In this document: positions 1 to 64,000 of the stretch, in pieces
How the letters are laid out: every line of letters starts with the position of its first letter
How positions within the stretch are numbered: position 1 is the stretch's first letter
Made by a program: the position numbers and the translations under genes
Notes under the pieces: model-generated
Database searches by the model: none
What the model saw: the letters and a program-made list of their open reading frames with translations, nothing else
Told to the model about the DNA's origin: nothing
Assembly: GCA_964057225.1 (NCBI GenBank)
Contig: OZ059898.1
Span: 4,526,001 to 4,590,000, forward strand
Direction: 5' to 3'
Length of the DNA: 64,000 nucleotides
Source of the DNA: Auanema rhodensis
Lineage: Eukaryota > Animalia > Nematoda

Positions 1-763
1 TTATTATTTCACTTCTTTTGCACTTATGCTCTCAAAATAATTGATCATTATAAGTTTTCTGGGCGGAGTTTTGAATCGGCCCACAACGTGTACTCATAAC
101 AAGAACGTGAAGCATTGACTCTGCGTCATTGATACAGCGAAGAAAATTTTTCCAGTCTGTCAATTTGCTTTATTTATTTTGCTTGTGATATGTGATTCAG
201 TTGTTTCTAATCTGCCCTAGCTTAGGCAGGCTGTATCATATTATCAATTACAACGTCTTTACACTGTTTAAGATGGGGTGGCTGTCCCAGCGGTGAGCTA
301 TTAGAGTTCTTTCCTTCTCTTTGTTCTTCTTGGGGCCGTTTCTTGTTAGTCACGCCTCTTCCTTCTGTGATCTTTTATTTCTCCTTCCGTAAGATTGTGT
401 TACTCTATAGAGGCCAGATGATTAGCCGCTTTTTTCATCTTTTCTCGTCTCCCTTTCTCTGTCTATTCGTTTGTCGTAGCAATCGATTCAACAAATCGAG
501 AGCGCTGGCGAGAGAGCGAGATAATAATGAAAAACATTTTTTCACTCTCCGTAGAGTGCATGTTCTGCCTTTAGCTGTATTTGCTCAATTTCCGCGTCAT
601 TGTTATTCAATTGATCCCATTGATATTCAGAGCCGTCCGTTTTCTCTTTGTTGTGCATCCACATTCGAGTTTTGTCGCGTATTATTTCCATGATGTAGGT
701 CTTCAGTTGATTAAGCCATGGTTGTCCACACATATACTTATCATATATGTACACATGTACACC

Positions 764-773
764 TATATATATA

Positions 774-833
<60 letters not shown>
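764..833. repeat. (TA)n microsatellite, one interruption
   Basis: Visible directly; it produces the spurious YIYIYI ORF at 581..871. Confidence 0.95.
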
Positions 834-838
<5 letters not shown>

Positions 839-3800
839 TATATGTATATATTTTCAACATACATCATTTGATTTGCTGTTACTGCTGGACATATCTTAGT
901 GCTTAGAAAAACCAGTTCTTTTCGTATCGACATTACTGTTTCTTCTGTTATCTTGCTTTGATGATGAACGTTTTTTTTCTAATTAACAAATCCTTAACGT
1001 CAATGACTTCAATTATTCAACGTGGTCTTGTCGTTCTTACCTCATTTTGTTGGTTGGTTATTGGTTGCAGCTTTGTTGCTTCGTTGTGCTTTGGTCCTAC
1101 TGCCTTCTTTTTCTGTTTGTTCTGAAGCCTATCCCATTTCAACCCATTCCCACGAGCTAACTACAGAGAATGAGAAGGACAACCGAATAGAGAAATGAGT
1201 GGGATATACACATCCCTGCTGCTCCCCCATTTATTCGATATTTCTTCTCATTATGCTTTCCTGTTCGATGTTCGTCATCTTTTTGTTCGACGCCGGGAAC
1301 CTAATTTTCGTTTGGGATTCTCTCTCACAGTTTTTTTCCGTTTGCAAACAGCGTTCCGTAGTAGCATCTTACTATCGTGCTCATCATTTGTCATTTTCGC
1401 TTTTCATTTTATACGTATTTTGTGCTTGTTTGAACTAATATTAATTATATCTTCATCTATATTTATAAATATCTATATTTCATCGCCTGATATATTCTCT
1501 TACTTTATTTGTTATTTGTTTGTATAAGTCAACAATTTTACACGTTCACTTTTAATTTGCTCATCGCAACGTTGGTAATTTCGGAAGTTTTCTTAATAAG
1601 TGAGTATGGCCGCCCATTTGGATGCGTACTCGTCATGTTTCCGTCAACCGACCTTCTCTGACCGGTCTCCAAGGTCACAAACTCTTTATCGAGGCCTCAT
1701 TTTCTCTCAACCTTCTCTCTAACGATTCAAATGTGGTAGAAAATTGATGTTGCATTAATGCGCCATTGACCGGCTTGTGGGTCTTCTTTCATCTGATAAA
1801 GAAGCAAAAGAGCATCATTTTTCTTTTTATCTTTCACACGCTGTTTCACTGTTATCTAAAAATTCCGGAATGTTTTTTATAGTATTGACAATCTTATCGC
1901 TGTAGTTGTCAACTTTTTTTATTAGCCGCTTCAATTTTCATCACGATTAATGTACTTGACTTGCTACGCTTTTACATATAATGAAAAATTGTTTATGACT
2001 AGTCATTGAACATTGAGCAGCTGAGGAAATATAACCCTTACTGTTGTTTTTTATTCATCGTCATCCTTATCTGGTAATGCTCGCTGTTCTAGCTTCTATT
2101 CTTTTTATTCTACTCGGTTTCTGCTCACCTGCCTGACACACGCACTCTCACGTCTGCTTTTTTCCCCGCCACACCACATGTCAAATATTTGTCGCAGCTG
2201 CAGCTGCTATGCTGCTGTTATGTCTGTCGCTAGTCAGTCTTGCTCTTGGGTCTACTCTGGCGCTCTCCTACGATGACAGCTTTCCGTTTTTCAGTTCAAC
2301 TACGAAGGGACTATGTCTTGCTTCCTTCCTCCCTTCTTTCATCATTCTTCTCACTAACTGCGAGCTCGGTCTTGTCGCCTTGTCGTCTCTGCTCGCTCCG
2401 TTCTCTGCTCTCTCCATTACTCTGTTTCTATTACAGCACTGCATTGGGCTGCTTCTTTCCTCTGAGTCTCTGCTGCTTGGCAAGCTGCCTAGAGGACGAT
2501 TGCCGGCTGTCCCTTGCCCTGTCCCGGCTCCCCCTTTTCCATTCTCACTCTCCTTCCTCTTCTATCCGCACATACACACAGCAACTATTGGCTGAAAGGC
2601 CACAACAGCCGGAGCGTCAGTCGGCTGACTGACTGAATGAATGACTTGGGTTGGCTTGGCTTGGTTGATTGACTGACTCGGCTCGTTCCCGCAAGTTCAT
2701 TATCCTCCCTCACTCGGATACCTCATTTTTCTTAAAAGCTAGAAAAACTTGTCTAAGTTGTATAACGCTACACACATTTTGTCATCTATGTTTTTGTCGT
2801 ACTCAATGCAATGTTTATCCTTCTTATTGGATGTATCGTGTAAGAACGTATAGATTTAAAGAATTATTCCTATTTCTGTACATCTTTTTGTGCACTAGCT
2901 ATTATTTGATTTCTATTGAAAACTAGCAGTTAATTTTCTGTTAAAGGTTACACTGTGGACTAATTTGTATGTTTCTAACTATTCGAGCTATAATTATTCT
3001 TTTTTTTCACTCTTATCTTCGCATTCGTTTTCTCTCAATGTTAGCAATGATTTTTGATAGAGTAATCGTCTCGTATCGTTTCACCTACGTTAGAGAATCT
3101 CTCTCGGTTCAATATCATTTTCATATATGAACAGGGAAGATTCGCTCATGCAAATTCTTATCTCTTATCTTTTCACCTTCGTTCTGTTTTATCTTCCGAT
3201 GCAATTGGGGATGCGGTTGGTTGATAATATTAGGTGCACGGATAAGAGGAACACGAAAGGGATTGACAATGTACAAATCAGCTCTCAAATTGATTTCTTC
3301 TGAGAGAAATGTCTAACTTTGCATTTACAAAATTTGCTTTTGTTTTTTTATGTTCATTATTGTTACTCCCTCTCATTCTTCATTGTCTCAATGCAAATCA
3401 TTTTTTTAATATTGATTTTTTTTTGGCGAAACTTCCTCAGTTTATTCATGTGTTTCCTAGTTTGTGAGTTGGGTTGTCCTAGCCATCCAGTCGTCCGAAC
3501 GCATTGATTGATTTGTCTGGTGTCTCGCATTCTCTTGTTCTCGCGCTCACGCTCGCTGTCTCTTGTTCCACCCTTGTTTACTCTTCGTTGCATGTCCGCG
3601 GTGCCCATGCTCTATTTATGATCATCACATGGTCGTTGTGGTCCTCGTCGGCTTCCCATAATATACGTGTTTCCAATTCACTTCCCTTCCCCATCCACAT
3701 TGATGGTCATTATCATCTCAACAACCCTTGTGCGTTCTCGGCACATAGCTTTCAAGATCCATTGAATCTATTAGCTATCATCTGTCCTCTTTACGTCTGT

Positions 3801-3893
3801 TCGTATTCTTCGATATTGACTCCTAAATTATTTTGATTTTATTTTTTTGAATTACATATTTCTTGAATTCATTAGTGTTTTGTTTAATTTCAG

Positions 3894-6800
3894 AAACCAC
3901 CAAAGGCCGCCCGAGGCCGAAAAATGAAAAGCCCCGGGTCTATGGCGGAGGGTTGCATCAAACGACCTGCCAGCCAAGCCCCATCTCCAGCTCCGCTAAA
4001 GGCACCTCGGCTGGACGATACATATCGGTACGTATCTTTAAGCGTTATTCTATTTACACTAAATATTGTTCCTCGATACTTATGATTTTTGCTCGTGTAT
4101 TATTTTCTATTGACAATCTTGGTCAATCTTTATATTTGTATACGTGTAGATGCAAGTATGTATCTATCTACAATACTATATTCGTATGCTTTTCATGAGA
4201 GTATTTTTCACTGTTATCTGTCCACTGTTTTTTTTCATTATAACAAACTTGGTATTGCCTGACCTTTTAAAACGATTATAAGCATTATTTCTATCCGGAT
4301 TTCTACTATGTATTAGAGAACACAGCCTTGGAGACCTGCGAAAGCAAGAAAATCTTATTCTATAATGCGTGGCTGCGCAATTTCGACGTTACACTGGGCA
4401 TCACCTTCGCTTTCACTCCGTGTTAGAAAGGAGAGATGGTCGGGAAGGAAAGGTGGATAGCAAGGTCGTATTAGTCGTCGTTTGGTATCGTTTGGTCAGC
4501 AGCGTCCAAAGTCTTCGTCATCTTCAACGACAACGACGACGTCAAAGTTGTTCTTAATCGTAGACAGCTCACCTATCATGCTAGGTCGGAGTGAACCATG
4601 TCTGTTTTGCGCGCACGACCGACTGCCCCTAATTGTACAAAAGCGCATTTCCATACAAATTTCAAGAAAAACATGCTTTGTATTAGCTATGCTCTGCGAG
4701 AAATGTGTGCATTTTGGGATTGAATATGTGGTTTACTATGTTGTTTCCATATAACTCTCATGTCTACTTGCGCGAATGGTTGTTATGAGGGCAGAATAAT
4801 AATTAATTTTAATGTTCAAAATTTCACTTTTTACTCAATTCGTTTTGTTTTTAATATAAATTTTTGCAGAAATGGCATTATTGGCATCGCAAAGTCTGAC
4901 AGTGCAAATGTTCCAATACCCAATCCTGCCACTACCCCAGGTGCTATTATTACTTCTGATTCTAAACCACTTCCTGCAGTGATTGAAAGTAAGTTTGAAC
5001 ATTTTACTTGTTTGTTTTTTGCGTTCATTTTTCTGTGATTTTTCGCCTTTTATGATCACTCTGTTGGTTTGCGCTCAAACTCGTTATCCTGTCATCTCCG
5101 ACCGGCTACGATTCTGGGGATGAGATCCATCTCGTTTTCACCCGTTCAACTCGGAGAGACGATTCAATTTATATGCTATGTTGATTCGTCTCTGCTGTCT
5201 CATCCTCGGGAGATCCTAGTTAAATTGAATATTGTTAGGCAAATGAGAAAAGAGGAGAGAAAATTTTTTAAAAATCTATTGGCCCATTGCAACAATAGTT
5301 TGTTTATTTCGAGCATTGTATTCTCTAACAGATCGGGCAAGTTCTGTCTGTTGTACTTTTACTCATTCTGCTTGAGCTAAAAGGAATGCTATTGTTTATC
5401 ACTTCCAACTTTTTATTATCAAAATGTTTCTGAGAAAAGATTTTTAGTAATTCAATCAATAGGAATTTTATCTATTGAAAGTCATAAATTTTCATTAGAA
5501 ACGTTGATAGAAAAAGCTTATTGAGAAAGAATAGGGTTGTCTTTCTTTCCTGTTTAGTAATCGTATTATGTCATGATGGATATACACATTACATTCCCAC
5601 CAAATACTATGTGTTAAGTATATGGCGTTATATTTATATTTAAGTTTTATAAAGAGCAGATTACACACCGAATAGTATGCTCTGGTTAGCGCGTTTTGCT
5701 GCTTTTCATTTTTATATTCCTATTCATATATGATCAAATAGCAATAAGGGAGTTTCGGGCTTTTATCTCTTTTAGTTCATCTTTTTTCCGAGATGTTCAT
5801 AGTTTGATCTAGAAAAGAGTATTGCTTGACTTATAATAAGCTTCATTCGTGGTATTACTAGTATTAATAACAAACCAGTTAATTAAGGTTGTTTCTTTGT
5901 AAGTAGTGGACGATATGCTTTCCTTGCCTCTAATTCCAATCATACCTTGCACCCAGCGGCACATGATTGAGAGTATTATTCAGTGGAGCTTAATCGCGTG
6001 TGTCGAGAGAAAAGCGCAACTGGACGACTAGCCAGTATAATGCTACTGAGATCTTGAATTCTTAGAATTATATTTTTCCCTAGGGGACCTGCACCCGAGT
6101 CTTGAATTAATTGGATTCCTCCGTGCTTAGGGTTCGTTTGAGCTGTACATGGTTTATAAAAGTCCTTTTTTCTCCCAATTCTAAAGGTTTGTAATTGCCT
6201 GGAAGATAATAAATGGGGGGGGGGGGGGGGGGGGGGAACAGTGTGCCAAAAGCATCAGCCATTCTCCGGGTGCCCCCCAGCGGTCTCTATATTGAAGGGA
6301 ATAGAACCAATAATTCATAGTGCTCTGGCTCGATTTGCCGCAAAGGCTATCCTTCTTTTCGACGCGTTTTGTTCCTTCTATTCGTTTGTTATCCTTTATT
6401 TTCAGATACTCATCCTGCTGATCCTAGTAATACTCCTATTTCTAATGGTATTCCTAATACTAGCTCGTTATCAACTTCTGTTCCTTCGGTATCACTTTTT
6501 GTGAATACATCTTCGGGGCCGGGTGCATCTACTTCAATGAACTCTGCCTTACAAGCAGGAAATGGATTATTAACCGCCCAAATGAGCCAAATTTTGCCTC
6601 AGCTGGACCCCGTACGATTGTTGCAACAAAATCCTACTTTAGCAGCAACCTTACAAAATTCTCTTCCTGCCCAACTCTTGTCAGGAGTGGCTGGAAGTGG
6701 AAACCAAGCTCTATTATTGCAATATCTTCAACAGGTTTGTTCAATTTCTTCATGCATTATTTTCCATAACGTAAAATTTTTCTTGTATTTCCCTATCAGT

Positions 6801-9800
6801 CATTCATTTCCTAATCATTATATCTTAGAATCAATATGTTCCTTTAACATCTTTTTTTTGATTATTGATTATTTTAAAAATCTGCGTCTTTTCACAGTAT
6901 CACTAATTCTAGTGCTGCATGTCATGAGAAAATCCATTCTTTGTTTGTTATTTCGGATATTTGAGCCGTCTCGCTCATCTTATCTGTTTACTGTGGCCGA
7001 CAAGCCACGTTTGATTTGTAATGCACTAGACACACACAACTTTATTTCTCCCATTGTTTCTCTCTGATCATCACTTGAACCACGAACTATTATTATTAGG
7101 AATTCACGCAGAATGGTCAAATTTAAATTTGCAGAAATACGCGTTTGCGTCAATTCATTCTAATTAAAGATACTCTGTACATATGAAAAAATTATTAATT
7201 TTCTGTACCTTATCTTAAACAAACAGACGTTTTATATCAACCATATCTTTCGTGATGCTATATTGTTATCGACAATCAGTTGATTTTGCGTCATTTTTCC
7301 AACTCTCATGAATAGTAAAATGGATACCTCTCACCCTTTCAAAACTTTTATGGACATTTGTTTTATTCTCTCGGGACCTACTTAGAAGTTACCATTTGTT
7401 TCGCAAGCAAATGTGTTCCAATGTAGTTAGAGGGACTTCTCTTCGCCAATGTTGTTGTCCACTTTCTATATGAGGACTAGTTAAGACACTAATTCAATGT
7501 TGTTCTATACAAATTCCTGTTCTTCATACACAGACAGATGGCGATGATTAGGGTGTGATTACTGAAGAAAACTTTTATCAGATATTGAAATTTATAAAAA
7601 ATTATACCCTCACATATTAGTATTACGGATCTTAACAATAGTTTTGCAAAAATAATTCTAATTCAATTTTAATTCTCGATATTACTATATCATATAAACC
7701 ATATAAATTACTATATTCTGGCTATGCAGTTTACAATAAGTTCTATATTTGAGTGTATATTGTATATACCTAAAAACTTGAGGGAAAAGTAAAAAGCTTG
7801 GAGAGATAGATGATTTAATCTGAATTTTATTATTTTTAATGAACAGACATTGTAATACTTCTGTTTTAATGTCAAAAACCTCTCCATATTTCGAGGTATG
7901 TCAAGTGCTTAAAATCTAATAAAAAAAGAGTAGGGTGGGTTAAGAAGGGTGATTCGAAAGGGCAAACAACTATTTTCGATTTCTGGTCGAATTGTGTAAA
8001 GTGAAGCAACGATCAATTCAAGTGCGAACATTAGATGAGAACTTGTAATTTTGTTACAAAGGGTTTCTCATATTTAGGTTACTCTATATCACTGATGATG
8101 ACATCCGTTTAGATTAATTTTCTTGTCATACACAAGATCTTTAAAATTTAGTAAAACCATTTTATAGAGTAGAAATTTTTTTTATATTGAATTTGTTAAC
8201 AACGAAGCAGGCCAATATGTACATAAGTATTTTAGATCTATGATCTAATGTGCATGAAAAACAGTTTAACTATATATTATCTGTGCTTCCGTTAAAAAAA
8301 TTCCTTTGACATAATAACAAAAGATTGGGTTCAAAAATAATGTTAAATATGAATGTGTTCATATTTCGTGTGTTCATGCTGATGTTTATACAGTCTCCTA
8401 ATTTGATGGGGAACTATTGTATTTCTTATTTGTCAGCACTATCTCTTTTAAGAGATAATTTTTATTAGTGATAATCTTTAATTGAGAGTTCAACTTTACA
8501 TAATCTGTTTTCATTGCTATTTGAATCATAGTTTTTGAGAACGAATTAGTCTATCCTATAGAACTTTTTGATTCAAATTTCTTAATGTAAATTCATTATC
8601 AAAATTAATTATGATAAGATTAAGCTTCTCTTTATTTGATGATTTTTCAGCAACAACAACAAGCTGCAAACCCGCAGAACGTTATTCTTCAACAAGCTGC
8701 TGCTGCTGCTGCTGGTTTGAATGCTGCTTCAACTGTTGGTTCAGGAGGTGCGCAAACCCCAGGAGCTAACCAGCTTCAGTTCCCAGCCAATGTCCCTCAA
8801 ATGGCTGGAGCAGCTTTATTAGGACGTGTGATGACAACGCCATTAGCTAAAGTTAGTTTTTTCTTTTTAAAATCTATTTTTAATTTTCATTTATCATAAA
8901 AATTTATCCGGAGCTTTCTATATTTGAACTAGTATTTGTTAATCATATACAACAGAGGCTGGTTTTTAAACTCATATATTATGCGAGTTCGGAAGTTTTT
9001 GTCGGCACTCGTTTTGCCTATGTCATGCTTTCTTCATTAGCTTGCATGCTCATTCAGTCGTGTTTGGTTCAGACCTTACTGTGACATTTATGCGCATCTA
9101 TCATTCATCAGCCTTCGCATACTTGAGAAGATCATGAAGTATTTATTAGCAGCTGATGCGTCTTGTCCATTTTTGCATACAAGCATAAGAAAAACGAGAC
9201 TACCCGTTCATAATGTGTTTCTTAGGGCAGAGGCTTGTATTTGAATCCAAATTTATTCGCAATTGAGTTATGCTTTTGCATAATATAGTAACGAATTGCC
9301 TGATATTGAATCATCTTATTTAGGAGAAACAATTTCAAGCTAATTTGATTAGATAATATTGTTTTATTTCTAGAAACCTAGTCGTTGGTCATCCATGCAT
9401 GTTAAACTGTGTCAAGACGTTCAAAATAGCAGGAATAAGCAACAAATGCTTGAGAACAAGCCTGCAGCTGAACAGAACAGAACTCCTCAACAGCAGCAAC
9501 ATGACATGCCTAAGGTTAGTTCATTCTTTTATTTTATATCATTATTTTAATTTTAGACACAAGCTGATGCTGCGCAGTTATTAGCTGCACAAGCTTTCTT
9601 ACAAAGAACCCAGCCGCCCCAAACTCTTCCATCTGTTTCTTCTGGAGGTCCTCCAGCGGGGTGAGATCTGATTTTCTATAATTTTTTGCAAGTGTCAGTC
9701 CTGTTTTTTATATTTTTTATTTTCTAGACTAGCCGGACTTCAACAACAAGCCCTGTTAGGATTAAACGCATTTTCCGTCCTACAAGATCTTCAAAGAAGG

Positions 9801-10543
9801 AATGCAGCGTACGTTTTTTTTCTATACCATTTATACTTTGCATTGCTTACAGAACGACACCAAAGCCTCCGACAACTTTGCCATTAACGCCTCAAAGGCC
9901 CCCATCTACAATACCCCGAACTGGTCTTCCCAATATGCCTTCCCTTACCTCAGGATTACCCATTCCCCAACAACAACCCAGTAGTACTATTTGTCCGTAT
10001 AAAATATTTCTCAATCTTTAATTTAGGTGCATTAAACTTACCAAATAACGCGGAAAATGCTTTAATTCAAGCTTATATTCAGCAACAGTTGGCTTTACAA
10101 CAAGTTAGTTTAAGCATAAATATGATTTACCTTTGTCTGAATTAGGTACGGGATCAACAGCAACAACAGCAGCAGCAGCAACAACAACAGCAACAACAAC
10201 AGCAACAACAACAGCAGCATCAGCAACAACAGCAGCAACAGCAACATCAGCAACAGCAACAAACTGCTCAATCTGTACTTCAGCAACATCAAGCTGCCGC
10301 TGCCTCAGCGCAGCAACAAGCCTCTGGCCAAGCCAACCAACTACCACCCGGGCTCACACAAGCTCAGCAAAGCTTGTTATTGCAGCAACCTCTCATGCGC
10401 TTTGATCCCTCCCTTCTACAGTTGCAAATGCTGAATCACCTTGATCCTTCACGGATTCAAGCTCAACAACAAGCTCAACAACAAGCACAACAACAGCAAC
10501 AGCAACAGCAGCAGCAGCAGCAGCAACAACAACAACAACAACA

Positions 10544-10603
<60 letters not shown>

Positions 10604-11244
10604 GCAGCAACATCAACAGCAACAGCAACAACAAGCTCAGTCACAAGTTCAACATTTACAATCTCAACATGCTTCTGGTCAACCTCAACCTGGAAATACA
10701 TTTGAGTTTATTCGTGCTCATATAGAACAACAGCATCAGCAACAACAACTATTGCTTGCCACTCAACAGTCTGCAAATGCAGTTGCTTCTGGCCAATCAA
10801 CGGGCGATCCTAATCGTGATGCCTTATTGCGTCAGCTTATGAACCATTCCCAACTCCAGCAGCATCAGCAGCAATCACAAGCACCACAAGGTCCGACACC
10901 TCAGCAGCAGCAGCAGGTACTAAAGAGTTATATCAAAATTATTACTTACGCTCTTATCTTACAGATCAATCAGTTGTTAGTAGCACAAAGGCTCGGCTTT
11001 CCTGGTTTACATGGTAGGAGTTCTTTCTCATTCTTCTCTCATTAAGCAGTTTACAGGACTACCTCAAAATCCCGGACTACCTTCTCAATCCAATTTGGGC
11101 CAATTAGGGCAACCTCAGCTGTTTCAACATAATTTGCTTGGTCTGATGCCTGGATTGTATAATAAAGCCACATTCCCTGCTGGAATTCAACAGATGGCTC
11201 AGCTTAAACGTGAAGGCCCGGATTCCATTCCTAATGGCCGATAG
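3894..11244 (+). CDS. Multi-exon glutamine-rich protein with an AUTS2/FBRSL1/Tay-bridge-like motif; 5' end possibly upstream
   Basis: Phase-consistent GT-AG exons at about 3894-4027, 4870-4988, 6406-6733, 8651-8850, 9374-9514, 9557-9660, 9728-9808, 9853-9980, 10027-10103, 10147-10916, 10964-11013 and 11057-11244. The first in-frame ATG is at 3924. The protein has polyQ tracts, the motif AKKPSRWSSMHVKLCQDV, and ends ...LKREGPDSIPNGR*. The gene model is solid; the family call is an inference from one motif. Confidence 0.8.
6215..6236 (+). repeat. G22 homopolymer (G-quadruplex-capable) in an intron
   Basis: 22 consecutive G in AT-rich intronic sequence. Confidence 0.9.
10156..10635 (+). repeat. 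CAA/CAG polyglutamine-coding repeats
   Basis: Two Q-rich blocks; the longest uninterrupted run is 10488-10610 (41 Gln codons, mixed CAA/CAG). Confidence 0.9.
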
Positions 11245-14200
11245 AGCACGGTCGTTTCCGTTTTGTGTTCGTAGACAGTAGTTATTGTTGCAACCTGTTG
11301 TTGTTATTCCTTTGGACTTAGCGTATGCTTCCACTACGGGTTTTTATTTTGCCTCGCGGGTAAAACTCCATTTTATTCATCTCTACGTCATGGGTCTACA
11401 GAGGGCAGGGCATTATTGTCACCCTGCACATTTTGGATATATTGTTTAGTTCTTTCTGGGTTTACAACCTTAGATTTATTCTTTAATTAGATTTCTTGTA
11501 CACCCAAAGAGAATACAGTTATGCTAAAGTTTATATTTTGCTTAAATATTATTTCTCTCAATTCCACTCAGCGAGTTTTTTCCTCATACAATCAAAAGAT
11601 CATGATTCTGAATTTTCTTTCCTAGTTTGTGCATTTTATTGTTTTATATTGAAATATCCCGTCTCTTCAATAGATCACAGATTCGAGGTGCGGGTTCGTA
11701 TTATTATGTCGATGCTGTATATTTTGTTTTTTTTATTTTAGTAAGTCATTAATTGCCATCAAGGCCCTCTGTCTATGAATGCCGGTTGAATGTCTAACCT
11801 CGCTTTATATATACATACATATGTGTATATATATATAAAGACATATATAATATATATATTTTTATATTTTCACAATGCTACTGTTCCATAATGTGTTCAT
11901 GGCCTACCCACTTATATGCTTCGTATTTATGTTTTATACATTTATTAAATATTGTTATCAAAACTTTTTTTTCATTAATCTGAGGCTGATCATTTATCTA
12001 CTCAAAGCAATATTTGAAGATAGGTTGACCTTACAGGTGTAAGGTGTATCTCTATTAAATGATTTAGAACTAGCATATCAGAAAATCATTGATTTTAAGA
12101 AAACTTTTTGAACCATATTCTCAATAGGTAATTGAAAACTAAGGATATTGGGAAGTAAGTTATTGAATTTAAACAGAGAAGTACTGTCATATACCTTTAA
12201 CATGTGCATGTTATTGACTTAATCATGATAAACTGATAATATAGTATCAATATTATCATGAATGAATCATTGGGCTCAGATCGTCCATTTAGTTTTATCG
12301 GATTATTCAAATAATAAAGAAAATAAGAATTGAATTTTATAATTAAACAACTTTCTAAAACTTTTTTTTCTAATGTTTTCCGTTTAACGCATTTTTATAT
12401 GCATTCAAATACTTGGAAATTATTTGTTTTTTCGCTTTAAAAAATATTTTTTTCTATATAATGTTATGTTTTCTTGAATTTGTTCTGCTATATTTTCTCT
12501 TTTTTACCATTACTATTTTGCTTCTTCCTCTACCATCCTCGTGTCTCACTCTATTTACTACTTCCTCGTTTACGTTTTGATTGTCATCGTCACAGTCTCA
12601 TTCAAAACGATCGATGCGTTGCATAGCATCAAACATTCTGAAGGTCAACATTAACTGAGACTTGCTCGTAACGAATGTGCCCGTACACGATTGAAATACC
12701 TTCACTGTACTTCACCGCGAGCGTTTTTCAACTGTTTGTAATCTCCATCTCTCTCTTTCGCTCTGTCTGTCTTTTTCTCCGATTTTCTTTTAACACAAAA
12801 GCTTTCAATTATGAGTTCACTTCCATCTTGTGTATTCATTTCTTTATATTTTAAAAGTTTATTTATCTTCTAAGAAAATCCTTCATTAACTTCTTTCTTC
12901 TCATTTTTCTCTTTTTGTTCTCCCGTTTTTTTTGGCTTTTATCAATTGAAATTATCGAAGTTCAGACAGACAAATGAGATCATTGCCAAACTTCATAAAC
13001 GTTGATTCAATTGAGAAAGTGAAAAGATATAACTATCTATGTAATACTCAAGGTCTTCCGCAGTCAATATTTAGTGTAAAAGTCGTACTCTTCATCTTTC
13101 TATTTGTTTAAAATTTTCGTTTAAGTTAATAGATGACTCATTTCATAACCTTCTTTGGTTCCTCAATTTAAATTATATTTTTTACAAAAAATGTTTACAC
13201 TTTTTCCTTCTGAATTCATGTTATTTTCTTATTATGCATCTGTTAATATCATGATGTCGACCAATTATTTTTTCTCTGCATGTATTTCTTTGTTTTTTTT
13301 TATTTTTATAGTTTTTTAATGTTTTTTTTTTTAATATTTTTCTTCTACTTATTCATACAATGTCATTCCTGTTCACTGTCTCCATGGCTAATATTAAATT
13401 TAATTATATGTTATTACAATCTTACATTTTACTACTTTGAAAACTTTTGTTAACAAAAAAGTTTATTTTATATTTTATCTAAACTCATATTTTTTTATGT
13501 TTGGTAAAGAAAAAAAAATAATCTCATAGCATTCTTAATAATATATTCAGTTTATGTCTATGATATTGTGCTTACGAGGATTCGGATGGTTTTTAGTTTA
13601 CATTATCTATGATGAAAGTATAATTTTTTTTACAGCATTTTTTATACCATTTTTCCTAGAATAAAACATTCTATATGTAAATCTGAATATTTTCTTGCCT
13701 ATTCGAACAATTATATCTCTATATGTATATACATCTTTATTATCAAATTTTTTAGACATATAATATATGAATACTGTTATTAATTCATTATATTTTTGTT
13801 TTATTCACGAAAAACTCTTTAAGTGTTCTCACCATCAATAATACTTGACAAATAGATTTTCTAGCTTCAGATAATTTTCCAGTTACTATCAAATCATTTT
13901 GTTGAACAAACAGTATCTTGCCTCATTCTCTAGCCATACTAAACAAACTTTACTGTTTTTTTCTATATAGCCCTTGTAGAAATTGATTCCTATCCTCAAA
14001 GTTTTAATTTTTTTCACTTGTTAATCATTCAGCTCGTTATCTTTGTGCTATAGTTTAATGTAGTTTTTTTTGTCCAATAATAGTTGATTGTATAGTTTTA
14101 AAGTAATTTTCCTGATATTATAACGTGATACAAGAAAAACTGCTTAATGATTACTTCCACACCAGGTTTATATAATAGTGATATGATGTTCTTTAATTCC

Positions 14201-15181
14201 ACCACAACTTTTCATTATTCCATAGGAAATTTAATTGCCGAAAAGACAGGATTGCTTCCAAGTTGTTCAATAGCTGGATAGATCTATGAGCCGGTTTTTG
14301 CGTTTATTACCCTAGAAAAGCAACACCACCTATGTATCATTCATTGATCAAAGTGTTAGCGAAGCCGCAAAAAACCTATTATTCTACAATTTCACCAATC
14401 AAGATGTTATCGGTGGTTTTCGATGTATACATATATATTGCTTTTTAAATAAAAAAAATATACTATGTAATAGCTATATTACTCACAATTATTCTTTCTG
14501 CTCTTCATACTCTTTCTTCAAAATGCTCAGAAAAAAGAAGAAATGCATCAAAGATAAATCACACCTGTTACAAAAAGACAGATACAACCTTCTTTTTTTA
14601 TTTTTTCAAAATAATCTTTAATTTCACGCTAGCGTTTACATTTGCAAAATTATTTACATATATATTACATATAGCAACTAACATATTTATATCTCAAATT
14701 GAAATTTTTTGTTATTAAACCTAGTTTTTCTTGCCTCTTCCGCAAACTCAAATACGCATTTTAAAATATTTTTGCTCAAACGTCGCTGAAATCAACAACA
14801 ACTCTTTCAAGCTCTAAGTTTTAAGCTGTTTATTTATAAAATCGATATTTCAATCTCTTTATCGTATTATTTATTCGTTCTCACAAGGTTTTACTGAGGG
14901 TTATGACTTTCTTTTTTCTTTTGTATCTGATTAGCTGCTATCACGTGCTGTTTGATATCAGACTTTATTACTAGTGGTGACCCTAACAGTATGATATTCC
15001 GAGAAATAATATCAATTTTTTCTGTTGTTTTTTTCTTTAATAATTTTAGTTTCCTTTTCTTGTCATTTAACAAATTTTGCTTGGTTTTTTTTTAGAAATA
15101 CGGAGATTCGCATACATTTTATTCCAACTCACCCTATCTTTTCCTATGTTTTGATGTATTGGGCTCGTTAACGTTTAAAGT

Positions 15182-18100
15182 ATGCCCACTAATCATGGCC
15201 AAGGTGGAAGAAGAATACTTGTAGGAAGAGTTGTACAACCACTTAAATTCTGTAGTAACTCCATAAGGTGACTTTATTTTTTAAAGTCAAAAACTTCTTA
15301 ATTTTATTTCAGTACATGTAAATATAGTGCATTTACGTTCTTTCCACGGTTCTTGTTTGAACAATTTAGACGATATAACAACGTATTTTTCTTGATAATA
15401 GCTCTTCTTCAGGTAATAATAATAATTTGGTCAAGATTATTACGTGTTTTTTTCAGCAAATTCCTGATGTTAGTCCTACTGGTCGCTATACAACTGCTTT
15501 CCCATTTCTAATAATTCTTTGTGTGTCTGCATTGAAAGAAATTTTTGAAGATATTGTATCGTAAAAAGATGAATAATTTTCTTAGTTTTATTTGTTCAGA
15601 AACGTCGGCGAGCTGATAGTAAAGTTAACAATTTTCACTCCGAAGTATTAGATATTACTGCTGGAGAGTGGCAAGTTAGAGCATGGAAAAACGTTAGTTA
15701 TAAAGCATAGCTTTATAAAATAATGCATTTTTAGGTTTGTGTAGGTGATATTGTGAGAATCGAAAATGATCAATTATTCCCTGCTGATCTTATCTTGCTT
15801 TCCTCCAGTGAAGCTCAAGGAATGGCATATATTGAAACATCGAACCTAGACGGTGAAACTAACCTGAAAATAAAACAAGTACTTAACTCTTTTTTCCTTC
15901 TATATTAACTTAAAACTTTAGGCTTCTGAATTAACCTCTTCAATAACAACTATGGACGGAATCAGACAGTTTCAATGTGAAATTGAATGTGAACACCCCA
16001 ATCGTAACGTGAATGACTTCAATGCTAATATTTCTTTTCAACATGAACAAAGGCATATAGGTAAGTATACAACTTAAATTTTTAAATTCACCACTATTAA
16101 TAGGAATTGAACAGTTATTACTTCGAGGTGCGAGGTTAAAAAATACTTCTTGGGTCTTTGGAGCTGTTATTTATACTGGACACGATGCTAAGCTTCTCAT
16201 GAATTCTAATACGGCTCCTTTAAAAAGGTTTTTTTTGGTAGATATTTAAATTTAAATTCTATTTTATAGTGGAACAGTCGATGTTAAGACCAACTATCGT
16301 ATTTTGATTTTGTTCGCTGTTCTAGTAGCCCTGGCAATTATAAGTGCTTCTGGATTGCAATGGTGGAAGTCAAGTCACCTCCCCCAGAGTTGGTACCTTG
16401 GCTTTTTAGGTATAATAAATTTCATATAATTAATTAACAAAGTAAATTCAGCGAATGATAGCCGTTCATCATTTGGATGGGGAGTTCTAACGTTCTTTAT
16501 TTTATATAATAATCTTATTCCTATCAGTTTACAAGTTACATTGGAGATTGTTAGATTTTTCCAGGTAATAGTTAATATTTTTCAAAACAATTTAATCTTT
16601 ATTCAAGGCTATTTATATCAATAATGATGTTGAAATGTATGACTCCAACAGTGATTCATGTGCTATTGCAAGAACATCAAATTTAAACGAAGAATTAGGA
16701 CAAGTATAGAAAAGTAGTTTTATATTATTTTGAAAGTATCATAAACACAGGTCAAATACTTGATGAGCGACAAAACTGGTACTTTAACTCGTAATGTTAT
16801 GAAGTTCAAACGTATATCTGCCAATAACTTTAATTATGGAGATGATGAAAATGATGAATTTTCCGATCGCCGCCTGATCAATGATTATGAATCGGTTACA
16901 CCTTTTTAAGTTTCATTTAATTAGTTTGTTTTAGAATCCTTCAGAAAACTTTAAGATCGGTGAGATGCTTCGGATGATGGCTGTATGCCATACTGTTGTC
17001 CCAGAAAGGAAAGATAATGGAGAGGTGATATCGTTTCTATTTATTTCTTAAGTTTATTATATTTTTTCAGCTTGTCTATCAAGGATCTTCGCCCGATGAA
17101 AGTGCACTTGTAAAAGGCGCTGCTAATATAGGATTTGTCTTTCATACTCGTCAACCACAGAAGGTTGTGATAAGAGTGGTAAAGCATTGTCTTTTAAATT
17201 TATGTTACGTGTTGACTCTTAGAATGGATCTGATGAACATATAGATATTCTGGATGTGATTGACTTTACCAGTGATCGTAAAAGGATGAGTGTAATTATT
17301 CGAGATTCTGATGGGAATATTAAGTTGTATACTAAAGGAGCTGTAAGAGATTTGTTTCCTTATATTCATTTCAATATTAATTATCAGGACACCATTATTT
17401 TCGATCGACTGACAGAAGGAAGCGAAGAAGATGTCAATATTTGTAAAGATCATTTGCGACAATATGCATCTTTTGGTTATAGAACTCTATGCTTTGCAAT
17501 GAAACATATCGATAAGGTTTTCATATTTTAGTTTATGTGGCATATCTTAATTTTGAAGAGTGATTATGAAAAATGGGCTCCAAAATATAAAGCTGCTGGT
17601 TTGAAGCTTGAAGGACGTGTACAAGCTCTAGCTGAGACTGCCGAAAGCTTTGAAACAAATATGCAATTAATCGGAGCTACAGCTATTGAGGATAAGCTAC
17701 AAGAGGTTTTAATTTATGATATTTATTATTACATCCAATATTCCTAATAGTATGTACCTGAAACGATAAGATCTTTAATGGCTGCTAAAATCAAGGTTTG
17801 GATGTTAACCGGAGATAAAAGGGAAACTGCAATCAACATAGGTACTATTTACATATCTAATTTGACTTAAAATGATTTATTCAGCCCATTCGTGTGCTCT
17901 ATGTGACCACAATACAGAGCTTTTAATTGTTGATAAGCATACGTATGACGAAACGTATGCGAAATTAGAACAACTAGCTAAACGTGCTATTGTATTGGAA
18001 CAAGATAATCGAGATTTTACTTTGGTCATCGACGGTAAATCTCTTGTGCATGCTTTAATAGGAGAAGCGCGAAGTCATTTTGGTCAGCTAGCCCTGCGCT

Positions 18101-21100
18101 GTACTTCTGTAGTGTGTTGTAGAATGAGTCCAATGCAAAAAGCAGAGGTTTAGTTCAATTTAAACGAACCCTATAAAATTTTTTTAGGTCGTAGAATTAG
18201 TTCGATCACTCTCTAAAAGTGTTGTCATGTCGGTCGGAGATGGAGCTAATGATGTTGCTATGATTCAAGCTGCTAATGTTGGTGTTGGTATATCAGGGGA
18301 AGAGGGTTTACAGGCCGCCTCAGCTTCTGATTATGCAATTCCTCGTTTCCACTTTTTACGTCGTTTATTATTGGTAATATTTGAGCAGTTTCTTAATTCT
18401 TACACTACTATTACTTTTCAGGTTCATGGTGCTTGGAATTATGATCGTTCCGTTAAAGTTATTCTCTACAGCTTTTATAAGAATATCACTCTATATATAA
18501 TAGAGCTTTGGTTCGCCATATTCTCTGCTTGGTCTGGACAGACTATATTCGAAAGATGGACGATTGGAATGTTCAATGTCATATTCACTGCTTGGCCTCC
18601 GGTAATTATCGGATTGTTTGATAGGCCTGTTCCGGCGGAACAAATGATGACTAGGCCGTCTCTATATCATAGCTTCCAGGAGAAAGCATTTACACTTCCG
18701 GTGATTAATTTTTATATAATGTCTATGATAACTAGTTTTTTAAGCAATTTGCATTATGGATAGGAATGGCTATTCTTCATTCTTTAATTCTCTTCTTCTT
18801 ATCTTATGCATTTTTGGAAGATCAAATTGTTTGGAGTAATGGAAGAGATGGTGGCTGGTTGATGTTAGGAAATTGTGCCTATACTGTATGTCCTCCCCCT
18901 GATTATTAAAAAAAGCAATTTTTTTAGTTTGTTGTTACTACGGTTTGTCTGAAAGCATTGCTGGAAAGTGATTCTTGGACTTGGCCCGTTCTTGTAGCTT
19001 GCTTTGGCTCTATTGCGCTTTGGCTGATCTTCTTGATTCTTTATGCACTGGTTTGTTTATTCCATCTTTCATGCTTAATTGTTTTCTGCTAGGTGTTCCC
19101 AACTATTTCTAAAAATATTGGAGCCGATATGTCTGGGATGGCATATATAATGATGTCGTCACCTAGCTTCTGGCTGGCTTTTATTTTTGTACCACTTTCT
19201 ACTCTTCTAATTGATCTCATAATTAAAAGGTACGTACATATTATATTGGATAAGGTGTCAGTGCTTGTATTTGTAATATATATTCAAATATCTTTAAAAA
19301 TTATGCGAGTGTGTTTCATTTGTTCCCTATCTTTGCTTTGTTTTCCAAATTCGCATGCAAACGTTTTTTATTTGTTGTTTGTACTTCTGTGCACTTTGAG
19401 AAAATTCGTGTTCCGTTTACAGCTATAGAAATCAGAAGGATTTACCAAAATATTTGTCGCGCTTTAAACAACATTCAACACTGTTTTCGAAGTTACGCTG
19501 CTGGAAAATAAGGGCGCATTGAATTTTCGAGATGTGCATTTTCACATCACAGCGTTAGTTTCTTACCACTGTCTTCTCTTCTGAAATTCAAATGATGCAT
19601 TTCTAACCAAATATTCTATCTAAAAAACTTTAATAATGTCTGGTTGTTAATAGGCTAGGTTATTTTTTCATATGAACAACTTATATTTTCAGTACTTTCA
19701 CTATAACATCTCCCACTCCTAGAGAAACAGTGATTGCTAAATTAAAACGGACACATTCTACTTCAGGATTTGAACGATTAGCAAGGTTAGTTTATTCGTT
19801 AAGAATTAAGTTTAGAGAGAATAATAGTTCTCTTTCTATCGCACTAAGCGCTAACATCAATTTTCTTTTTTTTTGTGTTTTTCTCGCGTGCGCTAATTTG
19901 TGGTTTAAGCAGTTCGACATGAAAGTGTCAGCACGATCTGTCTATCTGTTGTCTTATTCTTTTGATAAGTGTTTATTTTATCAGAAATATAATATACTTA
20001 TGGATGTGATCATCTTGAAGTAAAACTTTGTATTCTTTATGCACTTTGTCCTTTATACCGTTTTTTTCTCGTCGCTTTCCTTACCTTGCACCGAAATTCT
20101 GAATAGCCTGCTTTTCCAACTGTTGTCATGTGTTTGGCCTGTTTAGTGGTGGAGAGAAACTCAATGGATCAGTACCTGAGGACAGTGGACAGCGCCCCCC
20201 TACCAAAGAGCATTCTCGTCTCCGTGGCCATGACAATTTAGCCATGGATTATGGCAGTACTGAACTTCTACCTATGGCTTCTATAGCGACTCAAGATGGA
20301 AATCATGTGACTCGAATAGAAGTTCGGCCTTAATGATTAGAATTTTTATTCGAAATCATTGCTGCATCTACTTGTTGTTGTGGTTCGTCTTCTTCTCTGT
20401 TTCTTTATTACTAGTGTTACCTCTAATTCCATTGATATTCTTGCATCAGGGGTAGGTGAGTGCCTTTTCGATTCACCCACGTGTTTAGAAAATGTTCTTT
20501 TGCAAAGCAATTTTTATAGGTTAAGCCCATAAACGTTTTATATCAATATAAAAAAAACAATCTTCTATTGGTTTGCTTTAAGCACATGGAAGTTTGCTAA
20601 TCATATTCTGCACTCTATCATCTCGGTTTTGACCCTTTGTTAAAATTATCCAAGCGCAAGACAGATATAGATATAGTAGTCGATAATAATAAAATTACTG
20701 ATTTTTCATGTCTTTGGGGTGAGATGCACGGTTTTTTTAAATTTAAGTTTGTTTCTGCTCAAATTAAAAGCATGATGAGATTTCGATAGTGATTGTGTAA
20801 AAACATTGAACTGCTTTGAACCAGTTAAATTGAATTTTCGTAATAGTATTTTTCTTAAATTTATGAGAACTTTACAGTTATTCCATGATAGAAGATCAAG
20901 TTCGCTTATTACATGTAGTTGCAAACTCAACCGATAGTACTCGTACTTCTTGTGATCTTGCTGAAGAAGTTAGATGTATGTTATTTCTGTTGTTTTTGCT
21001 TTTATAAGTTTATATTTTTAAGATGGTTATTCCTATTCACAAGAAGAATTTGGTGCAGTAGCTCAAACTGACATAATACGTAACGTCGACTCTACTAGGC

Positions 21101-21120
21101 AAAAACCTAGTGGTCGTTAA
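15182..21120 (+). CDS. tat-1: P4-type ATPase aminophospholipid flippase (ATP8A family)
   Basis: Spliced translation starts [15 protein letters not shown]...FCSNSISTCKY. It contains [40 protein letters not shown] and [11 protein letters not shown], and a terminal exon [32 protein letters not shown] that closely matches C. elegans TAT-1 as I recall it. Confidence 0.95.
20147..20333 (+). CDS. tat-1: Alternative terminal exon of tat-1 (SGGEKLNGS...RIEVRP*)
   Basis: TTTAG acceptor in the phase left by exon 19693-19785; about 62 open codons with coding-like GC content. Confidence 0.65.
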
Positions 21121-21722
21121 TAGCTCTTCTAAATGTTTATTTTTATTTGATCGAAATATATTTGATATTTTCATGATCTTATATTCAAAACTTCTTGTCA
21201 AAACCTTTTCTACTTTTTTTCTGTTTTTTGTGCCTTGGTTAACGGGATAAGTTCCACGTTAACACATTTTTTAAACGAATCACACTTACATTCAATATAA
21301 CTGCTTTGTAATTTATAATATTTTATCTTTTAAGCAGAACATTGATTACTATTATATTTCATTAACTGCCGAAACTTACGGGTATCTTTCAAATCACTTG
21401 TTATAGTTAAGGCAATTTATGCGATTTGCCTTTTTGTGATATATGTTTGCACGGTGTGTACGTTAATACTTCAAATATTCTTGTACCAAATATATGTAAA
21501 TAAATAAAGGATTTTATCTTATTTCTTCTAAAAACTTGATACACTTGACACAACCATAAAAAATCGCGAAAAATCTTTGAAATTGTTCTCAGCTTTTCTT
21601 GAACATATATCACAAAAGTACTCAATGCCCATTTTTAAATAATGATTTATCAGTAGTATATAAAATGTTGTTACAGATAAAAATAAAATAATAGGAGTTT
21701 CAACTTTTCAGATACAAAAGAT

Positions 21723-22135
21723 TAATACGCATCACTCCGGAAGTCCACGACAAATAAAGAAAAAAACTCTCATTGAAGCCAATATTTTCAGCATTCAGAT
21801 CACCCAATCCGAGAATTTGAGCCAACAGAGATAACTGGATGACAGCTCTTGCAATTTCTCCTTTCTTCTTGGCAATTTTACGTTCAAAAGCATCCCTAAA
21901 TACACAACAATTGAAAGGAAAAATTGACAAAATTGAAATCAACCTTTAATAAATAACTTTTAAAAATGCCAGTCTCTCTCCAGCATCACCAAGGTTTTGA
22001 ATACGACAATCTTTTCACAGCAAATATACACGATTTTGTCCGATGCAACAACATTAGGAATAAATTCAACGACTGTTCCAACTCCCAAAATCTTCAAAAG
22101 TTTGTAGATATATATAATTCGATTTTTTTCTGCTT
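21723..22135 (-). pseudogene. Frameshifted atypical (PI3/4K-like fold) kinase carried inside the Maverick relic
   Basis: Reconstructed across frameshifts: IELYIYKLLKILGVGTVVEFIPN...VYICCEKI...FKTL (N-lobe-like), LAQILGLGDLNAENIG (catalytic loop DxxxxN) and FVVDF (Mg-binding DF). A probable 48-nt GT-AG intron lies at 21896-21943. Confidence 0.7.
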
Positions 22136-22364
22136 ATGCGACTTTCCATTCTGATTGGCTTCTTAAGCGAAAGAAAAAAAATTTAAACCGGGCCGATTTA
22201 CTATTCGCTAAGAGAACCGAAAACCTTAAAGAATATATCACTGTTGTTCGAGAAAAGATTAGTCAAATAAGTAATTTATGATTTCTTTTCTTTGAATACT
22301 TGTTGAATAATCCACCTTAGACCTTTCGGCTTGCAAGTTGCTTATGAGTGGAGGGTATTTCTGC

Positions 22365-22470
22365 GTCTCTCATAAAGATTCCTCGGGGAATTTTTAATTC
22401 CAAGCACTTTAACAAGTTCTTCGATTTCATAGTTGGTTAATGGCTTCAGATCTTTCAAAAATTTTGCCAT
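22365..22470 (-). pseudogene. N-terminal stub of a Maverick adenain-like cysteine protease (PRO)
   Basis: MAKFLKDLKPLTNYEIEELVKVLGIKN-(1-nt frameshift)-RGIFMRD resembles the Polinton protease start PL(T/S)N.(D/E)...(K)L.I..FRG(V/I)FMRD. It is truncated before the catalytic His and Cys. Confidence 0.75.
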
Positions 22471-22818
22471 TTATTACCTTGAAAATTGTTCTAACGTGTT
22501 AAAAAATGGAAATGAGCAAAATTTTTGAAGAAGTGGTCCAGACTTTTTTAAAAATTGACATGTTTTTGCTCAATCTAAACATATTTTCAATAAAATAAAG
22601 CCTGAAAATGCTAAAAAAGTGTAGAAATTGAAGATTAAGTGGTCCAGTAACAACATTTTATATACTACTTTTACCTATTAAGTTTAATTTTTATGTTGTT
22701 TTGATTATAATAATTATTTATTTTGTAGGAAAACACAACATTTGAAATGAAGAAATATCTCTACCACTTATCCAAAAATACATTTAAAAAAAAAAATAAT
22801 AAGCCAATTTTGTTTTAG

Positions 22819-23688
22819 TCATATACAACAATATCCACTTTCACTGCTAGCTTCTTCATTCAACTCTAAATATTCAAAATTAGATTAGCTTGGAACAAAA
22901 AGACTCACTAATTGGTTCAGATTGTGATCGTTTATGCTCCAAGAATGGAAGATGGGCTACTGTATTGAAAACCTATCGAATATTTGTTATACTGTTATAC
23001 AACCCAAAATATTTCTTACAGTGTTAACATTATCTCCAGTTTTAGCAGAAGTTTCGATATAAACACCGCCATATTTCATTAATTCTATTCCTTCCGGTGG
23101 AATAAATCTAAGTTTTATATTTCAATGGTTTTTTTCATTTTTTATGGTTATGATACCTTTTGGATGATCGATCACATTTACTTGCTACTAAGACAATATG
23201 TATTTGACGAGATTTCCATGTTTGAACATATTGAACCCATCTTTGAATACTTTCTGATGACCGTGTATCTAAAATATACGAATCCGAAGATGGTTAATAG
23301 TATTTGAGAAACCTGTAGAATCAAAAACAATAACAGCTACGGCAGCTTCACGTATATATGATGGAGCTAAATGTCTAAAACGCTCTTGTCCAGCTGTATC
23401 CCATATTTGTAAACGTACTGACTGAATAACGTGATGCTATTTGTAATTTATTGAAAACATACTGTATTATCATCCAATATATACGTTTTATGTCGGAAAT
23501 CTATTCCTATTGTAGCGGAATTATCATCATCGAAGGAGTTTTCGAAAAATCTGTGTAAAATAGCAGTTTTTCCGGCTATACATCAAAAATTAAATACACG
23601 AAATTGAAAATATAAGGTCATTACCTCCAGAATCTCCTAACAGAACGACTTTAACATCATTATTTATCACTGCTGCAGTTTCTGTCAT
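22819..23688 (-). CDS. Divergent Rab GTPase, Rab6-like, 7 exons
   Basis: [53 protein letters not shown] and C-terminal GYCCI*. All introns are GT-AG and phase-consistent. Confidence 0.9.
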
Positions 23689-25059
23689 ACTATAAAATTG
23701 TAAATAATTCAAAATCGAATAAATAAAAATATATTTATATAAATGAAGTTTAAAAAGAAATTATCGCCATGGAGTAAGTTTAGAAGCTACTATCTAACGA
23801 TAATATTATTGTACGAAGCTGATTAAAGAATCAGTTATCATATAGTTCAACAACAACTTTTTAACACATTATAATTAAACAATTGATTTCCCTATTGATG
23901 TTGAACTTATGTATATAATAGAAAAAAATAATGTTCTGTTGACATATAGAAGTGAATTCGATAAAACGAGCTGACATGTTAGTTACAAAAAGCTTACAGA
24001 GGATGAACAAATATATAAAAAAAGAATGAATCTATTTGTTATCACCATATTCTAACAGAATGTGCATAATATTGCTAAATTAAAAAAATTATTTATATTC
24101 TATAAGGGTTATTATTTATTCAAAGTAATATTATATCTTCAATTATAGTTGAGAGAGAAGTTTATTCCCCGATCATCTTTATCAATATAGCTGGTGTTAA
24201 TATCGATAAAATTTCAAATCTTTTGAGAACTAAAAGCATAAATAGATGCAGCAATGCCTTGATATGTCAGGAATCAGAACAACTCATTGAGAATAGGCTC
24301 TTGAAAAGCTTTTAACCATTTTTAAACCCTCTTCACACTAGACAGAATTTATGCATTTCCAACCAATATCTGTCGATGTGAACCTTATTTTTCTCAAACT
24401 AGTAATACGTCTATTTGCATATGTTCTAGTTATCAGAACTCGTAAAGAAGAAAAAAGAAAAATCCTGATTCAGCAAAATGCTCACCATACTGTTGATATC
24501 ACAGTAAATTAAATGTATATACTTAAAAACACAATACAATTTTTTGCCCAATTTATTGTCCGAATAGGATGGAAAACACAAGTGTAGTACAAAACTGACA
24601 ATAATGATGTTATTCTTAATGCACGTTAGTTGGGCATAATTTTTGTTTTATAAAACTCTGTGAAAATAAAAAAAGGTAGTATAACCATTAGACACCGACG
24701 ATTGAGCGAATCTACCTGAAATTATGATTAGAAATTATGAATTACCAATGTATTTACCTAAATTTGGCGTCTTTTCTTGCATCCACAACTCATAATGCAA
24801 ATAGTGATCCATCTCTGTCGAAAAAAGGCACATTCAAGAAATAAAAAATTATGTAGAGATGGGTGCATAATAATAAATAGGTCACAGACCAAAAAACAAC
24901 AAATTAATAAATATGATTGCTCAAGTTTAGTGCAAGAGAGAAGGATCTTTTCAAAATTGCAGAGATCAACAAAACCAATAGGAGCGTGAGGATGCCACAT
25001 CCAAACATCAAAGGACCGGTTAGCCAAAAAGTGAAACAACAGATTGTGGGACACTAGAG

Positions 25060-28000
25060 TTACTGAGATGTCTGTGGATGAGTTGGTCCACTATTCGATT
25101 GGACTGGTTGTGGTTGTGGCATTCCTGAAATATAAACAGGATTTTATCATGTTAGGGAGAAAATCTAACCTGGAGGAGAACTCTGTGAAGTGTAAACCGC
25201 TTGAGGAACTGAATTCTGCCTCGACATGGGTTGTTGTTGTTGTTGTTGGTTTGGGGGATGTTGAGGAGGAGCCTGATAAAATCCTGGATTGCCAGCTGAA
25301 ATATATAGTTAGTAACTTTAATAATAAGGAAGAAACTGACATGGTACATAGTTACCATACTGATCATGAATAACCATAGGCTGAGTAGCTCCCTGTTGCA
25401 TCATACCACCTTCCATGTGATGATGTTCGCCATACGGCTGCATATGTGGTACTGGCATACTTCCAGTGTTATACATAATAACCTGAGGATGAGTAGGATA
25501 CATAACCATATTCTGAAAGTAGACTATTATATTTCAGATAAAAATTATATACATACGGGACCCGAATGATATATTGGTTGTTGATGTGAAACCATTGGTG
25601 GTTGACTACCAGAAACTACAAATGGCTGTTGAGGTTGACTTGTCGCTTGTGGTGGAGCGGATGTAACTGTTGCAGGTGATCCTCTTCCGCCGCTAGCTTG
25701 TGATACTTGTGGCTAAAAATAATATAATGAGCATCTATAATTCAATTGTAATCACCTGAGCTGGAGACGCAGTTGGTTGAGGACCTGGAGTTGGAGGTTG
25801 GCTATTAGGCCCAGTAGAAGAAATTGCAGGAGTATGTGGTGGGTTACTGCCGTCATGAATAGGTTGACCAGAAGAATACCTTTGTTGACCTTGTGGTACA
25901 CTTTGCTGAGGAATTACATAACCCTGAATTACAAAATAAAAGCTAAGCAATGATGGTGACTAACCATTGGTGGACCAAATCTTTGTTGATATTGTTGTGG
26001 AGGAATTTGCTGTTGCCCCTGAGGAATCATTTGAGTTCCATCAACATATGTTTGTGGAGGAGCACTTGCCCCACCCGGAATATACTGGTATCCATATGGG
26101 ATCTGAATATCATATGAATAAACCAACATTGTTGTTTAATACCTGTTGCATAATCATTTGGTTTTGCCATTGAGTTCCAGCTTGCATCATAACAGCTCCG
26201 CCGGTTGCAGGACCAGCGGACCTTCTCTGGTTTCCTTGCGGAGCAGGAGCATAGACTTGAGTTGGAGGAGGAGCACCACCTCGTTGTGGTGCAATGGCCA
26301 TTTGACCAACCACAGGCGGTTGAACCAAATATTGCTGATAATTTCCCTAATAATTAAAAAAAATAATACTATAGATTAAAATTTACTCACTTGTACAAGA
26401 GAGAATCCTTGCGGGCCGCCTTGGAATTGAGGTACAACGGATCGTCCAGCCATTGGTGAGAAGACCCCAGGTGGTGGAATGGTTCCCTAAAACTTAGTTA
26501 ATAGCAACTTATATCACAGAGTAGCAATACCTGCATAGGCATACCAGCAGAAACAGCTCCCATTGGTAGCGGAGCAATGTTTTGAATTGGCTGTTGAGGT
26601 ATTGGTACAACCTATAAGTAACAGTTAAACAGAAAATTTAACTCGTAAACTCATACCTGGGTTGGAGTACTGCTTGGTTGAGTCATTCGGGGGGTAAAAG
26701 CAGGTGCATTAACGTTGAAAGCAAACTTTTTGGTTCTGAAAATTAAAATTGAACAAAATGTATTCTCTATTATCAAACCCTGCGTTAGAAGCGTCCTTGT
26801 CTTCTTTTTGATCATCTTTTTTATCATTAGAAGCATTTTCTTTTTCTTCATTGATTGTTGGCTCTTCAACAGAGGCATCACGAGACTCCTGTATCTTAAA
26901 AGATTTCTTAAAAATTAATAAAAATCGAAAAATACCTGAGTTTCATTGGATGTAGAAGCAACAATAGCTTCAGAGTTCGGTTGTGGATCCGCAGGAACAT
27001 TGGAAAGAGGAGATGAAGGAGGCACATGATCTGAATTAACTAAACTTTGAGATGATCACACTTTCATCAACATACTCTGATGCTGGGGTTGAGTACCTAA
27101 AAGACTGATAGGGGGACCTTTGTTCCATGCATTACCTGCGGGAACTGTAACTCTAGAAATATTTTCTGCCTGTCCGGCAGGTGAGCCGTGAGGCTGTGAA
27201 GAGTCCTGTAACAAGACTGAATGATGTGAAACAGTGCCAAACTTTACATTTTCGATCTTCTGGTCGTTCTTAGAAGCATGAATGGTAACATTTTTTCGCC
27301 AGTGCACTAAATCATTAAGACGTTTAGCTTAAAATTCATTATTTTCAAAAATAAAGATAAAAACCATACCTGGTCCCTGATTATTGCTACGATCTGCGTT
27401 GTTCCTATTAGCATTTTCAAGAATGACTAAATTAAAATAACATTAATTTTAAAAAACAAGCAGGTCCGTACCTTTAGGTTGGGCTTTGAATGTACTGTTT
27501 TCAAAAACTTTACCGGAGTTCTCCTTCCTAGCAGCAGTTTCTTTCCATTCTAAAAATCAGAAGAATTTACACATAATGATTTTAAAAAAAAAGATCTTTT
27601 ATCACGAAGCTAACCTTGAAATTGTTCTTGAACTTCTTGTCCTGTTGGTCTTTTATTTTGACCGGGTATGTAATGTTGTTGTCCAGCTCTTTGCTGCTGC
27701 CCGTACGGATTATTATACCTATTATTGGCACCTGTACTGCGTCCTTAACAAATTGAAATGTCTTCATTTATAGATATATACACATACTATCATTACCGCC
27801 TCCTTTTATACCATCAGCTCTACGGTTAACATTTACATTTCCGCCACGGCCGTTTCTGCTTACATTAGTATATGACCCTCTATATTAATAAAATGAGAAA
27901 CTAAGTCAAAAATTCAAACAAATCACCTTCCTCGACGAGTGGAGTTATCTAATTCCTCTTCAGTGGTAAGCTTATCTAAATCTCGCTCTTCGTCATCATT

Positions 28001-28884
28001 TTCCAGGCGGGAATAGTATTTGCTTGCTGCACTGTTCTCAATCTCTCGAGCAATTTGTTCAGCTCGTACGCGATCTTCCGGCGTTCCTTCGATCTCGGCA
28101 CTATATTTTAAAAAATAATCAAACAATATTATAACCAAAAGCATACGTTGTGTATTGCCTGAGATCATCTTCGAATGAAGATTGAACTCCAAGTTTCGAA
28201 TTTGCGGTGAACATGTCATTAACACTCCAACCATTTCTTGGAAAACGTGATCTTTGTTCAAGCTGAATATGTAAAAATGTATTAAACATATGAACTGTTA
28301 AAGTACAGCTGGCCCGGCAGGATCATAATCTTCAGCTTCGTCATCATCCCATTCCTTCAGTTCTTCGTCATCATTCTTTCCATTATTCTTCACTTGATAA
28401 TCTCTATCAGTGGCAAATCCTACATAACGAATTAAAATTAAGCGCTAGGTATAAGGCAATTTACCTTTAATTTTTTTCTCTTCATTTATTAAAGCAGAAA
28501 TGACAACAATGTCGCCGTATTCGAATATCATCTTCTCTTTTATTTCTTTTTTATTTGGTAACAAATTCATTTCGTTGGATTCGTTTTTTTCATACGCAAA
28601 TTTCAAGCCGATCGATAACTATAGTCATATAATTAACAAAAAGAATAAGAAAGAAATTGTACCTCATTTGAGCAAGCAGCAAAAATACCAACAAACTTGT
28701 TTCCATCTTTCAGCTCAACCATTACTTCTTTCCCCTGTACAAATAACTTGAAAGAGAAGATTTCATGAAAAACTTACATGCAAATCATTGATAATTGTTA
28801 CCAGTGAGGGATTGCCCGAAACTCCATCTAACTGGTTCTGCAAGACAAAAATTGAACTAAAATTTGAATAAAAATTTATACCAT
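25060..28884 (-). CDS. atx-2: Ataxin-2 homologue
   Basis: LSm region (IINDLHGKEVMVELKDGNKFVGIFAACS), LSmAD (GWSVNDMF...RAEQIAREIE...ENDDEERD), PAM2 (KFAFNVNAPAFTPR) and a Q/P-rich tail. The ATG is the last 3 nt of an exon (28882-28884), with an in-frame stop just upstream. Confidence 0.92.
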
Positions 28885-29905
28885 TTTGATAGTCTATTTG
28901 CCCTCTAATGTGCTGTTCCGATGAATTAACGCCTTGAACAGAAGGTCCTGATGAGAAACTTCTGCTCCAAGCTAAAATTAAACATAATATATGCCGAACA
29001 AAAAATAAAACCAATAAAATCGAATTAATACAAAAAACTTGAAGCTGTCAAACGTTAAAGTGACCAAGTGCGAAAGCCTGGCACTGCCTGGTGGTCACTT
29101 GTAGGTTCGCATAACTACTGTAATTCACGCACAGCAGTGAAAATTATTAAACCATACAAGCTTACTTTTTTTTATTTACATCTAAAAGATACAACAAAAC
29201 GTAAAATCAATGTAATAATATTTTTAACATAAAAAATCCAAATTGATTAATACTAAAAGCTTAGCGTCATTACGGGTTTCTGTGCGTAGAAAAGGCATAG
29301 ACACGAACTGCCACGCCCCTTTTTTAATGCATCAAGCGGCAAACCTTGTAAACAGCATACAGTTTATATATTGTTATATAAGATTAGGAACCTATCCTTC
29401 TTATAGATAACACTTATAGGTGTAGATCGACATATTATTTAGTAAATAATTTATGTGTAGATTACATATTGAAATTTGCAGTAGTTTAAAAAATAGTGCT
29501 GGAACACTAGGAGCTTTTTATCTATCAGGATTATTTTTTGAATTATTATGTTGCTGTATCTTATATGCTAACTTCCTTACGAATGATGATTAGTAGCACA
29601 TTTGAAAAATCTGTAAAAGTCTTGAACTGCACACAAACTAAATTCACGAGCAGTACAATTGACTGATTTTTTTAGGTAAGTAAAAGATGCTACATTCAAT
29701 ATATTATACATTCTTATGAAATTGCCATGTGTTTGTAAATGCCAAGTTTATGTGTAGTTTAAGATCAATTTCAGTGACAATCTGATTCAGCACAATCAAA
29801 AAGCCAGAATTAGCCAATTATAGAAGTAATATTTAGCTTCACGTGAAGTAGGATATTCAAAGAAAAATTAAATATTTATTTCAACAATTATTTTAAATCA
29901 GAAAA

Positions 29906-30778
29906 CTAATTAGAAATAGTTATTGGTGTAGTGAACAATGCACGATAACGAAAATTAAGAATAGATTGCATCTCTGAAGAAACACGTTCCCAGAAGTATC
30001 GAGTCATTGTAACTCCGCCTCGTGTTGCAATCTGAAGTAATTGTTGTAAAAATTTTCAACCCAAATGTAGAAACCGTTACTATCTTGGTATACTCTTGGT
30101 ATGGTCCGATGCCTTGAACTGGTGTAGTTTCCGAGAGAGGGCATTGAGTGATTTGGATAGTAGCTGCTCCAGCAGTTCCGGCTGCTAGCGCTACTTCAGT
30201 AATGGCACCTCCCGATAAGAAACCGATTCTCGTGCCAGCTAAATCAATAATTATGATACAACACCAACACGTTAAACCGACTTGGAACAGTTCCCACATA
30301 ACAATTGGAAATTTCGTCTGGAGAATATGTTACAGTTGTTAGTATCTGACTTCCAATCACCGGATAGTTTGCAGAAGCAATTGCTTCCAAATACTAAACA
30401 AGTTATGCAATACAGTTGAGTGAGCATGTATCCTCTCTTACCGCTGCCATTACTTCATTTTGTGCTGCCTGGAGAGCGTCTTGTGAAGTTTTAGATTGAC
30501 CGGGGAAATAGTTAGCTGGGGCTGTGTTACCTAAACGGAGAAAGAAAACTGAAATGTCTCAATTTAATTTTACCTTGAGTAGCAGCAACAAGAGGGTAGT
30601 ATGTCCATCTAACAGGCGGACTAACTTGAAAGGTAAACGTGGGATCAGTGATAATTTCATTACCATTCGATCCGACACCTGAATGTTTTAGGTAAAAAAC
30701 TAAAATAAACAAAAGCTTACTTGATGAGCATCCAAAAACAAGGCTTAGTTGACTTATAAGAACAAGTATAAAAATCAT
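29906..30778 (-). CDS. Nematode-type secreted protein of unknown function
   Basis: Signal peptide MIFILVLISQLSLVFGC; six phase-consistent exons encoding FQVSPPVRWTY, YFPGQS and ...FTTPITISN*. Confidence 0.8.
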
Positions 30779-31094
30779 ATCGGCAACAGTAACAACTGCG
30801 ATCTGCACGAAATCTACTTATATATATATCCTCAAGGAAATCAACGGTAATAAATGGATTTGAATAGATAAAAGTATGTTTTCCCCATCTTATTGTATGA
30901 ATATCTATAGTATCCTTTGTCATTGCAAAATTCATGGCCTATATCAAGCAGCTGTCTCATAGTTTTATGATCGTAGGTGTGATAACTCGGATAACAAACA
31001 AGGTAACAACAACATCAACAATAACGGAAAACAAGTGCTCAATAAACAACTAACGTGTACAAGTTCAATGAATCATCTAACAAAAATATAAAAT

Positions 31095-34000
31095 CTATTT
31101 CTTGAATTTTCTTGGTTTTAAGTTGTGAGATTTGACATTTACTCGATTTTTCTTCTTCAACTCCTTTATACTATTTAATTGTAATTCTAAATCCTCTAAA
31201 GCATGTTCAGACAACTTCTTATCATAGCTTGCAGCAATTTCAGGTGTGATATACTTTGACTTCTGAAAAGTATGATATAATATTAATTTCGACTTTATAA
31301 CTAACGATAATATTCGCAGAATGTATATTAGGTAAAGGCTTCATCAGCTCGACTCTCAACTCCTCCTTAACACGATCTTGTTTCAGAAGAAGTTCATTCA
31401 TGGAATGGTTTGCTTGTTCAATCTCTCCATATCTGAGAAAAATATAAATAATCAAAACTATTTTTTGTATGGCACCTATCGTCTAAGGTTAAATCAGCTT
31501 CACGAGCAGCTTTGGCAAACCAATCTTCGGTCAAGCGAATCTAAAATATCCTCATAAAAGTTTTCATGTATGGAAAATAATTTAATATTATATGAAAATG
31601 TTTCCAATTTTTATAAATTACTGTTTGTTCTTTTACCTTTTTAGCCCTGTAAAGTAAAACATCAAGATCAGATGCCAATTTTACACGATCCATCAAAGCA
31701 CTTTTTAGGGATAAACTATCCACTGGGAAAACAGGCAAATCATTTGCTGAAACTTATTAATACAAAACTGGGTCTAATAAACGTTACCACCTCTATTCAA
31801 GTTTTTACATATTTTTCTGTAAAGATGAGCATCTTTAGGATCAACCATTAAAACAGTAAGACCAGTCTCGCTGGCACGAGCAGTTCGCCCAGAACGATGA
31901 ATGTACATCTTCACAAAAACAAATTAACAAAACAAAAAAAAGTGCTGGAAATTTTACCTCTGCCGTTTTTGGAACTTGGTAATGAATAACATGCTCAATA
32001 CCTTTAATATCTAAGCCTCTAGCAGCTACATCAGTAGCCAAAAGAACACTATTTTCATTTCCTATAACATATAATAATAACTATTATTTTAAAGGAAAAC
32101 ACACCAGCAAACTTTTCAAGGTTCCTCAAACGCTGTCTTTGAATCATGTTAGCATGTAACATCATTGGATTCATTTTTAGATGACCAAGAATACCATATA
32201 AACGTCTAGAGGCATCAACAGAATTGGTAAAAATTAAAGTTCTTCCTTTGTATCTATTTAGTAAATAAACCACATTTGTATCCTTAAAAAAGTTCAATGA
32301 TTTTTACGATATAAACATTAATTCACTTTTTCTAAAAGTCCATTACAGTTCATACGAGTTTCCACAAGTTTTTCTGCCGTGCCAAAACTTCTACATACAT
32401 CAACGACTTTATGTTGTTTACGAATGCCAGTTTCTTCCAATAAATATTCTGGAAAATAATTTAAGAAACTTAATATTCAAAAGAAGAACTTACTAATCTT
32501 CTCCTTTGTACTTAACTCTTTCGTCTTTTGCGCAGGTAAAACGTAAGTCAAAGTAGCAGAAAACACAAGTGTTTGAAGCTTCTCATTTTTGGCATGAGTT
32601 GATTTGCTGAAACAAATATTCTTATTAAAAAAAGAAACAAATACCTTACCTTTTAACTGCAGATATTATGTGTTTTAACTCTCTAAAATGTCCTTGCTCA
32701 ACCATTCTATCAGTTTCATCAACCACCAAACATTGAACACCTTCTAGTTCGGTAAGATATTGACATTTTTCAGTCTATAATATAGAGATAGAACAATACA
32801 TATTTAAGATGTGAAACAGAGCTATACATTTTGCATTAAATCCCATAAACGTCCTGGAGTAGCAACAACAATTTCAGGCTTCGACTTGGCCATTACACGC
32901 AATTGTTTTTCTTCTGCTAAACCTCCCACAATACAGACCGACTAAATATCAAGAAATTTGAATAATTACTTTATTGATTGTAACTCACCTTTATTGCAGT
33001 AAACTGACATAAGGAATCAAGAACTTTTTTAATTTGAACTACTAATTCGCGCGTCGGGGCTATAATGAAAGCACGGGGTCCATTACCATCACGTTCATCA
33101 GTCAGTATTCGAGATATAACCGGAATAGAAAATGCTAGTGTTTTTCCACTTCCCTATAAAATATTCAGAATTCAATAATAGTTGCTATATTTATATACAG
33201 TTTCAGCTGCTCCTAAGATATCAACACGATCACGAACTGCAGGGGAAAGCACTTGCTTTTGAATTTCTGTAGCTTTTCCAAACCTTTAAAATAAAATTAT
33301 TAAAATTTAATGTTTCTTGACAAACTTCAGTTTTTTCAGCGCTTTTAGGATTGGTTCTGGTAAATAGAAATCGGCCCAATCAGACATATCAAAGTCAACA
33401 TCTTTTTCTTCTTCTTGATCATCACTTTTTGCCACAGTTTCTTTTTTCACTCTCTTTTTGGAAATTTCCTTCTCGTGTTCAGCAAATTGAACTTTACGCT
33501 TAGTCCCTTGTTCCTTTTTCTTATTTTCCTTTTCTTTTCTTTTATCTCTCTTAGTTTTAGCTTTCACATTTTTCTCTATAACTTCCGACTTTTCGACTTC
33601 TTCCGTAACTTCTGATGTATCTTCTTCTTTAAACAAAAATATTATATCGATTAAATAAATTTTTTTTACCAATTTCAGTTACAGATGACAGTTTGATCAT
33701 TTTCCCCTTCATTTTCTCTTTCTTTTTTCTGGGATTTTGTTGTTGACCTTAAAAATTAAAAAACACTATTATCATTTTTTTAAAATTTACCCTCAGAATC
33801 CTTGGTAGCATCGGACTTTTTATTTTTTCTTTTATTTCTATTACGTTTTTTCTTCTTATTTTCCGATGCTAAAATTCTTTTGTAAGAAATTAAAATGTAA
33901 ATGTAACTACCTAAACTTGGAACTTCATTTTCAGGTTGTTGGGATTTTTCAACCTGATCAGGTTTTTCAAGACTTTCAGCTTTTCCAACATTTTCATTTT

Positions 34001-34202
34001 TTCGACTACCCTTCTGTATTCAATTAAAATAATATAATTTCTAAATAGTAATTTAAACTACCTTGCCTTTCTTTTGCACCTGTGTTGATTCAGGAATAAA
34101 TTCTTCGAAACCAGCTAAGAAACCAAAATTCTCGTCAGAAAAATCAGCTGTGAAATTGGCTGATTGAAATTGGTCAGCCTTTGGTAAGGTGACGATTGGC
34201 AT
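31095..34202 (-). CDS. DDX24: DEAD-box RNA helicase DDX24/Mak5
   Basis: Lys/Glu-rich N-terminus; [30 protein letters not shown] (DETD variant), [16 protein letters not shown] and HRSGRTAR. Confidence 0.9.
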
Positions 34203-34395
34203 ACTTGAAATTAGATTAAATATTACGAAAGATAGGGGAGGGGAACACTGAAGTAGAAGGTTAAAAACCGCAAATATCTTCTCCCAATTAAAGGAAAAAA
34301 AACAATATTCATTCATAAACAATCAACAATAGATATAACAATAACAACACAGTACAACAACGTAACAACTTAATAAGTATCTAATTTATAAATCA

Positions 34396-37300
34396 CTACG
34401 CTTCCATAGCATTAACATCATTTTTCTTCAATTTTCTAGCATTGCTTAGATACTTCAATGAATATTTATTTCCATCGGCCCTGAAATAACCCAAAAGTAA
34501 TTCACAGTACATATCATCAAAATATCTGTTTTTTTCAAAACCTACATTTTTGAAATTAATCCTTGTTGATGAGCAATAATCTGCTGAATACCAGTAAGTA
34601 CAGCAATATCAGCTCTTCCTTTCAACTTAGTGCCGTGAACGTGCAGGGCATTTTTTATCCACACCTTAAAATATTTAAATTTAATTTGTAAAAAAATTGA
34701 AAGCTTTACCATATAGAAATGAACATGTGGAGAACTCCACACAATATTTCCTTCTGAAACCCATTTCAATAATCTCTCCACATATTGAATAGGCAAAGAT
34801 CTAACTATTAATGGAACTAAATAAGTTGATTATGCGTATCAAAAATTTAAAAAAAAAATACTTTGATTTAAAGGTGTTAGCTCAAGGGATTTTTGAATAT
34901 ATTCAGAGTCATTCAACCGTAAACTTGCTAGAATGGCTTTTAAATAATTTTCATCCAGCAATAATCTGAAAAAAAGTAATTTTACGTGCTAACAAAATTC
35001 AAAAAACTCTACTTTTTTATCTCCTTTGGTGATGTATCACTATCTAATTGGAAAGGGTCAAATATTGTTGTTGTATCCAATGAATACATATGAACACCTT
35101 CGGTAGATGCTACAGCATATTTTCTTCCTAATAGAAAAATATTTATGATAATTATTACAATAAATATATATACCTGTTGGACAATATGACAAAGCATATA
35201 CAGCGACTTCTGGCTTTGCTCTTCTCTCACCCAAATCAAAATGCTTAGTTCCAGGTAATTTGATTTGTCTCCTTAAATATAATGTCAAAATTATATTTGT
35301 TTAGACAACCTACTTATGATCAATTTCGTCATCAGAATCAGAGAAATCGGCAAGAGTCATACTTCCAAATTCGCTGAAGTTTCTTCTGTTTACATCAAGC
35401 TGAAATTGAAGACAAAATTTTAAAAAACTATTTAAAAAACTTACTACAACACCATCCAGACTTCGGTTTTCAGTAATTTTAAACTTCTTCAACAAAAGCC
35501 TATTTGAGACTGAGTACAAACAGAAATAATTGGAATCTCCGCCAAGAAGCAAGAGCTCTCCATCAGGTGAAAACTTCATACAAGTAAAAGACCTAAATAA
35601 ATCTATGTAAAGCTATGTAAAAGAAAGAAAAACTCACTTGCTCTGCTCTGATGTACTTTTAGTTATTTGATCGTGTTGCAATCTTCCAGAATCTAAATCA
35701 TGTTTCGCCTCAATTGTTCCAATAGGAGACATCTGAAAAAAAAACTAATAAAGCTACTTATTATAACTGCATTACATCTTCAGTTGTCATAAATGAAACA
35801 ACAGAATCCATTGTCAGAATAGCCAAAAGTAAACCACAAGGAGAAAATTCCACAGCTAGGCCTTCTTGAGCAAGTTCACATGTTTCACAAGAAGAATTAA
35901 CAATATTCCACATTTTAACGGTACGATCCCAACTCGAAGAGAGAAGAGAACTTCCATGAATACTAATAGAAGTAATATTTGATTGATGTCCACTTAGAAC
36001 ATCGAGTAAATGTCCATTCTCCATACTCCAAACATAAATCTAAAAAAATAGTATAAATACATAGTTACAGTTAAGCTTTCTACATTATAGACTTCTTTGC
36101 CGGAAGCACACACAATATCTCCAGCTTTATCAACAACAAGAGAGGCGAATTGCGTTGGTTCAGGACATACAAGAGTTCGGAAATTACGATATCTGTAAAT
36201 TAACTATAAGAAATAAATTATATCGAATTATAAACCTTTTCAAATCATGAGCTCTGATAGTTCCATCAAGTGAAGCACTAAGAATTGCTTTGCCGTTTTG
36301 TGTCCAAGTTACAGCTGTAACACCTGATGTGTGTTCATCAAAGGTAACAGTACAGAAAGAGGTACGATTGTTCCAAATTTTTACCTAAACATATTTTATT
36401 ATAATCATATTGCTCTTAGTTTACTTTTCCGTCCTCAGCTCCGGTGGCTAAAAGTGCTCCATCGGGACTAAATTCCGCAGAAAGAATTCTTTGTGAGTGA
36501 GCTTGTTGCTTTAGGACATATGTTTCAGACTGCCATTCCCAAACCTAAAGTTATAACAATATAAAAATAAACGAAAAATGGTCTTACAACTAATTGAGCA
36601 TTACTTCCTTCCCCACATCCTAATGCTAACCAATCACCAGTTTTGTTAATAGCAAGAGAAGAAATTTTGAAATCCGAAACCCTTAAAACCAAGAAAAAAT
36701 GTTAAATGTATCCGAAAAACAAATAATATTAACTATATTACCTCAGATTATGAATTAGGGAGAAAGAAGGGATTTCATGAAGAACAAAAACACCATTTGA
36801 AAAAGCAGTAACCAACAAATTACTGTCCGCGTGAAATTTAGCAGAAGAGACATGTATTGAGTGTTTTCCAGATCCTGCGGATTCAATAACGGAGAACCTA
36901 AAACACTTGAATTCAAAATAAAATTTCGCCTATTATCTACATCTTTGTTTTTTCAAAAAACATTCTGGAAGAAGTGTCCATATCGCTCTCTTCAGGTTTA
37001 GTCCAAACACCTTCCTCTAACTCTCCTGGCATAATAGATGAGCTCCAAACTTGACAAAATCCAGACTCATCGACAGATATAATCTATTAACAAAATATAG
37101 CAACATTTCGAAACATGGCTTACATCATAAGAGTTTTTAAAAAATTGAGCTGTAACAATTGGACCTTTATGAGATCCCAGTGGATGGATGTACAGGTTCT
37201 TATAATCTTCGGACCCTACGACTCGTAATACTTTGTCTGCACCACCAGACACAATTAAGCTGAAACATTGAAGACTAGTGAGAAACTAGAAAACACTAAG

Positions 37301-37963
37301 CAATACCATCCATCGAAACTCCATTCTACACAATTTAAAGTATCATTCGATAAATGATAGGTACGTCTAAGAGCGTATGGATGAAGTGCAGAATTTTCCA
37401 TTCGAAGAATCTCATGAATTTGAAGATCATTGTCTCGACAAATTGCCATCAATCTTTAAAATGTAGTACATAAATTGAATCTGGTGACAATATTTTGATA
37501 CCTTCCGTTTGGCGAAAATTCCATAGCTTTAATCAAACGATGAGCATGGAATGTATGAAGAATAACATCAGACAACAAATTTATATAATATACTTCTCCA
37601 TCTGCAAAATAATAGAATGAAGACACTCAAATATCTACATACTTTCTGTAGCTGCAGTTAAATGAGTTCCCTTATCATTTAAAGCCATAGACGCAATGCT
37701 ATGTTTTAATTCAACTGATAGCGTTTGAGAAACATTACTAAAAAATGATATTTTAATTATAAAAATGTAAGTTAATCCCAATCCTACTTTTTGAGATCAA
37801 AAACGGATATTTTATTACCAACAGGGCTCACAATTGTATTGCCATCCTTAGAAAATAATAAATTTCCATTTCGATACACTGATCCAATCAAATTAGAAAA
37901 CTGCAAAAGTAAATTAAAATACTAAATAAAATCCTCTAAACTCACCTTGAAATTGGTATCCAT
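34396..37963 (-). CDS. PWP2: PWP2/Utp1 WD40 SSU-processome protein
   Basis: Starts MDTNFKFSNLIGSVYRNGNLLFSKDGNTIVSPVGNKISVFDLK; contains WEWQSETYVLKQQAH, multiple WD repeats and the C-terminal IFDPFQLD region. Confidence 0.93.
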
Positions 37964-38259
37964 ACTATTGTTTAATTAAATCTATGACGAAACTTATAAT
38001 AAAACAAAGTTTCTAAAAATAATTTTTTTTCCAAGAAATTTAAAATTTATTCACAAATGTTCACTTTGAATTTTACTACCACGTCCGACATATACATAAG
38101 AGTGTGATCGGCAGGCAACCAATAGGCGGAGCTAGTCACGATGCCAGCTGACATCAATAGAACATATTATTGAAGTTATTGAAATAAAATTTTTTATACT
38201 CAGTTTTCATGTGAATTAATTTATCGTTTTAGTTGTAGTGCTGGATCAAAGACATTTTA
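37964..38259. promoter_or_regulatory. Putative bidirectional promoter between PWP2 and the CHIC gene
   Basis: 296 bp between divergent ATGs, with a central GC-richer island containing CCAAT (AACCAATAGG, about 38117-38126) and GGCGGAG. Confidence 0.55.
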
Positions 38260-38933
<674 letters not shown>

Positions 38934-39358
38934 CTTCTTTATGTACAATATCATATCAACTATAGTTCATTAGGTTCAAAAACTGTATAATTGCCATGAC
39001 GTCAGGTCCGACTTCAATATTGCATGAATTTAAGATCAGGTGTGCTATTTACTCGATTCGATCAAATCAAATATTACATACTACATAAATCTTACCTTGA
39101 TTGGGTAGGAATCGTTCATTTGTATTCCGTATATATATTTATAACGTGATTAACGTACAGGTTAGAATAGCTTTTTTCTCCCAAAATTGTTATTCGTTTA
39201 AAAGTATTTGAAATGAGTCCAAGAAAGCTTTATTCCGTGTACATAGTTGTAGCTAACCATAAAAGTTCGATCTTTATTGTTAATGTATATATAACTGTTG
39301 GTTGTGAACCATTAAATAACATTTTCATGAACTTTACTTAAATTATACATATTTATAG

Positions 39359-40480
39359 ATGTCGAAAAATATTAAAACTCCAACAAATCAAAAGATCCTC
39401 ACAAACGTAGCTGTGGTTAGAATGAAAAAGACAGGAAAGCGTTTTGAAATAGCTTGTTATAAAAATAAAGTTGTGAATTGGCGTAATAAAACGTAGGTAG
39501 TATTCTTCTTATAGGTACATAAATATATGTTTAAGCGAAAAAGATATTGATGAAGTTCTCCAAACACATACGGTTTTTTCAAATGTTTCTAAGGGACAGT
39601 TAGCAAAACGCGAAGATCTTATCGCAGCATTTGGAATAGATGATCAACTTGATATATGTAAAACGGTTTATCATTCCAATGTTTCATATCCAGAAATTCA
39701 TTCTTGTTTATTTGCAGATTTTAGACAAGGGAGATTTACAAGTGTCTGATAAAGAGAGGCAGGCAGCAACTAATCAATCTTTGAAGGAGGTTTCATAGTG
39801 CATATAGCTGGAGTATTATTGATTTTGCAGGTTTCGCAACTAATAGCTTCAATGGTTGTCAATCCGGAAACTAAAAGACCAATTCCTCCTAATGCAATTG
39901 ACAAAGCACTTCAAGAAGTGCATTTCAGCTTAAAACCTAACCGTAGTGCGAAACAACAGGTTGGTTCATATGCTATTTCTTTCGCGTTCGTTTTGTGGCC
40001 GCGTGGCGCAATGGATAACGCGTCTGCCTACGGAGCAGAAGATTGTAGGTTCGAATCCTGCCGTGGTCGTAAATTTTGAATTTTTCTGCTAAAGGATTTT
40101 TATGATTTTTTATGTTTACAGGCTCTTGAAGCTATTCCAAAATTGAAGGAAACAATGAAGATCGAAAGAGCTAAAATGCGCATAAGAGTTTCTTTGCCTA
40201 CCAAAGAAGGAAAGATCTTACAAAATAAATTTAAAGCACTTTACAATGAAATTGAAATTGAGGATTGGTCGGAAACAGGATTGGAAATTGTAAATTAGCT
40301 ATACATTATTGAATTGTTATCTAATATTGTCTTTTTTTATTGCAGATAGGCTTAATCGAACCCGGAGAGTTTAGAAGCATTGATGAATGTATCAGAAATG
40401 AATGCCATGGACAGGGTCGTATGGAAATCTTAAGTTTGAAAGATGTTCGTGAAGGTGAATTCGAGATCTCAATATCCTAA
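39359..40480 (+). CDS. sbds-1: SBDS/Sdo1 ribosome maturation factor
   Basis: [38 protein letters not shown]..., six exons, [12 protein letters not shown]...[10 protein letters not shown]. Confidence 0.95.
39997..40069 (+). tRNA. tRNA-Arg (anticodon ACG) inside sbds-1 intron 39960-40121
   Basis: 73-nt cloverleaf GGCCGCG...CGTGGTC-G with A-box TGGCGCAATGG, anticodon loop CTACGGA, B-box GGTTCGAATCC and downstream T-runs as a Pol III terminator. Confidence 0.97.
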
Positions 40481-40803
40481 ATTTACAAGATGGTTTTATC
40501 ACTAACCCTTTTCAAGCTTTTTCAATTAATACTCATAAAAAAGTGTTGTTGTGTTGTGTTGTGTTGTTTGCTTACTTACTTATTGTTATGCATGTTTAAA
40601 AATAAATTTATTGCTTATATATGTAAATCTCTAATGAAGCATTTTAACAATCTAAGAAATTATATAATTCATAGTGCATAATGTTGGGTAAAATTCAAAA
40701 TTATGTACAAAAATCATGAGATCATTCAATGAAAAATATCAATAAATACTTTGATACAAATGAAGTAATCATCATGCACATCAAAAAGTTTTCTTATCAA
40801 ACC

Positions 40804-42452
40804 TTATTTTCCAATATTGGTTGTTCCAGTGCTATAAATTCCATAGTCATAGTTTGGACGACCAGATGAATATGAGTCTACATAACCCTTATGTTGGTAA
40901 AGAGGTCTCGAAGCAAATTTGATCTAAAACATTTGAAACATTCGTAGAGTATTATTATTATTTACCTCGGGTTGAGCTTGCATACGAGCTATGTAGGCTC
41001 CCATCTTGGGGTAATGCAATCCAGGGAAGTATCTAAAGATTAGTAGAGAAGTATACACTTTTAAAGTATTGCACTTACCTGAATTGACTAGTTGAAGTTA
41101 ATGTCAATAATTCGAGACGTTCCAAAAATGGCCAAAGCATATAATCAGCATATCCAGGCATTCTACCTCCGTAGAAGCTATCAGTAAGTAAATTTTCAGC
41201 ATTTCTTAAAGCAGCATGGAGATTCTTATCGGTCTCTCTTTGGGCAGCTGGAGCAGAGCTACGGAAGAAATCAAAGAGAACATTCATAAGCTAAATATTG
41301 AACGGTAAATATGAAACTGCGGAAAAAAGAGGATTTAAACTAACTGATGATAATCGCTCAAGAAGAATTTTTTGATGAGCTTTCTCAAATGGATCTTTGG
41401 GTAGAATTGAAGTTGATGGGAATATTTCATCCAAATATTCAACAATGACATTTGATTCCCAAATTATCTAAGTTAAAGTTAATTTTATATAAGTATAATA
41501 TAACTATTCTACCTGTCCATTAACCTCTAAAGCTGGAACACGACCAAGGGGTGATTTAGCTAAATACCAGCTAGGACCCTTATCTGGATTCACATTAACA
41601 ACTTCAATGCTGAACATTAGAAGAGAAGAAGTTTTTTATTCAGTTAGTAAACATACGGAATATTTTTTTTAGCCAAATAAATGACAGTTCTTTCAGCGAA
41701 TGGGCAAAATCTCATGCTGTACAAACGATAAGTATTAGGAGCCAAAAATGGTTCAAACGATCCTAAAATCTCAATATATATTTTATAAAAATAATTCAAT
41801 TAACCTGGATGTAATACAGCAGAATTTAATCCTCGCATGTTTGAGCCAGCGCTACTGTATGAGCTGAATCTGGGTGGTATTGCCGGATACGATGGTAAAA
41901 CAGGATAAGAAAACGGAGAGCGCTGAGGCATCCGAGATGATGATGCTTGATATAACGCATCTGTGGCCTAAAAATATTCAAAAAAGTATACATGTTTTCT
42001 ATGAATTCAATTATTTTGAGTTAAAAAAAGCTGTATCATCAAAGATTATAAATAGGAGCAGTTTTATGTTGTGTAATAATAAAATCGTTCAAATACACAT
42101 AGTTAACCATTTTTCAGTAACACTCGAAGTATTCATACCTTTTTCTAACATTTTTTACTATACATCTAGTTTTAGTACTTCATATAGCACCACATGGCTA
42201 GTTTACGATTTTTTTTTGAAAACATAAGAAATGAATTCCTCAATCAAGAAATTTCAGCAAAATAAGTGGATTGAACCAAAAATTTATCTTTAACTTTAAG
42301 ATATTTGAAAACATATTTTTACATTCTTGAAAATGAGTTAAACTGACATTAGAAACCACTCCCTGCATAGTATTGTCCACAACAACGTTCGCCAAATGAG
42401 ACAGAAACTGAACACATAATGCCGCAGAGTTTGAGCAATTAGCAGCTAACAT
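40804..42452 (-). CDS. gsto-3: Omega-class glutathione S-transferase with N-terminal extension
   Basis: [14 protein letters not shown] active-site motif, [19 protein letters not shown] and [14 protein letters not shown]. The upstream exon 42357-42452 joins in phase. The family is well supported; the paralogue symbol is from memory. Confidence 0.85.
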
Positions 42453-44925
42453 CTGGAAGAAATATAATTGAATTTAAATATAATAGTATAAAATATAAAA
42501 AAACATTTGTATATGAAATCTATATAGGAAAAGAATAAGCAGTATCACGGCATCCAGAGGGTTAGCGAAGTGTGATACTCTTTTACGTCACATATACATT
42601 TAGCTACTGAGAAATAAACATATGCTAGACGTTTAAAAGAGAACACTGTTAAGTATCCTTTAACTAATATCATCACACTAATGTGAAAGCTGCTCAAACA
42701 GGTATATTCTTAGTAGTAACTAAAAACACTGAAATCTATCGAATTTGAGAGAAAATAAGAGCTATGTTGTCTATGTTCAGCTATTAATGGTGACAGAACA
42801 TGTGATCTCAAGGTGGACAAACCACGTAAAGAGCCACCGTTTGATAGTTCTCCACTGAATCTGCTCTTATATTGCTATTAGAAGAGGGAGAGACCGTAGT
42901 TTCCGGTTTATCGATGAGCCGTGCCATTGACGGAGGCAAGACCGGTCAGTGGTTGTCCTTCTTGCGCGCTGAGTCATGAGAGGAAGAGCAAGAGACAAGT
43001 CAAAGCTAGAGAAGAAAAGAGACTAAAAACAATAAAGAAAAGAAGAGAGTTATCAAAAAATAGCAGAAGCTTCAGAACTTCAGGCAGTTAATGACCACGT
43101 CGCAGTTGGCGGCGACAAGAGAATCTTCAACTTGACTACCGGTTCTCTTTGCAAAGAAGAGCAGAGTTGACGTAAAATAATTATAATTCAAGAAAAGCAA
43201 CATCTTATTTATGTTTGTCCATTAAATTAAAAATAGACTATGAAATGTGAATATAAAAAAATTGGAGGGAAAAAGCCCCAAGATGAAAAATGAGCAGAAC
43301 TTTCAATGAAGTCGAATGAAGTCTGAGGAATTTTATGTATGTGTTCGTATTTTTTTTTCTGAAAAGACAATAAAGAAAACGAAAGATAAGAACTACAACA
43401 ACATTGTGTTATGATATTGTCCTGACAAAGATGATGAAGATGAATGGATTGGAATTGAAGAAATAATATTATAAAACGAACAAGCACCTTTAAGCTTTAA
43501 TATAATGATGATGAGGAAAAACAATATAAAGAACACTTTCCCAATAACCAGGTGCAGAAAAACAGAAAAAAGGAAAGCATAGAGAGAGGGAAGAGGGTGG
43601 ATGAAGGAGAGAGTGGACAACTACACTTTATCATCTCGACAAGCTTCTAGCTCTTGTGTAATGGAATGGATCTATATACCGCTTCACAGGTGGTACTCAT
43701 GTTGTGGACGAAAAAGATGCCAAGAACATGACAACAAAAGATTCAAGCTAAGACAGATGTTCTCATGTGGACGAGAAGTTAGGCCACTTTGGAGCATCAC
43801 ATTGGTACTAGATCTATCGTACTAGCAAAATCATTCTTATTTAAATGCAAGCTTTAACAATTTTGAAGAAAAAACAAAACAAAAAGATGATAAGTGAATG
43901 GAGCTAAAGCACATTCATCAAAAAAGATTAATGTAAAATAAGAAAACGGCAATTGTTTTATATAAAATACAAAACAAATATATAAATTATATCTAATATT
44001 TATATAAATATGTTGATCATTGAACTCGAAAATAAAATATTCATAATTGTTCTTCAAAATTGTTCTCTCAACTTTTGAATTCTGATGAGAAAACAGATTG
44101 AAGAACTACAAACAATGGTATTCATAGATAGGGGGTAAGCAATGTACAAATACAGAAAAGAAACAGAGAAATGTCGCCTCAGGACAAATAGTACAATGAA
44201 AACAGGCTCACTGCTGAAGTGAGCTACAATAACGCGAAAACGAGAGTTGGAAACAGGAGGCTGTATTGTGTTTTACCGGAAACTGTTTAATGGCTACAAG
44301 CAACTGCAAACTGTATGAAAAAAATGTTCAGCATGGCCTATATCTGGGGCATCATTTAAGAACAAAAAAATGACTTGAATTTAATGGCCAAGCAGTAGAT
44401 AGAAGTTTATTTTTTCCCAAAAAGATTCTTTTTTTCGCTTTGAGAGTACAAACGATGAAATTTTAGTTTTTTCTAAGAAATTAATGTTATCAAAATCTAC
44501 ACAGTGCGAGTAGAATTGAAGATTTTGTGACATTTTTTGTATATTGACGACAAAAGACTTGTTTTATAATACTAAAAATAAAAATTATTGTCTATGTAAT
44601 CAAAGAAATGATTTAAAACGTTCAAATAGGAATGATTGAGTTCTGTGTATATAATCTTGAGTTTTAGATGGAACACACGATTAAAGAAATAAACATTGAG
44701 GCACAAGCGAAGAAGCTGAACTTGAATGGAGAAAAAACTTAAAAGGATCTCCGTAAAAACGGCTAGCAGCGATCAAGCAGATGTTTCATCGTTGTTCTAA
44801 TCCTTTGCTTAAATTCTGCTTGCATGCTCTTCGTCAAGTGGTACACAGACACAAATTCAGTTGGGAAGAGTCAAAAGAAGATGGGTCTTCAAAACGAAGA
44901 TAAGATGCTGCAAAATGAGGATATC

Positions 44926-44956
<31 letters not shown>

Positions 44957-45610
44957 TTAGAACAAAAATTTATAGACAAGATGAGAACAATGTTGAAAAG
45001 CGCTTCCGACGGTGGGACCACTTAAAAACTGCCGGAGGATATTCTCACTATTCAGAAGTTTATAGGCATTTTTTTAGCTTGTAGCTCAAATATAAAGTGT
45101 AAATAACGGAAATATAGTGCAAGTTCGGAGGCTTTGAAATGAAATATGACGACTCATCGCATTCAATACTAAGCTTCAACAACATTATATTCAAAACACT
45201 CATTTCTCGAATCGGAGACATGAGAATTAAAGGCAAAAAATGTCAAAGCCAGTAGGAGAAGCAAAACCGGGTAACCGTCTAGATAGTTAAGAAAATTAGA
45301 GAAAAAGCTAGGGAATAGATATATAAAATTTCAAGCACATTTCTTGAGAAAGAAAAAACGCACATGTCTCAGTTTGGATTCTCATCAACTTGACATTAGT
45401 GTTTGTTTTCTCGTAATCTTTATCAAGAGCACAAAAAATCTCTAATGCTTTTAGACTATTCATCTTTTCAGAAAACTGCTCAGGCATGTGGTAATATATA
45501 AAAATTAAAAAAACACCGAATACAAAGAAGATTGACTTCATTTTGTACAATATAGAATCAGAAATAAGTATGTATTTACAGTAATGAATATATTAAAACA
45601 TTTGTGATTA

Positions 45611-48541
45611 TCAAAATGGTTTAACAAATTCATATCTAGTTAAGCATTCAAAGATCCAGCCAGCACATACAATATTATAATATGATTTTCTTAATATTCG
45701 ATCAGGTACCTAAATAATATTTATTTATTTAAATATTAGATAAAACTGTATACCGGATGATTTGGATCGCAAACAACAAAATATGGTGAACTTTTGCATA
45801 ATTCCCTTCCATGGAACGGTAAAGGATCTTCCGCGTTTTTAGTAGGTTCTCTGGTTAAAACTTCACCTTCTCCTAAGCGAATAAGTTCAGAAATTACTTG
45901 CTTTGTTCCTGAATTATATTATTTCAATTATTTATATATGTATAATTAACACGTGCCATAAGGATTGAATTTTGGATGTGCCAAATAGAACTTGCAACCA
46001 CGGAATAAACCAGGCTCCTAAAGTCTCAATTATTTCTTCAATGAAGTTGTTTTAAAACCACCATTTTATCTTTGCTTCTACGACATATTTGCACACCCCC
46101 TTCAAACAACCCAGAATCAAGTAACCCGAGATTTTGAACCTTAAAATTTTTTTCATAGAATTACAAACTGAATATGTACAACTAACTTCATATCTTAAAG
46201 AATCTGTTAAAAGTTCTCCCCTACTTATGCAATCATAAAGCCAATCAACTGTTACTATATATGCGCCTCTGAATATCTCAATATAAATAGAGTCCCAAAA
46301 GAACTAGCAACCGAAGCATTGCCATCAGTAATTCGCTTTTAGATTCAACTACTCCTCGATCATCTGGTTTAGTTACGTAATGAGTTGCAGTGGAATTTCC
46401 AACGGGAACAAACTAAAGTAATTTAAATAACAACAAAGAAGTTTCGCAAATATTACGGTTATCATTTTAAGTAACACGGATTTCTGAACTTCACTCAAGC
46501 CGACGTCAGAACTCATAACAACGACAACTTTTTCCGGTAACGGAGGGGGAATAGCTAAAATAGGATTTAATTTTTTTTAACTATTGTTGAAAGTTCACAT
46601 GGTTGACGGGGGTAATTTCTGTATTTTTCCACGAGTTTTCTGATTGGAGAAAAGGCTTCTGCCATATCAGCAGCTGTTCTGCATTTCAAATTTTTAACCT
46701 AAAGTTATCATCAATTATTATAAGAGAATACACAAATACAGTTCGACTAGCTCCTTTGGAAAGAAGATATTTCACAATTTCCTCATTCCCAGCATCAACA
46801 GCGAAATGTAGAGCTGTATTACAATCTGTGCCACCTATAAAAAATTTATATTAAATAAACTCAAAAATAAAACTACAATGAGCATTGATTACTGCTCCGT
46901 TTTCAACCAAAATTTCGCATAAATCTAAGCGATTTTTCTTTACAGCAACACATAGAGGAGTACCATTCACAGGATCGATTTCATTAACATCATAGCCTTT
47001 CTAAATTTCTGAATTTTCTAAAAAACAAACTTATTCAGTTATACATGCAAAAGTTTTCGTAAATTATCGGCATCTCCAAAATCAACTGCATTGATCACAG
47101 GTAAATCTGATTTCCCCTTCAAAGTGGCTGGTCTACGAGAAGACAATACTCTACTTTGAGCCTAATTGTAGAATGATAATAACTTTTATAATACAAAATT
47201 TTACCGGGCATGTTACAGGAGTAGAAAATATATTCGAGTTTTGCATTGGTGTCCTAATTTTCAAAGCACTTCTACATATTTCATCAAAAGAATCATCCGC
47301 AGGAAAATCTTTCGTCACTTCATTCCATTTATCATCCTTAAAATTTACTGTGTTTCCCACAGCACTTTATTTCTTTCTTACGTTTTCTTTCGACTTTGGC
47401 CCGAAAGCAGCAGTTGGGACTTTAGTAAATTCAAAGCTCTTGGTAATCTTCGGTGCTGGAGCGAACGACTTCATAGAACAAACACCATTATTTCTCAGTT
47501 TCACGTATTAAAAAACCTCGTCAATAAACTGAGTCGAACCCATATTTGCCATAGCTTGAGTCATAAAAAATCCTGGGTTCTGAGTAGAATACGGTGCATC
47601 TGCGGATTGATCAGGCTGTGGAGGGTCTATTATTCTAAAATATTACTAACTTAAAGTTTATATTTAAATATTCCTACTTATTGGGAAGAATGTCATCAAT
47701 TTCCGGTGAAAATGAAATTTCTGACATAGAACTTCCACATCTAAACTATACTATACTACTATAACATATGAACAAAACAAGACCTTGAATGGCTTAATGG
47801 GCTTGGACTTTTCATAGACCTAAATAAACAACTTAATTTCAACTACAGATAAAAACAAACCTTTTAGTTTTACTATGACTAGTCGTCAGACATTGGGTCG
47901 CTATAAATTCATCAACAGTTCTTAAGGAAATAAACTTAAATTATTGAAAATAGTCGCATACCTTCGTGGAGGAGATTCAAAATTACATTCAAACAACTTT
48001 TGAGTTTGTAGGTTTTGATTACCGTTCAACCCACTTCTTTCTACAGCATTTTCATACTATAAATTATATTTATTAAAGTCAATCTGAGAGTAATGCATGT
48101 TTCATACATCATTTAGTAAAGCATTAAATTGATCAATGCTAGCAGCCAAGTTATTAAACATGGTAGCTGTAGTAGGTTTCGCAACCTAAAAAAGCAACTT
48201 TCAAAGCTCGAAACCAATTGGGTCTACCTCTAGAGGTGAATAACACTGTGAGCACATAGGCTGAGATATAGTTTGAAGTTTATTAACACATCCCCTAAAT
48301 GGGGAAATAGATATATTTTTGATTCATTATAAACTTTACCAGCAGAATGCATGCTTACACGCTGTTCCTAAATGTAGAAGTTCACTGTTCTCTTTCGTAC
48401 TGAAATTAAATCTTCAAGATAGCTTCATAGGGTGAAAAGCTTATACCAATCAGGTTGAGCACAACTTATGAGATTTGAAAAAACGTTAGCAGCATTCTTT
48501 GTTCGAGCGAAGCTTTTTCGACTAAGATTATGTTTGGTCAT
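45611..48541 (-). CDS. brd-1: BARD1 homologue (RING - ankyrin - BRCT)
   Basis: N-terminal RING (HLGTACKHAFCWGC...MCSQCYSPL), ankyrin repeats (GTPLYVAV, NTALHFAVDAGNEEIVKYLLSKGA) and tandem BRCT (VTVDWLYDC, LIRLGEGEVLTREP, GWIFECL). Confidence 0.9.
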
Positions 48542-49741
48542 TGTATATGTAGCAGGACTATATGTTAATCTTATTTGACAAGAAATTTACAGTTCATTCA
48601 AAATGAATATCAATGCTCAATTCAATTAGAATTTTTGCCGCAATTTCGAGTTGGCGCACGTTTCAGACCATTTCCATAGACTTATCGACTAATAGGATAA
48701 GGATTTCACAGAAAAATTGAAACCTATATAGAATTGTGAATCATTCTTCTGATAAAATAGGCAAGTTACAGTAGTCTTTATGAATTTCTTCGTAATCATT
48801 TGAAAACGTTACGAATTCTATAAAGAATGTAAGAGAATAAATACGAATCCTGGTTTCTCAACAATTTTTTCTTATAAAATCCAGATAAATCCTTCCGATA
48901 CGGCTCATCAAAATAGAAAGAGCAGATTTAACCTCGACCACACTCAACCATCATAAAAGACCTACACAACCGGTCGCTGTTTCCAATAATTTTCTAAACC
49001 AGATGCAACACTTAAGTTAAATGTGATATATGTAAGATGAATAAATGGTTATTGGAAGGATTGCCTGTACCCAGATTTCTTATCGTAGTTTCGATAAGAA
49101 TGCAAGTTAAAAGTTCTTTTTTTAATTTAAAATTCAATCAAATGTATTTATAACTATGTATGTATATAATAGATACTAGGTAGATTTTTAATATGTTCTA
49201 AGATAAATTATTTCTTGTACATGTCTTCATTCTTCATTTTCAAATAATATTTACTTGTCCAAAAGTTATATGCCAGCAATAGACCTTGTACGAGTAGTGT
49301 ATGAGCAGATTTTATTAACTTTTTTCTTGTTAAAATATTTAACTTTCTCATCTATCTTCGTATTATCACTTAATCTTAAACTGATCTTCTGATAGAGTAT
49401 CTCAAATGATTCATTCAAGAAAAAAGACAAATGTCTCTTATTGGTTTGTTTATTTCTATTGAAGGTGTGAATGTGACGCTTACCTAAGTAAGTGAACCAT
49501 TAATATAACGATGACAAACTCGGCGTTACTCAAACATTATCACTTCAGAATAATCTTTTTTCTTTCATTCTTTATCCTATTTGAAAGTAAACATAGAAAC
49601 TATTTAATCATCAAATTACCTATCACCTATCATTTCTTTTTTGGAATTCAAGAATTTATTCAACTAAACTACTTTTCTGTTAAAACTTTGTTATTTTCAA
49701 CTTATTTTATTATTTATAGTAATATAAATATATTATAGGTA

Positions 49742-51160
49742 ATGGTTCTTCAATCTATTATTATAATTTCTTTACTATATGTTACTGTATCTGCTCAATT
49801 ATGTTTGAGTGACTATGATTGTCCTAAAACATTAGTTTGCAAGAAAATTACTAATGCACCATATAACGTTTGTGGTACAGGAATAGGAAATGGAGTTTCG
49901 GTTCGATAATTTATTAAATTTGATATTAAGAGATCTTTTAGCCTATGAAAAATCAATGTACATCAGATATACAATGTCCAGATTTAAATGTATGTATCTT
50001 GGATTCTATTGGATTAAAAGTATGCCAAAATCCTAGTAAGTTATAAATTAAAAATTTATAAAATATAATATTTGTAAATTTATAATATTTTTTTAGCTTA
50101 TTGTTCAACTAATGCACAATGTTCAAGTGGAAAAACTTGTCAGGTTCATTATAATGGATTACATTTATGTCAATATGACAGTAGAACTCTAGGAAAAAGT
50201 TTGAACTTTCATTTCTTTGAGTAATAACTTGATATCATAATAGGTGATAAAGAATCATGTACAAAAGATTCCGATTGTCGAATTGGACTGCGATGTGTGG
50301 ATTATTTTGGTAAATTAATGTGTAAAGTAAGTTGAAGACTGATTTTTAATACAATACAACGTAAATGAAACATTAGAACTTAAACATTGGTGGAGGTGCT
50401 CAACCTACATCCGCTTGTCTATCATCTACTGATTGTTTTAATGGTCAGAGCTGTGTATATTTAGCTTCCAATAAACAATATGTTTGCATGTGGTTAGGAG
50501 GTAAAGAATATTATTATATAAAATATGTTAAATTGGTTTTTAGGCTTTACATCTTCCGTAGGAGGTAATGTTGGTGGCAACACAGGCAAAAATCCTTCAG
50601 TACCATCAGTTGGAGGAAATGTTGGCGGCAACACAGGCAAAAATCCTTCAGTACCATCAGTTGGAGGAAATGTTGGTGGAAACACAGGCAAAAATCCTTC
50701 AGTACCATCAGTTGGAGGAAATGTTGGTGGAAACACAGGCAAAAATCCTTCAATACCATCAGTTGGAGGAAATGTTGGTGGAAACACAGGCAAAAATCCT
50801 TCAATACCATCAGTTGGAGGAAATGTTGGTATATCAGCTATAGCAATTCGTGGGAATATTGGTGAAGAAGCAAACTCAGATCCAAATAGTAATATTATTC
50901 AACATATTGGTGGAAACATTGAAAATCCAACAGATCCAAGTTATGATCCATATTTTCATCCTAAAGTTGGTGGACATGTTGGTGCTGCAAGTAGTTTTAA
51001 CAATCCGGAAAGCGTTAATGGATTCAATTCTATAGGAGAACCATTTGATTCTTCAGCATTTAATACTGGAACAAATCAATTATTCCCATTCAGTATTGAT
51101 CAAGATAATGAATATAAAAGTAAGTATAAATATAATCCATATTTACAATTTAATGTTTAA
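49742..51160 (+). CDS. Secreted Cys-rich protein with five CxxxxxCxxxxxC...C modules and a Gly/Asn/Pro tandem-repeat tail
   Basis: Signal peptide MVLQSIIIISLLYVTVSA, about one 4-Cys module per exon, and a last exon from 50544. The 3' end is uncertain because an unused GTAAGT donor sits at 51120. Confidence 0.8.
50558..50830 (+). repeat. 51-bp coding tandem repeat, 5.3 copies (VGGNVGGNTGKNPS[V/I]PS)
   Basis: Near-identical units starting at 50558, 50609, 50660, 50711 and 50762, plus a partial unit at 50813. Confidence 0.95.
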
Positions 51161-51549
51161 TTGTGTCCCTTTTCAATTGTTTTTTTTATTAATTATATTT
51201 AAAAAGTCTGGTTGAATCTGTTATCTTTGTTCGAGAGACTGTCCTTCGTCACTGTCTGTCTCAATGTTGTCATTATACTGTGTACATAATGAATTTGTAT
51301 TTGAAACTCTTTGAAAGCTTAATAGAAAAAAAGATTTTAGATAATAAATACAATTTATTAAAATATTTTAATTGTATAAGAAGAAAAGATGATTTAATAC
51401 TATTTATCCAGCTTGTTTAATCACTATTTTTCATCTTTTTGTTTTATTTAAGAATCTTTCTCAACTACTTAATGAAGATGATGTTATTAAGAAACTTTTG
51501 AAAGAAAGAGAAAATATAATTATATGTATATATGTATATATGTTTTAAC

Positions 51550-51592
<43 letters not shown>

Positions 51593-51601
51593 CTTTTATA
51601 G

Positions 51602-52385
51602 AAAATAATACAACTTCAAGCACTTCTACAACTTCTAGTATTCAACTACCAACCTATGCTGAAGCTCGTGTAATTCCTAAGGCAAATCTGATTGATCCTG
51701 CTGCCATGCCTTGTGAATATGATTATCAAGTTTGAGCAAATGACGCAAAAAAAAAAAAAAAATAAAAAGTTTAAGTGCCGAATGGGGGAAAGTTGCTCTG
51801 GAATCGTTCAACTTGTAGACAGGAATGTAACAGTTTGTCAATATGATGTAACAAAGAAAAACAGAATGTGTATTGTACATGCTGATTGTGTACAAGGACA
51901 GGTAATATCTATTAAAATTTTATTTAAAGTAATCAAATGAATAATAGATTTGCTCTAAAAATGCCACAGGAACATTCGTATGTACTGATTCGTATGAAGC
52001 TGCAACCGGAAACTTAAAATGTCAATATGATTATGAATGTTCTGGAGGTGAAGTTTGTGCTAATGTAGGACAAGATTCAGAAAAGGTATATATTGAATAC
52101 AAATTTCTCAATTTAATGTATTAAATTCAGAAATTTCGATGTCGATTACCTGATTATGCTGATCCAAGACGAAATCAAAAATGCAGTAGTAATATTGATT
52201 GTCCTTATCAACAAGTATTGAAATTATATATTTTATATTTTATAAAATGTTTATAGGTATGTCGACATTTATCTGGATTAGCTATGTGTGTTGATATTGG
52301 GTCTACAGTAGCTATAAGTACTGGTAGAGAAATACAAGAAAAAGTTTTTAAATTTGTTCATGATCTATTATTTGCTCGAATTTAA
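51602..52385 (+). CDS. Second Cys-rich module protein; 5' end unresolved
   Basis: Five phase-consistent exons: ...CEYDYQCRMGESC...CIVHADCVQGQIC...CQYDYECSGGEVC...CSSNIDCPYQQVC...LFARI*. Confidence 0.75.
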
Positions 52386-52592
52386 CTTAGATGTAATATT
52401 ATAAATATAACTGAATAAATTATTATAATAATAAATAAATAAATATGAGAATCTCTTTCTATATCTTTCCAAAAACTATTTTTCTTTTCTTCTTCCACAA
52501 CAACAATTTTTTTTGTTTTTTTTTGACATCTAGTTATGTTAGAAAATGATAAAATATATTGAGTTTTTGATAATTTAATATACATTTACATA

Positions 52593-52769
52593 TAGTCCTG
52601 TACGATAAAAAGGGGACACTCAAAAAATCTCTCGTATCGTTTGAGATAAACTACAGAAAAAAATATTACGAGTATTTAAAAAAAATTAATTTTTTTGATT
52701 TTTTTTGTAGTTTGAAGAGGGTTGTTTGGGCTCTCTCAAAAGGTGTCCCACTTTCATCGCACAAGACTG
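52593..52769. mobile_element. Tc1/mariner-type MITE, about 177 bp
   Basis: Imperfect TIRs of about 28 bp (TAGTCCTGTACGATAAAAAGGGGACACT versus reverse-complement CAGTCTTGTGCGATGAAAGTGGGACACC), TA on both sides, and an internal inverted AAACTACA/TGTAGTTT. Confidence 0.7.
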
Positions 52770-53642
52770 TAAATGTATAGATTAATATGTTTAATATTAT
52801 ATAATTATTATATTGATTACTAGATATAATTGATTTAAATTATAAAATTAATATTGAAGGAATATGAAATAGTTAATAATATTTTATAATTTTATGTGAA
52901 ATATTCATTTTATTCAAAAAAAAAAAACACAAAAAAAAACAATTTTTTTTTTCATTGTTGATTTGTTTTCAATGTAGTGCGATTTGAAATTTTTCGAAAA
53001 AAAAAAACAGAATAAGAGTAAGCGTAGGCGCTAATAATGTCGTTTAATATAAAGCTGAATAAACTATATTTATTTAAATAACAATTATTATATTTGTTGG
53101 ATAATGTTATTTATTTCCGGTTGATCGGTCAAAGAAATACAATCTAAATTCTTTATTTTACAAGAAAAAAAGAAAGAAGATATATTTATATAAAATAAAT
53201 GCTTATATGATTTTTATTATTATTTTTATAATTAAATTAATTAAATATATTGATTATTAAAATTTAAATATTTAAAAAAACAATATACTGTAATATACAG
53301 TATAGATCAAGTTTTTAATTTTTTTAACTTAAACCTTTTTTTTTTCAAATATATATATATATATACATAAATGTTTTAAACAGTTTGCCACAATTTACAC
53401 GGATAAAGCATGTGCTTGAAAACAGGTGCTATCAGTTGGTGTCGAAAAAGCTGCGCATACAGATGAATGATGTAAAAAACGTCAAGTTTTCTACAAAAGG
53501 CTTTCATTAGGATTAATGCTTTCACTCCATATTTTTAAACTTAATGTCAAATCAAATATCAATTTAATTTTCTAATCGTGATATTTGATTTTTTTTTTGA
53601 AAATAAAAAATAATATAAAATATTCTAGAAGTGGTATATTCT

Positions 53643-56600
53643 ATGTATTTACTACTATATTTACTAACAATATTCATAACATCAATCAACAGTATTTTAT
53701 ATGATCAACGTCCAGATCTGAAATTTTCGGATTTGAAAATTGTAATTTTTAAATTTTAATAAGTAAATTTATTATAATAATTTTCCTTATAGAAAACAAA
53801 AGAGTCAATCCAAGAGATAGTTTTATTGAAATATGGAACATTAAAAACAGGCGGAAATTATAATATTACTATTCATAAAATTACTAAGGTTTTTTTAAAA
53901 ATTTAATAATTTATCATAATAAATATAATTTCAGAGAGGTTGGTCATCTTAAATTATATAATTATATAAATATTTAAACATATTTTCTTTTATTCTAGCA
54001 ATTGAATGTGAATCTAATAGCACGTTATGCCCAAAAATCCAAAGTCGAGACAAAGTAGTTTATGATTTCCTTTACCCGTCATATTCCACAACTAAATATT
54101 CGTCAACCAGTAATTGTAAGTAAATTTAAATTTAAGATAAGATTGAATAATTGATTCTTAAAAAAATATTTTATTCTATATTACAGTATACTGTGATCAA
54201 GTTACAATTAGTTGTACAGGATACGGTGGGATTGGCTTTTTTTCAGATACAGAAATAGAAGATGATTCTGCAGTAAATCCATTAAATTTTAATAGTTTAT
54301 AACATATAATATAGATCGAATTTGACTTAACCAATGATGTGAATACCTTAGTTACAATTTCTATAACCTTAACATGTAGTGACATTGGTTGGACTGTTCC
54401 ACCAGATACAGTACCACTTTCTATTCTAGGATGTGTAGGTAATCAAACGAAAACTATTCATTACTATTTCATTTGAAATTTCTTTCTTTTTCTTTTTAGC
54501 CGAGGTACCTTACATACCTCCATCTACGACCACCAGCACAACACCATCTACAACCACCAGCACAACGTCTACAACGACTCCATCTACAACCACCAGCACA
54601 ACGTCTACGACGACTCCATCTACGACCACCAGCACAACGTCTACAACGACTCCATCAACGACAACAAGCACAACACCTTCTACGACCACCAGCACAACGT
54701 CTACGACAACTCCATCAACGACAACAAGCACAACACCTTCTACGACCACCAGCACAACGTCTACAACGACTCCATCTACGACCACCAGCACAACCTCTAC
54801 GACAACTCCATCAACGACAACAAGCACAACACCTTCTACGACAACCAGCACAACGTCTACAACGACTTCATCTACGACCACCAGCACAACCTCTACGACA
54901 ACTCCATCAACGACAACAAGCACAACACCTTCTACGACCACCAGCACAACGTCTACGACAACTCCATCAACGACAACAAGCACAACTCCATCAACCACAA
55001 CAAGCACAACACCTTCTACGACCACCAGCACAACGCTTACAACGACTCCATCAACGACAACAAGCACAACACCATCTACGACCACCAGCACAACGTCTAC
55101 GACGACTCCATCAACGACAACAAGCACAATGTCTACGACGACTCCATCAACGACAACAAGCACAACACCTTCTACGACCACCAGCACAACGTCTACAACA
55201 ACTCCTTCTACGACCACCAGCACAACGTCTACAACAACTCCATCTACGACCACCAGCACAACGTCTACGACAACTCCATCTACGACCACCAGCACAACGT
55301 CTACGACGACTCCATCAACGACAACAAGCACAACACCTTCTACGACCACCAGCACAACGTCTACGACAACTCCATCAACGACAACAAGCACAACTCCATC
55401 AACCACAACAAGCACAACACCTTCTACGACCACCAGCACAACGCTTACAACGACTCCATCAACGACAACAAGCACAACACCATCTACGACCACCAGCACA
55501 ACGTCTACGACGACTCCATCAACGACAACAAGCACAACGTCTACGACGACTCCATCAACGACAACAAGCACAACACCTTCTACGACCACCAGCACAACGT
55601 CTACAACAACTCCTTCTACGACCACCAGCACAACGTCTACAACAACTCCATCTACGACCACCAGCACAACGTCTACGACAACTCCATCTACGACCACCAG
55701 CACAACGTCTACGACGACTCCATCAACGACAACAAGCACAACACCTTCTACGACCACCAGCACAACGTCTACGACAACTCCATCAACGACAACAAGCACA
55801 ACTCCATCAACCACAACAAGCACAACACCTTCTACGACCACCAGCACAACGCTTACAACGACTCCATCAACGACAACAAGCACAACACCATCTACGACCA
55901 CCAGCACAACGTCTACGACGACTCCATCAACGACAACAAGCACAACGTCTACGACGACTCCATCAACGACAACAAGCACAACACCTTCTACGACCACCAG
56001 CACAACGTCTACAACAACTCCTTCTACGACCACCAGCACAACGTCTACAACAACTCCATCTACGACCACCAGCACAACGTCTACGACAACTCCATCTACG
56101 ACCACCAGCACAACGTCTACGACGACTCCATCAACGACAACAAGCACAACACCTTCTACGACCACCAGCACAACGTCTACGACAACTCCATCTACGACCA
56201 CCAGCACAACGTCTACGACGACTCCATCAACGACAACAAGCACAACACCTTCTACGACCACCAGCACAACGTCTACGACAACTCCATCAACGACAACAAG
56301 CACAACACCATCTACGACCACCAGCACAACGTCTACGACGACTCCATCAACGACAACAAGCACAACACCATCTACGACCACCAGCACAACGTCTACGACA
56401 ACTCCATCAACGACAACAAGCACAACGTCTACAACAACTCCATCTACGACCACCAGCACAACGTCTACCACGACTTCATCTACGACAACAAGCACAACTC
56501 CATCAACGACAACAAGCACAACGTCTACAACAACTCCATCTACGACCACCAGCACAACGTCTACAACAACTCCATCGACGACCACCAGCACAACGTCTAC

Positions 56601-59600
56601 AACGACTCCATCTACGACAACAAGCACAACTCCATCCACGACAACAAGCACAACACCATCTACGACCACCAGCACAACGTCTACGACGACTCCATCAACG
56701 ACAACAAGCACAACACCATCTACGACCACCAGCACAACGTCTACGACAACTCCATCCACGACCACCAGCACAACGTCTACGACAACTCCATCCACGACCA
56801 CCAGCACAACGTCTACGACGACTCCATCAACGACAACAAGCACAACACCATCTACGACCACCAGCACAACGTCTACGACGACTCCATCAACGACCACCAG
56901 CACAACCTCTACTACCACCAGCACAACGTCTACGACAACTCCATCAACGACAACAAACACAACACCTTCTACGACCACCAGCACAACGTCTACAACGACT
57001 CCATCAACGACAACAAGCACAACACCTTCTACGACCACCAGCACAACGTCCACGACAACTCCATCAACGACAACAAGCACAACACCTTCTACGACCACCA
57101 GCACAACGTCTACGACAACTCCATCCACGACCACCAGCACAACGTCCACGACAACTCCATCCACGACAACAAGCACAACATCATCTACGACCACCAGCAC
57201 AACGTCTACGACAACTCCATCCACGACAACAAGCACAACACCATCTACGACCACCAGCACAACGTCTACGACAACTCCATCAACGACAACAAGCACAACA
57301 CCTTCTACGACCAGCAGCACAACATCATCTACAACGACGAGCACAACACCATCTACAACCAGCAGCACAACGTCTACGACAACTCCATCAACGACAACAA
57401 GCACAACACCTTCTACGACCACCAGCACAACGTCTACGACAACTCCATCAACGACAACAAGCACAACACCATCTACGACCACCAGCACAACGTCTACGAC
57501 GACTCCATCAACGACAACAAGCACAACACCATCTACGACCACCAGCACAACGTCTACGACAACTCCATCAACGACAACAAGCACAACACCTTCTACGACA
57601 ACCAGCACAACGTCTACAACGACTCCATCCACGACCACCAGCACAACGTCCACGACAACTCCATCCACGACAACAAGCACAACATCATCTACGACCACCA
57701 GCACAACGTCTACGACAACTCCATCCACGACCACCAGCACAACGTCTACGACAACTCCATCCACGACAACAAACACAACACCATCTACGACCACCAGCAC
57801 AACGTCTACGACAACTCCATCAACGACAACAAGCACAACACCTTCTACGACCAGCAGCACAACATCATCTACAACGACGAGCACAACACCATCTACAACC
57901 AGCAGCACAACGTCTACGACAACTCCATCAACGACAACAAGCACAACACCTTCTACGACCACCAGCACAACGTCTACGACAACTCCATCAACGACAACAA
58001 GCACAACACCATCAACGACCACCAGCACAACGTCTACAACAACTCCATCAACGACCACCAGCACAACGTCTACAACAACTCCATCAACGACAACCAGCAC
58101 AACACCATCTACGACCACCAGCACAACGTCTACGACAACTCCATCAACGACAACAAGCACAACACCTTCTACGACCACCAGCACAACGTCTACGACAACT
58201 CCATCAACGACAACAAGCACAACACCATCAACGACCACCAGCACAACGTCTACAACAACTCCATCAACGACAACCAGCACAACACCTTCTACGACCACCA
58301 GCACAACGTCTACAACAACTCCATCAACGACAACGAGCACAACACCATCTACGACCACCAGCACAACGTCTACAATAACTCCATCAACGACAACAAGCAC
58401 AACACCATCAACGACCGCCAGCACAACGTCTACAACAACTCCATCAACGACAACCAGCACAACACCTTCTACGACCACCAGCACAACGTCTACAACAACT
58501 CCATCAACGACAACCAGCACAACACCATCTACGACCACTAGCACAACGTCTACAATAACTCCATCTACGACGACAAGCACAACACCATCTACGACCACCA
58601 GCACAACATCTACGACAACTCCATCTACGACCACCAGCACAACGTCTACGACAACTCCATCAACGACAACCAGCACAACACCTTCTACGACCACCAGCAC
58701 AACGTCTACGACAACTCCATCCACGACAACAAGCACAACACCATCTACGACCACCAGCACAACGTCTACGACAACTCCATCAACGACAACCAGCACAACA
58801 CCTTCTACGACCACCAGCACAACGTCTACGACAACTCCATCTACGACCACCAGCACAACGTCTACAACAACTCCATCTACGACCACCAGCACAACGTCTA
58901 CAACAACTCCATCAACGACAACCAGCACAACACCTTCTACGACCACCAGCACAACGTCTACAACAACTCCATCAACGACAACAAGCACAACACCTTCTAC
59001 GACCACCAGCACAACGTCTACGACAACTCCATCAACGACAACAAGCACAACACCATCTACGACAACCAGCACAATGTCTACAACGACTCCATCTACGACC
59101 ACCAGCACAACACCATCTACGACCACCAGCACAACGTCTACAACGACTCCATCAACGACAACAAGCACAACACCTTCTACGACCACCAGCACAACGTCTA
59201 CAACAACTCCATCCACGACAACAAGCACAACGTCTACAACAACTCCGTCTACGACAACAAGCACAACACCATCTACGACAACCAGCACAACGTCTACAAC
59301 GACTCCATCTACGACAACAAGCACAACGTCTACAACGACTCCATCTACGACAACCAGCACAACGTCTACAACGACTCCATCTACGACCACCAGCACAACA
59401 CCATCTACGACCACCAGCACAACGTCTACAACAACTCCATCCACAACAACAAGCACAACGTCTACGACAACACCTTCTACGACCACCAGCACAACGTCTA
59501 CAACGACTCCATCAACGACAACAAGCACGACTCCATCTACGACAACCAGCACAACGTCTACAACGACTCCATCTACGACCACCAGCACAACGTCTACAAC

Positions 59601-62600
59601 AACTCCATCCACAACAACAAGCACAACGTCTACAACAACTCCGTCTACGACAACAAGCACAACACCTTCTACGACAACCAGCACAACGTCTACAACGACT
59701 CCATCAACGACAACAAGCACAACACCTTCTACGACAACCAGCACAACGTCTACAACGACTCCATCTACGACAACAAGCACAACGTCTACAACGACTCCAT
59801 CTACGACAACCAGCACAACGTCTACAACGACTCCATCAACGACAACAAGCACAACACCTTCTACGACAACCAGCACAACGTCTACAACGACTCCATCTAC
59901 GACAACAAGCACAACGTCTACAACGACTCCATCTACGACAACCAGCACAACGTCTACAACGACTCCATCAACGACAACAAGCACAACACCTTCTACGACC
60001 ACCAGCACAACGTCTACAACAACTCCATCCACGACAACAAGCACAACGTCTACAACAACTCCGTCTACGACAACAAGCACAACACCTTCTACGACAACCA
60101 GCACAACGTCTACAACGACTCCATCAACGACAACAAGCACAACACCTTCTACGACAACCAGCACAACGTCTACAACGACTCCATCAACGACAACAAGCAC
60201 AACACCATCTACGACCACCAGCACAACGTCTACAACGACTCCATCAACGACAACAAGCACAACACCTTCTACGACCACCAGCACAACGTCTACAACAACT
60301 CCGTCTACGACCACCAGCACAACTCCATCAACGACCACCAGCACAACGTCTACAACGACTCCATCTACGACCACCAGCACAACACCTTCTACGACCACCA
60401 GCACAACGTCTACAACGACTCCATCAACGACAACAAGCTCAACGTCAACGACAACTTCATCAACGACAACAAGCACAACACCATCTACAACGACGAGCAC
60501 AACACCTTCTACGACCACCAGCACAACGTCTACGACAACTCCATCAACGACAACAAGTACAACACCTTCTACGACCACCAGCACAACGTCAACGACAACA
60601 AGCACAACACCTTCTACGACCACCAGCACAACGTCAACGACGACTCCATCTACAACAACCAGCACAACACCTTCTACGACCACCAGCACAACGTCTACGA
60701 CAACACCATCTACGACAACAAGCACAACACCTTCTACGACCACCAGCACAACGTCTACAACGACTCCATCTACGACCACCAGCACAACACCTTCTACGAC
60801 CACCAGCACAACGTCTACGACAACACCATCTACGACAACAAGCACAACACCTTCTACGACCACCAGCACAACGTCTACAACGACTCCATCTACGACAACA
60901 AGCACAACACCTTCTACGACCACCAGCACAACGTCTACAACGACTCCATCTACGACCACCAGCACAACACCTTCTACGACCACCAGCACAACGTCTACGA
61001 CAACACCATCTACGACAACAAGCACAACACCTTCTACGACCACCAGCACAACGCCAACGACGACTCCATCTACAACAACCAGCACAACACCATCTACAAC
61101 GACGAGCACAACGTCTACGACAACTCCATCAACGACAACAAGCACAACACCATCTACAACCACCAGCACAACGTCTACGACAACTCCATCAACGACAACC
61201 AGCACAACACCATCTACAACGACGAGCACAACGTCTACGACAACTCCATCAACGACCACCAGCACAACGTCTACGACAACTCCATCAACGACAACAAGCA
61301 CAACACCTTCTACGACCACCAGCACAACGTCTACGACGACTCCATCAACGACAACAAGCACAACACCTTCTACGACCACCAGCACAACGTCTACGACGAC
61401 TCCATCAACCACTCCATTTACGACAACCAGCACAACGTCTACGACAACTCCATCAACGACAACGAGCACAACGTCTACGACAACTCCATCAACGACAACA
61501 AGCACAACACCTTCTACGACCACCAGCACAACGTCTACGACGACTCCATCAACGACAACGAGCACAACGTCTACGACAACTCCATCAACGACGACAAGCA
61601 CAACACCATCTACAACGACGAGCACAACGTCTACGACAACTGCATCAACGACAACGAGCACAACGAGCACAACGTCTACGACAACTCCATCAACGACAGC
61701 AAGCACAACACCTTCTACGACGACCAGCACAACGTCTACGACGACTCCATCTACAACAACAAGCACAACGTCTACGACAACTCCATCAACGACGACAAGC
61801 ACAACCCCATCTACAACGACGAGCACAACACCTTCTACGACCACCAGCACAACGTCTACGACGACTCCATCCACGACAACAAGCACAACACCATCTACGA
61901 CGACGAGCACATCGTCTACGGCGACTCCATCTACGTCAACAAGCACAACGTCTACGACAACTCCATCAACGACGACAAGCACAACCCCATCTACAACGAC
62001 GAGCACAACACCTTCTACGACCACCAGCACAACGTCTACGACGACTCCATTTACGACAACCAGCACAACGTCTACGACAACTCCATCAACGACAACGAGC
62101 ACAACGTCTACGACAACTCCATCAACGACCACGAGCACATCGTCTACGACAACTCCATCAACGACAACAAGCACAACATCTACGACGACTCCATCTACGA
62201 CAACGAGCACAACACCATCAACGACAACGAGCACAACGTCAACGACAACACCTTCTACGACCACCAGCACAACGTCTACGACGACTCCATCTACGACAAC
62301 GAGCACAACTCCATCAACGACAACCAGCACAACGTCTACAACGACTCCATCAACGACGACAAGCACAACACCATCTACGACCACCAGCACAACGTCTACG
62401 ACAACACCTTCTACGACCACCAGCACAACGTCTACGACGACTCCATCTACGACAACAAGCACAACTCCATCAACGACAACCAGCACAACGTCTACAACGA
62501 CTCCATCTACGACAACAAGCACAACACCATCTACGACCACCAGCACAACGTCTACGACCACTCCATCTACGACAACAAGCACAACTTCATCAACGACAAC

Positions 62601-64000
62601 CAGCACAACGTCTACAACGACTCCATCAACGACGACAAGCACAACACCATCAACGACAACGAGCACAACGTCTACGACAACTCCATCAACGACCACCAGC
62701 ACAACGTCTACGACCACTCCATCTACGACCACCAGCACAACACCATCAACGACAACGAGCACAACGTCTACGACAACTCCATCTACGACAACCAGCACAA
62801 CGTCTACAACGACTCCATCTACGACCACCAGCACAACGTCTACAACGACTCCATCTACGACCACCAGCACAACGTCTACAACGACTCCATCTACGACCAC
62901 CAGCACAACGTCTACGACAACTACTTCCACGACGACAAGCAGGACGACTTTATCGACACCATCTTCAGCATTGTTTACAACAACAGAATACCATGAAGAT
63001 GTATCAACTACCCCTAGTATGTTCAGAAATAGTTTTTTTCATTTATCAAATAGTTGTTTGAATACGTTTACATTATTATAGGAAGTGATTGCTGTCCATC
63101 CGGAGGGCTATGGTCAGAATGGACAACTAGTATGAACTGTTCTGATACATGTGGATCGTGTGCACAACGTTATTATACAAGAACATGCCTTTCTGATAGC
63201 TTAACATGTCCTTGCACGTAAGAACTTCAAGAATTGTGCTCACAGTTATTTCTCATTCTAGTGGTGTATCAGGAAAATGGAAGAATTGTAATATTAATAT
63301 ATGTTATTATCCGCGTTTAACATGTTGCAATGGATATAAATTAACCGTTATTAATGGTAAACATACATGTGGACCTCAGGTTATCAAAGTTTGAAATTGA
63401 TCAAGTTTTTCTTGAATTTCAGCCAACGGAAGATGAAGGTAATGATATGGAGAGTTGTTGTCCATTAAATGGTTATTGGGCTCCATGGAAGGAATGGAGT
63501 GCGTGTACTGGTGGAGATTGTGGCAGAGTATTCATAATCAATCAGAGTTTCTTTCATTCAATAATTTCTTTTGCAGTGTGGTAAAGCTGTGCGTTCACGT
63601 ATATGCTTATCTACCTCATACAACTGCCCATGTCAAGGTGATGCAACTGAAGAACGTACTTGCCGTACATTGGCTACATGGTCCAATTGGAAAGTATGTT
63701 TAGCGTGTTCATCTAACTGCCAAACTCATTTTATTTGTTTCTAGGAATCAGAAGCTTGTCCTTCTGGATCATGTGGATCATGCCATATGAGAACATTGAC
63801 ACGAACTTGTAATAAAGAAAATGGGTGTGCATGCCTGTAAGTGAAAATGATGTGTTTCTTTTTCAATTTTTCTGAATTTTTCAAGCGGTTCCTCAGAAAA
63901 ACAAGAAATATGTAATCCTGCACCATGTAGTGGCAATGCTACGACAAACAGTACATACGAATGTTGTAAAGATTTTAATATAACTGTAATAGATGGTTTC
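53643..64000 (+). CDS. Giant secreted mucin-like protein: signal peptide, C6-like domain, ~2,800-aa Thr/Ser/Pro domain, TSP1 repeats; runs off the window
   Basis: Exons 53643-53741, 53793-53888, 53935-53938, 53999-54115, two further Cys-domain exons, then 54500-63016. These are followed by CCPSGGLWSEW...TCGSC...RTCLS...CPC and further WxxW/CxxxCG TSP1-type repeats. Confidence 0.88.
54517..62940 (+). repeat. Mucin minisatellite of mixed 24-bp (TTPSTTTS) and 36-bp (TTSTTTPSTTTS) units
   Basis: About 8.4 kb of uninterrupted frame, with higher-order blocks marked by rare variant codons. Confidence 0.97.

What the first reader, a model, noticed from the sequence alone, without database searches (positions are those of the whole stretch)
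21652..22669. Miniature Maverick/Polinton relic hidden between tat-1 and a Rab gene
Seen: a perfect 23-bp TIR beginning AGTAGT, a 6-bp TSD with one mismatch (TTTATC/TTTACC), a subterminal direct repeat AAGTGGTCCAG (22531 and 22637), and a frameshifted protease N-terminus (PLTNYEIEELVKVLGIKN/RGIFMRD). Known: Mavericks are virus-like elements of roughly 15-20 kb with AG...CT, often AGTAGT, termini, 6-bp TSDs and an adenain-like protease. Inference: this is a ~1.0 kb deletion derivative that kept both ends. It may belong to a non-autonomous family mobilised in trans, which would imply a full-length Maverick lineage in this genome. The ORF track does not show it.
Basis: partly seen in the sequence, partly recalled or inferred. 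Interest (0 to 1): 0.85.

Follow-up and report, generated by a model that had tools for sequence, protein, structure and literature searches.

The report
Miniature Maverick remnant with kinase fragments

Summary
The sequence features are real. There is a perfect 23-nt terminal inverted repeat (21652-21674 / 22647-22669). It starts AGTAGT and ends ACTACT, and is flanked by TTTATC/TTTACC (5 of 6 bases). These ends match the published Maverick end motif 5'-(AGT)2//(ACT)2-3' with a 6-bp target duplication.

It holds two fragments of one gene family in opposite orientation: minus strand 21734-22115 and plus strand 22162-22281. Its only relatives are unnamed nematode proteins. The full-length one has 424 residues and a weak PI3/PI4-kinase-type catalytic-loop signature. 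This fits the KRMA kinases, described as Maverick cargo lying next to a terminal repeat.

The "protease stub" found no support in Pfam, PDB sequences or the protein search. Open frames of its length occur about 9 per kb here.

No Maverick core gene and no second copy lie in the window.

Best reading: a Maverick-derived, terminus-retaining, inert remnant, a new member of a known kind. I could not tell whether it decayed in place or arrived already defective.

The parts
21646..21651 (.). left copy of the putative 6-bp target-site duplication (TTTATC)
   Evidence: 5 of 6 identical to 22670-22675; chance 0.8%
21652..21674 (+). left terminal inverted repeat, 23 nt, begins AGTAGT
   Evidence: end motif as in PMC8097293
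21652..22669 (.). whole element, 1018 bp, 31.8% G+C
21734..22115 (-). broken fragment of a KRMA-like kinase gene. It covers about residues 216-317 of the 424-residue relative P0005, including the catalytic-loop region, and its 3' end points to the left terminus. It is read in three frames (two frame changes, one of which may be an intron), has one or two in-frame stops, and is cut off at both ends.
   Evidence: kinase-type signature
22162..22281 (+). second fragment of the same gene family, in the opposite orientation. It covers the last ~39 residues (386-424 of P0005) and the stop codon, and its 3' end points to the right terminus. It has no internal break and is cut off at its 5' side.
   Evidence: P0005, P0007 and P0009 match the plus strand, E 3e-6 to 1e-9
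No database support.
22471..22646 (.). right subterminal region, 27% G+C, with the 11-nt direct repeat at 22531 and 22637
22647..22669 (-). right terminal inverted repeat, 23 nt, ends ACTACT
22670..22675 (.). right copy of the putative target-site duplication (TTTACC)
17223..18760 (+). left neighbour: exons of a phospholipid-translocating P-type ATPase (tat-1-like). Only the part checked is given.
   Evidence: (PhoLip_ATPase_C, E 3e-39)
22819..23688 (-). right neighbour: Ras/Rab-family small GTPase gene. The bounds are approximate. Its probable stop codon lies about 150 nt from the element's right end.
   Evidence: Ras family, E 5e-12, 5e-8, 2e-4 on three exons searched apart

Best explanation
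This is the remnant of one Maverick/Polinton integration between two convergent host genes, probably in a nematode. Shown: both extreme termini survive as a perfect 23-nt inverted repeat with the AGTAGT...ACTACT end motif, and they are flanked by a 6-bp duplication with one later change. Shown: about half of the interior is two fragments of a nematode-only kinase-like gene, lying head to head so that each 3' end points to the nearer terminus. Inferred: that gene belongs to the KRMA family, which Mavericks carry as cargo beside a terminal repeat with the gene's 3' end facing the repeat. Inferred: the insertion was made by a retroviral-type integrase, which leaves the 6-bp duplication. More than 90% of a 13-25 kb element was then lost and part of it inverted. 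Nothing in it can be translated as it stands, so it is inert. The 'protease stub' is most likely a chance open frame in the sequence between the cargo gene's stop codon and the terminus. I lean about 3:2 to decay in place over arrival as an already defective, rearranged copy integrated with the help of a complete element. The evidence here does not separate the two.
For: The inverted repeat is far beyond chance. The 6-bp flank match has a chance of 0.8%, and 6 bp is the best-fitting length. The end motif 5'-(AGT)2//(ACT)2-3' with 6-bp duplications is reported as the commonest Maverick end (PMC8097293); 6-bp duplications and long terminal repeats are called typical of Polintons (PMC3014272). 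The 80-codon minus-strand frame finds P0001 and P0002 at 80-85% identity. The profile search finds only 7 proteins in 1.84 billion; the named ones are from Caenorhabditis sp. 36, Auanema sp. and Acrobeloides nanus. Three of them give the same weak PI3_PI4_kinase match over the catalytic region. The family profile's best PDB match is the catalytic loop of ATR kinase. KRMA is described as a ~430-residue Maverick cargo with a kinase fold, lying in the 2-5 kb between a terminal repeat and the integrase. In one circular form a single repeat joins the 3' end of the polymerase gene to the 3' end of the cargo gene. A. nanus has a dozen or more listed KRMA genes. Mapping of the relatives onto the window gives the strands and bounds.
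Against: The inverted repeat is only 23 nt, whereas described Polintons have 100-1500 bp and those of C. elegans 744 bp. No core Maverick gene is shown in the element or anywhere in the window. The duplication is imperfect. The end motif is documented in my sources for vertebrate Mavericks, not for nematode ones. KRMA membership is inferred only: the structure model was too poor to compare (pLDDT 40.7), the ubiquitin-like domain was not detected by sequence, and the kinase matches are below the curated cut-offs. Only about 23% of KRMA genes lie within 6 kb of a Maverick gene. There is a single copy in the window.
Confidence: 0.65

Rival explanations
1. One reading: a deletion derivative whose right-hand gene stub is the N-terminus of the Maverick adenain-like protease (PRO).
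For: There is an ATG-initiated open frame 176 nt inside the right terminus, reading inward. The pieces are so short that negative searches are weak evidence, and the one large protein search used on it could only see proteins of 23-73 residues.
Against: No Pfam family, Peptidase_C5 included, at E up to 10 for either piece. No adenovirus-type protease among PDB sequences at E up to 10. Open frames of 42 codons or more occur about 9 per kb in this window. In the nematode Maverick described, the genes nearest the terminal repeat are cargo and polymerase, both with their 3' ends facing it, so a protease start next to a terminus is not the native layout. The stub abuts the 3' end of the cargo-like fragment, as untranslated subterminal sequence would.
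Confidence: 0.2
2. A non-autonomous element of another DNA-transposon superfamily (MITE-like or MULE-like) that captured fragments of a KRMA-like host gene.
For: A short terminal repeat and a ~1 kb size are typical of MITEs. A MULE carrying a former Maverick cargo gene is documented in C. briggsae. Most KRMA genes are not next to Maverick genes.
Against: No 2-, 3-, 4-, 8- or 9-bp duplication fits the flanks; only 6 bp does. The AGTAGT/ACTACT ends are the Maverick motif. No transposase-like frame is in the window.
Confidence: 0.12
3. Not a mobile element: a KRMA-like pseudogene scrambled by a local inversion, with the inverted repeat and flank match as by-products.
For: The two gene fragments are in opposite orientation, which needs an inversion-like event. 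There is a single copy in the window.
Against: A perfect 23-nt inverted repeat lies exactly at the borders, outside both fragments, carries the Maverick end motif and is flanked by a 5/6 duplication. This is not what an inversion leaves. The arms share nothing beyond the 23 nt.
Confidence: 0.06

Closest known systems
Maverick/Polinton elements of nematodes (e.g. Polinton-1_CB; the C. elegans Polintons with Polinton_CE_TIR)
   Same: Terminal inverted repeats, a 6-bp target duplication, the AGT-AGT / ACT-ACT end motif, and a cargo-type gene next to a terminus with its 3' end facing outward.
   Different: 1.0 kb instead of 13-25 kb. The inverted repeat is 23 nt instead of 100-1500 bp. No polymerase, integrase, ATPase, capsid or demonstrable protease gene. 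I did not compare the termini with any nematode Maverick DNA (barred fetch).
KRMA kinases (Cwal-KRMA-1 and 532 listed relatives), cargo genes of nematode Mavericks
   Same: The full-length relative P0005 has 424 residues against ~430. The family is found only in nematodes, in distant genera. It has a kinase-type catalytic signature, and the window's fragments lie beside the termini.
   Different: The window holds only about one third of the coding length, in two inverted, broken pieces. Membership rests on description, not on a named hit. The fold comparison with CtkA/HipA/MavQ could not be made.
Polinton remnants at the C. elegans eri-6/7 locus
   Same: Partial Maverick copies of several sizes that kept terminal-repeat sequence, with inversions nearby. 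The authors also could not tell whether a copy was partial on arrival or deleted later.
   Different: Those remnants come from the polymerase end and keep about 700 bp of terminal repeat, and some act in host splicing. No host role is indicated here.
MITEs and deletion derivatives of cut-and-paste transposons
   Same: Small size, short terminal inverted repeats, no intact gene, and dependence on enzymes made elsewhere if ever moved.
   Different: The duplication length and end motif point to an integrase-type, self-synthesising parent. No multi-copy family has been shown.

Membership tests
Maverick/Polinton | terminal inverted repeats | tested here: met
   23 nt, 100% complementary, but far shorter than the 100-1500 bp described
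Maverick/Polinton | 6-bp target-site duplication | tested here: met
   5 of 6 identical; chance 0.8%; no other length fits
Maverick/Polinton | conserved end motif 5'-(AGT)2//(ACT)2-3' | tested here: met
   against PMC8097293; the motif is documented there for vertebrate Mavericks
Maverick/Polinton | protein-primed DNA polymerase B and retroviral-type integrase | tested here: not met
   None in the element or among 62 long open frames of the window. I therefore file it as a derivative, not as a Polinton proper.
Maverick/Polinton | adenain-like maturation protease (PRO) | tested here: inconclusive
   The stub pieces give no hit in Pfam, PDB sequences or the protein search, but the pieces are too short for a firm negative.
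Maverick/Polinton | same termini on full-length copies in the same genome | not tested
KRMA kinases | ~430-residue protein with an N-terminal ubiquitin-like fold | tested here: inconclusive
   P0005 has 424 residues. No ubiquitin-type hit by sequence. The N-terminal part is absent from the window.
KRMA kinases | kinase fold like CtkA / HipA / MavQ with the catalytic residues kept | tested here: inconclusive
   Weak PI3_PI4_kinase hits in three relatives (E 7e-4 to 0.012, below cut-off). ATR catalytic loop, E 0.1. The AlphaFold model was unusable (pLDDT 40.7).
KRMA kinases | restricted to nematodes, with a patchy spread over distant genera | tested here: met
   7 hits in 1.84 billion proteins. 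The named ones are from Caenorhabditis, Auanema and Acrobeloides. A. nanus KRMA genes are listed in Data S2.
KRMA kinases | relatives lie within Mavericks or within 6 kb of Maverick genes | not tested
   This would need a look-up of the relatives' contigs, which I left out.
Peptidase C5 (adenain) | His / Glu-or-Asp / Cys catalytic residues in a recognisable domain | tested here: not met
   No such domain in any frame of the element. The sequence downstream of the stub is the kinase-like gene.
MULE / other cut-and-paste superfamilies | duplication of 2-4 or 8-10 bp typical of those superfamilies | tested here: not met

The most novel reading that the evidence does not exclude
The element is a member of a non-autonomous 'mini-Maverick' family. 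On this reading it began as a defective genome made of two cargo-side ends, formed by a strand switch during protein-primed replication, and was integrated with enzymes from a complete element. That would mean about 23 nt of terminus is all the integration step needs.
Probability: 0.2. Interest if true: 0.6.

Novelty: new member of a known kind. Interest (0 to 1): 0.35.

Why it matters
It marks a past visit of a Maverick lineage carrying a KRMA-type cargo gene to this genome, about 150 nt beyond the stop codon of a Rab-like gene. Maverick remnants are common in nematodes, so the remnant itself is ordinary. Two points are of modest interest. A copy only 1 kb long has kept both exact termini. 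Both of its cargo fragments point outward, as if both halves came from the same end of the parent. If a census showed further copies with the same build and different flanks, it would be a rare documented case of a miniature, non-autonomous Maverick.

Tried and rejected
Pfam on six minus-strand open frames of the element gave nothing. PDB sequence searches with the 80-, 42-, 45- and 37-codon frames gave nothing meaningful.

The search for homologous proteins with the 42-residue stub found no candidate; it could see only proteins of 23-73 residues. With P0001 it found only P0001 and P0002.

AlphaFold2 of P0005 on an 11-row alignment gave pLDDT 40.7, so I ran no fold search. P0005 alone against PDB and Pfam gave no ubiquitin-type hit.

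Rfam found nothing credible in or near the element. A sensitive blastn of the element against the rest of the window found no second copy.

I considered the 11-nt subterminal direct repeat as a binding-site pair and rejected it as evidence, because such repeats are common by chance. I also considered whether the stub is the ubiquitin-like domain of the cargo gene and rejected that: no KRMA-like relative matches 22284-22669 (best E 1.5).

Full report
**What is in the sequence**

The window at 21652-22669 is bounded by a perfect 23-nt inverted repeat, 21652-21674 and 22647-22669.
- With up to three mismatches the 23-mer occurs only at these two places in 64 kb. None of 100 shuffles gave two matches.
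- It is the longest perfect inverted repeat in the window that is not a microsatellite.
- The element begins AGTAGT and ends ACTACT.
- The six bases outside each end are TTTATC and TTTACC. Identity of 5/6 or more occurs in 0.8% of 6-mer pairs at the same spacing in this window, and no duplication length from 2 to 10 fits better.
- The arms share nothing beyond the 23 nt.
- The 11-nt direct repeat at 22531 and 22637 is real and unique in the window. However, 45% of simulated sequences of this size and composition contain an exact direct repeat of 11 nt or more, so it carries little weight.

**The neighbours**

I searched the exons apart, by reference, and did not join them; the joined spliced-model step was left out.
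- Left, plus strand: a phospholipid-translocating P-type ATPase (PhoLip_ATPase_C, E 3e-39).
- Right, minus strand: a Ras/Rab-family GTPase, with three exons matching the Ras family at E 5e-12 to 2e-4.

The two genes converge. The element's right end lies about 150 nt beyond the probable stop codon of the GTPase gene. Nothing in the window looked human.

**The interior is not a protease gene**

The longest minus-strand frame (80 codons) found two unnamed predicted proteins at 80-85% identity, P0001 and P0002.

A profile of these three sequences was searched against 1.84 billion representative proteins and found seven. The named ones come from Caenorhabditis sp. 36 (P0005, 424 residues, on a 12.7-Mb record), Auanema sp. 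JU1783 (P0004) and Acrobeloides nanus (P0007). The rest come from short assembled contigs.

I mapped these proteins back on the window with tblastn. There are two blocks and nothing else in 64 kb:
- **Minus strand, outer bounds 21734-22115.** This covers about residues 216-317 of P0005.
- **Plus strand, 22162-22281.** This covers residues 386-424 and the stop codon.

The two fragments lie head to head, so each 3' end points to the nearer terminus. Together they cover about one third of the coding length.

Breaks, counted but not placed:
- The gene is in two pieces of opposite orientation.
- The N-terminal ~215 residues and ~68 internal residues are absent.
- The minus-strand piece is read in three frames. 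That makes two frame changes, one of which may be an intron that relatives' gene models splice out; I could not resolve this.
- The minus-strand piece holds one or two in-frame stops, depending on the relative used.
- The plus-strand piece has no internal break.

**What the gene family is**

- Three relatives give the same weak Pfam match to the catalytic part of PI3_PI4_kinase (E 7e-4, 0.009, 0.012; all below the curated cut-off).
- The family profile's best PDB match is the catalytic-loop and metal-binding stretch of ATR kinase (E 0.1).

Widen et al. (bioRxiv 10.1101/2022.07.12.499685) describe KRMA as follows:
- It is a cargo protein of nematode Mavericks, about 430 residues long.
- The family has 532 members with a patchy spread, and 23% lie within 6 kb of Maverick genes.
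- Cargo lies in the 2-5 kb between a terminal repeat and the integrase.
- In a circular C. bovis form, one terminal repeat joins the 3' end of the polymerase gene to the 3' end of the cargo gene.

Their Data S2 lists a dozen or more KRMA genes in Acrobeloides nanus, the species of P0007.

The size, the nematode-only patchy distribution, the kinase signature and the position beside a terminus all fit KRMA. No named hit proves it:
- The structure model of P0005 was too poor to compare (pLDDT 40.7).
- The ubiquitin-like part was not detected by sequence.

I hold KRMA membership as a good inference, not as a tested fact.

**The protease stub**

I searched each frame on its own.
- No Pfam family at E up to 10.
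- No adenovirus-type protease among PDB sequences at E up to 10.
- No candidate in the large protein search, which could see only proteins of 23-73 residues and therefore says nothing about full-length proteases.
- None of the kinase-like relatives matches this region.
- Open frames of 42 codons or more occur about nine times per kb in this window.

The protein I had in mind as comparator is the adenain-like maturation protease (PRO; Peptidase C5). It did not come back as a hit, so the likeness remains an untested recollection.

The stub lies in the ~365 nt between the cargo-like stop codon and the right terminal repeat. In the described layout that stretch is subterminal, untranslated sequence. 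I rate the protease reading at about 0.2.

**Is it a Maverick?**

Three features are met:
- Barreat and Katzourakis (PMC8097293) report conserved 6-bp end motifs for Mavericks. The commonest is 5'-(AGT)2//(ACT)2-3', found together with perfect 6-bp target duplications. The window's element has exactly this motif.
- PMC3014272 and the nematode survey give a 6-bp (range 5-8 bp) duplication and 100-1500 bp terminal repeats as typical.
- Terminal repeats are present.

Against membership:
- The repeat is very short.
- The defining genes, polymerase and integrase, are absent from the element and from the 62 long open frames of the rest of the window. Those frames gave only host families: P-type ATPase, SBDS, WD40/Utp12 and Erf4.

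I therefore file it as a Maverick-derived remnant, not as a Polinton proper.

**How it got this way**

Two routes fit, and each needs at least two events.
- **(a) Decay in place.** A full-length copy integrated here, then lost more than 90% of its length by internal deletion, with an inversion of the segment holding the middle of the cargo gene.
- **(b) Arrival already defective.** A genome in which both halves derive from the cargo-side end, as a strand switch during protein-primed replication would give (inference from what is known of such replicons), later shortened on one side and integrated by enzymes supplied by a complete element.

The evidence does not separate them:
- One mismatch in 29 paired positions of repeat plus duplication is compatible with the small number of frame changes arising after insertion, so the break load does not decide.
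- The closest relatives (P0001, P0002, P0010, P0011) continue at least 40 residues beyond the point where the window's fragment gives way to the terminal repeat. They are therefore not copies of the same deletion form.
- P0009, from a 1014-bp contig, joins the same two gene segments collinearly. It is an independent deletion form.
- Remnants are reported as the rule, and miniature non-autonomous Mavericks are barely mentioned in the searchable literature.

I lean about 3:2 to decay in place.

I did not scan the public contig collections for the 23-nt terminus. I did not fetch any Maverick by accession. This is why copy number, other duplications, long copies and empty sites remain untested.

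I report the following slips in my private working (thinking), as required.
- I briefly recalled from memory a short N-terminal stretch and motif pattern of adenovirus protease.
- I once wrote a short hypothetical string mixing letters of two frames of the kinase-like fragment.
- I reasoned about roughly where a frame change or intron might lie.

I stopped each time.

**Verdict**

This is a real, well-bounded, inert Maverick-derived remnant. Its interior is broken KRMA-like cargo, not protease. It is a new member of a known kind, of modest interest.

Noticed in passing
window 54439-63078: One open frame of 2880 codons on the plus strand, made of degenerate 24/36/60/96-nt tandem units rich in Thr, Ser and Pro codons (a mucin-like repeat). 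G+C is ~50% with extreme strand skew (GC skew -0.5 to -0.6).
   Followed up: partly
window 10146-11042: Long CAA/CAG repeat that encodes a poly-glutamine stretch in a 299-codon open frame. No Pfam family.
   Followed up: partly
window 21432-21447 and 21602-21617: A perfect 16-nt inverted repeat with 154 nt between the arms, just left of the element. It may be a hairpin or another small element.
   Followed up: no
window 50561-50830: Tandem repeat of a 51-nt unit, 5.3 copies, 97% matches, inside a 212-codon open frame.
   Followed up: no
window 39997-40069: One tRNA gene on the plus strand. It is the only Rfam match at gathering score in the window.
   Followed up: no
window, one of the 62 long open frames of alignment A3 (not within 14-26 kb): One frame gave a weak Pfam match to Herpes_U59 (E 1.7e-4). 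I did not find which frame among the 20 re-scanned singly. It is probably spurious.
   Followed up: partly
protein P0009 (61 residues, from a 1014-bp assembled contig): A collinear in-frame fusion of the same two segments of the kinase-like gene that the window holds in inverted order. It is an independent deletion form elsewhere, on a contig about as long as this element.
   Followed up: partly
window 27926-28297 (minus) and other host frames: Host genes around the element: an LsmAD-type (ataxin-2-like) exon, a DEAD-box helicase-like exon at 31841-32297, an SBDS domain, WD40/Utp12 and Erf4.
   Followed up: partly
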